A DNA stretch of 64,000 nt from Fistulifera solaris (GCA_030295235.1 AP026135.1:806001-870000), one strand, 5' to 3'. Numbered from the stretch's first letter, positions 1 through 64,000 are shown. Notes: generated by a model not told the origin, from the sequence alone. Translations and numbers: made by a program.

Positions 1-776
1 TTTAAAACAGAAAGTATATCATATAGATCGGGGCCTTCCAATAATCGGGTTGTATCTTCCAACAATGGCGCCAAATTCAATGAATGCCCCGCCAGTGGAA
101 ACACCGAGAGCGGTGCTTGCTTCCCGTTACGGTTTCGAAATGTTTTACTACTCGTGAGCAATGTTCGCAATTCATGTACCGCTCGATATCGTTCTTGACA
201 GCCTTCCACAGTAGTCGCCATGAGTGAGCTGTTGCGGTTAGTTTGCCTTTCGTCCTGTTTCGACTTTTCCTGTTGCGGCGTGTCCACTTTGATAGCTTGT
301 TGTACTAATTTACGAGCGGGCACGGTGAGACATTCGTCTTGCAAGGCTCGCAAAATCGGTTCAAAGTCCAATGTATCCCAACTACGTTGAAAGAGATCCA
401 ATTCTTTGTCTTCATCATCCATAGTGATATCAGGTGGAGCACGATTTTTTGTCTTTTCGAAATTTGCCGACCACCATGCTTCATCCTTCCAACGATCGTT
501 GGCTGATGATTCGTCTTGTAACGTTTGCGGAACACCGAAATCAGGGTCACTGTTCGGATCCCAATCCACCGGACGTCGTAACAGAGAATATCCCTTTTCA
601 CCGGCTCGTACAGCAGTATCGTCTTGCTGTGTTGGCGATGTGCTGAAATGAATTGTCAAGGCGCGTTGTGTGCGTCGGCGGCATAGTTGTGGCTGCCAAC
701 TCCAGGCATTTGTCAGGCCGCCTGCGGCTAATAAAGCGACAGCATGTACCCAAATCGTTAGCTTTTTTGATGGCAT
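1..776 (-). CDS. Plastid-targeted MutS2-like protein, 5' part (runs off the window start)
   Basis: My translation, not in the ORF track: ATG at 776, frame open to position 1. MPSKKLTIWVHAVALLAAGGLTNA-W looks like a signal peptide with an ASAFAP-like site. 'LFQRSWDTLDFEPILRALQDECLTVPARKLV...LLEGPDLYDI' resembles the MutS2 N-terminus. The ATPase domain is not visible. Confidence 0.65.
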   Translation of the reverse strand, partial: MPSKKLTIWVHAVALLAAGGLTNAWSWQPQLCRRRTQRALTIHFSTSPTQQDDTAVRAGEKGYSLLRRPVDWDPNSDPDFGVPQTLQDESSANDRWKDEAWWSANFEKTKNRAPPDITMDDEDKELDLFQRSWDTLDFEPILRALQDECLTVPARKLVQQAIKVDTPQQEKSKQDERQTNRNSSLMATTVEGCQERYRAVHELRTLLTSSKTFRNRNGKQAPLSVFPLAGHSLNLAPLLEDTTRLLEGPDLYDILSVL

Positions 777-910
777 TTGTATACAATAGTTTGCAGGAAC
801 ATTTGCTAATCAATTGCTGTGATGCAACGAAACAGAATTAGTGTGACGACGCGGACGAAAAAGAAAAAGTGACGATGAAAACGACGCGATCGCGTCAGAC
901 AAGGGGAGAC

Positions 911-1407
911 CCGGATATTGGGCAATTCGACATCATCCACTTTTCGGGTATGGTTGACCGCAATTTCATAAAACCATAATTCAACATCGATAACATTACT
1001 AATAAACAAGGTTCACAATCAATTTGAAATCATGATCTAGAAAAGAGCAAAAATGCAACGCTTCGAAATCTACGTGATATTTACGTAGGTCCTGTAGGAA
1101 TTTTAACGATGCACGTAGCATCCGACCCTTATCGAATTTTGACCTCATCAATTCTCAGGTCCGACAGCGACGAATTTCACCTTAATATTCCTCAACATAA
1201 CACCATAGAGACCATAAGCAAGAATCGATATTAATTGGAACACCAAACATGAAAAAAGGCAACAGATGCAATGTTACGAATGTCTACGTGAAGTCAACGT
1301 AGGCCCCCCGTAGGGAAATTTATCTACGGAGGCAAACTCGGATATTATTGTGTAATTCGACAACATCCATGTTCGGGTCATGTTTGACTACAACGCCATA
1401 AAACCAT
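911..1407. repeat. Two pairs of degenerate direct repeats in the order A-B-B'-A'
   Basis: A (~911-977) and A' (~1339-1407) share cggatatt..aattcgaca.catcca..ttcggg...ttgac..caa...cataaaaccat. B (~1053-1103) and B' (~1267-1321) share atgcaa...cgaa..tctacgtga....acgtagg...gtagg.aattt. Confidence 0.6.
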
Positions 1408-2012
1408 GCCCGAACATGTGGCTAACTTCAATGAACGAACGGAGGGAAAGATACATACTGGTATATTCTGGCTCGGAAAACAAAATTGATTCATGACTGA
1501 AATGCAGTCGTGACTAAGACAAAGGATCATTATGTTCTATCGTATCTGGTACAAGTACATACAAAAGGCAAAGTTCTTCATAATTTTTTGACGTAAGCTA
1601 CTAGGGTACCTGGTACGGCGTGCATAACAAGTCTTGCCTAAAGATAGTTGTTGTGTGCAAGACAAAAAATTGCTGTTTCCTAAAATTTAGCTCAATGGAA
1701 CACTAAATTTTTACGAACAGTCTTTGCACGTTTCTTGACGCTGACGCCGTACAGGTCCCGTTACCTGGTACCGGTACCGTACCGGGGACGGAAACGGCGT
1801 TAACATTCTGCCTTGTCGTGGACGCTACGTAGAATCTTGTACTGGGAAGCAGAATTTTAACGTCCTTCCCCGTAATGCTGTACACCCCGTAGTAAATGAG
1901 ACCGAAAGTATTTTGCCGATTGCGGCGCGGGCGACGACGGACGCGGACGAAAAGCGGACGACGAGGAAAAAAACACAAAAAGGCGCAGATCGAAAGCCTT
2001 ATTATTGTAACA

Positions 2013-3652
2013 ATGTTGGAATCCATAACAATATTCTCACCAGGAGGACTGATTTACTATCAATATCGAGCAAATCCTTCGTTACTTTCGGCGAGCGATG
2101 GCCCGACTACCGACACCAACGAAGCCTTAAACGAATTCATCATTCGACCGATTTTGTGCGATCCGGCCATCAACGCTACCAAGTTTTATCACATTGCGGG
2201 ACGTTTGACTTTTTGTTGGGTCGCATACGATGAGTTTTACACGGTGGCATGTTATCCTGACATTTTATTCGAGGGGCCACGGCAGTATTTGAAGGAGTGG
2301 TCGACCAAACTAGTCGAGGCGGTCGCGAGTGAGTATTTGCTCTACTACGAGGCTTCCACGAACAAAGTTCCGCGTCCGGATCCACAGCCATTCGATACGA
2401 CATTTCAGCTTTTGCTGCAACAGAGCAAGAGCATTGGGGCCGGAGGCAGCGCAAGCACTAAGGAGACGACAGGAACTCAAAAGAAGACGAATGATACATC
2501 TGCCACTTCAGGAAAGGCCAAACGAAATTGGCATGACGGAAACGCTAAAATAACACAAAAAGCCATGGAAGAACTTGACTTCTCAGGGACCAACAGTGCG
2601 AACGAGAACCCAGAAGTGTGGATGGAACTAGCGTTGAAAGAAGCCCGACAGGCCTATCTTCCGAGTCAAGAGGAGTTGCAACAGCAAAAGAAAGTGTAAT
2701 CACCCAAGCAGATCCATCTTCATGGTCAACTTCTATCTCAGGATTGTTTCAACAAATCGCGGGCACCAAGATATTGACAGATGCGGATTTAGAGAAACCT
2801 CTGGCAGCGCTACAAGAAATGCTGACGAGTCAAAATGTGGCAGCCGAGATTGCGCAAAAGCTTGTGGACGCCTGCCGTGTCAAGTTAGTCGGAAAGAAAT
2901 TGCAATCACTGTATCGGGTTCAAACGGCCGTGCAGCAGGCGTTGGAGGCGGTCGTGACACGTTTCCTGCAACAACGTCAGGTGGACTTGCTTCGACTCGT
3001 CAACAAGAGTGGCGGAAGTGGCGTCTTTGGCAACAAACAAGGACGTCCCTTCGTTATCGTCGTTTGCGGTATCAATGGTATTGGGAAGACGACTACCGTT
3101 GCCAAATTAGCTTATTACTTTCAGCAGCACGGCTGTTATCCGCTTTTGGCCGCTGCCGACACCTTCCGAAGCGGGGCGGTTGAACAGTTGCGAGTTCATG
3201 CAGAATGTTTGCAAGTTCCTATCTTTGCCCAAGGGTATGCCAAAGACCCTTCCGCCGTCGCGGCAGCGGCAATTCAGCAGGCCACCACGAATGGGAATCG
3301 TGTTGTGCTCGTCGATACGGCCGGTCGTATGCAAAACAATGTTTCGTTAATGAAAGCCATGACAAAGTTAATACAGGAGAACCAACCTGATTTCCGCATG
3401 CTCGTGTGCGAAGCACTTGTTGGACACGATGGTTTGGATCAGTTCCAGCTATTTCAAAAGGCAGTCGGTAAAATCGATGGACTGATTTTAACCAAAATGG
3501 ATACGGTGGGCAGCAAAGTTGGCGCCGCCTTGACATTAACGCATCAAACAGGGACGCCGATTGTCTTTTGCGGAACCGGACAAAAATACCATCATTTACA
3601 GGAATTGTCGGTACCACAAACTGTACAAAGTCTTCTCTCTACGTCTTATTAG
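2013..3652 (+). CDS. SRPRA: Signal recognition particle receptor alpha subunit (one apparent frameshift at ~2686-2689)
   Basis: The N-terminal SRX/longin start MLESITIFSPGGLI lies in ORF 1896-2699. SRP GTPase motifs GINGIGKTTT, DTFRSGA, DTAGR, TKMD and GTGQ lie in ORF 2618-3652. Adding one A to the A4 run joins them. Confidence 0.9.
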
Positions 3653-4085
3653 TGGAAAGAGTTGGATTCCACAGTTTTTCCTAAAGCAAAACTTAATTAT
3701 CTAAATGAATCGCCAGTGATCACAACGGTAGTACGACGAAAAAGACCATTATTTCCCACGTATTCGTCCGAAAGACTGTCTTCACCAGTATCGTCGTTGT
3801 GTTTATTGGTGGAAAAGCAGAGCGGAACCAACGTGATGCGCCGATAAAATACCGATATGATCGGCCGGAAGAGTTCGACGATACAGTTCCCTTTACATGT
3901 GCCTGACTGCGGTCTCTTATCAACAGGTTAAAACACGAACTTCCGTACAAACCAGCACGAAAAGAGGGCTGTCTGGGCAATTGAATTGAACTAGAGTACA
4001 ATCCCATCATCTCTCAACATAGCTTTGTTGCAAATTTCGTTCGCTTCGCCACATCACTCGTTGCGAAAGCCATCGAGACGCAAAA

Positions 4086-5114
4086 TTACTGAATTCTTCT
4101 CCTGCGTTCAAAACACTGCAAGATGGTTTCTTCTCGTGAAATCAGTTCGGGAAAATCCTTTTGCACAAGTGTTTGATCAAACGAATGCTCATTTAACGTC
4201 ACTATAAGAAGATAGTCGATGGATTCCAGGAATGGGACCCAACTACCCAGCCAACGCGTCAGCGCATGAAATCCCAAAACAAAGAGTCGCACCCACCGGT
4301 CTGGGACGGTCAGATAATAACGCATGTTATAAGCTTCCCGATACGCTTGTAAAAAAGTTCCATACGAAGCCGGTCTTGAGAAACGAAGCGGCCGACAGTA
4401 GAAATAAATGGGTTGCAGTACCTTGTCGTGCGGGGATGATAATATCAAATTCAGCAACGTTGCCGCATTCCGTCCACTGTTGCAGTCAATCGGTATTGCC
4501 AGCAATGGACCCAAACGAGCTTGCATCGCAAGAGACTGACATTGAATACAAGCAGGAGCATCGGTGAAAATAGCACCGAATCGTAAATGCGTATAGGACT
4601 TGGGCGGATTCGATGAAGTGGCCCAATGGCTAATTCGTTCTTCGCATGCTCGTTTGAAACGGTCGTACGGGTTGGATAATTCCTGTGACGATGAAACTGT
4701 ATCATCCTTTTCGGAAAACATCGATTGCCGGGGATGATGATCGACCGCGGCAATGGAAGAAATGTGTACGATTTGTCGAACTTGCGACGGGAGCGAGTTC
4801 AAGAGTACAGTTAGGCCGTGTAGCATAGCTTGTGCATACTTCCATGACTGTTGATTCGTCCGGTATGTCACCAACGGTGGACGAATACTGACAATGACTC
4901 GATCAATATGATCGACTTTCATGTATTTTGTGAGTTCCTGGGAATTCTCTGTTAAATCACAGGAAAGGAAAGTCACATTGCCAGGCAACCAAGCCGGTTT
5001 CTTTTTCTCTATACCCACGACAACCCACTCTTCTGTCAAGCTGAAGGCTTGAAAGTAGGACTGCGCGAAGCCAGAAGTTCCTCCAATCCATAAAATGGTT
5101 TCCTTTGATTTCAT
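4086..5114 (-). CDS. NAD-dependent epimerase/dehydratase (extended SDR) family protein
   Basis: Probable start MKSKETILWIGGTSGF (Rossmann-like), followed by HISSIAA, a catalytic YxxxK (YDRFK) and LRFGAIF. Confidence 0.75.
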   Translation of the reverse strand: MKSKETILWIGGTSGFAQSYFQAFSLTEEWVVVGIEKKKPAWLPGNVTFLSCDLTENSQELTKYMKVDHIDRVIVSIRPPLVTYRTNQQSWKYAQAMLHGLTVLLNSLPSQVRQIVHISSIAAVDHHPRQSMFSEKDDTVSSSQELSNPYDRFKRACEERISHWATSSNPPKSYTHLRFGAIFTDAPACIQCQSLAMQARLGPLLAIPIDCNSGRNAATLLNLILSSPHDKVLQPIYFYCRPLRFSRPASYGTFLQAYREAYNMRYYLTVPDRWVRLFVLGFHALTRWLGSWVPFLESIDYLLIVTLNEHSFDQTLVQKDFPELISREETILQCFERRRRIQ

Positions 5115-5568
5115 GATTGATTTCTTCTTTTCTGCACCTTTTGCGTCGTCATTTGTCCTGTTTTTTGTGTCTCTTCGGAAAAATGGGACGCAACAAATAA
5201 TCGCAGACGCATTTTTTCCGTTGAGATGGGCCACCTGTCCGTTGATGAAGGCCAAGACAGCTACCGTATTAATACATGCGGTGTGTATCTGGATCCGTTG
5301 GGTCTTACTTAGGCGGTAACTGGGTGCCGGACGGATGTTTGCGGTACCGGTACCGAAGTCGATTAAATAACACGACGACCATTTAGCGCGAAGAGCAAAA
5401 TAAGGAAAGATGGCGATGAAAAAGTCATCGCAGCGTCTTTCGAACAAGAGACGACCGAACGACCAGACACGATTTATTACAGCGAATTCGTTCGAAACGT
5501 AAACAAATCTATCTCGTTGACGTCAATTGAGTCATTTCACCCTTTTCATCTCAATCTAATTTGAAACG

Positions 5569-6393
5569 ATGAAAGTTGTCGGCTTAGCCATTGTTCGCAC
5601 AGGCTCTGACCTCAACGAGCCTGTTCCGTTGACAGTCGCAACAGAGCTCAGCAGTTTCGGTTTCTTTCAGAGACAGGTACGTTAATTGAGAAGTTGTATT
5701 GTATATGCACGCAATGCGTTCGCATTAGAGAAGATGTTCTGCGCAGTATCGTAACGCTGTCATCCTGATTTTTCTCACAACTCTTACATGATGTCTGCCT
5801 TATCTTTTGTCAATATTTTCCTCGCCTTCTTTGCCTTTGAACGACCACTCTATCCTACAAATAAAACAACAATAAACTCATCTTCGCATACATAACAGTC
5901 AGTCAAAGAAATGCTCATGTTTTTAACCAAAACGTTCATGAAACGTACAGAACCGGGTCAACGTCAATCCGTCGAACACGAGGGCTACGTCGTACATTGC
6001 TATGTGCGCAGCGATGGCTTGGGAGGTACCGTCACTACCGATGGTGAATATCCGGCACGGGTGGCATTCGTCATGTTGGGGCAATTATTGGATGAATTTG
6101 CACAGAAGCAGGGCGACAGTTGGAAGACCGTGACGACACCCGAGTCGGTCACATTCCCTCCTGCTGACGAGTATTTGCAAAAATACCAAAACCCTGCCGA
6201 AGCGGATAAGATTACCAAAATTCAAAAGGATTTAGATGAAACGACACAGATCTTGCACAAAACGATTGATTCGGTTCTAGAACGTGGCGTGAAACTCGAC
6301 AATCTAGTCGAAAAGTCCAACGATCTGTCGGCGCAGTCCAAACTCTTTTACAAATCGGCCAAGAAAACGAATAGCTGCTGTGTGGTGTCGTAA
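5569..6393 (+). CDS. YKT6: R-SNARE YKT6 (intron 5677-5898)
   Basis: Exon 1 MKVVGLAIVR...ELSSFGFFQRQ splices in frame (GT-AG) to SVKEMLMFLTKT. It has a longin domain, the SNARE motif KTIDSVLERGVKLDNLVEKSNDLS and a C-terminal CCVVS lipidation motif. Confidence 0.95.
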
Positions 6394-6874
6394 AATTATC
6401 TAGAATACTGCCTGTTCATTTATGAAGTAGCATAAGAATATGAATAGCAAGAGATGTTGCGTGTAGAAGAGTCGTCTAAAGCTACCGTTGTAAGACTAGT
6501 CGACGCTTCGTTCAAGGCAAAGCTGACTCTGCCTTCCTATCCTTTTCGTTTGAAAGGTAAATGATGAATTCAAAGTAAAGCACTAAAGAACCGACATACT
6601 CTTTGTATTTTTTGGGCCTACACGGGTTACGGGTTTACCTTAGTTTCTTCAGGGTCTGCACGTCATGCGTGTAAGTATGGGCATTGAGACAGCAGTGTCA
6701 AAGTTTTTGTAGGCGAATTTCGCGTTGCCACACAAAATTGAAAAATGATTTGCGCCCCATTTTCGTTTCCTCTGACAAGCATTTGATTCCGTTTCTTCTT
6801 ATCCCTTTGAGTCTTTGTACAGAAACACCGCTTTCTTTTGAATCAGTAAAGAATGTACGCAAGAGTATTGTGAA

Positions 6875-8162
6875 ATGGTGGAGACGAATAATGCCACAAC
6901 TGAGTCGTCTTCCCTGGAAACGATCATTCAAAATGCGTGGGCTTCCTCCGATGATGACAAAAACGTCCAGGATTGGTTTCGTCAACTGGACGTGCAGGGA
7001 CAAAAGAAAGTAGAGGATGGAGTCGAAGCAATTTTGACATCGGCGATGACAATAGCTTGTCGAAAGAGCCACGAAATAATACAGCAAGAGAAAAGCAATA
7101 AGCGCGCATCGCGGCAGAACCGCGGTAACAAAGACAATCGGCCGCGATCGAGTAGTGCTACGAAAGGAAACAACGGTCACGGATACGGCGGTTATCATCA
7201 ATCCATGCCTCCACCCATGTCCTACCATCGGCCTCCTCTTCATGATGATTCGTATTACGGACGGCGACCGTACGAGGATCATCGTCGTTACGGAGATCGC
7301 ATGTACAGCAATGAACCGGACTGGAAGGATGCGGATTATCGGTACGGACCACCCGAAGCGCACTCGCGGTATCGCTCCCCCAGTCCCAGGCGTAGACGGA
7401 GATCGGACGATTTAGAAGAAGAAGATCGGAGATCGCGAAGATCGCGATCCAGATCAGGGTACCGCTACGAAGAGCGCTACGATGATGCACGCTATTCGGA
7501 ATATCGGTATTCGGGCTCTAGGTATGAAGATTCGCGATATGACGGTCGGTATATTGACCGGTATGAGGAGGATGATCGATATGGACGCGGTTACGAGGAC
7601 AGATGTGGTGACCGGGAATACTCACACGAAGAGCGGTCGAAACGAAAGAGCCGCGACGATGGGGGAGACGAACGCCGCCGCAAGTCTCGTCGTGACGAAG
7701 ATTTCGAGCCAGATACAGCACGGCTTGAGGAGACGGAGGACAAAAAATATCGCAGCAAGAACACGGAAATCGATAAATCCCGCAAAGTTGACGACGATAC
7801 GACATCGGTATCCAAAGCCGAAGATTCTCACCGCTCGCGGCACAAGAAATCGAAAAAGCACCGGTCGCGGCGCAGTCGCAGTCGAAGCTACGATCATGAT
7901 GAACATCGGCGCCGTCGTTCCAGCAGCGAGTCCACGCGGTCGCGAAAGAAGCGACGCAAAAAGCACAGTCGGTCATCGGCCGCAAGTAGTGATGACAGTT
8001 ATTCGGCTGAGCGCAAGCGCAACAGTAAATCCTCTTCGGCAAAAAAAGCGAAAGAAGCGTGGTTATCGAGACAAAGAATCAAGAGAAAGTCGCGACAAGG
8101 AGTCGAAGGAATCGAGAGAACATCGCAATGCGGATGTACCGAAAGATCCAGACGAGAAGTAG
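6875..8162 (+). CDS. Arg/Ser/Asp-rich low-complexity protein, probably nuclear (apparent frameshift at 8041-8047)
   Basis: Long ORF with RS/RD/RY repeats. Removing one A from the A7 run continues it as KKRKKRGYRDKESRESRDKESKESRE to the stop at 8162. Confidence 0.65.
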
Positions 8163-8781
8163 TTACCAATCCAAATTGTTCTCCTTTGCTACACCGGGAG
8201 ACTCATTTCTACAGATATTCTGTTGCGAACAGAAAAGCCTGGAACAGCTTATACTCAACTTAAAACGCTATAGGATATGCCCAAATTGAACACTCGCCAT
8301 TTGTTTTGCAAACGTGTTAACAAGAAATTAGTTTCTTTGTTCAGTCGGTCTGACTTATGGTGTTAGATGTTGCTGTGCGTTTGCTTTGTCGTCATGAAGC
8401 ATCAACCTTAGCCTTCGCCGAAGCAGCATCAACTTTCCTCTCCTAAAGTCAAGGATACTGGCTTGCTAGGTCACAACCGCATTAACACATATCATATCAC
8501 TAGACTTCAGTACAGTACCGGTACTTGTACACAGCAATCTACTGTTGATGCAAGATGCTCTCTCCGTCTGCCGCGTGTCCGGCAACCCATTTTTTCCTCC
8601 TGGATCGTGAGTTTTTTTAGAGCGTAAAAACGATCATTCAATAGCAAAAGAAAAACGAAGTTCATTCATTTCTAGGATCTTTCTCGCCTTAGACGTTGAC
8701 TATAGTTCACTTCTGAACGGCACACCAACACGCTTGAGCAAAAGCTGACTTCTCGGTTTCCATCACTCTAGAACACGCAAA

Positions 8782-10265
8782 ATGGAGCGATTTCTCCGAG
8801 GGGTCGACCACATCAAAGTCGTCGCTCCCGAAAAGATCCAAATCGATATTGATCGAGACTGGTTCATCATTCGTAACATTGTTGGAGTATTAATAACGAT
8901 TGCGACGGTCGGTTTAATCTCCGGGCTCTTTTGGGGCTTCTGACCCTCGATGCTCTGGACCTGCAAATCATGGAACGGGCGAGTCTCGACGAAGACGAAA
9001 AAGTGTATGCCCGTGAATTGCTGCCGGTCGTTCAGAATCGTCATCGACTGCTAGTTTCATTGCTAGTGCTTAACGCTTTAGCCTATGAATCGATGCCCAT
9101 TTTCTTGGATGCTTTAGTTCCTTCCTGGGTAGCAATCATTCTTTCCGTGACACTGATTCTTCTGTTTGGAGAAATTTTGCCTTCGGCAATCTTTACGGGC
9201 CCCAATCAGTTGAAACTCGGATACTATTCTATTCCGCTGGTGCAAGTCTTTCTGGTGATTACTGCACCTATCGCAGTTCCTCTGGCAAAATTGTTGGATT
9301 ACATGGTGCACGACGGTCCGGCGTCTTCGCATCACCATGAGCCTTACAATCGAGGTGAACTTTCGGCGCTTGTTCGCATTCAGTACGAAGAACGCATGGC
9401 CAGTCAAACACGACGACGCGGTATGAAACCACAAGAACGAAAGGCAACGCAGTGGGCTAATTTTAAGAAGGAAATGCTGCAAGCCGTCACGGAACGATTT
9501 GAAGAAAATGAAATTGAATCGACTCTCGAACCTCCTCCATTAGACGAGCAATTGACGCCCCCATTGCATAGGACAGAAGTGCATCTTATTGAAGGTTCCC
9601 TACAAATGAAAACAAAAGTAACAATGGATATTTACACACCTCTTCGTCACGTGTACGCCGTACCCGACAATATGATCCTGGATAAAGACAACATAAGTGC
9701 TATTTATAGCTACGGATTCTCGAGGATACCGGTCTATCGCGCCACAGAGCCTTTTCTCAGCGAAGCAGGTCACGAGTCACTGCCGGAACGTTCTCGAATG
9801 ATTGGTTATCTAATGACGCGACAACTCATGCTTATTGACTGGGATCACAAACGTCAAGTATCGTCTTTACCCCTCCAAAAACCTCTCGTCTTTTCTCCGA
9901 GAGCAAACCTCGTAGACGTTCTTTCTGGTCTACGGTCCAAAGGTGTCATCATGGGATTTGTTTGCGCTCGGACGGATATTGCAAAGCAAGCACTGAACAA
10001 TAATCAACCGATACCGGTCGAGGCTGGGTTCATGGGAATCCTTACTTTGGAAGATGTCATGGAAAGCATTCTGCAAGATCGAATTTATGACGAATTCGAC
10101 ATGAAAGAAAGGGATCGAGCTGTCGCGACATTGCAACGCTGGGCAGCGACAAGATTACAAAAGTTTGTGCGAAAGAAGCAAAAAGAGAGACGATTTAGTG
10201 CCAACGGAACTACAGAACGAACCCCACTGCTGAGAGAGAACAGCGGATCCTTTTATTCAACTTAG
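8782..10265 (+). CDS. CNNM/DUF21 + CBS domain metal transporter-like protein (apparent frameshift at 8929-8932)
   Basis: DUF21 signature ISGLF[L]GLLTLD...HRLLVSLLVLNA..ESMPIFLD...ILLFGEILP, and a CBS region GFSRIPVY...GILTLEDVME. The ATG at 8782 joins when one T is restored. Confidence 0.88.
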
Positions 10266-10442
10266 ATCGTCATATAAACGCTGCTAGTATCGTTAGACTT
10301 AATTTAGATGCATACTTTGTAAGCAATAGGCACTTGAGACATAAAAACGCTCTCTTAATTACTTTCGTGCTGTACACTATGTTGAAGGAAAGCAAACGTG
10401 CTGATAAGGTTACAACCAGCAGTCAGATCAATAGAAATACCG

Positions 10443-11329
10443 TCATGTGTTTAATTTATCACCTGCATTGGCCCAGTGATGTTTGCGACAAAGATATGCG
10501 TAGACACATCTGGCGAAAATTGTGAGACAAGATTCTTCAATTGTAACTTCCGTAATGCAGGTACTTACTTATCATACGCCGAACTACCCCTCTCCCTCGA
10601 TCCATCGACGGGAAGGGAATGAACACTAACTCCTTGCCAATAGTGGTTAAGCTCATACTTGTATTCCAAGTACTCGACCCGACTATCTGGATTCCCCGTT
10701 GTGACAAGGAAGAACACTCCATGACTGCGTGCTAGAACACGGTGAATCTCCGCAACTACCAGATGCACGCTCGTCTTGGGACCGCTCAATACAGCATCAA
10801 ATGCTCCCTTGCAAATGATCAAATCAAAGGACTCATTTGCAAAAGGCAGAGGCTTAGTAATATCAGCACATACGAATTTCATCGGATGTAGGGGTTTGTA
10901 TCCAAAAACGTTCCGGTAGAATGCCTCTCCGTACTTGTGTTTCATTTGATCAATCACCACATCGGAAAAGTCTACGTTCATAATTGGACCTAACCATCCA
11001 TCCAATATCATTTCTTCCCCCAACGTTGAGTTGCCACAACCCAAAATAAGGACTCGACATTCTCTCTTGCGTGGAAAACGATTCGATTTGAGAATTTGCG
11101 GTTTCTGAACCCTCAGCGTTGTACCAGGTGCGACACCCATACGGTCCGGTTCCAAAAAGGGACGCAGCTGGTTGTAATTCATGTACCATTCACAGGGCTG
11201 ACTGCAACGATGCGCCCAAGTGAGAGCATGAGATGGTCCGAGAAAGTTACCTGGCAACCGAACAACTTACTCGTTGGCCGTTGTGGCATAGCGCTGGTTC
11301 CAATAGTTTAGGCTGCTGTAGAAGGACAT
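10443..11329 (-). CDS. Class I SAM methyltransferase, METTL13/EEF1AKMT4-like (introns 11202-11270, 10510-10568)
   Basis: Spliced model MSFYSSLNYWNQRY...CEWY...RVLILGCGNS...NVDFSDVVI...FDLIICKGAFDAVL...VYAYLCRK matches this family. Confidence 0.8.
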
Positions 11330-12519
11330 TTGTTTGCGATGAAACGAGAAGGGATGATCATACAAAAAAACTATCTTTGTTATGGCTTGCGACGAAAGTG
11401 TCACGCAATTATTTCAACCGAACCATTTTCCCACGTTGGGTATCGAATTCATGCTGATCACTCCAGTTTTCGTGCGAAACGGTTGCAGCGTGAATGTCAC
11501 ATCATCCGTTCCTCTCTATACATAGTAACGCAACATGACCTTAATAAGCGTGACACATGAAAGACTTCTCCAACACATACACCGAACAGGGAATTATCAA
11601 AATCGGGCCGCCACTCCGTACCCAAAGTGCCACTCCACGCTCGTCATTGCGTAAAATACGGCCATGTACTTCGAGCTAAGCTCCCACTTAGTTCATGATA
11701 GCTCGATGGTTGTCCAGCGAGGTGAAAAACGAAAGGCGGCACAAGAGAAACGAGCAACACATGCTCACGTTCTCTCGTTTATCATCATCGTGGCCGCTTG
11801 GTTTCAGTTTTGTCGCCGGACAAAAACTTTACAAAGGTTCCAACTGTACCTGGCAGGGACCGTTTATTGGGATGACTCATTTTCAGTCATGAGCCTTAAA
11901 TGGCGTTAATGTCAACGTTTTCCTATGAACACACGTAGGTTTGCAGCGATTCCCAGGAATCATTTTTTGCATTACCTTGCAACGCATTGCTCGATTGTTG
12001 ACGTTTGAAGGTTGCCCATCACTAAAAAAATTGCTAGGCATTGGAGTGTCGATCGATTTTACAAGACTCGATTTCAGTCGCACCGTATCTATGATCATCG
12101 AAAAGTGACCAAGGTGACCTACGACGTAATTGCTAAGTACGGCCGCACGTAACTGTGTACATAAGCCCGGCGGCTAAGATGCGAAGCCTGGCGACTAAAA
12201 TATGTGAAAGCAGACACTGAAGTGTGCACAGTACACGACTTTCTACTTAATCTTGGTTGGTGGGTGTGCGAACCAATCAAGAATTGAACAAGTTAATTCG
12301 GCTCAATTCGGACCAAACAAATTTAAACTTCCATGTTGATAGAATGGCTGATGAAATAATTCTGATCATCATTAATTAGTAATGGTTAGTACATTAATCC
12401 CTAGAGTTGTTTGCAGACATGGCCTTCGTACTTCGTTGCTGTCCATTTCCTAATCAGAGTTCTACCCCGTAGCCCGTAGATCCGTCGGTACCTTGCAAGA
12501 ATGAATTCCGTTGTTCTAT

Positions 12520-13641
12520 TTACATGGCGAAAGGAAGTATCAGATAGGAACCATAGAAAAGTTTCCATAGGTGCATGTAATATGAGTAGACTTGATCACT
12601 GTCTGTGGCATCGACTCCTTGGGATTCTTTTCGGACGGACCATCCAAACAAAACAGCCGACACACCGGTGATGAGTCGCGCCAAAGTAACGCCGGGCGAA
12701 GTTGCACGTGTGGCTTGTTGCAAAAAGAAAGCACCGGAGCCCCAAAATAGCGCCGTCAGCAAATTGCGCATGGCCATAAAGACCGTCTTTTGGCCGAGTC
12801 GGACGGAAAATGTCCGTATATTCAATGTTTGGTCTCCCAATACATCAGGGACGTCCTTCATTAATGCAATCACCAATCCGAAAACGGCAAAGAAGATGCT
12901 ACTCCATAGACATTGTGCATTCCCAAGTAGACTGGCCATGACGGTGGTCGGCGTTTGAAATGCCGCAGCTTGTGCGTGCGCAAAGAAGCTCGCGTTGATA
13001 ACCAAGCCGCGCACTGCCACGATACAAAATGCGGCCCAGATGGGAAAACGCTTGAGCCGTAATGGTGGTAGGGAGTACACGGTTCCGAAGAAGGCAGATG
13101 CCCAAAGGGCGCTATTCAATCCCCTCGTTCCAAAAACGGGGTTCGCGATTCCCATTGACACGGATCCGACAAAAGCCAACGAGACAATTGCAATGGCAGT
13201 TTTCTTCGATAAGAGACCCGCAGCAATAGGAAGATCCGGCTTGTTGATTCGATCAATTTCCACATCCGTAATTTGATTCAAGCCGGTGATGTACAAGTTC
13301 ATGAGAAGCGAAGGGATCATGGCGTAGAGCATGGATTGCCAGCAAAGCGGCGATAGCGCCGCAGCGACCGACGGAGCGGCTAAGAAGTGCAGTGAAGGAA
13401 TCGCCATTGCGGAACCTATGATAGTGTGAGGCCGAGTGAATTTCCATAGAATGGTGGGGAAGGAAGGCTTCGGCTTGACATCGCTCGTGAGTGCCGAGCT
13501 CTCCGTTGCTACATGACGTAATGTGCGCGATTTGCTGTGAATAACAGGTCTCACCCTGACAGCATTTCGTGTAGACAGCCCCAACGCTTGAGTTTGCAGG
13601 GAAACCCCTATGAGAAGCAATCGGAGCAACCGATGAATCAT
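12520..13641 (-). CDS. Homogentisate prenyltransferase (UbiA family, HPT/VTE2-like), likely plastid-targeted
   Basis: Motifs WKFTRPHTIIGS, GLNQITDVEIDRINKPDLPIAAG and KDVPDVLGD, several TM helices, and an N-terminal signal plus transit-like peptide. Confidence 0.9.
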   Translation of the reverse strand: MIHRLLRLLLIGVSLQTQALGLSTRNAVRVRPVIHSKSRTLRHVATESSALTSDVKPKPSFPTILWKFTRPHTIIGSAMAIPSLHFLAAPSVAAALSPLCWQSMLYAMIPSLLMNLYITGLNQITDVEIDRINKPDLPIAAGLLSKKTAIAIVSLAFVGSVSMGIANPVFGTRGLNSALWASAFFGTVYSLPPLRLKRFPIWAAFCIVAVRGLVINASFFAHAQAAAFQTPTTVMASLLGNAQCLWSSIFFAVFGLVIALMKDVPDVLGDQTLNIRTFSVRLGQKTVFMAMRNLLTALFWGSGAFFLQQATRATSPGVTLARLITGVSAVLFGWSVRKESQGVDATDSDQVYSYYMHLWKLFYGSYLILPFAM

Positions 13642-14532
13642 TATGAGAATTGAGATCTTTTGAAATAATGATTAGCGGTCTCTGTTCGCACTAACGCAAT
13701 TCGTTTCGAAAGCAAGAGTGTCGAAGAATAGAAAAAGTGAAAAAAAGAAGCTTTTCAGTAAAGTTTATGCTGAAATGATGATGATGTTTACCTTTCGACT
13801 CACTGTGTGATGGGCTATGATCTATGATGGTTTCGTTTTTTGTGACGGAGCCGATAGCGAGAAATTTTGTCGATCTTCTGCATGTGTTTCGTGTTTCGTA
13901 CGATCGTTATATTTTCATTACGGGGGCCGGAAGGACCAGGAACTGTTTCGAAGAGAGGGCGTATGTGTCGCCTGTCCTACTTTCCCTATCATAGTGCTGG
14001 TCTGAGATTTGCTCCGACTCGATCAGATATCAGTCCCGAATTATTGCTATTGTATCCTATACTGTCAAGTGTTTTGGGTAGGGTTCAGGGTTTTACCACG
14101 GCTGACCTGGATATCAGTCCCGAAACTTACTAACATGATGAGTCATCAATGGATTCCCGGGAATACTCTGCCATTTTGCTAACACTTAAGTTTGTTAGCA
14201 CAACGAAAACAAAAAAAATTAATCGCTACATAGCCACACACGATTTCACACAGAAAATTTTGATTGCTGGTGTTGTTTATGGCTTACCTGGTATGTGCTG
14301 GTTGTACGTACTGCGTACGTTTGCAGGCGTTCTAAATTTACCTCTTAACCTTAAGCACGAAAGGTTTTTCTTCGGCATGCATCATAATCGATAATCGCGA
14401 CGACGACTTGCAAAAAAGACGATTGTGTTGAAGATGAGTCTATTATTTGGCAAAACATTCCATTCTTGCGCGGAAGACAATCATCATTAATTTACTCATA
14501 TTAAAGGCTACACTACCGAAGAAGTTGAAAGA

Positions 14533-15408
14533 ATGATATCAATAGCTCCGACGAAAAGAACCCATAGAAAGTGCACCGTCTCCATTTGCATCCTCCTCTT
14601 TGTCACGCTCTATGCCGTCAGAGGATTTTCTTCTGAACCAATCAACAACAATATATCAAATGAGTTTCGACAGCTGAAAATAACTTTTGTTACCGGAAAC
14701 GCTATGAAGGTATGTCACTAGAAACTTCAAGTCTGACACCAAGCTTATTGACTTACTTCAACGCGTCAGGCCCGTGAGGTCAAAGACATTCTAGCGCAAC
14801 ACGGCGCTACGCGAGGACCTACTCCCGAAACCAGTATGGTCGATTTGCGCATGCTTTCCGTTGATTTACCGGAATTGCAAGAGGTCGACACTATGGCGAT
14901 TGCTAAAAACAAAGCTATCTTTGCTGCTCAACTCGCGAATGGACCTTGTCTGGTAGAAGACACCTCACTCCATTTTCATGCACTTGGAGGCATGCCGGGT
15001 CCTTTATCAAATGGTTCCAAGAACCTCTTCAATCTACTGGTTTATACAATATTCTCGCGGCATACGAAGACAAGCGAGCTACGGCCGTTTGTACACTGGC
15101 GTTTTGTCCTTCTCCGCACGCGGATCCGGTCTTGTTCACGGGGGGAATGTTCGGGGACGATTGTCGCACCCCAGCCCGGAGGGGGGTTTGGATGGGACAG
15201 TATCTTTGTGCCCGATGGGAAAGAGATGCCGTTTTCGCAAATGACCGTAACCGAAAAGAATGCCCTGTCACATCGGGGGCAGGCGGTACGGAAATGGGCG
15301 ACGTGGCTGGGGCAAAATCACAACGCATTGTGGGAACGACAAGAACGCAAAGTGAATATGCCAGGGCATAAAGGGCTGGATTTCAAAGTATATTTTCCGG
15401 AGCAATGA
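14533..15408 (+). CDS. ITPA: Inosine triphosphate pyrophosphatase (HAM1/ITPase) (intron 14710-14769; apparent frameshifts at 15003-15005 and 15140-15145)
   Basis: Motifs ITFVTGNAMK, DLPELQ, LVEDTSL..ALGGMPGP[F]IKWF, FGWDSIFVP and KNALSHR. The N-terminus has a hydrophobic signal ending VRG-F. Confidence 0.9.
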
Positions 15409-16206
15409 TAGTGACAAACGATCTTTTGCAATGACACAAAAGAAAAGACAACTATTCGTCCCACAATATCATATTCTAGAAGGTTAATGCACCAGTATGT
15501 TGTCGTCATCTTTCGTGCTCTACCTGGTATTTCGAATTCGTTCAGCTTATGCTTCTGGTTTCCATTCTGGCAGTGTGCAAGCGGAATGAACCGGCGCGGG
15601 ACTGGTATTTCACTTAAAAATGCTTGATTTTGACTCATCGGAGAAGGTTTCATCCGACGAATCAGTCGATACGTTAGAGACGCTACTGTAGTCTGATTCA
15701 TCCAAGGCTCAAGAAAGTATTGTCCAGGGCGTCATGGAAAGGATCGTCAAGTGTTAACATGAGAACTTGGAGCATCTACTGCCACTGTCGCACGGCACTC
15801 TCGAGCTCTTTTACAAGCTTTCGTCGGTTACGTCGTTCGAAAGGTATCTTTGATGATCAATTGCTTGTTTTTACATTCAATGGAAAGGAAAGTGCGACGC
15901 AGACGCAACTTCATCACAGATGGAGGTGCAGCATTGCAATGCCTTGCACTTTGCGGGTTGCATTCGAGACTTAATGATCTACAGTGGCATTCTTATGTGA
16001 CGATAATCATACCGGTACTAAACCTTCTAAACACGATTTTCGCGGAGTTGCACGTTGGCGTGACCTATTTTTTCTCCAACCGACGCGAACAAAATAAAAC
16101 CGCTTTTGGCATGCATTTCAATTGCAAACCATCATCACCCCATCTAACGGCAGTTTTCTCTCAAACTTCTTTTGGGTCATTCTTTTCTGGTTGATTCAAA
16201 AATCCA

Positions 16207-17104
16207 ATGGCTGCAATCATCGAAAATCCTCGCATCTTGGCGCTCTTCGATGTCGACGGGACGCTCACGATTCCGCGAGGTGAAATCACCCCCGAAATGA
16301 TGGCGTTCATGAAGGATTTGAGTAAAAAAGATCACGGTGGGAATTGTTGGAGGTTCGTGACGAATAATAATGCGAGAAAGCTTCGGTCGGTATCTGTTTG
16401 TCTCACCAATTTGTTCCGAATATTTGCAGGCAGTGATCTTCCAAAGCAACAGGAGCAGTTGGGCAACGGAATTGTCAACGACTTTCCTTGGAACTTCTCG
16501 CAAAACGGCCTTGTTGCTTACAAGAATGGAGAGTTGCAGGAAGTCCAGACTTTGTCGAAATTTTTAGGAGAGGACAACGTCAAGCGCATTGTCAACTGGG
16601 TCATGAAGTATTTGGCCGACTTGGATATTCCAGTCAAGGTAAGTCTACGAGAAATGTTTTCCCCTGTACTTGTCTTCGCTTCCTTACAAGCATCGTCTAC
16701 AATAGCGTGGAACTTTCATCGAGTTTCGCAGCGGCATGTTTAATATTTCACCCATTGGTCGTAACTGCTCACGGGAAGAACGCGACGAATACGAAGTCTT
16801 TGATCTCAAACACAACGTACGCAAAAACATGGTGGAAGCGATGAAGAAGGAATTTGCTGATTTGGGATTGACGTACAGTATCGGTGGTCAAATCTCCTTT
16901 GACGTTTTTCCCAATGGTTGGGATAAGACGTACTGTCTTCGGTTCCTCAAAGAAGAAGATTACGACGAAATCCATTTCTTCGGCGATAAGACGTTCGAGG
17001 GAGGAAACGACTTTGAGATCTTTACTCACAATCGTACCATTGGACACACGGTCACATCTCCGGATGATACTCGAGAGCAATGCACCAAGTTATTTATGTC
17101 GTAG
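16207..17104 (+). CDS. PMM: Phosphomannomutase (HAD-IIB) (introns 16353-16429, 16639-16705; apparent frameshift at 16324-16329)
   Basis: Motifs [65 protein letters not shown] and [12 protein letters not shown]. Confidence 0.95.
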
Positions 17105-17227
17105 AAACATGTAGCATACATGGGAACACTCCTAGTAGTATATGAGCGACTATCTGAAGAATATCAAAATACTATTCATCTCTACAATATTTGCCTCAAT
17201 ATTTGACTACAACTACCTGGATGATAG

Positions 17228-20200
17228 TCAAACCACAAACTCTTGGAGGGGACGTTTTTGGCCGGCAAGGGGTCGAGCCGATCCGCAAGCCATGCACTTA
17301 CGACGTGAGATTTTGTTATGCAGGGTGCACGAAACACACGCCCACTCGTTGGAAGACGGTTGGCTCTCTTGACTGAACTCGGTAGACGACTGAGTCGCGG
17401 CTTCTGTGGGGCTGCGTTTTCCTTATTGAGCTGATTCTTGTTTCCCTTCTTTGCAATTGAGCCTGCTGAATCATCGCTAATGTCTATCGCAACTGTACCA
17501 CTGCCTTTCTTCTCATATAATGCATCACCGTCCTCGCCTTCGTTGTTATGGTCTGCTAGGAAAGCACAACGTCTCGAATCGTCGTGCTTCCGTCCTTGAA
17601 ACTTGTTTTCATTTCTTTTCTGATCATTAGTTGGCCGAGTCGCCCCACAAGCATTGCATTTTGTGCGTGAAGTTTTGTTGTGTAGTGTGCACGACAGGCA
17701 AAACCACTCGTCTGAATCAAGTTGACTTTCCTGGCTGAGCTCAGAAGATGATTGAGTTGAGGGTGCTTCCAGGGCTTTACTCTTCTTTTGTAGTTTCTTT
17801 TTTGCAGTGGCGCCTAACGACTCCTCGCCATCGCTGTTGTCCACCGTTAGTGTTCCGCTGCCTTTCTTCTTAGATAAAATTCCCTCACCGATGTCTTTAT
17901 CGGCGGTCTCATGCTGGTCGTCAATCTCACCTGCCTCGTCTTCGTCATCGCTTTCGTTCAGCTCTGAACGGCACCAAGCTCTTCCATAGCTTGGCGCTCT
18001 TCCTCCTCTTGCTGTCGCTCCTGAATGAGACTCCATGTCACCTCTAGGCCAAAAACAAACGAAACGGCGTCACAGCCCCGCATTGCTGCTCGGAAGATAG
18101 GGTCGTCCACGGTATCAGTAGTATGATGATGCGACCAATTACGCATATTCTCTTCATCAGGCATACCAATTTGTTCCTGGTAGTCCTCGCCTCGCTCGTT
18201 ATGTACATTTGCACAGCAACCCAAAACATCTCCCTCATCTTCCTTATCCTTCGTTTCCTCGTCTTCAGGTTTCATACTTAGTAGCGCGGGTACTAGATCT
18301 GTCCAACGCTCCAGCCACCAACATTGCAAGGATCGCGAGGCGTCGGCTATGGCATCTTGTTCGGGTTCCCAAACTTTGATCACATTAGAAAAGATGCGGT
18401 TGACGTCTTTTGCAAACTCCGACACTTTCTTGTAGTACGATTTTACTGGATCCTCGCACGGTTCAAGGCGTTTACGGATCACTTGAAAGTCCATTGGTTG
18501 CTTGACCAACTTTTCGTACTCATCCTTTGTTTTACCGTGTTCCGTAGGATCCAGCATTTTCAAAAACATTGCTGCCTCCGGAAGCTGGCACATCTCCTCC
18601 AAAAGTGATCGGCAAGCATCGAGTTGTCGGGGAAGCACTTTCAATGCATCCATTTCAGCACCATCCTGTATAATTTGACACCGATCACATCGAAGTTTGT
18701 CGTGAGTATCTGACGGTGTACCTGTTCTTAGTTTGAACAAGTTGCGCAACTCTTTCGTGCTAAGAGCATTGACTTGCTCTTTGTCGTCGACCACAGACTG
18801 AAGACCCTCTTTGGAGAGCTGGCGTTGAAAGATTTTCTCCTCGACGGTACCTGTTGCCAAGAAGCGATAAGTGAAACAGCGCTTCTTTTGTCCGTCACGC
18901 CAGCATCGAGCAGCCGCCTGAAGAATGGTTAGACGCATTGCTCGTTTAGTTCTGCATGAATTATATTGTGACTTACCTGTTTGTCGACGGCTGGATTCCA
19001 ATCAGGGTCGAAGAGAACTAAACGATTTCCTCCGATGAGATTGAGACCGCTGTTGGAAATTGTAAATAAAAGTGTTTTAGGGGACGTCAATCGTCAGCGC
19101 GGCAGTAAGTTTGACAAGCATACTCACCATCCACCTGCTTTACTCGATAACAGGAAAGCAACCAATGAACTGCTCGGGTCGTTGAACTCGTCCACCATCT
19201 TCTGTCGCTTTTTCATAGAAATGCTGCCATCAAGTCGACAGAATCCCCACGTGTTCTGTTTGCACATGCGGCCGATTAGATCTAACGTCTGAGTGTAGTT
19301 CGAAATGATAACGATCTTGTCATTGCCGTTGCCAGGTTTTCTCATTTCTTTCATAAGACGATACAGCACAAACATTTTCCCCGACCATTCTGGATGAACA
19401 GGGCCATCATTTCGACCGCCGTCGGAAAAGGGCAAAAACTTCGAGACCCCATCGGCACCAGGAGCAGCTGAAGTGACTTTGTCTTCGTCGTCCGTGTATT
19501 TGGCTTTCTTAGCACACGAACGCCCATTGCGTGCAGGACCTGACTTGGTCGACGGATCTTCTTCGGCGATGAGAGACGGATGATTGCACAATTTCATCAG
19601 CATTTGAATCGAAGACAAACAGTTCACTTGTTTTCCATCGAGAACGTGTTGCATATCCTTGCTGTTAACAAGATGTTGATACATGTTCTGCTGAATCTCC
19701 GTGAGGTTACAGCAGACCACTTGAACAAGCTTTGGAGGGAGATGCTGAGCGTTCAACGTGTTGACACGACGAAGGATGAACTCATTTACAATGGTGCTCA
19801 TATCATTCTGGATTTGCATCATCTTGCGTTTCTGCTCTTCGGTTGCATCAGGCTCACGACCACGTAGAATAGGGAAGAGCATTCTTCGACGAAATTCTTC
19901 CGCCGTACCCAGGATTCCTGGATTCGTAAAGTCCACCATCGCAAAAAAACTCGCTCAAGTCATTCTGCATGGGAGTACCAGTCAAGAGCACGCGGCGTTT
20001 GACTGGCAGAGAATTGAGCGCTCGGCTGGTCTGATTATCACTATTTTTGAGTCGATGAGCTTCGTCGCACACCAGTAAATCACAACAGTCTTTGAATTTT
20101 ATCATTCGAGGGGCATGAGTTCGAATGCACTCGTAGCTTGCGACAAGGATATTGTTGATTTTCGTCTTACAAAAACTATCAATGTTGCTTTCAATCGTCT

Positions 20201-21121
20201 TGCGGTCTCCTTCTGCTAAGGCCATGACTTTGACGGCATTTGGTCCAAGCCATTTCACAAACTCGTTTGCCCAGTTCTTGACCAAGGAGCACGGGCAAAC
20301 TACGACAACCCTCTTAGCGGTCGCTTCGCCGTTGGCTGTAATGCTCGTTTTCAACAGAGTGTAAATCAAAGTAACAGATTGAAGCGTTTTTCCCAAACCC
20401 ATGTCTGTTGGGCGAGAGGGCAACAATGAGACCACTATTTTAACTGTTTGTTGTTGAGATACATAGATAGGAACGTACCATCAGCGAGAATGCATCCATT
20501 TCCTTTAAAGGTTCTTAAACCCATAACGCATTGATACATGAAAAGCACACCTTCCCTTTGATGCGGTCGTAACCATTTCGCCAACACAGGAGGTACGAAG
20601 ACGTCTTGCTTATTGTAAGCTTCTTTTGGAGCAGCTTTGACGATGGTGACTTCTTCGTCTATACCGTGCTCGTCGGGTCGCATTTCTTTTAACAGCGTCG
20701 GAGGTAATCCTTTCGCCTCAACTCCTTCGTTGTGGGGACTTCTCCACAAAAGCAGCGGTTCAAACGGGCGTTCTTCGTTCTCTTCTTCCTCTTCATCATC
20801 ACTACAGTCCGTTCCCGATTCACCGTGATCTTTCGGTTTCTCGGGTGCCTTGAAATGCAATCCTCGTCCCGCCCGCGCGAGTAACTTTGCCATTCCATCC
20901 ATACGACGACGTTGCCCCAAACTACTTCTTCGAAGCGCTAGATCCGCCGCCTGATTGCGTCGCTTCTGAAAAGGTCGCTGAAAGGGCTTTTGCAGACCTA
21001 CCAATCCCACAAAAAGCGGCGCTTGTCGTACGACCAGCTTTGCCCCGGGTCGGAAAAGTGACGATGATTTCTTCACGACGGCATTGCATTTTTCCGTTTG
21101 TTGCCGATGAATGACTTTCAT
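17228..21121 (-). CDS. RAD54: RAD54-family SNF2 translocase with an inserted bromodomain and two C-terminal RanBP2-type zinc fingers (introns 20405-20478, 19050-19127, 18918-18976; three apparent frameshifts)
   Basis: SNF2 motifs [69 protein letters not shown] and [13 protein letters not shown] bromodomain-like [11 protein letters not shown]...[11 protein letters not shown] segment and W-x-C-x2-C...C-x2-C twice follow. Confidence 0.88.
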
Positions 21122-21549
21122 CTTATGACTGTGTCCTCTGCCAAGTTGTTTCTCTCAGACTGCAAGAGGTGGTGTGATTTGATATCTCTTTGCGGCTATT
21201 CGTTCTTGTCGACCATGTCAAGGTGCGCCTAGTTCTGCAATGTTGGCATCAAAGAATGAAGGGACTCGTTTGCGCAGCCAGCTGAGTTGGACTTAGGTAC
21301 AAGTACAAAGGCAACGGATGAATACGCCTCGTCATTTTTGGCGCAATCTTTTCAGTCAAGAAATGACGGGATTGAAGGCAACTGAACTCGTCTGGCCATC
21401 CGTCCCAAAAAACGTTCACTTTCCATCGCCGACCTTAAGGAAAACGCGTTCCATTACACCGCCAAGGTGAAAGAAGTTTCCATTATTCGGGGGAACACTA
21501 AAAGAACCTCCTTCTTTTCCATACCGATACCTCGTCTTTTCATCCCAGA

Positions 21550-22950
21550 ATGAAAGAAGAAGCGGGCGGGAGGTCGCGCAACGTCAAAGAGCTTCATGTA
21601 GCTCCGATGCTCGATGTGACCAACCGAGATTTCCGTTATTTGGTTCGTTTACTGACCAAACGAGCTGTTCTGTGGACCGAAATGGTAGTGGATGACACGT
21701 TGGTCTTTGGTGACACGGATATGGTGAAAAATCATTATCTGGAGTTTGATGAAGCTGAACACCCTCTTGTATGTCAGATAGGATCATCCGGCTATAATCT
21801 CGAGTGGACGGAGGAGGCATCGAAGAAAGTACGCGACGCGGGATATGATGAAATCAATCTCAATGCGGAATGTCCCAGTAATAAAGTGGCGGTTCGGCGC
21901 CAATTCGGAGCAGCATTGATGAAAAAGCCAGACATTTCTTCCAGTATCCTGAACACCATGAGGTGTGTGGAAAATAACATTCCGGTTTCCATCAAGATGA
22001 GAATTGCCATTGATGAAATTGACGCACAAGACTTTCTTTATGAGTACATCAAACACTTAGTAGAAGAATGCGGATGTCGTCGGTTTTATCTGCACTCGCG
22101 GAAAGTCTACACGGACGGGCGTTATAGGCCACTACAAAATCGAAATGTGCCTCCACTCAACTTTCCGTCCGTGTATAACGTGTGTCGACAGTTTCCAGAA
22201 TGTGACTTCTGGATCAATGGAGGTATACGGACGATTGAACACGCCAAAGCCATTTGTTTTGGAGAAAGGATAGATGGAGAGCCTTGTGAAGGAGAATCGG
22301 TAGTTCTTCTAGGGCACGGAAATTTTCCTTGTAGGTTATGCAATGAGAGCAACGGATCTTGCATTGCTCCTCCTTCAATTGTACCAGAAAATTTGAGAGG
22401 TTGTTTAATAGGACGCGCCGCCATGGAAAATCCTGCCGTGCTTGCTGATGTCGATCGCTATTTCTATGGAGAAGAAAGCAATCCAGCTCAGAACCGACGT
22501 CAAGTTCTGCTACGTTATGCTGACTATCTCTCGCGGCGGTATCCGAAGCGTTGTTGCGACTCGGATCCCCGCGTGTCGACGGTTAATGCTCCTATAATAT
22601 ATGATCTGATTCATGATAGACTGTGTCAAATCTGCGGGGCGGAGGATGAATATGTCGATGGAGGTGCCGAGCTTCGAGAATTACGAATTGCAAAGCCTGT
22701 GATAGATCTAGCTATGAAGCCTGTACTGGGAATGTTTTATGGTGTAAAAGGTGGACAGAAACGATGGCGCCAGATCTGTCACGAAGTGTCCTGTGACACG
22801 CACATACGAAACTGTGGTCCGGCATATGTATTGCGAAAGGCGGTCGAACAAATGAATCCATTACTCCTGGATAAGGATTTTGAGTTATGCAGCGATGAAT
22901 CGAAAGGCGATGTAAATAGTAATATCCTCGTCCATGATGACGATGAATGA
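21550..22950 (+). CDS. tRNA-dihydrouridine synthase, DusA-like
   Basis: Motifs VAPMLDVTNRDFRYLVRLL...LWTEMVV, GYDEINLNAECPS, FGAALM, PVSIKMRI, NRNVPPL, INGGI and IGRAA. Confidence 0.88.
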   Translation: MKEEAGGRSRNVKELHVAPMLDVTNRDFRYLVRLLTKRAVLWTEMVVDDTLVFGDTDMVKNHYLEFDEAEHPLVCQIGSSGYNLEWTEEASKKVRDAGYDEINLNAECPSNKVAVRRQFGAALMKKPDISSSILNTMRCVENNIPVSIKMRIAIDEIDAQDFLYEYIKHLVEECGCRRFYLHSRKVYTDGRYRPLQNRNVPPLNFPSVYNVCRQFPECDFWINGGIRTIEHAKAICFGERIDGEPCEGESVVLLGHGNFPCRLCNESNGSCIAPPSIVPENLRGCLIGRAAMENPAVLADVDRYFYGEESNPAQNRRQVLLRYADYLSRRYPKRCCDSDPRVSTVNAPIIYDLIHDRLCQICGAEDEYVDGGAELRELRIAKPVIDLAMKPVLGMFYGVKGGQKRWRQICHEVSCDTHIRNCGPAYVLRKAVEQMNPLLLDKDFELCSDESKGDVNSNILVHDDDE

Positions 22951-23100
22951 TCATAATGATTCTTGTAATCGGTTTGTATTTGAAGCGCTAGTCGCACGTT
23001 GAGACAAGGATTTTACTTGAGTTTTTTAAAAACTAGTAATCAAAAGTAGTGTAATTTGGTGAGTTATGTATAATCAAATGTTTGCGCCATAGTAACAAGG

Positions 23101-23173
23101 GGACTATTAGCTCAGTAGGTAGAGCGTGCGACTGTTAATCGCAAGGTCGACGGTTCGATCCCGCCATGGTCCG
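23101..23173 (+). tRNA. tRNA-Asn (anticodon GTT)
   Basis: Acceptor stem GGACTAT/ATGGTCC, D arm TAGCTCAGTAGGTAGAGC, anticodon arm TGCGA-CTGTTAA-TCGCA, T loop GGTTCGATCCC, then a T run consistent with a Pol III terminator. Confidence 0.96.
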
Positions 23174-23471
23174 CTCTTTTTGTCACATGTTGAGTCAAGT
23201 CCGACGCAAGCTAAACTCGTGGAAGAAAGATCATCACCAAAACATTTCCTTTTTTCTTTTTAGCAGTTTGCTGTTTATTGTTCATACGCTCACGTTCAAA
23301 CGACTTCAAATTTTCCGTCTGTGTCCTTATTTGCTGCCCACAAATGGAGGCATGGTTGGGCAGAATACTTCAAAAGCTAGAAACGCTACGACACAGGCAC
23401 AGTAAATGGATGTTCAGGTTAAGAGAACAGAGAATACAGAAGAAACTTTGATATTTAGTCTGGTCAATTAT

Positions 23472-23966
23472 TTATTTTTCTGGGATTTCGACTTCGCCAT
23501 CATCGATACCAGCCTGGATGTCACGGGGGCTTTCACCATTGACCGTGCACCCAATACTGTTACAAGTACCAAGGATCTCCTTCACTGTACCAGAGAGCTT
23601 GCGAGCCATGGATCGCTCACGCATCTGACGAGCAATGTCGATGACCTGGTCGAGAGTCAAGTTTCCGTTGTGCTTGACGTTCTTGACCTTCTTACGGTCA
23701 CGAACGGGCTCGTTCAAAGCCTTCATGACCAAGGAGGACGAGGAAGGGATCATCGAAACGGTTGCCTGACGGTTCACAACAGTCAACTTGACGGTAACGT
23801 TCAAACCTTTCCAATCCATGGTGGCTTTCTGGATATCTTCACCGACCTTCTTTGGGGACAAACCCAAGGGACCGATCTTAGGAGCAAGGGAAGATGCAGA
23901 ACCGACTTCACCGCCGACGGTTCGCATGATCACGATTTTAACATCATCACTAGGAGGAGGGCCCAT
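23472..23966 (-). CDS. RPL12: 60S ribosomal protein L12 (uL11)
   Basis: Motifs [28 protein letters not shown] and [14 protein letters not shown]...[10 protein letters not shown]. Confidence 0.97.
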
Positions 23967-24970
23967 GTTGTTTATAGACGATGATCTGTAATTTCAGAAC
24001 GACGACAACCCTTGCTGTAAATTATCTGAACTCTTCTAGCATGTAGAAAGAAGTATGATCATTTTGTTGTTGGTTGAGAGCCATGCACCAATTTCCATCT
24101 GTTTTTCAGTAATCAGGTAAGTTGTTTGATTTCGCCCGTCCTTGCACCGTTGCCTTTGAACTGTAATCTCTAATCTCTAATCGAGGTCGAGAGTCCTGTT
24201 TATTACTGGACCAAGACGTGTATCCTTACCTCTGTTGTAGGTAGAAGTACTGGTAGGACTCTCGCTCTCCCGTCTGTGTCTCGAACATAAACAGTATACA
24301 GTGTAAGGTTACAGTTCAAGTAGTTGTTGAAGTGCAAACTGTCGAACGAAGCCCCAAGCCCATTTTTTTCCTTTCCATACTGTCTACTTGCGCCTTGTAA
24401 ACCTGCATTTTGCATGGCAAAGCTGGCGAAACGACTTGCGGGCTTGGGGTTTGTGGCTTGTGGGTAGGGATGTGGGATGTGAAAACGGGTGTGACTATCT
24501 AACGATTAATTTGACTTAAAGACTGTGGGATGTATGCAACGTGTGTGGTTATTATTTATTATACCAGGTACCCAAAACGAACAAGAAAATAAAGAATATT
24601 TTTTGATTTAAATGTGTCAAGTACAATTTCTACGTTCTTTGAACTAGTTGGATTTTTGAATAGCTACGCCGCTTTGCCCCTTGGTCTTAAAGTCACTGGG
24701 ATCAAATCAAAGATCGAAGGTAGAAAGACACGGGAACGCACCTCTCCTTACCAGGTACGGAGTAGTACATTTCTCTACAGGAGCCTACTTCAAAGTACAC
24801 AATTTCCCGCACCTTCCACAGTTCTCCAACACTCGTCCTCTTCTAGCTTCAAGTGTCAAGTGTCAAACTGTGGCGCACTTTCTTTCCTTTACCTCATTAA
24901 TTTATGCTGCACAGTTAAAAAACAAGCTTGCCTACTTCCCAACTCACCAACGAGAAAGCAATTTTTTTAA

Positions 24971-25363
24971 ATGTCAGTCGATATGGAGTTCAACCATGAA
25001 ATCATTCAGGTTCCAAATGCTTACATCTGCCCGATAACGCTCAATATAATGTCGCATCCTCTTGTCTCTAAAACGGGGAAGCATTATGAACGATCTGCCA
25101 TAATAGCGTGGCTAGTGAAGTCCAACACATGCCCCTTGACACGCCAGCCACTTTATCTCTCGCATCTTATTTCCGACCGGGCATTGGAAGAAGAACTAAA
25201 GCGTTTCAAAGAAAGACATGAGATCGCTCTGGATGAGGACCACGAAGAAGCAGATCCGTGTCACAACGATGCAAAGATGCTGTCTGTGCCATCGCTAGCT
25301 ATTCCTACCGAAAGCAGAGAAAAACTCTTCGGCGATACCAGTCTGAGCGTATTCATCGTATGA
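24971..25363 (+). CDS. Small U-box domain protein
   Basis: U-box signature VPNAYICPITLNIMSHPLV..TGKHYERSAI..WL....CPLTRQPL...LISDRAL. Confidence 0.85.
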   Translation: MSVDMEFNHEIIQVPNAYICPITLNIMSHPLVSKTGKHYERSAIIAWLVKSNTCPLTRQPLYLSHLISDRALEEELKRFKERHEIALDEDHEEADPCHNDAKMLSVPSLAIPTESREKLFGDTSLSVFIV

Positions 25364-25483
25364 TACGGGCTGCCTTGAGTTGAAAACAGTGAAGGTAGTT
25401 TTAAGGTTTTAGCCGGTCTTTGGCATTTTTTAACACCAGTGTTACCGTAGCTTCTAGTACCTGAGGGGCTCGTTTAATTAGCT

Positions 25484-27360
25484 TTACAATTCTTCATCGT
25501 CGTCTTCCTCGTCATTTACGCTGTCGAACTCGTCTGGCTCAAACAACGAATCATAGAAGCAATTTGGAGGATCTTTCACGAAGAATCGGTGATCTATGCC
25601 ACGCGGCGGCAATGCAATCACTTCACTTGAAACACAGGGTAGAGATTCCCACGCTGGAGTTATAGTCGGCACCAGCGATGCTATTGCAATGCTTTCTACT
25701 TCGGGATCGTTTTTACTTTTGCCGCAATATCCCTCTAATAATTGATGCACCCATAAGTGCTCCTCCGTGGCTGGCGGTAAAATCCCACATGGCCCATATA
25801 ATTTTTGTTCTTTCATGCGATCGGGCACATTTCTTGTCCAGAATCCAACCATGAAGGTCAAACGATGTTTAGGCTCGGAAGCTTGCGTCGCCCTAGAAAA
25901 AAGATCCGAAGTGTCCACATCCGAAATGAATCGAACCTTGTTATCCTTGGGACTCGATTTACCAGCACAAGGTAAGACACCATGGAGCCTGTTACCTGGA
26001 AAGAGGAGAAAGCTATTGTCACGAGGTTCGTTTTTCCAAGCAAATGGGGCAACCTCTTTAGAATCAGGTGACTGATTCAAAACAATAGTAGCTCCTCCAC
26101 CTTGGCAACCCCCGGTAAGGTACAGGACTGAAGACAAGATAGGATGCGTTACTTCTTTGTCTTGTGAAAGAATAGCTTCGTCCGTATCGAAATGCAGATT
26201 GTGGCCCAGATTTGCTTGAATGGGTCGGGTGTGAACCCACCACTCAGCGCCGAAAATGTTTACATCTTGTTGATTATATTTAGCAAGCTCGCACTTCGCT
26301 AGTGGCAGCAAATGTCTCACAATGACATCTTCGATCAAATTGTTGGGTTCTTGTGACTCGTTAATATCCATGAAGTAAGAATAGTATCCTCGCTTGTTGT
26401 AGCCACTTTCCTTCCAGTACGGAGCTTCCGGGGCGAACACTGTGCACAGCCGTTCATACAAAGTCTTAGGTAGCACATTTCCCTTTTCTTTTCCATAAAC
26501 GACGACTTCACTTGAAGAAGAATCATCTACCTTAGCATTGATGCCGTTCCAAAGGTTCGGGTGGAGTCGATGGGTCACCGCAAAGTACTTTAAATGGTGC
26601 TTTGCATCATCATGAAAACCCCAAGGTTGATAAGATCATCGCAGCCATAAAACGCGCAGTGCTTTCTACGTCCGATTGAGTCCAATATCCGTCGTTCTCT
26701 GCCTGTTCCTTATCTAAGCTACTCACTTCATTATCATTTTCATCTTCGCTACCGTCGTCATCCGTTGCCCATTCAACCCCAGTGACTTGATTCAAAAGGA
26801 GCAGCTCTATCCATTCCGACAATAATTCATCGGTTTGATCCTGCTTTTCCAAGAGATTAATTGCATGACTTCTTACAGCAGTCGCACATTCGGCTGCTTT
26901 ATCGTAGGCTGCCGCAATTCGGGTGGTATCGTCGGTCGTCGTGCTTATAATTTGCATACGACAAGCATTTGCCAGAATAGACCACATCGAAGCATAAAAG
27001 GGGAAGAGACGCAAGCACTCCACAAAATGTTCCTGGATCTTTATTTCCAACGTGGCGTCTTTCGACTCCAAAAAATGCGATAAGAACGAATCGGCAAGAT
27101 TCCCATGGGCCACACTGGCGAGCACTGGGAGTAACGTCTTTCGCGAATTCAGTGATACCAAATCGCACACGGGGTCTATTTCTCCAATCAATTCCAGAAT
27201 TTCCTGTAGTTCGTCAATATCGCCGTTTCCATCGTCGTCGCAGGAATCTAGGTAATCACGAAAGTGTTGCCAGACTTCATCGAGAAGAGCTACATCATGT
27301 TCCTCTACGCGTTTCTTTTTTTGCGTCGGGTCCACCAGTAGAATCGCTTTTCTGTTTCAT
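25484..27360 (-). CDS. Putative 2OG-Fe(II) oxygenase-like protein with a helical N-terminal region (apparent frameshifts at ~27316-27322 and ~26615-26618)
   Basis: C-terminal GAEWWVH..HNLHFDTDE (HxD), HPILSSVLYL, LFPGNRLHGV and RLTFMVGFW. The ORFs join as LGFHDDAKHHLKYFAVTHRL after a one-base correction. Confidence 0.7.
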
Positions 27361-27929
27361 TTTGGTAGCTTCATCGATGAAAACGATGGTTGGAGTGTAT
27401 GTAAGCTATTTTAAGATCAAGAGGCTTGACCACAGAAAGATACCGAAGAAAAAGATGCCGATGATCGCAAGAAATAAACGGACGAAAAAAGATGGAAAAA
27501 TAATGGGTGCGCTGTGCGCGTACGTCGGCCTGACACCGTGATTAGGTTCGACGGACCGGGATTCAATCCAATTGGCTGTCCCTTTTTCAACGGACGTGTC
27601 TCACAAAATATTTCGTTCGCAACGGGTGCACTTTTCTCCAGGCTGGATGTGGTTCTGTACTTAGGGAAGTAAATTAGATCAGAATATTTATTTTGTGATT
27701 ATGCGACAGAATGACATTATTTACATAGAAAGCTTTGTTTTGCGCCGCACCGCAAGAACACTATTATTTTACATGTGGAGGTGGATTGTTAGAGCGAAAA
27801 CTCCACACACTCTCTTTGCGCGACGTTTGTAACAATCATCATTGGTGTTCGTGTGATTCATTGTTATTTACGTTATTCAAATCTCAACTCTGTGAAGCGT
27901 GTACTTTACGCAGCGGCTTTGTTTGAGGT

Positions 27930-30899
27930 ATGTCGTTGTCCAACAATAGTACTAGCATGCCGTCTCTGTACGACACAAGCGCTTCGGCGTCATCGACAGG
28001 ATCGCGCAGTTCCGGATTCTTCCCAAAATCCCATCCCAAGCCAGAAGCTTCCTATTACAATCAATACAGTCTTGCATCTGCAGCGAAAAATGCGTCGTTT
28101 CGTGAACGGGTGTCGCATTCTGAACTTGGAGTGGCGGAAATTACAGAGCGCAAATTTGTCTCCTACCGGCCTAGCTCGACTAGACATCGTCAGCAACACA
28201 TGTACGCTGCATCAGAGCCCGGGATGGCACGACCTCAGTCAAGTTTTACAGATTCGGCTCGTTTTAAAGGATACTTTACTAGTAATGTTGCGAATGAGCA
28301 GGACCATCCGAGTGAAAGGGGCGGAATCAAAGATAAAGTTGATTTTCAGCAAAACCACGTGCAGCAGTCTCCAGAACTCCATCCTAGTCGGGGAAGATCA
28401 CCAGATACTTACAGGAACACAAGTCGAATCACTGACGGTCAGTATTCGAGCTTCATTGAACGGAGTCGGAGTCTTTCGTCGAATCGGTTGTCGGGTAATT
28501 TTCGCATTGAACCTGCGTCAAATAACCCTTTGGAAACTACCAAAGAAGGCAAACAACGAGCCACTTACCGCAGCTCAAGTCCCCCGCCGCGTCGAAACAG
28601 CCAAACTGTGGATCAACAGCTTTATGACGAATCGTCGTTGACGATGAGCTCGTCAAAGGAACACGAAGAGGCTAGCAATACACGTGTATCCGCCGAATCT
28701 CCCCCCTCCAAATGCAGCGAAACTAACTTATTACGGACGAGCTGAAATTGAAACGCCGACACCAACAACTGTAAGGGATTTGGAAACAAAGGCTGTGGGA
28801 CTCTGACGAAACGCTCCATCATTGGCACGCCCAAAACGAAAGACTCCAAAAATCACACATTGAACCGCGACGCTTAGGTTATTCAGTTGCAGCCAAGTCC
28901 CCGAGTAGTCCTCAAGTGGAGGATTCTACGGAGAGCTTGACTGCAACTAGCAATACGCGTCGTACGCTTGCCCGATCGATCTCGCCCAGGCCTGTCCGAT
29001 TGAGAGAGCCCGCCGGTCATTCGCTCCTCCTTAATTGGCGTTATTCTCAAGCTGCCGCACGCGTTGCTTCTCGTTCGCCCTCTCGTAGAAAGTCTGCGGC
29101 ACAGAGCGCTTCACCCGCCCGCACAAATTCCTTTGCGGAGTCTGTTCAATCCGAGTTGCAACCGCGAGACCTAGCCAACTCACAAAGTAATTCAAAGGAC
29201 GTACACGACGGACCCCAGACTCGTCCTCAAGCACCAGTAGCGAATAAAGAAACAAAGGCAGAAAGTGAAGTCACAGCTGTCATGGCTAATAAGGCAGTAG
29301 CTTCTCTCATGGCGCGAATAAGTGCCGTCAGAAGGAGCGACCCGGCTGAAGCTCTCGCGCAAATTGACGCAATTCTGTCTTCCGAAAATGCCAGTTTGGT
29401 AACAGCGCGAGAGGAAATTGCGCCTACACGGCATGTCGGTGATTCAGTTGATGAACAGGAAGTTTCAGTGACACAGCCCCAGCACGTGGCTCAACAATCA
29501 ATGGTTGGGCATCTCGACGAAGAATCGTCAATCGCGGCAACATCTGTTTCATCCATGACCAACCCTACGTATCAAGGTCCTAGCACTCATCGAAACGAAG
29601 TAGTTTCATTCAGCAATAAGCCTTCGCTCTTGCAAGCTTATGGTCTCATTGGCCGAAAGGAGAGGTTTCGATCGATGAGCGAACACCGCAAGAGTGTCGC
29701 ACCGCCTTCCACAATATCGCTCTCTAGTAAAGATAAAGTGCGTTTTGGTGAATCGGTTCGGCAGCGATCTTCAGACTTTCCACCGATAATGCCTTCCAAC
29801 TCAGCTGAGCTGGTTGATAAGATAAGACGATGGGACGAGATAAGCGCCACGGATATTAAAGGAGCGAGGTCGGAAGACTCTCGGTATCCGATTGAACCTG
29901 ATGGCCGTGCGCTAAGTACCACAGGCAACAGACGTCGTGCTCATCCTTGGGATTCTTCATTGTCTGGGCAATTGGGTGGAAAAAATGCACCAGGCGAAAA
30001 TGCTACCAGGTCTTCTAGCTGGATGAAAGCGTCCAAGCCTAAATATACTTCACAAGAGAGAGTCACGAGCTTTCCGACTGATCGCTATTTTGATGAAGAA
30101 TCAAATAGTATTCAAGCGTTTCCATCCGAGTACTCCGAGGACGAGTTAGAGACCGACCTCAAATCGGATAATTTAGCCACGAGGCAAGCAAATCAAACTA
30201 CAGCAAAGCAACAGCATGATACGGAGACAATACTATTCGATTCAACGTGGGTTTCGTTACCCGAGTCATCATTTTTCCGGGATGTGGCTGCACCCACGCG
30301 GACTGCGCGTGAAACCGCAACAACGCCGCCTCGACTAAGCGGGTCGTCTTTTGAAGACCACGACGATCTGGCTTCCCCAGATTACGCGTTTAGACTTGAA
30401 CGAGCGCCTAGACAACCCGACGTTTCGTCGCCGAGCCCGCCGTCTCGTTTGGTCCGATCCGAGGAAGGAGATCATCGTCGCATGCAGACCTTCTCACCAC
30501 AAACACGCCAACCAACTCGGGATTTTCACTCCTTATCTCCACGCGCCATCCGGAAAGATCGCGATTTGCGGCGTTCAAACTCCGGGGATGACTCTTCAAC
30601 AGAGTACAGAGAAGAAGACACTCTTCTGAATAAACCAAAGTCTCGTGGCTTGCGTAGTTTTCTGCTCAAGCGCCGCACTTTCATAGGGTAGCACTCTCGC
30701 TGCGCTCGATGAAGATACATCACTCTTAAGCCAAAAGTCAGATTTGCTTGCCTTTGATGTTGAGCTTCCCCCGCCATTGCAGAATCGAGGTCGTCGCCTT
30801 GCCTTGACGCAGGACCGAGCACGTTCGCGATCGTTAGACGATAGTCGAAGCCGCAATCCCAACATTGCCAAGAAGTTTGGGCGGCTGCTGAGAGTCTAG
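27930..30899 (+). CDS. Large Ser/Arg/Pro-rich, probably disordered hypothetical protein (three apparent frameshifts)
   Basis: ORFs 27930-28745 and 28916-30691 join through TVRDLKQRLWDSDE. After correction at 30686-30688 the frame runs to ...NPNIAKKFGRLLRV* at 30899. Confidence 0.6.
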
Positions 30900-31174
30900 G
30901 GAAAAGAATAGGTTATAGGAAATGTTCTAAAATGCTTCCCTTTTTCATGACACGCATTACAACATCTAGTTTTTTAGTGTTGTTTGCACAGTTCTAGGTC
31001 CATGTTTGATGTTTGATGTCGGAGTGCGACTGAAATGTGGAAACACAATAAGCCTTACAGTACTACTAAAGAACGCACAAGCATTGTGCAAAGGACCGAA
31101 TTTGCATTTCATTTATCTTTACTCTAGACAATAACTTCTTTACACTTCTCTTTTGATAACACGCAACACTTACC

Positions 31175-31521
31175 ATGCACCCGCTTGTACGAAACCTCTA
31201 CAAGCGGGTACTTAGCGTGGGTCATGATTACCCAATGGGTATGAAACACGTCCGAGATGTCTGGAAGAAATCGTTACGAAATCCGCAAAATTGCCCGTCG
31301 TGTTACGACCAAAAGGAAAGCTTAATCTACAAGATCCGGCTTGTCAGGAAGAAATACTATTTGCAGTTCATCGAGGGAGAAAGATGATCCAAGAAATGAT
31401 TGGGGTCATTCAGTTGAAGAAATACCGTGCGATGAAGACAAGATATGGAAACGTCGATACGGATCTTTCTCGCTCGCTCGAAGTTCTTCAAAGAGAAGAA
31501 GAAGAGCAATCAACTTCTTGA
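31175..31521 (+). CDS. LYR-motif protein (Complex1_LYR family) (apparent frameshift at 31311-31314)
   Basis: Motifs VRNLYKRVL.VGHDYP and AVHRGRKMIQEMIGVIQLKKYRAMKTRY. Confidence 0.8.
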
Positions 31522-31686
31522 CGCCGTGTGAGATTTATCATGAGTGAGCGTGTCTGATTGATTACCTAACAAAATGTATAACTAGCCATTTTTTAGACCA
31601 TTGAAACAAGCAGATCTCGTTCATTTTACAGTAACGAAGTACCATCAACTACGCAACAAAATAAAAAGAGCTACTAGATGATCAGC

Positions 31687-33529
31687 TTAACGGGGTGTAG
31701 GTTGGTTGTCTTTTGGATCCACTTTTCCTTCTTCCAGCTCGGGTACGGTGTTAGGCTGACGGGTTAAACCGATCACACGTTCCCACGTTCGACCACGAGC
31801 ATTCATCGACCGAGGACTTGTAGCCACGAGCTCAGGAATGGGGAGGAACACCATGCGGTTGTTGCAAAGTCCTACGGAGAAACCGGTGTAACCAGCCTAA
31901 ATCAATCAAGCAAAAACAACAGAATAGTGAGTACATGCGTGAGCCAGTAGCAACATCATGTCGTCTGCTTTTTATCATCGTACCATGGCACCGTGAACGG
32001 CATTTTGAGCCAGTTGCATGCAATAAAGCGAGTCAGCAGCATTCGCAGGGACGGTGCGAACCGTGTACGACGGATCAATGTATTTAACGGTTGCTGTTTC
32101 TCCGTGCTTTTTGAAGTATTCTTCAATCGACTTTTTCATAAATTCACCAATCGCCGGAAGCTTCTTGTTGCCGCTAGCATCTACTTCGGTGGAAGTTCCC
32201 AACACTTCTTCACCGGCTCCTTCCGCTACAACTACTACCGCATATCCTTGTTGTTTGACTCGTCTCATGAGATGAGGAAGACACCCTCTTCGCCGTCTAG
32301 AACGACTGGGACTTCCGGAACAAGACACTTTCAAAGCAACACTAAGGTGAGAATCACGAACAGCAACGGGAGATTAAAGAGTATACGAGGCAATCAACGC
32401 ACCAAATCGACGTCAGAACTAGCCATGGTCGAATGTGCGGCAATAAATCCCGCCGAACGTCCCATTAGCTTGACAATACCGATACCATTCGGCAGATTAC
32501 AGACTGCTTCCGTTTTGGCCGATCGAATGGCGACTTGCGCAGCTTCTACGGCACTTTGGAATCCGAAACTCTGATCAATGTAGTCTACATCATTGTCGAT
32601 TGTTTTGGGGATACCTGCGACCGCCACATTGTATCCACGCTCGATGCATCCTTCATGGATACGGAAAGCCCCACGGTGCGTTCCATCTCCACCGATCACA
32701 AAGAGCTGAGAGATTTTGCGATCCCGTACAAAGTCAAGAATCTTATCGAGATCAAAACCCCCTCGGGAACTTCCCAATACTGTACCACCCCCGTGATGAA
32801 TGTTCTCCACCAAATCCAAAGTCAATTCGACCGGTTCGAGTTCCGGATCCCAGAATCCTCGATAGCCACCCCGAATGCCGTAGACTTTTCCACCAATCGC
32901 GTACAACTGATAGAGCGATTTGGTAATTTCTCGAATGACATTATTGAGTCCAGGACACAATCCCCCGCACGTGACAATGGCCGCATTGACGTGCGCCGGA
33001 TCAAAGTGCAAATACCTTCGGGGCCCCGCCCGCATGTACGCCACTGTATTGGTCTGTTGGTTGGGTTTGCGCACAACATCACCCAAAAATGCATTCGTGA
33101 TCGGTAATGAGTTTGTTGTATTGCGTAATGATTTCTGTCGAATTCTTGCGTTGCAGGGTAGTCGATGCGAGCGGATGAATGGTTTCGTATTGAAAGTGCA
33201 TATGATTCGCGACATTCGCCGACGCAAAGGATTTGCGCAAATCTTGACATTCCCACAAAAAGACTTTATCAATAAAGACATCATCAATCAATGTACCGGA
33301 TGAAGGTTCTTTCATCGTTTTGCGGGCTTCGGCGGTTTTTTTCTTTGAGTAGTTTTTCGCGTTGATATTGCTTCCAAGCGCGGGCGCGTTCCTTGGATTG
33401 TTCGTACCGCGTCGTCAATAGGTAAGTCGTGGCGGCGGTGGCGGCGACCAGTGCTGCCGAGAAAGCAACGAATGCGGTTGTACTGTCTTTCGAAGAAAGA
33501 GTCGTCGTCGTCGTCGTCGTCGTCGTCAT
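31687..33529 (-). CDS. PFK: ATP-dependent 6-phosphofructokinase with an N-terminal hydrophobic segment (introns 32328-32402, 31897-31983; three apparent frameshifts)
   Basis: Motifs RAGPR, AAIVTCGGLCPGLNNVIR, GGTVLGSSRGG, IGGDGT, GIPKTIDND, KLMGRSAGF and KYIDPSY. The last exon ends QPTPR* at 31687. Confidence 0.92.
33500..33527. repeat. (GTC)n microsatellite encoding poly-Thr at the PFK N-terminus
   Basis: Direct reading of gtcgtcgtc..., about 9 units. Confidence 0.85.
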
Positions 33530-33881
33530 GTTCGTATAATGCTGATGAGAATGCGCGAAGGAAATCGAACAATACCAGTAAGGTTGTGATGGATGAAAGA
33601 GAACATGATTTGCTTCGCGCGCTGTGGAGGGACGAAGAAGATATTCGTTTTACTACGTCATCGTCTGCGACTGTATCTTCGAACAGTGAAAAAAACTGTA
33701 AACCTTATTCTTTCGAAGGACAACAAGATGAGAAGCGTTCCCACACAATAACCCCCCCCCCCCCCCCCCCCCTTTTTTTTTACAATGTTATTTTTCAATA
33801 CGCGTCATTTTTCCCATCATATTATACATCATATCTCTGGATCTTCGGTGATTGCTGTTCCCATCTTTCCCCTTTGCAAGA

Positions 33882-34619
33882 ATGAAGTTCATAATACGAG
33901 TTAAACTGGCCGGGGCGTTGTTCTGCGGACAATCCGCTGGGTTCATTGCTCGTCGTCCTGTCTCTTCCGTTTTCTGGAATTCGTATTCGTCAACTGCAAA
34001 CAATCCACTTGTGATACATCCGTTTCTCTTATACAGCCAAAAGAACAATCGAAATGATCTAGAACCGCAACAGCAAAATGAGGATGAAGATTCACCCGTA
34101 CTGGTCGATGCCATTGACCTTCTAATCGATTTCGTGTCGACACCAACACCCCTCGTCCCATCCCTCGCGTTGGGGTTCCCGGTGGCACTCCTACTGGTAA
34201 CCATCACCCAATCGTGGTCGAATACTGTCACGACGGTCATTTTGTTTACCTTCTTGGCGTGGTTCGGTCGTTCGGTGGCACTCGACGAAGATGGAGTCGA
34301 GGAGTCTGGTGATGCCACACCGACAATGTCGACCGTAGGACTCGATGCTTTGGCCTTTCTGACGGCCATAGGAACCGCGCAATTACTGGTACCGAGTGAG
34401 GACGAAGGTTTCCTAGATTGGGGGGTTTTGACAGGTGTCTCGTTCGCCGTGTTGGCAGTTGTGCAAGTCCTCCGGACTCCACTTCCGAAAGATACACCCG
34501 AAGAGCGTCTCATGGATCGATGGGATGATCGATTTCGTCAAAATCGAAAAGTCAATGGGCAAAAGAAAAAGAGCGCAATCGGTAAAATGACGAACAAGAA
34601 GAAGGACAAGAAGAAGTGA
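33882..34619 (+). CDS. Hypothetical multi-pass membrane protein, probably plastid-targeted
   Basis: MKFIIRVKLAGALFCGQSAG-F signal with an ASAFAP-like site, and about four hydrophobic segments. Confidence 0.65.
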   Translation: MKFIIRVKLAGALFCGQSAGFIARRPVSSVFWNSYSSTANNPLVIHPFLLYSQKNNRNDLEPQQQNEDEDSPVLVDAIDLLIDFVSTPTPLVPSLALGFPVALLLVTITQSWSNTVTTVILFTFLAWFGRSVALDEDGVEESGDATPTMSTVGLDALAFLTAIGTAQLLVPSEDEGFLDWGVLTGVSFAVLAVVQVLRTPLPKDTPEERLMDRWDDRFRQNRKVNGQKKKSAIGKMTNKKKDKKK

Positions 34620-34883
34620 GAGGCGTTGGGTGCTGCGATGGGAGTCTATAAATTTTGAGTCCTCTTGAACTATGATTTCATAAGCGCTAGAATTCATAAC
34701 GAAATAGTCCGTCGAAAGTTTAATCAGCTTTCAACGAAAGTTTCAACGAAAGGTAAAAGACTATGCACAAATCAAGCTTTCGGCATTACAAATGATTAGA
34801 ATTGAACGAAAGGGAAAGGCTTTTAATAACGTGAAAAGATTCATTCCCTGTTTGAAGGAACCCTATCCCCTCGTTTTCACTGA

Positions 34884-36449
34884 TTATCCCGACCGAATGG
34901 CGGAAATGGATTCTACCGTCATACACACTGCCGACACGGCCACCACAATACCAATGGAAAAAGCAATGTACGAAGGTCGATCGTGTCGCTTCATCAAAAA
35001 CGACATGATGCTTTGTCCGAACATGGTAGAGAGGAATCCAATGGCGAAGCAAACTACGGCATAGTCGTATTGCACAAACCCATACATGCAGTAACGAATG
35101 GTGGCGGTAGCACTGGTAAAAGAATCATGGCGGCTGTGGTAGCCGAAGCCACCGTCGGGTGCACGTTTAACTCCAACATGAGTGGCCCTTTGACCATGCC
35201 GCCGCCTGCGAGAAAGATAAGTGAGCGCGTGTACACATAATCAACCTCTACCAACTCAGCCACAAGCAAACGTACCGATTCCAAACAATCCCGCTACAAT
35301 CCCTGCTAAAATGGCATACATGGGATAATGAATGGTATTCGAGTCGTCCCAATCAATGTCCGACAAAATGGGTCCACCCTGCACACCTACGCGATGCAAA
35401 ATCGACGTCCGCGTCCAGACACCAAACAACACAATGATCACCAGCATTGACAATTGACTGTACCAATGGCAGCGAATGTCACACTGTGGGAGTCTGAAGA
35501 TATTTCCTGAGCTCTCTCCTCCTTCAGATCGCCCTTCCAGTAATGAAAGAACGGTAATAATAGCAAAGAGCACGGTCATTTTGCAGATTGACTTCCAAAC
35601 TTCATTTCTCAACTCAAAATTGGATGGTGATTCAGCTTCTCCGTGCGGCACGGACAAGGCACCGTACGTGGTGTCCTTAGCTAACATTGACTTGGTTTCG
35701 TCTGATTGCTCATGTTGAGAGGATGCTCGTTGTTGTTCTTGTAGTCGTTTCGTTTCCTTATCATACAACTGCATGGCTTTCGTAAGTGTTTTGTAGGCCG
35801 TAAATACAAGTAGTGCCAATAAGAGTACAATCAAAACAATACTGGGTAGTACAGCATTCAATGCTGCTCCAGGACCGTCCCCGCCATGGCGGGTGGTTCC
35901 AATTGCAACAACAAATCCCAATCGACCGACGGACGTTTGGGTTGCGTCGTATTGCGTTTTTCATCGTCGGGATGTGACTTGGAGTAGTTCACCAGGTTAT
36001 TGGCGACCGCGCCACCGAGGACTGTTACCCCCGACAAGGATATGGCGTATTTGACGGGGAACTTGAGGATGAGAATGTAAATGGGTACTAGGATACCGCC
36101 TCCGCCAATTCCACCTATAATGCAAGACAAAAGAGGATCATGAGTGTGAAGCGGAGGTAATCATACCGACGAGAACAAAAAAGTACACGTCAAAAGACAT
36201 ACCTCCCGCGGCAATTACTAAACCCAAAATAGCCAAAAAGAAGCCCCAATAGTCTTTGCCATGCAAGGGAAAGAGTGGATCTAGAGTTACACGGTCATCA
36301 ATGAGTGTCAGAACACGCTGTGAGATGTCGCCCTTATCTTGGTGAATAATTACTGCAGTCATTCCTCCGATGATCAAGGAAAGACAGAGGAGTCCTCTTG
36401 CGGCGATTACGTGAGGAGTTTTGTACTGGTGATGATGATGACTTGTCAT
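34884..36449 (-). CDS. Sulfite exporter TauE/SafE family membrane protein (introns 36115-36202, 35206-35275; two apparent frameshifts)
   Basis: Motifs AAGGGIGGGGILVPIY, RPSVDWDL, AGIVAGLFGIGGGMVKGPLMLEL.VHP.VASATTA.MI and RPSYIAFSIG. Confidence 0.88.
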
Positions 36450-37528
36450 TGTGAGATAGACTTTGGAACGTCCTTTTTTGTCTACGAAGGGAGTGCGGAT
36501 CGGGGAATGCTTTTGCGCTGTATGAATAACCAAAGGTGCTCTGCAAGACGAAAACAATGACGGATATTCACAAACGAATAGCAAATAAAAGCAACAAGGG
36601 TGATGGGTGATGAATCTCCCAGACGTGCTTGGCATTTGTTGTCAGGACGATGATGTGTGATGTGTTCGATCTTTTCTGTCGTTTTATTACGCGGTGCATC
36701 ATCGCGGTTCGCGGTCTCTCGCGACTCGCGAGGTCTTAAAATTCATTCTTGGATCGTCGTGACTGCATTCCCTCGTTGCGGTGATCCTTCGTCCTTCAAG
36801 GAGAAATAATAATAATCGCTTCAATTCACCTCCGTTCGCTCTGCTAGCTTGATAGTCTCATAAGCAAAAGCAAAAAGCAAAAAGTACAATGTAAAATACA
36901 ATTAATTTTACTTTAGCAGCGTTTGCAAATCACCTCTTGGCGAAATTCCTCAGAAAATAATATTGTTGTCCTTTCTATTATTCACTACCACTTTCATCAT
37001 TAATTTGTTTCCGAGCCAGACTGCAACCTACAACCTCGATTCGGTGGGCAAGGATGGTGAACAATTTTTCGCTATCACAATACAACTCCCATCAGCATCA
37101 TTTGCAATGCGTCGCCTCTAAAAAATGTCAATCATCCTAGGGGAAAGTTGTCATTTTTTTAAAATGCTATAGGCCAAAGTGTAGTCTTGAGACGATCGGT
37201 GGTCCCCGGTCGTGTCTGAATTAGACAGGACCTAGAGAGGTGGATTTTATCCTCAGTCCACAGCCCACTGGGTCAATTGTGTTTCTCTAACGTGTATAGT
37301 AAAGTCTAGCTATTTTTGTGTCACTGCATTTCAGTGATGAATCAAAACTTGTCGATGGACTATAAACCAAAGTGTTGGCGGCACTTCACCACGACTGCTT
37401 TATTTCAGTCGCGATTAAAGTTCAGAGATGACAGTTTACAAGTATCGGCACCAATACAAGTAATTATTCAGTTGCATCGTTTGCATTCATTCATTATTTA
37501 TTTATTTTTAATACAATTCGATGTCCTG

Positions 37529-40414
37529 ATGAACTGCCTTGTTAAGTTTCGATGGCTGCTGTTAGGGGCGCTGGTGAAGCTCGTTTCGACGCGATTGACG
37601 CCAGTCGTCAACTCTCATACAAAGATCTTATTGATCGACGTGGATAATACACTATACAGCGACCGGACTCACGGTATTGAACGGCAAATTGTTCAAAACA
37701 TTCATCGCTTTTGTCAGGAACGGCTGCAGATGACGGCGTCGCAAGCCGACGAATTGCATGCTAAATACGGATCTACGATTGAGGGTCTCCGCCAAACACT
37801 TTGGAATGATATACCGTCATGGAAACGGGAGGAACAAATGCGAGATTTCTACGACTTTGTCTACGCAAACATTCAGAAAGAGTCGCTCCTAGTGACCAGT
37901 AGGGAGACAAGTAGCTCGAATACGGGTTATACACACAACAGTGACCTGCAGGAACAATCGCGACAGGAACGTTTGCGGCAGCTTCTGAAGGTGTCACCAT
38001 TTCCTTTACACTTGGCTTCCAATTCACCGTTGCATCATATTGCGGATGTAGTGCAGCGAATGGGCTTGTGCGATGTCTTTGATCGTCTCTCATTCACGCC
38101 CGATTCTCCGAGGGCGAACGGGGGGAGAACGAAAACTGTCGAGTTCCCAACGAAACGACAAGCGTCGACATTCTTTGCTCCACTTCTATCGTCCGTCGAT
38201 GATACCGCGAAACACCAATTTGTCTTACTGGATGATTCACCAGCCGCACTAACAGCAGCTTCGCCTCCAATGAAAGGAGTACTGATCAACAATTCACCAG
38301 ACGCGGACCAGGGTGTGTCTCTCGACACGGCGCTTGCGCAAGAATATGGCTGGTTGGATCCAGATTATACGTTTTCGGACATTGAGTATTTGAGGGCGAA
38401 AAATGAGGTTGATTTGGGGTCGCTGAATCGAGAGGCATGGCAACACGTAGGAAATGAGCTCAGGGGGATGATCGCCACCGGGGCTGCCCCTTGTCGTCTG
38501 GCGATTGTGGATCTCGGTGCGGGTTTATTATCGATGCTTCGCTTGGTCGTGTTCGGCCACGACGATATGCCATCACTAAAAGACATGTTAGATGTCCCTG
38601 TTACGATGGATTACTATGCATACGAGCCGAATGAACAAGTTTGGACTGAGAGTATATTGGTTTTAAAAAGTTTAGGGTTTGAATTGGTTGAGGAAAGAAC
38701 ACTCAACGATAAGAAAAGGGTGGTGTTGACATACTCGCCTAAGAGTGATGAAACTCGTGTGACGGTACATCTACGATGTTGTGACTATCGGGATGATGAA
38801 AGCTCGGTTGAGATTTGTCCGCAGTTGATCGTTGGATGTTGCTTTGCCGACTTGATGGATCCGCGCGAATTGCCTTCTTCCCTGCTGAAATGCTTTCTCT
38901 CACAAAAACGGGAAGACAATGTTAGGGACTTTTGTGTCGCCTACTTCCCCATTACGTTTCGAGGGATCACTCAGTTGCTACCTTCACAGCCTTTCGAAGC
39001 GTCTTGCAGATCTGGTAGAACGATCCCATCCGATACGACTGTCTTCTCGCATTATGCCGATGTATTAAAATATCAGCATGGTCACAACCTCGACACTCAG
39101 TTGTTGGATACATCGATGAAAGAGTACGGTGCTGACTGTGTTTTTCAAGGCCGTTCGAACTGGCTCATTGATCCTCACCAACACGACTTCTTTTGGCAGA
39201 CGATGCTATACTTTTTCGGTAGCGTCGCTCCCGTAGATTTAGAGAAAACTGGGATATGGGATTTTGAGGGATGGATTTCAAGAACACGGAAAAACAACCC
39301 ACAAATTTACGTAGCCAACTTAGATCTCGTATATCGCATTCCTTTTTCAGGGAAGTGGCAGCTCAAATCCAGCGCAGAGACCTTGGCAAAATCTTTCCAA
39401 CATAGTATGTATGAAGAAATCCAATTCACTTCTCCCGGGCAGGTCACTTCCCAAAAAAAGAAACTCCCCAAACTATGCGGCGAACAAGTTCGAATCGAGT
39501 CCATAGCATCTCTGATCAGCACTGGAACGGAGCTCAAAATTTTTCATGGTTGTTTCGACGACGCTGCATTGGATGTGAACATTAAGGGAATGGACGACAC
39601 AAAGATGGCGTACCCTCTTGCGTATGGTTACTGCTTGGTCGGGCGTGTTGTTGAATGTGGTCCTGAGGTTCAGGATGCTGAGAACATTCTCGGCAGAACC
39701 GTTTTTGTCTTTGCTCCTCACACCTCTCAAGCGATCGTAGATTACTCAGGGGTACACTTTGTCCCAGACGACATTGATCCATATGATGCTATTTTCATGC
39801 CATCTGTGGAAACCGCTGTTTCTCTTATACACGAAGCTCACCCGCGTCTTGGGGATTCAGTTGGTGTTTTCGGCCAAGGACTTATAGGGCTACTCGTAAC
39901 GTGCCTTTTGAGCGACCAAGGACTCAACAAAATTTCAGGTAGATTTGGAACGGTATCAACTTTCGATTTATTGCCCGACCGTCTTGCCTTATCCGCTCTA
40001 ATGGGAGCATCGCAAGCACTTGCGCCAAATAGAGCAAGCGATGCCGGGCCATTTGATGTAACAATTGAAGTAAGCGGAAATCCACGCGCACTTCAATCCG
40101 CAATCGATTGTACACGTGACGGTGGAAGAATCATAATTGGATCTTGGTACGGAAACACTAATATCGCGCTATGCCTGGGTATAGACTTTCACCGGAGCCA
40201 CAAGGAATTGAAAGCATCTCAAGTAAGCTTTATACCACAGGGAATGCAGATGACTTGGACCAAGGATAGGCGCTTCCACCTAACCTGGGATTTGGTGAGG
40301 AAAATCAGGCCGTCCCGTCTGCTAACAAAGTGCTTAAAACTCTCAAACTGCCAGGAAGCATATGTCTTACTCAGTGAGGGCAAAGAAGTTGCTATTGCTT
40401 TTAAGTATTTATAA
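37529..40414 (+). CDS. Three-domain fusion: HAD pyrimidine-5'-nucleotidase-like + class I SAM methyltransferase-like + MDR (zinc-ADH-like) dehydrogenase
   Basis: One uninterrupted ORF. HAD: IDVDNTLY, YGSTIEGL, LASNS, LLDDS. MTase: YLRAKNEVD, IVDLGAG, CCFADL, YFPITF. MDR: SLISTGTE, YGYCLVG, VFGQGLIG, IEVSGNP, GSWYG, FHRSH. Confidence 0.85.
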   Translation: MNCLVKFRWLLLGALVKLVSTRLTPVVNSHTKILLIDVDNTLYSDRTHGIERQIVQNIHRFCQERLQMTASQADELHAKYGSTIEGLRQTLWNDIPSWKREEQMRDFYDFVYANIQKESLLVTSRETSSSNTGYTHNSDLQEQSRQERLRQLLKVSPFPLHLASNSPLHHIADVVQRMGLCDVFDRLSFTPDSPRANGGRTKTVEFPTKRQASTFFAPLLSSVDDTAKHQFVLLDDSPAALTAASPPMKGVLINNSPDADQGVSLDTALAQEYGWLDPDYTFSDIEYLRAKNEVDLGSLNREAWQHVGNELRGMIATGAAPCRLAIVDLGAGLLSMLRLVVFGHDDMPSLKDMLDVPVTMDYYAYEPNEQVWTESILVLKSLGFELVEERTLNDKKRVVLTYSPKSDETRVTVHLRCCDYRDDESSVEICPQLIVGCCFADLMDPRELPSSLLKCFLSQKREDNVRDFCVAYFPITFRGITQLLPSQPFEASCRSGRTIPSDTTVFSHYADVLKYQHGHNLDTQLLDTSMKEYGADCVFQGRSNWLIDPHQHDFFWQTMLYFFGSVAPVDLEKTGIWDFEGWISRTRKNNPQIYVANLDLVYRIPFSGKWQLKSSAETLAKSFQHSMYEEIQFTSPGQVTSQKKKLPKLCGEQVRIESIASLISTGTELKIFHGCFDDAALDVNIKGMDDTKMAYPLAYGYCLVGRVVECGPEVQDAENILGRTVFVFAPHTSQAIVDYSGVHFVPDDIDPYDAIFMPSVETAVSLIHEAHPRLGDSVGVFGQGLIGLLVTCLLSDQGLNKISGRFGTVSTFDLLPDRLALSALMGASQALAPNRASDAGPFDVTIEVSGNPRALQSAIDCTRDGGRIIIGSWYGNTNIALCLGIDFHRSHKELKASQVSFIPQGMQMTWTKDRRFHLTWDLVRKIRPSRLLTKCLKLSNCQEAYVLLSEGKEVAIAFKYL

Positions 40415-40533
40415 ATGAGAATCAATTAAATTAAACAACGTGAACAAAATTGTAATACATTGCTTCGAATATCGTAAACTCTTGTCACTGTTGTTGTAGA
40501 ACAAAAGTGCAGATTAGCGAATTATTTTCTGAT

Positions 40534-41751
40534 TCAAGGAACCCCTTCGAAAAAATCCTTCATCGTGCTTATTTCTTTGATGAGCTCAAGGTTTTGCAGC
40601 GTTAACCTTGGTCCCATCGGTGATGTGAGCGATGAACTACTTGTTTGAAACACGTCGTCTGTTGTCTCTCGTGACTTATAAACTTTTTGTTTGGACACAA
40701 GTCCGCGAATGTGCTGAAGTCTTCCTATTTGCCTCGACCTTGACGTTTGTGGAAAGGACTGATGCCCTTTTTCTGTGTCCTCTAAGTAACTCCAGAATTC
40801 CTGTGCGCTCGCATGGCGAATTCGACGTCTCTCTGCCATCATTTGACTTTCAGATAGAGAGCTCATGCTACCTTCTAGCTCCTCATTGAGATTATTCAAT
40901 CCATCTTTCACTGGGGTTACTACTGCTGATTGAGCTCCGTGCGGATCCACTCCCACACGTGATTCTCGGTTGCCTTCGTTTGCCGATTTACTTTGTGCCA
41001 GTTCACGCTTCTTTCGAACTTGGCGTCGCCTCGCTCTGAATATCGGTTTACTTTGTGCTGATAGGCTTTCACTATCTAATCCAGCGCATCCATTTATCAA
41101 AAGTGCAACATTGAGTTCCAAGTGTGGTTTCGATAAGGAAGAACCATCGATCCACACGGTTGCTGGATCCGTGGAGTGCCTTGACCTGCGGTTTTTCTGC
41201 GCGTGTGAAACTGGTATATCATCCAGTACAATAGAGCCATAACTCAAGTCATGCTCGGTTACACTATGATTCTCGTCCACAGTTACGAGTGTACTCAAGG
41301 ACTTTTCGAAAGATGAAGTGATCGCGTCGTTTTCGTCGTCGTCGTCACCGAGATTAAGAGCATCTGAATGTTGCGACATAAAGACAGTGAGATCTTTTTC
41401 AGCATCAGTGGAATCGTCGTCCATCGATCCTAAAGTCTTGTTTTTTAGAATGGTTTTGTAAGCAGCTTTTGTTAACCGGGGCGATCGCAATACTTTCTTT
41501 CGGCGCGGAGAAGACGAATCAGGGTTCGTCAAGTAACCTGTCATATCAGGAATTGATTGTGCCCGTTCCCGGCGAATAATCTTTGACGACTGTTCCTGTG
41601 GAGAGGCGTCAACCGAGGAGACATTGACATCCTCTTCTGCCCACACCGTGTCGGCCAAATCCATTTTGCGTTCTGGAGATGATACACATTTTCCTTCGCC
41701 AGAGTCACTGCTCAGCAAGATGCCCTCGCTGTGAGATTTATCAGGATTCAT
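40534..41751 (-). CDS. Hypothetical Ser/Asp-rich protein
   Basis: Long open frame (track 40534-41904) with a probable start at MNPDKS. No domain recognised. Confidence 0.6.
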   Translation of the reverse strand: MNPDKSHSEGILLSSDSGEGKCVSSPERKMDLADTVWAEEDVNVSSVDASPQEQSSKIIRRERAQSIPDMTGYLTNPDSSSPRRKKVLRSPRLTKAAYKTILKNKTLGSMDDDSTDAEKDLTVFMSQHSDALNLGDDDDENDAITSSFEKSLSTLVTVDENHSVTEHDLSYGSIVLDDIPVSHAQKNRRSRHSTDPATVWIDGSSLSKPHLELNVALLINGCAGLDSESLSAQSKPIFRARRRQVRKKRELAQSKSANEGNRESRVGVDPHGAQSAVVTPVKDGLNNLNEELEGSMSSLSESQMMAERRRIRHASAQEFWSYLEDTEKGHQSFPQTSRSRQIGRLQHIRGLVSKQKVYKSRETTDDVFQTSSSSLTSPMGPRLTLQNLELIKEISTMKDFFEGVP

Positions 41752-42379
41752 TTCCAGTTCCAAAAAGCCTATAATGTAATGGGCACGGCTATAGGTTAAT
41801 AAAATTCTGTCTTGTCTCGTAAGGTTGTCAACTGCCAACAACAACAGCATAGGCAGTAAGGAGACGAGTTGGGTGAAGACAGGGGCGGAGTATAATAAAT
41901 CCATCCAAGTCGCGCGATTTAGCGAACTTGGATACTACCGGTACCAGTACCGGTACCGGTACTTAACAGGTACTTGTACTAGATACTTGATCTTGTTGTC
42001 AACATCAGCTTCCACTATCCTATAGTAAGTACTAAGATCAAAAATTAATGTTCAATTAACAATATTGAATTGAGTTCCAGATTCCTGATTCCAGACTTAT
42101 TTCTTTGGGTTTACGGTTTCGTTTCCACTTTCCACTCTCTGCAGAATTCGAAATCATGTCGCAGTTCATAAAAGAGGTTTTTAACATAGGTGATCTAGAA
42201 AAGCTACGTCATGCATCCAAATTTTCCACGACCCCGACAAGCAATTAGAACGTTTTTTTCTGCATGTCCAGGAGAATAATGACAATGACGTATCTCCTTT
42301 ACAGCAACGAATAAGCCCATCTTCTATTGCAATCGAATGGAAGAGTTGAATAAGTTTGACTAAACATAGATGCTGAAAC

Positions 42380-43000
42380 ATGGGCCTGCCCTCTGCTTTT
42401 CGTAACACTACCGAAACCAAGTCAGGTGTGCGAGAATATGACGAACAAGAAACTCTAGCTGTGATTATCAATTTACTTCTGCTTCTTCTTGCCCTTGTGG
42501 TTGTATCGCTCCTGTGCTATATTATACGCTACATTATGCTGAAGATTCAACCGCTTGAAGAGTCTGAAAAGGCCGGGTCGAATGATGAGGATCGCGCTGA
42601 CTATATTAAGGAGAATCTCCGTGTTCACGCGTGGGTCGAAGGCAACCCGAGCGAGGACGAGGAAAAGGCAGGACAGGCAGACCACTGGAAACGTGAACTA
42701 TCAGAATCGTCTTTTGAGATTCATGATTTGAATTCCCAAGGACAGACAAAGGTATCGGATGAAGGGAACGCAAATATCAGTGAAAATAGTAATCGCAGCT
42801 TGGACAGTTTTTTCGAGGGATGTGCGATTTGTTTAGCGAATTACAGACGGAATCAGAAAGTTTGCGCATCTAGCAATCCGGCTTGTACGCACATATTTCA
42901 TGAGGAATGCATGGTGAACTGGTTGATGAAACATCATACTTGCCCTATTTGTGGGCAAATTTACATCATCACAAAGACCGTACCAAAATGTCCTGGATAA
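42380..43000 (+). CDS. TM + RING-H2 E3 ligase-like protein (paralog 1)
   Basis: N-terminal TM helix and CAICL...CTHIFHEECMVNWL....CPIC. Confidence 0.85.
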   Translation: MGLPSAFRNTTETKSGVREYDEQETLAVIINLLLLLLALVVVSLLCYIIRYIMLKIQPLEESEKAGSNDEDRADYIKENLRVHAWVEGNPSEDEEKAGQADHWKRELSESSFEIHDLNSQGQTKVSDEGNANISENSNRSLDSFFEGCAICLANYRRNQKVCASSNPACTHIFHEECMVNWLMKHHTCPICGQIYIITKTVPKCPG

Positions 43001-43528
43001 ATGAGAGAACCATCTCGAAATGTACCTAATTGGTTTCGCTGTTGATTTTCATACCTAGGTTGGCTTGACTCTTTTTACTTTTGATCCCAGCGCCAATTTT
43101 CGCTTAGATCTCAACATTTCACTGAATAATATTACCTCCCGACTCCATAATAAAGGCTCGGCCCGGAGACATGACACTTGGCATTTACTCCGTACTTTTT
43201 TCACTGAAAGAAGACAAATGCTCTTTTCTTCAGATTATTGACATAAGGTTGCTGCTGATTGAAAGTCACTATTCATCTAGATTACGCGTCAAAATTTGTT
43301 GTAAACAGTAAACAAAACATCTGGACGTTCTCCCCGACTCGGTGCTTTCAGTCCCGAGTCCGAATCGAAAATGCGAAGCGAGTCATCACTTTTTCGTCTT
43401 TTCTTTTGTTCTCTGCCAACACATTTTCCGAACCCGAAAAGAGCTTGACGCTTTCCCGATGATGAACAACAAGGAGCATCTCTACCACATAAACAATTAA
43501 GCAGCTAAACTCTATAACAAACAAAGAA

Positions 43529-44140
43529 ATGAGCAACCCCTATTATCTCCGTAACACAACCGATATAACCTCGAACGATGATGATGACTACGATCCACAA
43601 AGCCCAGTGGACGTACTCGTCAATTTACTGCTACTCATGGCAACTCTCACGGTAGTTTCACTTGTTTACTACCTCATATGTTACATCATGCTCAATGTTC
43701 AGTCGTCATCAGAATCTGCAGTAGCCGAGTCGAAACGAACAAAGCGGGCTGCCTTCATCAAAGAGAATCTCCTTGTCCATGAATGGGTTGACGACAGTCA
43801 GAATAACGACGAAGAAGCACAAGGACAAGGCGACTCGCAGCCAGCGAAACAAGAGCTAACAATACAATGTAGTGGGCATGATGAATTGGCTTCCCAAGTA
43901 CGAGCAAAAGCGTCCGAGGAAGCCCATGACGACGACAGTGCGTGCAGCACCGTTAGTTTGGACAGTTCCTTCGATGGATGCGCAATATGCTTGGCCGATT
44001 ATAAACAGAATCAAAAAGTTTGTGAGTCCAGTAATCCAGCTTGTACACACATGTTTCATGAGGAGTGCATGGTAAACTGGCTAATGAAACATCATAGGTG
44101 TCCTGTGTGCCGACAAAGATATATTGCACAGACGCCTTAA
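43529..44140 (+). CDS. TM + RING-H2 E3 ligase-like protein (paralog 2)
   Basis: N-terminal TM helix and CAICL...CTHMFHEECMVNWL....CPVC. Confidence 0.85.
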   Translation: MSNPYYLRNTTDITSNDDDDYDPQSPVDVLVNLLLLMATLTVVSLVYYLICYIMLNVQSSSESAVAESKRTKRAAFIKENLLVHEWVDDSQNNDEEAQGQGDSQPAKQELTIQCSGHDELASQVRAKASEEAHDDDSACSTVSLDSSFDGCAICLADYKQNQKVCESSNPACTHMFHEECMVNWLMKHHRCPVCRQRYIAQTP

Positions 44141-44207
44141 AATTCGGATAATTGAGAGATTTAAGTTCCAATGACCCCTTTATTTTATTTACAACCGGTA
44201 GAGCCTT

Positions 44208-46813
44208 TTATTGGATCTCGGCCGCGCTTTCTGAATCTTCCAAGTCGTTCAGGGTAGCTTGGAGTAAATTGGCAATCTCGCGAGCACTTGGTCTCTCTGT
44301 GGGATCGTAGGTATAGCATTTAAGCATAGCATCGCGAATTGCGACTACCTCGGGGTCTCTTGTATTCAAAACATCCTCTGGGATGAACGGAAGAGTGCCT
44401 TCTATTACTTTTTTCGTCACCTCTTCCTTTGCTGGGCGGCCACCGGGTTCTAGTTTATGCCATGGCTCGTGTCCACAGATCAAGCGGAAGAAAATGTGAC
44501 CCATTGAAAAGACGTCCACTTTCTCAGTTAGGTGTTGATCGTCGCGAGCTTCTTCGGGAGAGCGCCACTGTGGATTTGGATAACGAGCTGGAAAGCCGCA
44601 TGGTGTGTTTGACGTTGTGTTCCATCGTCGCAAGATACCAATGTTGAAATCGTTGAGTTTGAGCGTTCCTTTCACTGTGACTACGTTGGCAGGATTCACG
44701 TCAAAGTGAACCAACGTAGCGTTGCCATCTCCGTCAATTCCATGGACGTCAGCAATACCGTTCGCAATATCCCGTGCAATTCGCAATCTGGATAGCGGTA
44801 CCTTCTCGGCTTTTTTCAGCGAGTTGACCAAGTCGTGTTCCGTCGGCATACTCGGTAATGACAGAGTGCCCACAGTAACCGAAAATGTTGATCACGTGAG
44901 GGGATGAGGTCAAGCGCTCCATGGCGATGGCATCAACACGGTCGTTCTCAAAATGAGCTTCCTCGAAGCGATGTTCGATTCTGTGGACAGGGTTTACGGT
45001 CAGAAAAAGCATCGTTCATCATCGAGATACATAGATGGAATTACTTACCTGAGTGTCTTCAAGACAGTCGTGTCTCTCTCCTCCTTGGACTGATGCCCGC
45101 CAATTGTATCGACTCTCCAGGCATTCCTCCAGTATCCTTTGGTTCCGAAGAGATTAAAGTCATCTCCATTATCTTCACCAATTTTCGCAAGGTCGAGCTC
45201 ATGCATGGAATTACAGGAGGGATAAAAGCTGGTCTGCCACTTTTGCATGGGGACGCATTCACCGTCGGTAAGTGGCTTGCGGAGCTCCATTGTCGTCATC
45301 CTCTCGTCACTCGAATCCAGGACAGAATACAACTGCGTGTTATCTGTGAACTTGGCTGGGTAAAGCTCAATAGTTCGTGTTTTTAGCGGCGCCATATTCG
45401 GGTCGATGGAAACCATACGTCGCTGAGCTTCGGACCGCGTCTGTGATGGATGGTGGTAAAGTTCGGGGTCGATGGCACTGAATTGAGCAGACACGCCTGA
45501 AAGGGCGTGTTCAGGGAGAGCAAAGTGTGTTCTTGCTTGTGTGGCAATGTGTGCATGATGATGCGAGACTTTCTTGGTCTTTAACGTGCTCGCTTTTGCT
45601 TTTTCTTCCTCCATATCATCGTTGGACTGTTTCGCGTGTTTCTTTATTTCTGCGGGTCGCTTCGGCTGATCTTCTTTCGGACGCTTTGCCGCAGTATTCC
45701 GATGCGCGTCAGCACCACCACGAAGAACGGGTGGCGTTTCTTTCGAACGAATACGTTTGACCTTCGATAGATCCTTCTTTAACGCCTTGGCCTTCGTGGC
45801 AGCATCTGCCGAATCGTCCGTATCAAGTTGACGATACAAGACGGACATGTGTTTTGGATGTTCGAGCGCATCTAGCTCACTTGCAACCAGCATGGAATGA
45901 CCCGCTAGAAAGGTGAGACTGACGGACAAGAATCCGCACAAAACCATGATCCATGGGAACAAGCGAGAGCCTGCCAATCGCACGCATTGCTTGTGAAATG
46001 TCTCGGGTGTAGACGGTTGTTGGGAACCCAGTATACTGTCATGACGGTTCGAACGCCGCCGCCTGTACTTTCGAGAGACTTTCTTCGAGGCCCGTCTCGA
46101 ACGAGATGAGATAACAAATTCATCCGTGTCTTCACACTCTTCGTAGTTCAAATCCAAGGTAACTGTACTGCTGATGCTCTGATGCCGTAAATCGGACCCT
46201 GATATCGATCGACGCGAGCGCAAGCGCCACTGGGAAGGGTCACCGGGTATACATTGCGGAACCGTGTCGCTGGCCGCTCGGGGGAAATAGTCTCGTCGAC
46301 TAGGCAAGTCTTCAAACTGGATGAGATGCGCTGGCTCGCATTCATCTTCGAACGAATCGTTATCGGGCGATTCTGGAAATAGATTACTGCGAAACTCATT
46401 CGGGGGCTTTCTGGTCGACTGGGTCGATGTGTGTTGAAGCGAGTTTCATCGAGTCCACTGCTGCTCGTCATGCTCGAGGTGGATGTTGCCGAAGCTCCGC
46501 TCTTGTGTTCTACTAAAAATGACTTTGGGGTTGGCGTAGATAACTCTGGCAGGACCGACTCTAAAGTCCAGGACGATGGCTGAGGATCGGATAAACCCAT
46601 TGTAGGTGTTGTGGCATCGGTTTCCGGCGTCCCCACTCGTTCGCTTTCTTTCAGGAAGTCAGTCTTACGAGGTGATGAGGTCCAATCTGATTTCACAGTG
46701 ACTCGGATGCGATGAGGGCCGGGGGTGTTGCCACGGTTGTCGTCACGACTCGTGCTCGAACTTGTGTCACAGTCGGTGCAAGAGCTCGAAGAAGAATCGT
46801 CATGATCGAGCAT
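44208..46813 (-). CDS. Single-TM protein kinase, possibly PKDCC/VLK-like (intron 44981-45048; apparent frameshifts at 46402-46406 and 44811-44816)
   Basis: TM helix LFPWIMVLCGFLSVSLTFLAG, then WQTSFYPSCNSMHELD, GTKGYWRNAW, VLKTL, DAIAMERL, HFDVNPAN, LNDFN, WRSPEE and DVFSMG. Confidence 0.8.
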
Positions 46814-47698
46814 TGTTGTGAAACAGTCAACGACAAGTCAATCAAAGAGGCACGAAAGGTATCGAGTTGCAAGTGTTTGTGTTGTGTTCTGTTGTGTCTG
46901 TGTCGACTGTTGTTGCAGCGCCGGCTTTCTGCTCGAAAGTAATTGTTATGAATTGTTTTCTTTGCCTCTTCGATGGATCTGGATGACAATAATCGTTATC
47001 GTTCGGCCAAATTTACTTGAAAATTAGTCGATTTTCAAATACACGAGTTGCGCGTTGTGTGCGTTACCTCTGTCTCACAACGTGAGAGTGCACTCCTTGG
47101 TGGCTACCTAAGCCGAGGCAATTGTCCGAAGCTGATTTTTACTTAACTAACGTTACCTTGACTTTTGGGCGTGACATGCTTGCAGCGCCCTAAGTAGCGC
47201 GTCAGCCGACCGAATCGGAACACTCTTCGTTTGGATACTATAGATGCTTGTAAAAGTAAATAGTCCATTTTGTACCATTGTTTAAGAGATAATTCCCATA
47301 CTATCCGTTGGACGAGAATCGAATTGGAGGGAGAGTACGTGGAATTCACCTTCAATTTTTCGGCGGCCGGCCGGCCAACGATGTCCCAATTTTCTCGACG
47401 AACAGTAGCGACAGTTTTTTGGAAAGTGACTTACGTGTTTCACCGTGTGACAAGGCGGCGCAAATACCTACCTACCATTCCTTCACCCGACTCAGATTGA
47501 CACGTGACCGAAGTGAATGGAAAACCAGATCCATCGAAGATGGAGTCACGATCCAATCCGCATGCCGCCACGACCACGACTACCTTAGGAGGAATGGTGT
47601 TGCCTATGGATGCCTGCTATAGTTCTCATTAAATCTAAATGCTTTCGCATTACGCTATGTTCATATCAAAGTATTAAAGGCATGGAACGGAATCAGTA

Positions 47699-50600
47699 CT
47701 ACTCCGTCAGGGCGTATTCTTCCTCGTATTGCCTGACTTCCGCGTCTAGTTCTACCCAGCTTTCATGGAACAGATCTCCCTGAATCACACGTTTGGCCAT
47801 GGAAACTTTAGGTTCCTTATGCATGGGGTTGTTGCAAAGGTCGATGGTCTTGGCGTTCGCTTTACTTTCGTCCGAGCACCAGCTTTCACACCATAGCCAC
47901 TCTTGGGGAAGGCTGAAGATGGGGACCGAGTGTTGGGCATAATTTGGCAAGTCTTGATCCAAGTTTGCCAGACTATTCGGATCAGCCGAAAGTTGCTGAT
48001 AAATTGATCGGAGTGTGTCGCCGACTAAATTGCGGCGGAATACTTCCAAGTCCACGACGTAAAGGGCGGAAATATGGTATGGCTTTCCGCGCAAGTGGTT
48101 CTTCCAGAAGCCCTCCCTCCAAAACTGGTATCCCAAGGTCTCCTTTCGTGAGGAACAGAAAGGGGTATAACCATACGGAGCTCCTTTGAGGTCCATATCC
48201 CACAACTCCTTGAGGTCACCTCGGACAACTTGATCCGCGTCAACGTATATGATCTTCTTCACACTTTGGGGGAAAAGAACGTCAAGGAAAAGGATTTTAT
48301 ACCCCCAAATTATACGTTGCTTTTCCGATTGACTTCGAAGCCATTGTGGCCATTTGTACGTGACAAACTCCACTTCGCATCCGATGTTACGTGCCATGGC
48401 TTGCGCAGACTGCTTGAATGTTGGTGAGAGAAAATTTTCAAACAACCAGAATTTCACTTTTGAAGTTGTCCGCTTGGTGACAGAAAGCATCATAATTTTC
48501 AAAAAGCGTTCGTAAAGGTGACCTGTTGCGAGTGAAAAGACGTGAATTGTATCATCAGCTTCAACTACACCATTCTCTTCGCTGTGAAAAAGACTAGTAG
48601 ATTCAGCGAAACCAGACTTTCGCTGCAGCACTAGAAGTTCACCGCGGTTACTAAAGTCTTGGACAATGATTGGCATTCTGACCTCTTTTGGTATGTTGTT
48701 CGGATCCACGACCAAACGACCTCCGCGTGCACTACCATCAACCATATCAAACATTGTGGCTCCTTTTGACCCTTCGGCTATGGCTAGCTCCCATATTCCT
48801 GGGCTCGCTCTCAGCTGCCAATAACCAACAGTCTTCATAACTACAGTGTCAGAATAATTCATTTCTGCGCGATTTGTTGGGATAAATTGATTAGATGATG
48901 ACTCCGCAATCGACCCATCCATGTCCACTTCCACAAGAGGTTGCTTAATTTGTACGCCTACTTCAGTGTCCCTATTTAGAGTCAAATGCAACCCATTCGG
49001 TGGTGTACCCTTTGTTTCGAAACACTGGCCAAAAACAAGTAAGCTTTTGAGTTCATACACAACTTTGGTGCTACCCTTTCCATTCAAAAGAGGACCATCT
49101 CCACACCTCGTTTTTGTATCACAGAGCAAATTATCTGTATCTTGCAAGGCCCAACTCTGCTGCACATCCCAGGGCTCCGGCACATCCATTCGGACAGTCA
49201 ACGTATGGCATTCCGGTAAGTTCGAAAAGCTGGCAACTGGGCTTTCAAAGTTAAAAAATGACCTATGATCGGCAACGAATCTGTAATAGCTCGTAAGTGG
49301 AATTTTCGATTCGTTATCTAAAACAGATTTCGGCAGCAATACAAGGTCGATTGCAAATTGGAGGTGATCCCGGGCTATCAGGAGAATCGAAGAAAGTCGC
49401 TGGGCGGCTTCAGACAACGGATCGAGAACAGCTCCGAGATGAACCTGCAATTAAATAAGATTAGCAAACGTAGAGTCAACAACCAATCTCGCAGACAAAC
49501 ATACCTTCAGAGCTTCTCGATTTTCATTAGGTCCATTATTCCACGACAACGATAGTTTTCTTAAGTCTTCCTTGCTCCTTACGTCTAAATCGCTTATGAT
49601 ATCCCTCAATCGAGTCCGAGAGCTTGCCTCGGCATGTTCAGAGACCAATGCGACGACACGAGCAACACTTAAAAAGTATTGTGGTGATTCGACTGGAAAA
49701 TACGGGCTTAAGATGCGTGTAACTGCTCTCGAACTTGCCATCTGCACCGACAAAAGCATTTCCACATCAGAAAGCGTTACGAGCTCGTCGTCTAATAAGA
49801 AAGTACGCCCGTTTCCGACAATCAAATTGTTTGCTGATGTTTTGCGCTGTAGATACTTCTGCGAAGAGCAAAGGCCATCATTTGATAGCATTTTCCCACG
49901 GGCCTCTGGACTAAGGTCTACTAGTTTGTCAAGAAGCTGTTTTGTGGTGAGCGACTTGTACTTGGGGTCTAGGATCGTTTCCAATGCATCAGATTCCACG
50001 AAAGAGGCTTGTGCGAAAATTGAACAAATAGCGGTTGAGGCCGCTTTTATGTTACTTGGAAGAATTCGATACGCGACGCGTTCGTTTTTGTCCGGTAGTG
50101 ATTTCATGACCGACAAAAAGGCAGCGGCATGGGCCATTCCTAACTCAGTGCTGAAGTCAAAAATACCATCAATGACAAACTTGGTAGCATTCACTCGATC
50201 CGCTTCATCCTTGGTCATTTTGTTCGGGCTGCACAATGCCTCCTCCCCAAATGAATCGTTAAGATTCAAAAATTTGGGTATGGGGCCGGAGCTTTGATCG
50301 ATGAGTAGAGGATGAATCTTAGCATAAACATTGTCTCCCTCGAGTAAATAAGCATAGACAGACTTTGGTGAAGTATCTGTGATTTTTCCTTGCGAAATAA
50401 GAGATAACATATGGTTTTGTTCCTCGCCGAAAAGTCGATTGATACTTTCATCAGCCATATTAACAGGCAACGGTCGTCCATTGACAAAACCCATTCCTGG
50501 TTTTAGGCCGCGCTGAACAGCAAATTTAATCGAATGACCGTATGCTATGACATCGTCATTCTTGTCGCCGGCTTTCATGCTTGTCGTGGCGTCCGAAACG

Positions 50601-52603
50601 GCTTCTTCCGCTGGCTTCAAGTTAAGACTCTGGTAAAGCTTCCCATGGAAATCTAGTAATTGGCCTATCGACACAGATTCGTTGTTGGATCGAGCATCTC
50701 TGAGGAATGACATGATGTATTCAATGTATGAGAATATCCCTCCAGGGTAGGCACGCAAGTCTCGAATGGCAGTAAGTAATAAGTGATGCACAGTTTGAGT
50801 CGTGGCTGTTGCCTTCGAAATATCCGGTTCCGACTTCGTATCAAAGATGCTAGGGATGGGACATGGTTCGCTTGTTGTAGTGCCTTGTTTGCTCAGAAAA
50901 GTCGAGCACTCCTGAAAGTGTTTCGTGTCTACGAGTAACAAACCGATTCGAACAGGATATGCGGCTTGCATGAGCTGGAGACCGAGATTCAAAGCAACAT
51001 TTTCTGGATCTTCAATGGGATCCATCACGGCAAGTAGTGTGAACAAATTTCTTCTCACCGAAGGTGGCCCTCCGTATTCCATATTCATCCTCATGTGATG
51101 CAGCGAAGTAGGCCATCGCGAATACAAACTATCTTTCTCAACATCATTCAGATAGATCACAGCATTCTTCCAGCCACGAGCGACATCGATCCGAAGTGTC
51201 TTCGATTTGGCATCTTTCTTATCTCCCGCACTACCCTCAAGAAATCGTTTGCCGTTCATCCATGCCGCTTGAACATCATGAAGTGCAGCTTGAGGAAGAT
51301 CCTTCAACATTTCTGCTATTTCATCCAAATTCCTTTGTTCTTTTTGTATGACGTTGAGTATATCAAACAAATTGAAGGACGCCATGTCAATCGGCAATGG
51401 CTTTCCGTTTATGTACAGTAGCCCTGGTCGGAGCGCTCCGCTTTCCTCGAGCACCTCTACGGCTTTCCGAAGATTATCAGGAACCTCCAAGTGAACTAAT
51501 GATGAGGCCATACTCGGTAAATTCTGTGATATCTGCTGCAAAGTAACAAGTGGGTCGGTGGCCGAATTCAGAATAGCTGTCGTTGCTTGCAGGGGTAACT
51601 GTCGCCGGCGCCACACCGGAGGAATGAGAGAAGAGTGAAGATTTTGATTATGGTGGGCTGACCAGAGCTTACGAACTAATGCTTTGTCTTTATCAAGACC
51701 CAGGGCTGTCAAATTGACTCCGGAAAGAAATTCTGGAGGGACATCCAGGTCATCTTTGGTTAGGTCGACCATGATCTCGTTATCAGAATGGAACAAATCG
51801 TTACCTTGGTCGTCAAATACCTTGTACTCCACGTTTCGAATATCCAACCATACACCATACCCTTGCAGCGGGAGACCCGTTGCGTTACTTTTGTTTCGTT
51901 CTTCGTAATCAACAGCACCCATGTGACGCACTACAAAAGGAATCTTTAAGTTTCTCAACAGGCGGTAGGTTGCTGCGAAAAGTGGCGTCCCCATATTCCC
52001 GTAAAGTATCACATATGCATTCTCGCCAGAAGCCGGTATTATTGTTTCTTTCGGAATCGTTTTCACCGCAGTTTGAGGCTTTGTGACAAGGAAGGAACTG
52101 AGTGTGTCGACTGCGACAATCTCTCCGTCTACCACAGCGAAAGCATCTGATGGATGCAAAAACAAGTGGTGCGATTGTTGCTGCTGCAATGTCTCTCGTG
52201 CTAATCCTCTATAGAGTTCACAGTGCGGACTCTGCGCTCGCAATGCGAGAGAAAGCTGTAAGAGCTGTTTTGCTGCTCCCATCAAAGGAGTGACCTTCAT
52301 CACCAGCTCCGCAGCTATTGCGTCACTCATCACTCGATCCAAATTTTCCTCCACCAGGCGATCAAGAAATTCGACTCCTTTTTCTTCCCGATTGTGATAC
52401 ACAAAAGCTTCACAGAAAACATTGTGCGGAGTGGAAGGCCAATGATTGGCGACGACAGATGTCTCCAACTCTCGATTCACCAGCGGGGATACCATTGTAT
52501 GGAGCTCATCATTTCCTTCTACGACCCAGACTACGATCAGTAGCAAGGGACAGAGCAATAAATTGGAAAAGATGATCGAATGCTTTGCCATGGGTGATTT
52601 CAT
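47699..52603 (-). CDS. UGGT: UDP-glucose:glycoprotein glucosyltransferase (intron 49445-49504)
   Basis: Signal peptide and LQGYGVWLDIRNVEYK. GT24 domain IHVFSLATGHLYERF, WGYKILFLDVLFP, YVDADQVVR, LANLDQDLPN, WLWCESWC and IDLCNNP. Confidence 0.96.
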
Positions 52604-53329
52604 TTTGTGCTTGATGCAATAAGGCGATTGAATCTCAAGTTGAAAAAAAGTCGCCGGCCTTTGTGTTTCAAAAGACGAGCTGGTCACGGAAATGCGTCAC
52701 TGCAGCAAACAAAGGGGTAGACAGGTCTCCAACTTCCAACTTCCAGTTGTTTAAAATTGCTGAGTTAGCGCACGATAAAATGACTCCTTCGTCAATAGAT
52801 TGATGGAGTTAGTCCGTAGAAACAAAACGGAATAACAAAACAACAACCGCATACGTCGAGTAGCAGCGATACGACACTGTAGACAGAAACGTAAAGTTCG
52901 AATGGTAGTACCGGTACGCCATTTCAAACAAATGAATGCATTTCAGGAAATTGAAACTATGGAAGCGACGTGAATTATTCTTGTATCTCTAGAGAATAAT
53001 GACACTACCAGGAAGGGAGTATACTTATTCTTTGTTTTGGTCATGTTTAATCACCGGAAACTCCTGCTGCAACTTGCTCAACCAGTCTTGCAAAAAAGAC
53101 TCTCTAAAGTGTCGCCCGTATTTAGCCGAGACTGGATATCAGGTTTGAGTCATGAATGGTGGGCGTGTTTCGCGCGCTAATATTAGGATTCTAGACGAGT
53201 ACTATTTTGAACTATAGATTCACATATGCAATTAGCTAATCTGTAAAAACGCAAAGCGTAGCTCGACGCCTACACATTTGGATCAATGGCTGATCTTGCT
53301 TCCGAGTAGCGTGTCTCCTTACGCCGCAG

Positions 53330-54800
53330 TCAAAGAGGTACGACTTCGCTTGCAATCATCTCCCGTCTGGGCATTGCTAACTTTGCCATACTTTGAGTTA
53401 CGTGTATTGCAGCTTCCTTCGGTAGATTTGTGAGCAACGTCTTGGCTTTCGCTAAATCCATTGGATAGACAGCTACTTCCTGTAGTATTCTTTCGACTCC
53501 TTCGTCGCCTAGAAATGAATAGAAGTACGCAGTCAGCGGCGAATGGCGTACGTCGAAGGAGCATTCACTTCGTCTACCAAAAGCCAGAATCTCGTAGACG
53601 TCGGAATCACACTTTTCGTTCGGTTCCTTCTTAGGTTCTGGAAGCCAGTTTTCCAAACGATTGCTACTCTGCTGTTGGGACGGAAGATCTCCCATAAAGA
53701 CACTGACAGGTGCATCGCCACCGGTGAGCTCTGCGATTGCCGCCAGGACAGAAAGAGACAGTAATTTGGCGCCAACATATTTCCTTCCTACATCTAAATT
53801 GCGTTTGGCATTCGAAATGAGTCGATCCAATTCTTCATCAGACGGAACGCCCCTGAACTGGCTGAAAATCACGTTGGGCTTCAAAAAGCCGAAGAATCCA
53901 TACATTTTAAAAAAGCCCAAATTGAAACTCCTTGACGGTATACAGGAACTGATGGCGAAGCGCTTCGTTCGACTCCGGAAGCAAACTCCAGGTATTGTCG
54001 AGAAACCACAACTGATCGTCCGATCCAAAATTGCCGACGTCTTCGTTCGCCAAGTCTGCGGCACGCTGCACACAAAGAACGCACTGCTCCACGGTAAAAT
54101 TGAGCTTAAATTTGTGTGTTGTCGTCAACATTCGATGGTATAAACGATCCAGTGGTGATCCCAGCAATGGGTCTGAGGGACGGAATGGAATCGTCGATTC
54201 GATGCAACAGGCAATCGCTGCCAACTCTTCTTTAGCCAACGCGAAAGAGAGTTCTCTCACAGCAATTACCGCCGATAGAAATTCGTTAAGTCCTGTCATT
54301 GGTGTCAGCCCGTCACCTGGCTTTCGCCCAAAGATATCAATCACTATAGCTAGAACTTCATCCTTCTCGGAACCAGCATCGGGGCTAATCCTTAGTGTCG
54401 TTTGTCCATTCGCTTCCTTTTCTATGAGAAGAACTCCGTGCAGCTTTTCGCTTTGGATTTTCGAAAGCCCTCCGTCGATATTATAGTAGACGCAATCATG
54501 AAACAAAGCCGCCAATATCGTAATAGGATCAACAAGATGTTTGGAGACATCGAAGACATGCTGCACGGAATGATAATCGCGGCTGCTGATCGACATGCTT
54601 TCATGAATAAGGGTAGACATGGACTCAATTTTCGTCATGACATCATCTGATAAAGGATCAACGCCCAATTCTCTCAAACAGCGCTCCATGCGCTTCACTA
54701 AGCGACTGATGTAGGGGCTTGCGGCATCGTCTTTCCCATAGTCAATACACGGTCGCTTCGTTGCTGGTCCGATGGGACTGCCGCGCTTCGTCAACGACAT
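53330..54800 (-). CDS. HD-domain metal-dependent hydrolase-like hypothetical protein (apparent frameshift at 53909-53914)
   Basis: Motifs SRDYHSVQHVF, LAALFHDCVYY, GLNEFLSA, CIESTIPFR, ANEDVGNF and FLDNTWSLLPE. The ORFs join as QFGLFKMYGFF after removing one base. Confidence 0.7.
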
Positions 54801-55305
54801 TTTCTTCGAGTCGTTACGTTAGTTGAGTTATCTGTTTGGTAAACGATGAAGTGCAGCAGACGTCTGCGGATTGTGGACCCAAATGACGAAGGATTGTCGG
54901 AATTTTCCGGCATCGTTTTCTTGACATCTTGTCGCAAGATTTTTTCACGGCAAAATAATGAAGGTCTAGAAAGCCGTCTACACAAAAGCTTATACTCAAT
55001 CAGTTTAAGTACCGCATTCACTAATACTTTACGCGAAACGCGAATACCGAAAAGGCCCAATCAACAATCCTCTCGTCCCTCGCAGTTCTACGTCGCTTCC
55101 GGGGTCTGTGCAGTTTTCTGTTTTCTAACTTACCAGTACCTTAGCCTTAACCGGAATGAATAGCTGACTGTCAAACTGTCAAACACGGGATGTAATCAAC
55201 CCTCCCTAATTGCGCGTCTTTTGTTCTGAAAACAGGCTTTACATTCTAGCTTTCAAATAAGAAAATCTTTTAGAAAGCGATGAACCCAATGCTTCAGCTG
55301 ATTGG

Positions 55306-56265
55306 TTAACGAGTGCCTTCCATCATTGTTGGGTCATCCTCTTCAATCCCACCCGTCGAAACAGCAGCTAGTAACGCTGAGGGCCAGCATAAAAGCATAC
55401 CAAGTATACTCAAGATTCGTAGGATTCCGGCGCACTGCCAAATCCCAATCAAACTTGCCAGACCAAAGCTTCCAAAGAATGACACGAGTTGTCTTTTCCC
55501 CACAGGTTTATGTGCCACCAGACTTTTCCACTCATCCGCCACGGGATCAGTAGACCGCACAAAGACAAATCGTGAGCCCTTCGAACCTTTTCCAATTCTC
55601 ACACGATTGTCACAAAAAGTGGTATCCAAAAAGACACTCGAGGTCGGTCCCAAGGACAGACTCAACAAGACTTTGTTCTGGCGTGTACAAAGGACGACAC
55701 GCGGTGGATCAAAATCCGCACGCACCGTTAGCGGTGACAAACCATCCGGTGTATTGCGGACCGCCGACACTCGATCACGATCCAGCGAGCTGAGACGAAA
55801 GGCATCACCTCGCAGAATGACATAAATCCTCCAACAAAGTACTCTTACAATGATCATATTCACCGCTTGAGCGACGGAGTTTTGTACTTTTTTCGGTATT
55901 AAATGTTGCCATTGGCTTTCGATCACGAAGGGCCCTCGATTCCATTTTCCTCCCACGGGTCTCTCATTGGGTGCATTGGGCAATGTGAAGGAGACATTGT
56001 AATTTCCCAACAGCGGTGTGAACAAAGATTCGTTATTCTCCGAGTCAGATCCAGGACAGTTCGATGCACTGAGTTCCTCTATTGTTTGACGAATGGAAGT
56101 TTCGTCGCTATTGTGTTGCACCAATTCCAAGAGCCGATCGACTTTGTCGGTTACGGAAGAATAAAGAGGCTTTACGATCCTCCTCAGTGACGGGCACGGC
56201 GATATCAGACTATCCGCACGAATCAGCAGAATCAGCGCTAGCAAAGAATGTAAGCTTCTCGCCAT
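55306..56265 (-). CDS. Plastid lipid-associated protein/fibrillin-like protein with C-terminal hydrophobic helices
   Basis: Signal peptide MARSLHSLLALILLIRADS-L and a fibrillin-type motif LDTTFCDNRVRIGKGSKGSRFVFVR. Confidence 0.7.
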   Translation of the reverse strand: MARSLHSLLALILLIRADSLISPCPSLRRIVKPLYSSVTDKVDRLLELVQHNSDETSIRQTIEELSASNCPGSDSENNESLFTPLLGNYNVSFTLPNAPNERPVGGKWNRGPFVIESQWQHLIPKKVQNSVAQAVNMIIVRVLCWRIYVILRGDAFRLSSLDRDRVSAVRNTPDGLSPLTVRADFDPPRVVLCTRQNKVLLSLSLGPTSSVFLDTTFCDNRVRIGKGSKGSRFVFVRSTDPVADEWKSLVAHKPVGKRQLVSFFGSFGLASLIGIWQCAGILRILSILGMLLCWPSALLAAVSTGGIEEDDPTMMEGTR

Positions 56266-56611
56266 GTTATTTTTTCCAAGCAATAGGTTACCAGTGAAAC
56301 TCTACTAGGTTGTATTTTATTTCAACAACAAAAAAGATCAATGCTTTTTTGGGCGTTGTCTTTATCTTTTCGATACATTGTCAACTGAAAACCGCGGCAC
56401 TCACAAATAGTCGGAGCGATGCCAACACAATCTTCGTATACGACAATTTGTCGGTTGGTGAGGAAAGTATGACGTGTGAAGTGGGGTCTTTTCTCTCGAT
56501 GCTCGATCGCGAGAAAGATTGCACGACATTCGTCTTTACTGCAAGGTTAGTTTCAAGACGAAAGCCACTATAAAAGCATCATTGACTTTCCTAAAGTCTT
56601 TCAATTGCCGA

Positions 56612-57761
56612 ATGATGAAGCAAATTAAGCTGATGCTGACGCCACAACCTGGGGCGAAACCCGAATACATTGACGACATTCGGTTAGTCGATGATAGCCC
56701 TGCTCTTCTCGCGATATGGCAAAACAATTTACCATCGGATCAAATCACAATCGAAGCGTACTCCAAAGATTCATGGGCATGGAAACCTGGGAGTGACTGG
56801 GCTACTTTGACAGTTGAATCCAGTACCGGCCGCAATAAATTACCAGGATTTTGTGACTATTTAAAGCAACGGCAAAAGTCGGCCGTTGCTCGGTTTCCTC
56901 CGACGGGTATTTTCGTCATCTCCTACATTCAACCAAAAAGTACACCCGACGCCTTTCGCATGCAATGTCGGATCGCTATCGACATGTCGAGAATACCCAA
57001 TTGTAATTTGAAGCCGCTTACCGTACCCAAAGCCGCAATCAAGCCGCCATCGACGAGTGTGGGTCGACCACGCCAAGGAGGAGGCTTGTTAGCGAAATTA
57101 GTGGGAGCGCAGGAGAGAACCAATTATCATTTTGCCATGGCCTCGTCGAAAAAGAAACCTGACGCTGCGCCGGTCAATGCTGCTGTTGAAGGAGTATCGA
57201 CCAAAAGTAGTGTTACCAAACGAACCGCGGCCGAAGTATTTTCCGCGTTCCGACAATCGATGCAAGACAAAATGCTTGATTTTGATTTGGATGAAAGTGA
57301 AGAAGTGTTGCATGTTCAAGTCTCACTGGCCGAACATGTCGCGGGCCTGTCGGATGAAGACAAAGGACGTGTGACGATGGAAGTTTTGAAATACATGGTT
57401 TACGAAGCTGCGGAAGAAGTGAATGACGAATGGATTGCACACAAGGAGCCTTCGGAATTCATGGATGAGGTGACGATAGCGATTTACAAGGAAGGAGCTG
57501 CGCCCGATAATGTTTTAGAAGAAGTGAATAAAGGTGAACTTCCCGATGAAGTACGAGGCCAGCAACGCGCTATTCAAGAAGAGCGCAATCGGCAGGTAAA
57601 CAAAGCCGAAAATCGAACTTCTCAACTCGTGGAAGCCGATGCTCACCGTCAATTAGACGACGAAGATGAGGGAGGATCTTGCCGTCTTGAACACGAGCAA
57701 ACGAGATCGACGGACAATCGAAGATTACGAAAGAGAGAAGAAGCGATCACGAGGTTCGTGA
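56612..57761 (+). CDS. Hypothetical protein with a possible SPOC-like N-terminal domain (apparent frameshift at 57670-57672)
   Basis: 'FCDYLKQRQKSAVA...IFVI' resembles a SPOC motif. The corrected C-terminus is DEEDLAVLNTSKRDRRTIEDYEREKKRSRGS*. Confidence 0.6.
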
Positions 57762-57810
57762 TAGACTATAAGAGTAATACTACCCACAATAATAGTAAAA
57801 ATGAAAAAAG

Positions 57811-58587
57811 CTATCTGCTAATATTGTCAACGACTCTCGCGATTTCATTCCGCAATACCTCGGCTTGATCGGGATCCCCGACGGCAAATGCATACTCTTG
57901 GCAACAGTCAGTAAAGATGTCTAATTTTCCCACAGCTCCCTGTCCCAGCTGAAATACAACATTGTCCAGGTGTGTTTGCATGGCTGACAAATCACTAGAA
58001 ATTCTATGTGAACCGTTTTCTGATTGATCGCTGCTCCCCAAACCCAACTTACAAGCCAATGCGACCCATGTAGGACTCTCGAATAACCAAACTGGATGGA
58101 GTGAAGGTGATGACACATAAGTCTCCTCCTCTGCTGGCAATCGGCAGGGGAAAACGCCTCTCAATAAGCTGTCGCGTCCCTCCTGAACATTGCGATACAT
58201 CCGCACCTCCAATGATGCGGTGTGTTCGACACACCAACATTCCAACAAAAGCCACGCCAGCGCAGCAATCGCTTCATGGATGCTTTTGGCGATGATCGAC
58301 AAAGGACCCAATTGATTCTTTCCCGGAACCATCAAATGAACATGGTAACTCGAACGGAGTGTCTTTTGACACTGTTCCATTGCTTCACGACCACCGAAAC
58401 AACGATGTTGTCGTCCCAGAGGCTCTGTAACTTGATACTCCTGGACTGGAAGTTCGATCAAGCACGTGCATTCTTTCAAAGGCGGCGTGGCATCCGGATG
58501 TCGCCGCTTCGGGGGAGGACGATACGGTCGGCCACCATGACTGCGTCTCCCCACTCCAGCGCGTGCGGAAGTGCCATAACTGTACAT
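57811..58587 (-). CDS. Hypothetical protein
   Basis: 267-aa open frame with an Arg/Gly/Pro-rich N-terminus. No domain recognised. Confidence 0.55.
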   Translation of the reverse strand: MYSYGTSARAGVGRRSHGGRPYRPPPKRRHPDATPPLKECTCLIELPVQEYQVTEPLGRQHRCFGGREAMEQCQKTLRSSYHVHLMVPGKNQLGPLSIIAKSIHEAIAALAWLLLECWCVEHTASLEVRMYRNVQEGRDSLLRGVFPCRLPAEEETYVSSPSLHPVWLFESPTWVALACKLGLGSSDQSENGSHRISSDLSAMQTHLDNVVFQLGQGAVGKLDIFTDCCQEYAFAVGDPDQAEVLRNEIARVVDNISR

Positions 58588-59064
58588 GTTATTGTTGCTT
58601 TTCAAGGAAATCAATGAAGTGAATCGAATCTAGTTGCATCGCATGAGACAAGGGCCAAACCCGGAACACGATCGACTGCGTCCTCTCTAGGTGTCCTCGC
58701 AGACACAATGTATCACGCAAGCAAATATATAGTTATCAAGAATGTATAAAGTCACGTGGAATAATTGCCTTGGCAATACAAGCCATTGAAGATGAAAAGA
58801 AAAAATAATAATGGTTGTGTGTGGTATTTTCACGTCCCCAGAAAATCTGGGGGTGTGCTGCTTTTAAGTTCCCAGAAAATCTGGGCATGTTGTGCTACGG
58901 TAATTTTAAGTGTCTCGTATACCAGTACAGGGGTACAAATACGGTACTTCCGTTACACACACTTGTACAGGGGTAGAAAAAGAGACCGGAGTGCAAGTAC
59001 TTTGTTTGCCCGTCCTCATTTGAAAAAATGATGTGCCAGAGTCCTTGTTCGAACTTGACAAACA

Positions 59065-60403
59065 ATGAGCTATGAAGAAGTGAAGGATGTCGAAAGGGCG
59101 CTCCAGTGGACGCCGGACGATACGGTCATGGCCGTCGCGCGACAGCGTTACCCCGTCGTTGACTCGGATATCGAGGCATTGTTTCTCGGACGCCTCGATG
59201 ATACTATTGATCACTTTCGCTTAGAAATCAAGCTTCCTCGAGTACATATTGGCAAGTTGGCCCAAAGCAGTGACACTCGGACCCGTTGGGCGGATGTTCT
59301 GAATTCCTTAAAGCTACCGACGTCTGCACTGGTCGTCACAGCATCTGCCTCCATCGTTTCCATTTTGAGCCACCATCCACTCGGAAAGGTCCTTCTTCCG
59401 TACTTTTCTTGTATTTTAATTTTTTTGTCGTCTGCTCCTTCCATACGAAAACGATTGCTGGCAAAATCATCGTGGTTGTTGGCACAATTCGATTCGGTAC
59501 AGAATCAGGTCGAAACCACTATGGATGAAATTGCCTCTCGAGGACTCCAACTCTTGCACACGACCGAATTAACCATGAATCAAGCTTTGGCTCCCATTAA
59601 CGTCAAGCTAGTAGCCATTACACGTGTCGAGTCCATGTTGAAAACAATCAAACCGGATATTGATATACCAGGTAAACACGAGCCTACGAGTTTGCCACGA
59701 AGTAATGTACGACTCCGACTCACCCATTTTTCTCTCGTGTAGATCCATCCGACGTCAAGCGATCGTTTGACGGATTGAAAGAGAAGTTGCAAGGTGGTTT
59801 TTCGAGTGCGCGGGGTTTAATTCATGTTCGTCGGAGTTTACCGTCTCCCTTCCAGTCTCCAGAACAGTTTGAATGGTACATTGTGATTCCGTATTTAGTG
59901 GCAATGCTGATGGTCCAGCTCGTCCTTGTTTACATATCTCAGACAAAAGAAGAACCTCTCGAAAAAACAACATGAACCAAGACGAGGTAGACAGGGAGTG
60001 GCATTTGCTTTGGATTGCTGTCCAAACCTACATCACGGCCGTCATCCAAATTCTTCTGGCCTTTCTGCTGACACTGACGCATAGTTTGGTTTTCTTCTTG
60101 AACAAGGAGATTGGCGTATTTGAAGCTAACATCAATACAGAGCTCCGAAGAACAGTTGGTGGTGTTTTTGAGGACATCTTTCGCAGCGGATTCAAACTAG
60201 TCAAGTCCAAATTTCTGGATCTTCTAAAGAAAGTGAACCAGCTAGAGGCGCCCATCGAAAAACTGAAAGCAAAGTTCCCGGACGTGCTGGAGAATCCCGA
60301 GTTTTCAGAACTAGCTAGTTTGGTCAAGGATGATTTGGCAGGTAAAGTGCAAAAGAAACGAGAAAACATTCTTACTCATTGGAGTAAGATTTTTGGTAAT
60401 TGA
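59065..60403 (+). CDS. Hypothetical multi-pass membrane protein (intron 59672-59742; apparent frameshift at 59962-59967)
   Basis: Three track ORFs join via a GT-AG intron (DIP-D-PSDVK) and one A-run correction. Several hydrophobic helices are present. Confidence 0.6.
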
Positions 60404-61159
60404 TAAATTCATAGAACATAGATTCAAAGCATGAAGCTGTTGCTTGTACTTAGAGACCTTCGTTTACGACTGATGGATGCTGTAGGCTATGCTCGTCATT
60501 TGGTAGAGAATCTATTTAGTTTATACTCCTGTAGCCCCAGACAAGGGGTGTCTTCTTTGAATACCGGTTGACAACATTCGACAGGACAGTCACGTGTCAC
60601 ACTCTAGTTTCGGATTTCGGTCCTTTTGCACTTGCAAACGAAGAAGTGGATCACGGATCGACGCTCAACGAAAATTCCAAAGATCTTGGACGCACACGAA
60701 GGCATTTCACGAAGATACACATTCACTTCTTTTGCTACAGTTATTCAATACGACATACGTGTCTACAGAAAAGCCTAATCAGTGCGACATCGGGTCGTCC
60801 ACCAATCGGACAAAAAGAACATGGCGAACCGAATTCTGCGGTGCACTTGCATGAAATGGGAAAAGTTCCGGAAAAATAGTTGCCGCCGATGAGAGATGCG
60901 AATACGATGATTCATGTCCGCGTTTCTACGCGGTACTCAGTATGTTTCTACGTAATCGGGTACGGTGAAACGTGGTCGGCTTCTCCTCTCCTCCCCCTTC
61001 CAAGAAAAAAAAAACAGTCTCGGACTTGCCGATTTCGACAGGTGAGCCCTCACATCATCACGAAACGTCGAAGATCGGTGGCTCAATTAACAAAGGGACA
61101 CTTTCATTAATCGGATAGCGTTGTTTGTAACCGGGAGTTCTTTATTCGCTTGATCTGCT

Positions 61160-62152
61160 ATGCTTCGAAATGTCATCCTCAAGGCTCCTCTCAACTTGGT
61201 GGGCCTGCAATCCTCACTATTTCTCCATTCGGGCGCATCGGTGAATGTGGTCTCGGCCTTACAACGAGCATGCTACTCGACATCTCCCAATGGTAACACA
61301 ACTCCACGATCTTCATGGGTAGGCAAAGGTGACCGAAAACGAGGTGTATGCAACTCTCGTCCGGCACGGCGGCATGTTGTGAATGGACGACACATTCCCC
61401 TTCATGTCAATGATTTGCACAAAGCGAACGAAGGCGGACGCTCCTACGAGAAAAAGAAGAAATACGATTCTGATTTGATCGTCGTACTAGACATGGACGA
61501 ATGTCTAATTCATGCGCAGTTTTTATCATCCCCTGCTCACGCTCGAGTATATGCACACCAACTACAACAACAACGTCGACAACAATCTCGGACGAATTCT
61601 ACTGTGTCTTGTCCGGGTGCCGTGGATTCTTTCCGTGTGACACTTCCGGATGGTGATTTAGTGCATGTTAACGTGCGACCTGGTCTCTTTGAATTCCTCG
61701 AGGCCGTCACTGATCGCTACGAAACGCACATTTTCACCGCCGCACTTCCCATCTACGCCGATCGCGTCATTGATCGGCTCGACCCGGATGGTACACGTAT
61801 CACGGGTCGGTGGTTCCGTGACTCATGCACCTACGATCCCCTGGTGGGACGTGGCGGCGGAGGCGGGGCTTACGTGAAGAATTTGGAAAAACTACCCTTT
61901 GATGACTTGTCGAGAGTCGTTTTGGTCGACAATAACCCGCTATCTTTTCTTTCCCATCCCGAAAATGGTATTTTGGTGAACAGTTTTTACACCGACCCGG
62001 AGGATGACGCTCTTCCGCAAGTTCTTGATCTCTTGAATGAGATTGACGAATATCCGGATGTCCGACCAATTTTAGCACCGCGCTTCGGACTCGAGGAGAG
62101 CCTACAACAGTATCTGTCATCGGAAAAGAGTCGAGCATTTAAGTGTGCTTGA
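61160..62152 (+). CDS. FCP1/SCP-like (NIF domain) HAD phosphatase
   Basis: Motifs VVLDMDECLIH, VRPGLFEFL, IFTAA..YADRVIDRLDP, FRDSC, YVKNL, VVLVDNNP and PENGI. Confidence 0.88.
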   Translation: MLRNVILKAPLNLVGLQSSLFLHSGASVNVVSALQRACYSTSPNGNTTPRSSWVGKGDRKRGVCNSRPARRHVVNGRHIPLHVNDLHKANEGGRSYEKKKKYDSDLIVVLDMDECLIHAQFLSSPAHARVYAHQLQQQRRQQSRTNSTVSCPGAVDSFRVTLPDGDLVHVNVRPGLFEFLEAVTDRYETHIFTAALPIYADRVIDRLDPDGTRITGRWFRDSCTYDPLVGRGGGGGAYVKNLEKLPFDDLSRVVLVDNNPLSFLSHPENGILVNSFYTDPEDDALPQVLDLLNEIDEYPDVRPILAPRFGLEESLQQYLSSEKSRAFKCA

Positions 62153-63112
62153 GCTGCCGTGACATTGTACATGATGCATCCTTTTATTACCGATCCTTGC
62201 CTTTTAATCACTCGCTCTTTATACTTCTAACCGCTTACATAATCATGTTTTTCATCAAACTATTGCGATTATAGAAATTGTCGATGCCATGAATCAAATG
62301 CAGTGTCACACGGCCAACAGGCAGCATCCATTCATTGTAATAGGCAACTGGTTGTTTATTGTAAATGATTCAAAACCTAGTCGGAGTGGACTATACGTAG
62401 TACAAGCAAAGCAGCTCAGTCGTAATGTAAAATGGAGGGGACCATTCGCCACACTAGGGCCTCTTGCGCCACAACTGCTTTCGAGCCTGACTCATACAAG
62501 TCTTTGTGAAATTGATAAACTAATAACACTTTTAAAAGCTTATCAGTTATCAGCAGTTCTTAGCACCGTTTGAATGCACGTCTTGGTACAAAGTATTTAC
62601 GAAGAAAATTCGTTGTTCCAAATCACTATAGACCCAAGTGTCTGCGACGTTTCACCACGACTACATTTCAGTCATGAATTATGATGTTGCCGATCCCGAC
62701 ATCTATTCATTCTTCGTTTCTTTGCAACATTGATAAGCAGTACTTGTTTATCACACGATGCGATCAACATCAGCAGCAGTTGTAATGCACGCCTTTCTCA
62801 CCAAGAAGAAATAAATGTGAGAACATCGTTGACTTTTTCCGGGACTGGCTCTATTTGATGAATACAGAAAGATTTCTGCCTTTTACATTCCACTCCACAG
62901 TAAATGTTGACAGACGACATACGGTGACGTCTTGCGTCTTTCCTTCCATCATTCGTTTTTTCCTGTTCGCGCGTTTTCTCGAAACTCTCGAAACCTCTTG
63001 GTCGCGAGATGGGGCTGGAACGAAGAACGTGCCATTTTCATTCGTTGGCGTAAAGTTCGAAGCAGAAGAATCGAAAGACACCAACCACACACACCTTATT
63101 TTATAATACAAA

Positions 63113-64000
63113 ATGGCGGATTTATTGAAAGAAGCGGCCAAGGTTATCGCCGAACCACAGCAGCAGGAAGATCTGACAATCGTGTCAGATTCGATCATCC
63201 CTTCGGACCCTGACATGACGTGTCGACGATCGGAAGGACAAGTTTGCATTTGTGATGCATGCGAAGCGACGCGAACGAGAATTATACATCGCATGAACAA
63301 AAAGAAAAGAGCAAAGGCAGTCAATGACGTGAAAGATGAGACATCTCTCGCGGTAGCCCCCGACCCTGCCGTTCAGGGCGAATCTCGTCTTGCGAAGAAA
63401 CGAAAGGAACCCGAGGAAGAGAAGGATGATGAAGCAGAACGTCTGTTAAAGATGACAGATGCTTGTAGAACAATACTACGATGCATCGGAGAGGATGAAA
63501 CTAGAGAAGGTCTTCTGAAGACTCCTCAACGATGGGCCAAGGCATTGATGTGTATGTGTTCCGGATACGGCATGGAGGCACAGGACGTCACGAATAACGC
63601 TGTATTCTCCGAAAATCACGACGAAATGGTGGTTGTTCGTGATATTGATATACATTCGTTGTGTGAGCACCACATGTTGCCATTCACAGGACGTGTGTCC
63701 ATTGGTTATATTCCCAACGGAAAAATATTGGGACTCAGTAAGCTAGCGCGTATCGCGGAGTTGTACGCCCGCAGATTACAAGTTCAGGAACGCTTGACTC
63801 GCCAGATTGCGGATGCTATTGTAGAAACGGTAGAGCCCCTGGGAGTGGCTGTTGTCGTGGAATGCACACATTTCTGCATGGTCATGCGGGGTGTTCAAAA
63901 AGTCGGCGCCGTCACCACCACATCGTCGGTCCGGGGTTGCTTTGAAAACAACGCCAAAACACGCGCCGAATTTTTCAGTATCATACAAGGGAATCGCATG
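63113..64000 (+). CDS. GCH1: GTP cyclohydrolase I (stop codon lies beyond the window end)
   Basis: My translation, not in the ORF track: [71 protein letters not shown] and TRAEFF. Confidence 0.96.

Follow-up and report, generated by a model that had tools for sequence, protein, structure and literature searches.

Positions 37529 to 40414 of the window, the whole 64,000-nucleotide stretch of Fistulifera solaris DNA analyzed here, hold a real diatom nuclear gene that encodes one three-domain fusion. It joins a HAD-superfamily phosphatase, a class I SAM-dependent methyltransferase (MT) and a zinc-less MDR dehydrogenase, with the catalytic and cofactor-binding motifs intact. The MT and MDR domains are homologous to genes of a prokaryotic cluster, and the fusion ties the three enzymes to this GTP-starting cluster, the existence of which the preliminary description had proposed; the literature searched describes neither a product for the cluster nor a function for the fusion. 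On balance, we lean to the reading that the fusion acts by oxidation, methylation, and dephosphorylation on an intermediate derived from GTP, a ribitylaminopyrimidine or pterin, in a branch that leaves riboflavin synthesis at an early stage.

Gene model and distribution of the fusion

On the plus strand, an open frame of 1032 codons runs without a stop from 37316 to the TAA at 40412-40414. The ATG at 37529, which gives a protein of 961 amino acids (P0001), was preferred over an upstream in-frame ATG at 37337 because the two closest orthologues, P0003 (963 amino acids, 88% identity) and P0004 (960 amino acids, 86% identity), begin with the same residues, MNCL; both cover 100% of the window protein. 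No stop or frameshift was found inside 37529-40414, and an intron is not required because the frame is unbroken and the orthologues align end to end. The preliminary description had proposed one intronless ORF of about 960 amino acids without a frameshift, and this is confirmed by the 961 unbroken codons and by orthologues that are collinear throughout; the domain limits given there (about 37620-38350, 38365-39340, and 39410-40414) agree with those in Table 1 to within about 20 nucleotides.

Table 1. Features of the fusion gene in window coordinates
Feature	Position	Strand	Evidence
Complete single-exon CDS, 961 aa + TAA	37529..40414	+	Open frame; P0003 and P0004 cover 100%
Hydrophobic presequence, residues 1-23, signal-peptide-like	37529..37597	+	Model helix, orthologue hydrophobicity
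HAD-superfamily phosphatase, nucleotidase-like, residues ~30-274	37616..38350	+	TIGR01993, PDB 7ef6, invariant residues
HAD motif I DVDNT, residues 37-41 (nucleophile Asp37, Asp39)	37637..37651	+	Orthologue alignment
Divergent class I SAM-dependent methyltransferase, residues ~275-606	38351..39346	+	Model fold, Foldseek, prokaryotic homologues
SAM-binding motif I VDLGAGLL (G330, G332 invariant)	38507..38530	+	Sequence alignment
Family-specific motif YFPITFRG (Y, G, T conserved across kingdoms)	38942..38965	+	Sequence alignment
Zinc-less MDR dehydrogenase, polyol-dehydrogenase/BchC-like, residues ~627-961	39407..40411	+	PF00107, TIGR01202, Foldseek, cluster homology
LISTGTELK, residues 662-670, at catalytic-zinc Cys motif place	39512..39538	+	Alignment with 6ie0
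AYGYCLVG, residues 698-705, at GHE zinc-ligand motif place	39620..39643	+	Alignment with 6ie0
GQGLIG dinucleotide-binding motif, residues 782-787	39872..39889	+	G782, G784, G787 invariant
STFDLL with Asp813, downstream of GQGLIG	39956..39973	+	Aligns with acidic residue of butanediol dehydrogenase

A homologue search at an E value of ≤1e-3 matched 192 proteins of 528 to 1682 amino acids, 120 of which are listed. Among the matches listed are proteins of Seminavis, Nitzschia, Skeletonema, Thalassiosira, Cyclotella, Fragilaria, Cylindrotheca, Epithemia, and Mayamaea, with identities of 37 to 88% to the window protein, and full-length orthologues are found throughout the diatoms. One source annotation names diatom orthologues "FMN phosphatase YigB (HAD superfamily)". 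Two eukaryotic (algal) relatives, P0326 and P0368, out of 373 stored proteins, have the arrangement PTPS-MT-MDR in place of HAD-MT-MDR.

It is scarcely credible that three neighboring genes or a pseudogene were read through as one ORF. Automatic models do differ on the start, as the collection's own model of the locus (P0002, 894 amino acids) begins at Met68 and lacks the DxDxT motif. Against an artefact stand the stop-free frame, the same three-domain order in the 120 homologues listed (647-1254 amino acids), the invariant catalytic residues in all three domains, and the compact full-length predicted structure (pLDDT 85.4, pTM 0.83). The possibility raised earlier that transcripts would show separate genes is countered by a diatom transcriptome record, P0062 (992 amino acids, 97% coverage, marked "type:complete"), which encodes the whole fusion.

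Presequence and domains

The N terminus, already described as hydrophobic in the preliminary description, forms a helix at residues 2-20 of the predicted structure, followed by a low-confidence segment at 20-28. Of 70 orthologues that begin with Met and have 20 or more residues ahead of DxDxT, 59 contain a hydrophobic stretch (mean Kyte-Doolittle value of at least 1.9 over 10 residues) within their first 45 residues; for an internal control window, the figure is 29 of 121. The hydrophobic character is kept among orthologues, and the sequence itself is variable. The best reading of this signal-peptide-like N terminus is that the trifunctional enzyme is targeted, as predicted from its sequence.

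The HAD domain retains the DxDxT motif reported earlier, with D37 and D39 invariant in 40 of 40 aligned orthologues, as are S164, N165, K209, and D236 of motifs II to IV; D235 is conserved in at least 90%. Its likeness to TIGR01993 (the SDT1-like pyrimidine 5'-nucleotidase equivalog; 6.6e-15) is a resemblance only, at 55.4 bits versus a cut-off of 142.9. PF00702 also scores below its gathering cut-off on the window domain (15.2 versus 26.4 bits), a cut-off that more distant fusion relatives pass (e.g., P0295, at 39 bits). The best solved relative is the plant XMP phosphatase 7ef6 (3.8e-8), and the nearest characterized relatives (7ef6 and TIGR01993) use ribosyl heterocycles phosphorylated at the 5' position as substrates.

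The middle domain has a class I SAM-methyltransferase fold, as had been proposed and as is confirmed at the level of the model: its pLDDT is 92.2, and Foldseek aligns it with solved SAM methyltransferases at a probability of 1.00 and a target-normalized TM of up to 0.58. Apart from two unnamed proteins, the top 50 PDB matches are nearly all named methyltransferases. The predicted activity is SAM-dependent methyl transfer. No Pfam family matched the window domain at E≤10, and a prokaryotic homologue (L034:12539-13459) matches four methyltransferase models, all below cut-off. The motifs listed for this family in the preliminary description (YL.AK..VD, YFPITF.G, and G.S.W) are all present and conserved in eukaryotes and prokaryotes. 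In total, 19 positions are conserved across kingdoms, among them G56 and G58 of motif I, D145, and D167, each kept in 40-42 of 42 eukaryotic and 23-24 of 24 prokaryotic sequences.

The MDR domain is predicted to have the two-domain MDR fold with a GxGxxG motif. Foldseek matches it to 6ie0, 2d8a, and 4ilk at a target-normalized TM of 0.74 to 0.77 (0.74 for 6ie0), and PF00107 scores 28.9 bits, below its cut-off. Alignment with the butanediol dehydrogenase 6ie0 (cGsD and GHE motifs) shows the zinc ligands Cys, His, and Glu replaced by Ser, Tyr, and Ser in the family profile and by Thr/Ser, Tyr, and Cys in the window protein (LISTGTE and GYC). This bears out the earlier observation that ISTGTE takes the place of the catalytic-zinc Cys motif and sets the domain apart from the zinc-dependent alcohol and polyol dehydrogenases. 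The motifs listed there for this subtype (GTE, GSWYG, FHR, SQVS, and W...RR) are all present, and an Anaerolineae protein has them too. Among solved structures, the closest are polyol-type dehydrogenases, with butanediol, iditol, threonine, idonate, galactitol-1-phosphate, and sorbitol as substrates. Asp813, after the second Rossmann strand, presumably indicates a preference for NAD, as general knowledge of MDR enzymes suggests. The domain could work as a reductase instead of an oxidase.

Among NCBIfam models, BchC (TIGR01202) is the top match both of the diatom MDR and of the prokaryotic homologues (4.5e-9 to 8.8e-19), but far below its cut-off, with 36-68 bits versus 291.25 (35.9 bits and 4.5e-9 for the diatom domain). 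BchC has similar GTE and GYE/GYS motifs at the zinc-ligand places, and we know of no cluster-bearing lineage that makes bacteriochlorophyll. Because none of the three domains reaches the cut-off of any curated family, no specificity can be transferred.

The prokaryotic gene cluster

The cluster was surveyed in 53 bacterial and archaeal loci chosen by MDR motifs, mostly from metagenome-assembled genomes; some are short contigs, so that absences are partly due to truncation. They belong to Chloroflexota, Methanomassiliicoccales, Spirochaetota, Halobacteriales, Myxococcota, Methylococcaceae, Calditrichota, and Gemmatimonadota. Beside the MDR gene lie a PTPS-like gene (52/53 loci), a GT4 glycosyltransferase (45/53), a RibD-C reductase (34/53), and GTP cyclohydrolase II (GCH II; 25/53), which in all four Halobacteriales loci is replaced by GTP cyclohydrolase III directly upstream. 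A CDP-alcohol phosphatidyltransferase (23/53), a flippase-like protein (15/53), and sulfatase-superfamily proteins (8/53) occur nearby. This census substantiates the cluster that the preliminary description had outlined (PTPS-like, GT4, CDP-alcohol phosphotransferase, and RibA/RibD-like), including its presence in Halobacteriales.

The MDR domain of the window matches the cluster MDRs with 31-41% identity over residues ~10-340 in the 53 loci, among them an Anaerolineae locus (L013; 41%, E 1e-78), and an MDR HMM built from prokaryotes matches the MDR domain of the eukaryotic P0326 at 2.1e-94. In a tree of 20 eukaryotic and 53 prokaryotic MDR domains, a single branch (SH-aLRT 100) separates all the eukaryotic from all the prokaryotic sequences. 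The fusion may have been acquired horizontally, as the preliminary description had suggested; no donor lineage was identifiable in this tree. A methyltransferase profile built from eukaryotes only, run against the 3743 ORFs of the loci, retrieved one ORF of ~300 amino acids in each of 27/53 loci, end to end, at E values of 5e-30 to 2e-10; tblastn recovered the same 27. MT and MDR homologues are thus neighbors in these 27 prokaryotic loci, the adjacency on which the earlier proposal had been made to depend. Pairwise identity of the diatom domain to such a cluster protein is 23% over 334 columns, and a second, CMAS-like methyltransferase, present in 10 loci, did not match the profile. The methyltransferase is an accessory rather than a core member of the cluster, being absent from 26/53 loci, including 7/7 Methanomassiliicoccales and 2/4 Halobacteriales. 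The HAD domain has no counterpart among the 3743 ORFs, and the phosphatase step would therefore be a eukaryotic addition.

Cluster proteins pass the NCBIfam cut-offs for GCH II (266.7 versus 148) and RibD_C (155.1 versus 150.15), and GCH II conserves the counterpart of E. coli RibA Tyr105. GCH II-RibD_C fusions without a deaminase domain exist. Of the 25 largest neighbor families, 17 were scanned against Pfam (families F10 and F12 as L029 ORFs), and these included no deaminase, lumazine synthase, or riboflavin synthase; the lack of a conserved deaminase fits retention of the 2-amino group. No specific named NCBIfam family was found for the MDR, PTPS-like, GT4, or methyltransferase members. The nearest solved relatives of the cluster's GT4 are PimA (1e-18), MshA (1.2e-15), and PimB'; the tetrahydrobiopterin glucosyltransferase 5ze7 is a further GT4 relative (4.3e-9), and one locus carries a GT4-MT fusion (L009:12177-14141).

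The PTPS-like proteins of the cluster find their best solved relative in 3d7j (SCO6650; 2.9e-9), a member of the COG0720 subfamily PTPS-IV. H14, H28, H30, and Glu residues are invariant in 21/21 aligned prokaryotic sequences; we take the histidines to be the PTPS/QueD metal triad and these residues to include the T-fold Glu, which holds a 2-amino-4-oxopyrimidine ring in place. None of the 52 proteins has the catalytic Cys motif of PTPS. The PTPS-IV signature is found in the algal PTPS-like domains (FGPAQ exactly in 5/9, FG.AQ in 8/9), and FGPAQ is found in 0/52 of the prokaryotic proteins, whose three-His set, moreover, is not fully shared with 3d7j. A published neighborhood analysis places PF00925 and PF01872 next to PTPS-IV (PMC5445326), and the passages on PTPS-IV considered here mention no association with MDR, methyltransferase, GT4, or CDP-alcohol transferase and no eukaryotic fusions; the function of PTPS-IV itself is unpublished (PMC5041015). 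A search for a PTPS-IV-like partner in diatoms yielded seven relatives; one belongs to the haptophyte Prymnesium, and no diatom is named among the seven. No partner gene of the cluster lies among the 52 ORFs scanned in the 64-kb window. The pathway of diatoms may thus be shorter than the prokaryotic one, or a different one.

A candidate pathway and its alternatives

Three active sites most probably mean three tailoring steps in one pathway. That part of the preliminary proposal is supported by the cluster context, and of the two substrate classes it had offered, a sugar-phosphate metabolite is less likely than a GTP- or pterin-derived one. The substrate would probably be a GTP-derived 2-amino-4-oxo-pyrimidine or pteridine whose side chain is a phosphorylated polyol. 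The most likely starting compound is 2,5-diamino-6-ribitylamino-4(3H)-pyrimidinone 5'-phosphate, as made by GCH II and then a RibD-C type reductase, so that the branch would leave riboflavin synthesis early, ahead of the deamination step. By analogy with polyol dehydrogenases and BchC, the zinc-less, NAD-type MDR domain may oxidize a secondary alcohol in this side chain, and the PTPS-IV-like partner, which in diatoms may be a separate gene, may rearrange or cyclize the keto intermediate. The methyltransferase would add one or more methyl groups, and the HAD domain would remove the terminal phosphate. In many prokaryotes the product would then be glycosylated by GT4 and probably joined to a lipid or other alcohol by the CDP-alcohol phosphatidyltransferase, with the flippase-like protein. 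We infer the substrate, the order and chemistry of these steps, and the use by diatoms of their own riboflavin pathway. The early riboflavin pathway (RibA, the RibD reductase half or Rib7/ArfC, and HAD phosphatases that act on the ribitylaminopyrimidine 5'-phosphate) resembles the cluster in GCH II and RibD_C but has no place for the MDR, PTPS-like, and methyltransferase steps. Roseoflavin tailoring employs a phosphatase, RosC, and an N,N-dimethyltransferase, RosA, on a ribityl-5'-phosphate heterocycle.

The same pathway could run with the MDR as a reductase after the PTPS-like enzyme, acting on a side chain with a 1',2'-diketo or hydroxy-keto group, much as sepiapterin reductase acts on 6-pyruvoyl-tetrahydropterin, and giving a methylated biopterin- or neopterin-type pterin or, in prokaryotes, its glycoside; we regard this as unlikely. 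The tetrahydrobiopterin pathway likewise combines a T-fold PTPS-family enzyme with an NAD(P) oxidoreductase whose target is a short, oxygenated side chain. In 52 of the 53 loci, the PTPS-like gene lies next to the MDR gene. The best structural and sequence relative of the MDR is 2R,3R-butanediol dehydrogenase, an enzyme that interconverts vicinal diketone, hydroxyketone, and diol. However, the tetrahydrobiopterin pathway uses GCH I and a short-chain dehydrogenase, whereas the cluster has GCH II/III with RibD-C reductase and a zinc-less MDR, so dihydroneopterin triphosphate, the PTPS substrate, would not be made; the PTPS catalytic Cys is also missing. The Asp after the second Rossmann strand suggests NAD over NADPH and thus favors oxidation. 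As in pterin glycosides, a GT4-type enzyme may decorate the cluster product, and 5ze7 fits the reductase reading, but PimA and MshA are much closer to GT4.

In another reading, the heterocycle is discarded and the cluster makes a polyol-phosphate head group or compatible solute, for example an N-methylated, glycosylated ribitylamine-type (aminopentanetetrol-like) unit, either lipid linked or dephosphorylated to a free solute. In the phosphatidylinositol phosphate series, a CDP-alcohol transferase attaches an alcohol phosphate, a phosphatase follows, and the GT4 enzyme PimA then adds a sugar. The cluster's gene set resembles this series, with its CDP-alcohol phosphatidyltransferase, flippase-like, and sulfatase-superfamily genes and a GT4 whose nearest solved relatives PimA, PimB', and MshA glycosylate inositol lipids or inositol phosphate. 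PimA-type and roseoflavin systems are analogies for the cooperation of parts, for which we claim homology at most at the superfamily level. Several of the loci belong to genomes from hypersaline settings or soda lakes, and diatoms are marine organisms. The Foldseek matches of the methyltransferase domain include phosphoethanolamine, histamine, and sarcosine/dimethylglycine N-methyltransferases, but also O-, S-, and C-methyltransferases. We consider this reading improbable: the cluster has no obvious enzyme to cut ribitylamine off the pyrimidine, and the PTPS-like proteins keep residues typical of heterocycle-binding T-fold enzymes. The organisms named for aminopentanetetrol in the titles and abstracts considered (Methanospirillum, Thermocrinis, halo(alkali)philic euryarchaea including methanogens, and ANME-2d) overlap little with the cluster taxa.

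Set against the preferred GTP-derived branch is also a quite improbable recruitment of the eukaryotic MT-MDR pair to an unrelated substrate, either a cyclitol, as in gadusol MT-Ox, or a nucleotide, with XMP or pyrimidine dephosphorylation followed by base methylation. The absence of the HAD domain from all 53 prokaryotic clusters, the XMP phosphatase as best solved HAD relative, and xanthosine methyltransferase among the fold matches (rank 50) are consistent with it. So is the order of methyltransferase and oxidoreductase, which is that of vertebrate and algal MT-Ox. Diatom genomes were already public by 2015, yet a 2015 paper, in the passages considered, limits the MT-Ox-like gene, besides vertebrates, to Aureococcus and Coccomyxa; MT-Ox is therefore probably a different family from the diatom MT-MDR. 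In vertebrates and some algae, as passages of two papers describe, MT-Ox makes gadusol from 2-epi-5-epi-valiolone with a SAM methyltransferase followed by an NAD-dependent oxidoreductase in one polypeptide (PMC4426668, PMC7826186). Its partner, EEVS/sugar-phosphate cyclase, was not found among the 52 ORFs of the window. Judged by these descriptions, the diatom and algal fusions differ from MT-Ox in their extra HAD or PTPS domain and in the GTP-based context of their prokaryotic relatives, and the PTPS-MT-MDR fusions of other algae tie the eukaryotic family to a prokaryotic-type partner.

Domain architecture and gene model

The forward-strand reading frame of the fusion gene is stop-free over more than its full length, and the ATG at the start of the gene yields a product of 961 residues (P0001). 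Its two nearest orthologues (963 and 960 amino acids, with 88% and 86% identity and 100% coverage) share the same first residues, so this ATG is the likely start. The existing 894-amino-acid model of the locus (P0002) begins at Met68 and leaves out the presequence and the DxDxT nucleophile, and a 77% identical relative (P0005) has its N terminus cut in the same way.

Scans of the whole protein gave weak matches, all under the curated cut-offs, to PF00107, TIGR01993 pyrimidine 5'-nucleotidase (6.6e-15), BchC (4.5e-9), and XMP phosphatase 7ef6 (3.8e-8). A BchC-type chlorophyll function for the MDR domain was rejected on scores far under the cut-off; to our knowledge, the lineages that bear the prokaryotic cluster do not synthesize bacteriochlorophyll, which adds to the case against it. 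Pfam returned nothing at E ≤ 10 for the central 354 residues. Modeled from alignment A1 with 41 hand-picked relatives, this domain reached a pLDDT of 92.2 and a pTM of 0.90, and its top PDB matches, at probability 1.00, are nearly all named SAM-dependent methyltransferases, with 3mgg, histamine N-methyltransferase, TmtA, and phosphoethanolamine N-methyltransferases among the matches. The full-length model (39 orthologues, alignment A3; pLDDT 85.4, pTM 0.83) matched MDR enzymes best, with 2R,3R-butanediol dehydrogenase first.

Invariant residues (40/40 sequences) include D37, D39, S164, N165, K209, and D236 of the HAD domain, G330 and G332 of methyltransferase motif I, and G782, G784, and G787 of the MDR dinucleotide loop. 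In the profile alignment, Ser, Tyr, and Ser stand where butanediol dehydrogenase has its Cys, His, and Glu zinc ligands. The N terminus is modeled as a helix (residues 2 to 20) followed by a low-confidence linker, and a hydrophobic stretch occurs there in 59/70 orthologues versus 29/121 for an internal control window. These results uphold the preliminary description of a three-enzyme fusion in one open reading frame, with a hydrophobic N terminus, an HAD domain with intact DxDxT, a methyltransferase-like middle domain, and an MDR domain in which "ISTGTE" replaces the catalytic-zinc Cys motif. Alignments and models together show three catalytic domains, predicted to be intact, within one polypeptide.

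Distribution and origin in algae

The whole fusion protein as query retrieved 192 matching proteins of 528 to 1682 amino acids. The 120 matches listed span centric and pennate diatoms at 55 to 100% coverage and 37 to 100% identity; the named orthologues among them are all diatoms, and they include a 992-amino-acid MMETSP transcript labelled "type:complete" (P0062). A large part of the primary production in the sea is due to diatoms, and the enzyme is conserved over the named diatom genera among the matches listed, yet its labels are generic, such as "alcohol dehydrogenase."

The methyltransferase domain alone retrieved 168 representatives among 1.84 billion (E ≤ 1e-3), and those inspected are all embedded in long proteins. 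A Pfam scan of 35 such proteins found the HAD domain in most that have a recognizable N terminus. In P0337 the methyltransferase comes first, and in P0326 and P0368 a PTPS domain (PF01242) precedes the methyltransferase and MDR domains; family HMMs run over all 373 proteins collected recovered the PTPS fusion in these same two alone. Stand-alone "bacterial" MDR proteins of ~300 amino acids and ~60% identity begin mid-domain or include fragments of the methyltransferase domain, and judged from these sequences they are truncated gene models from eukaryotic contigs rather than prokaryotic proteins.

In a quick maximum-likelihood tree of the MDR domain (LG+G4; 73 rows, made up of 20 hand-picked eukaryotic domains and all 53 prokaryotic ones), a branch with an SH-aLRT of 100 sets all eukaryotic domains apart, with the window protein among pennate diatoms. 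Across that branch, Thermoplasmata, Halobacteria, and Gammaproteobacteria each form one group. The tree is unrooted and therefore indicates one eukaryotic origin at most, with neither a donor lineage nor a transfer direction.

The PTPS part of P0326 retrieved seven shorter proteins (P0374 to P0380), each with two or three PTPS-like domains in tandem; one is from the haptophyte Prymnesium polylepis, and none of the seven is named as diatom. Such tandem T-fold repeats in one chain seemed unusual. An Atlas search for a PTPS-like partner returned bacterial PTPS clusters alone (score of 0.89). The algal PTPS-like domains contain FGPAQ in 5/9 cases and FG.AQ in 8/9. A gene-neighborhood study names FGPAQ as the signature of PTPS-IV, whose genes neighbor PF00925 and PF01872 (PMC5445326).

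A conserved prokaryotic gene cluster

Searching one genome per GTDB species with the MDR-domain alignment identified 53 loci, whose encoded protein matches MDR residues ~10 to 340 at 31 to 41% identity. A single conserved gene cluster, found in at least eight prokaryotic phyla, holds the homologues. All open reading frames of at least 70 amino acids at these loci were translated (n = 3743). Families were built by all-against-all BLAST of a greedy non-overlapping subset of at least 90 amino acids, with representatives annotated, and were counted with HMMs over all 3743 frames, in flanks of up to 10 kb.

Gene families counted around the MDR homologue at the 53 prokaryotic loci
Family	Loci	Remark
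PTPS-like protein	52/53	0.2-2.8 kb downstream of MDR
GT4 glycosyltransferase	45/53	
RibD C-terminal reductase (RibD_C)	34/53	
Methyltransferase, ~300 aa	27/53	
GTP cyclohydrolase (GCH) II	25/53	often fused to RibD_C reductase
CDP-alcohol phosphatidyltransferase	23/53	
LPG_synthase_TM / HpnL-like flippase-like protein	15/53	
Second methyltransferase, CMAS-like	10/53	
DUF7475	10/53	
Sulfatase-superfamily protein	8/53	

The partners named beforehand for this cluster, namely, the PTPS-like, GT4, RibD_C, GCH II, and CDP-alcohol phosphatidyltransferase proteins, are all present, and the expected adjacency of methyltransferase and MDR homologues was found in 27/53 loci. In all four Halobacteriales loci, GCH III lies directly upstream in place of GCH II. 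The 27 cluster methyltransferases are matched over their full length by a profile built from eukaryotes only (E values of 5e-30 to 2e-10), and they were also recovered by a prokaryote-built profile and by tblastn. Nineteen positions are conserved across both kingdoms, and the motifs noted earlier reappear within them as YL.AK..D, Y....G.T, and S.W. No HAD homologue occurs in any of the 53 loci. Profile comparison shows two of the fusion domains to be homologues of genes in a GTP cyclohydrolase-containing cluster, and it likewise shows a PTPS-type partner, which prokaryotes encode next to the MDR gene and some algae carry within the fusion itself.

The methyltransferase is absent from all seven Methanomassiliicoccales loci despite full flanks, so the gene absences are partly real; others partly reflect short contigs (for example, L017, L030, and L045). 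None of the methyltransferase, GCH II, and RibD_C lies within 10 kb in these seven loci. Their MDR and PTPS-like genes occur near a protein of ~600 to 620 amino acids (family F11), with GT4 in six of the seven (missing in L011). The F11 gene lies 2 to 3 kb downstream of MDR in L002, L003, L006, L007, L011, and L012, and ~5 kb upstream on the opposite strand in L004. With its signal-like N terminus, Thr/Pro-rich linkers, and hydrophobic C-terminal tail, the protein looks like a secreted surface protein; it has no Pfam or NCBIfam match, and none of the cluster domains, methyltransferase and PTPS included, occurs in it. A GT4-methyltransferase fusion in Spirochaetales and a CbiX-like protein in Halobacteriales were also observed (see the table of coordinates).

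GCH II and RibD_C of the cluster score above the NCBIfam cut-offs, and its MDR, PTPS-like, GT4, and methyltransferase proteins matched no specific named family there. The GCH II of one locus (L034) aligns without gaps to Escherichia coli RibA and looks canonical because it keeps the residue aligned with Tyr105; a formamidopyrimidine-forming GCH II variant is not supported by this one protein. Among the neighbor families scanned with Pfam (17 of the 25 largest, with F10 and F12 scanned as open reading frames of locus L029), none is a deaminase, lumazine synthase, or riboflavin synthase. It therefore appears that the cluster shares the two opening steps of the riboflavin type but departs from that route afterward, with the 2-amino group retained. 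The PTPS-I and PTPS-II Cys motifs and FGPAQ occur in 0/52 prokaryotic PTPS-like proteins; three His and three Glu are invariant (21/21 sequences), and the best solved relative is SCO6650 (3d7j). The nearest solved relatives of the cluster GT4 are PimA, PimB', and MshA, tetrahydrobiopterin glucosyltransferase being more distant.

Proposed pathway and genomic setting

Membership of the homologues in this cluster leads to a concrete substrate hypothesis, GTP to GCH II to RibD-C reductase, which is testable with purified proteins. The fusion would act on a ribitylaminopyrimidine 5'-phosphate derived from GTP or on a pterin built from this compound. The MDR domain, which is NAD type and polyol dehydrogenase-like, would oxidize a side-chain alcohol, and the T-fold partner would rearrange or cyclize the product; the methyltransferase domain would then methylate, and the nucleotidase-like HAD domain would take off the phosphate. 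GTP cyclohydrolase I forms a keto-amine through an Amadori rearrangement, and chemical reasoning suggests that oxidation at ribityl C2' would give an identical keto-amine, which could close into dihydroneopterin phosphate. In diatoms, the early steps could be supplied by the riboflavin pathway; in plants this pathway is plastid located, which would fit the presequence.

Alternatively, the MDR domain may be a reductase that acts after the PTPS step, the pathway may lead to a head group or a solute, or the eukaryotic substrate may be unlike the prokaryotic one. A function like that of gadusol synthase (MT-Ox) is given low confidence, as no EEVS lies near the fusion gene in the window and diatoms are not listed in the available part of the 2015 paper (PMC4426668). 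The aminopentanetetrol-lipid pathway was rejected, since the organisms reported for it, in the accessible part of the sources, overlap little with the cluster taxa, and no gene supports it.

Tentatively, and with more doubt than confidence, the fusion and the cluster may represent an unrecognized branch of GTP metabolism. Here the zinc-less MDR would oxidize the ribityl chain of the early riboflavin intermediate and a PTPS-IV-type T-fold enzyme would close or rearrange it to a pteridine-like ring, before methylation and dephosphorylation. The result would be a new methylated, GTP-derived metabolite in a membrane-bounded compartment of diatoms and haptophyte-like algae, with a glycosylated, lipid-linked form on many bacteria and archaea. 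Such a branch would reach a pterin-type compound with no need for GTP cyclohydrolase I. The link to the cluster also brings within reach the roles of PTPS-IV-type proteins and "extra" RibA/RibD paralogues, a long-standing question, and should the product be new, as a pterin-like cofactor, a pigment, or a lipid head group, it would make a metabolite class common to algae, bacteria, and archaea.

The fusion gene is a member of known enzyme superfamilies; its subfamilies, the fusion, and the pathway that it marks are uncharacterized in the literature and databases searched. No paper on the fusion or the cluster product was found in the freely accessible literature searched. With cluster homologues of both the methyltransferase and MDR domains, the initial view of the fusion as the marker of an uncharacterized pathway is supported.

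Coordinates of the fusion gene and of other features in the window and at prokaryotic loci
Feature	Coordinates	Strand	Content
Open frame with its stop	37316-40414	+	TAA at 40412-40414
Fusion gene	37529-40414	+	ATG at 37529
Part left out of P0002	37529-37732	+	
Methyltransferase near prenyltransferase	10568-11266 and 12523-13671	-	generic class I (Methyltransf_11); UbiA family
Phosphomannomutase	16195-17101	+	PF03332 divided between two neighboring frames (16-89 and 90-220 of the profile)
Series of open reading frames	17185-21154	-	SNF2 helicase, Helicase_C, bromodomain, RanBP zinc-finger
Two neighboring open reading frames	47702-52696	-	thioredoxin-like domains; Glyco_transf_24 (1.8e-137)
GTP cyclohydrolase I match	63107-64000	+	PF01227 (9e-72); runs past window end
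GT4-methyltransferase fusion, Spirochaetales	L009:12177-14141	+	654 aa; GT4 E 9e-70, methyltransferase E 6.5e-60
CbiX-like (chelatase-fold) protein, Halobacteriales	L035:12351-13451	+	366 aa; after GCH III, MDR, PTPS-like, and methyltransferase genes

The window has the character of ordinary eukaryotic nuclear DNA (43 to 50% G+C), with genes that include SRP54, SNARE, phosphomannomutase, SNF2 helicase, and UGGT, and no pathway partner genes of the fusion were found in its neighborhood within these 64 kb. The GTP cyclohydrolase I frame, ~23 kb from the fusion gene, could be a coincidence or a second GTP-to-pterin gene of the same region. The methyltransferase and UbiA-family neighbors are possibly a quinone- or tocopherol-type pair, with no relation to the fusion. 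The split of the phosphomannomutase is most simply caused by a short intron, the helicase series is probably a single large chromatin-remodeller gene broken by introns, and the two frames with thioredoxin-like and Glyco_transf_24 domains jointly look like a UDP-glucose:glycoprotein glucosyltransferase.
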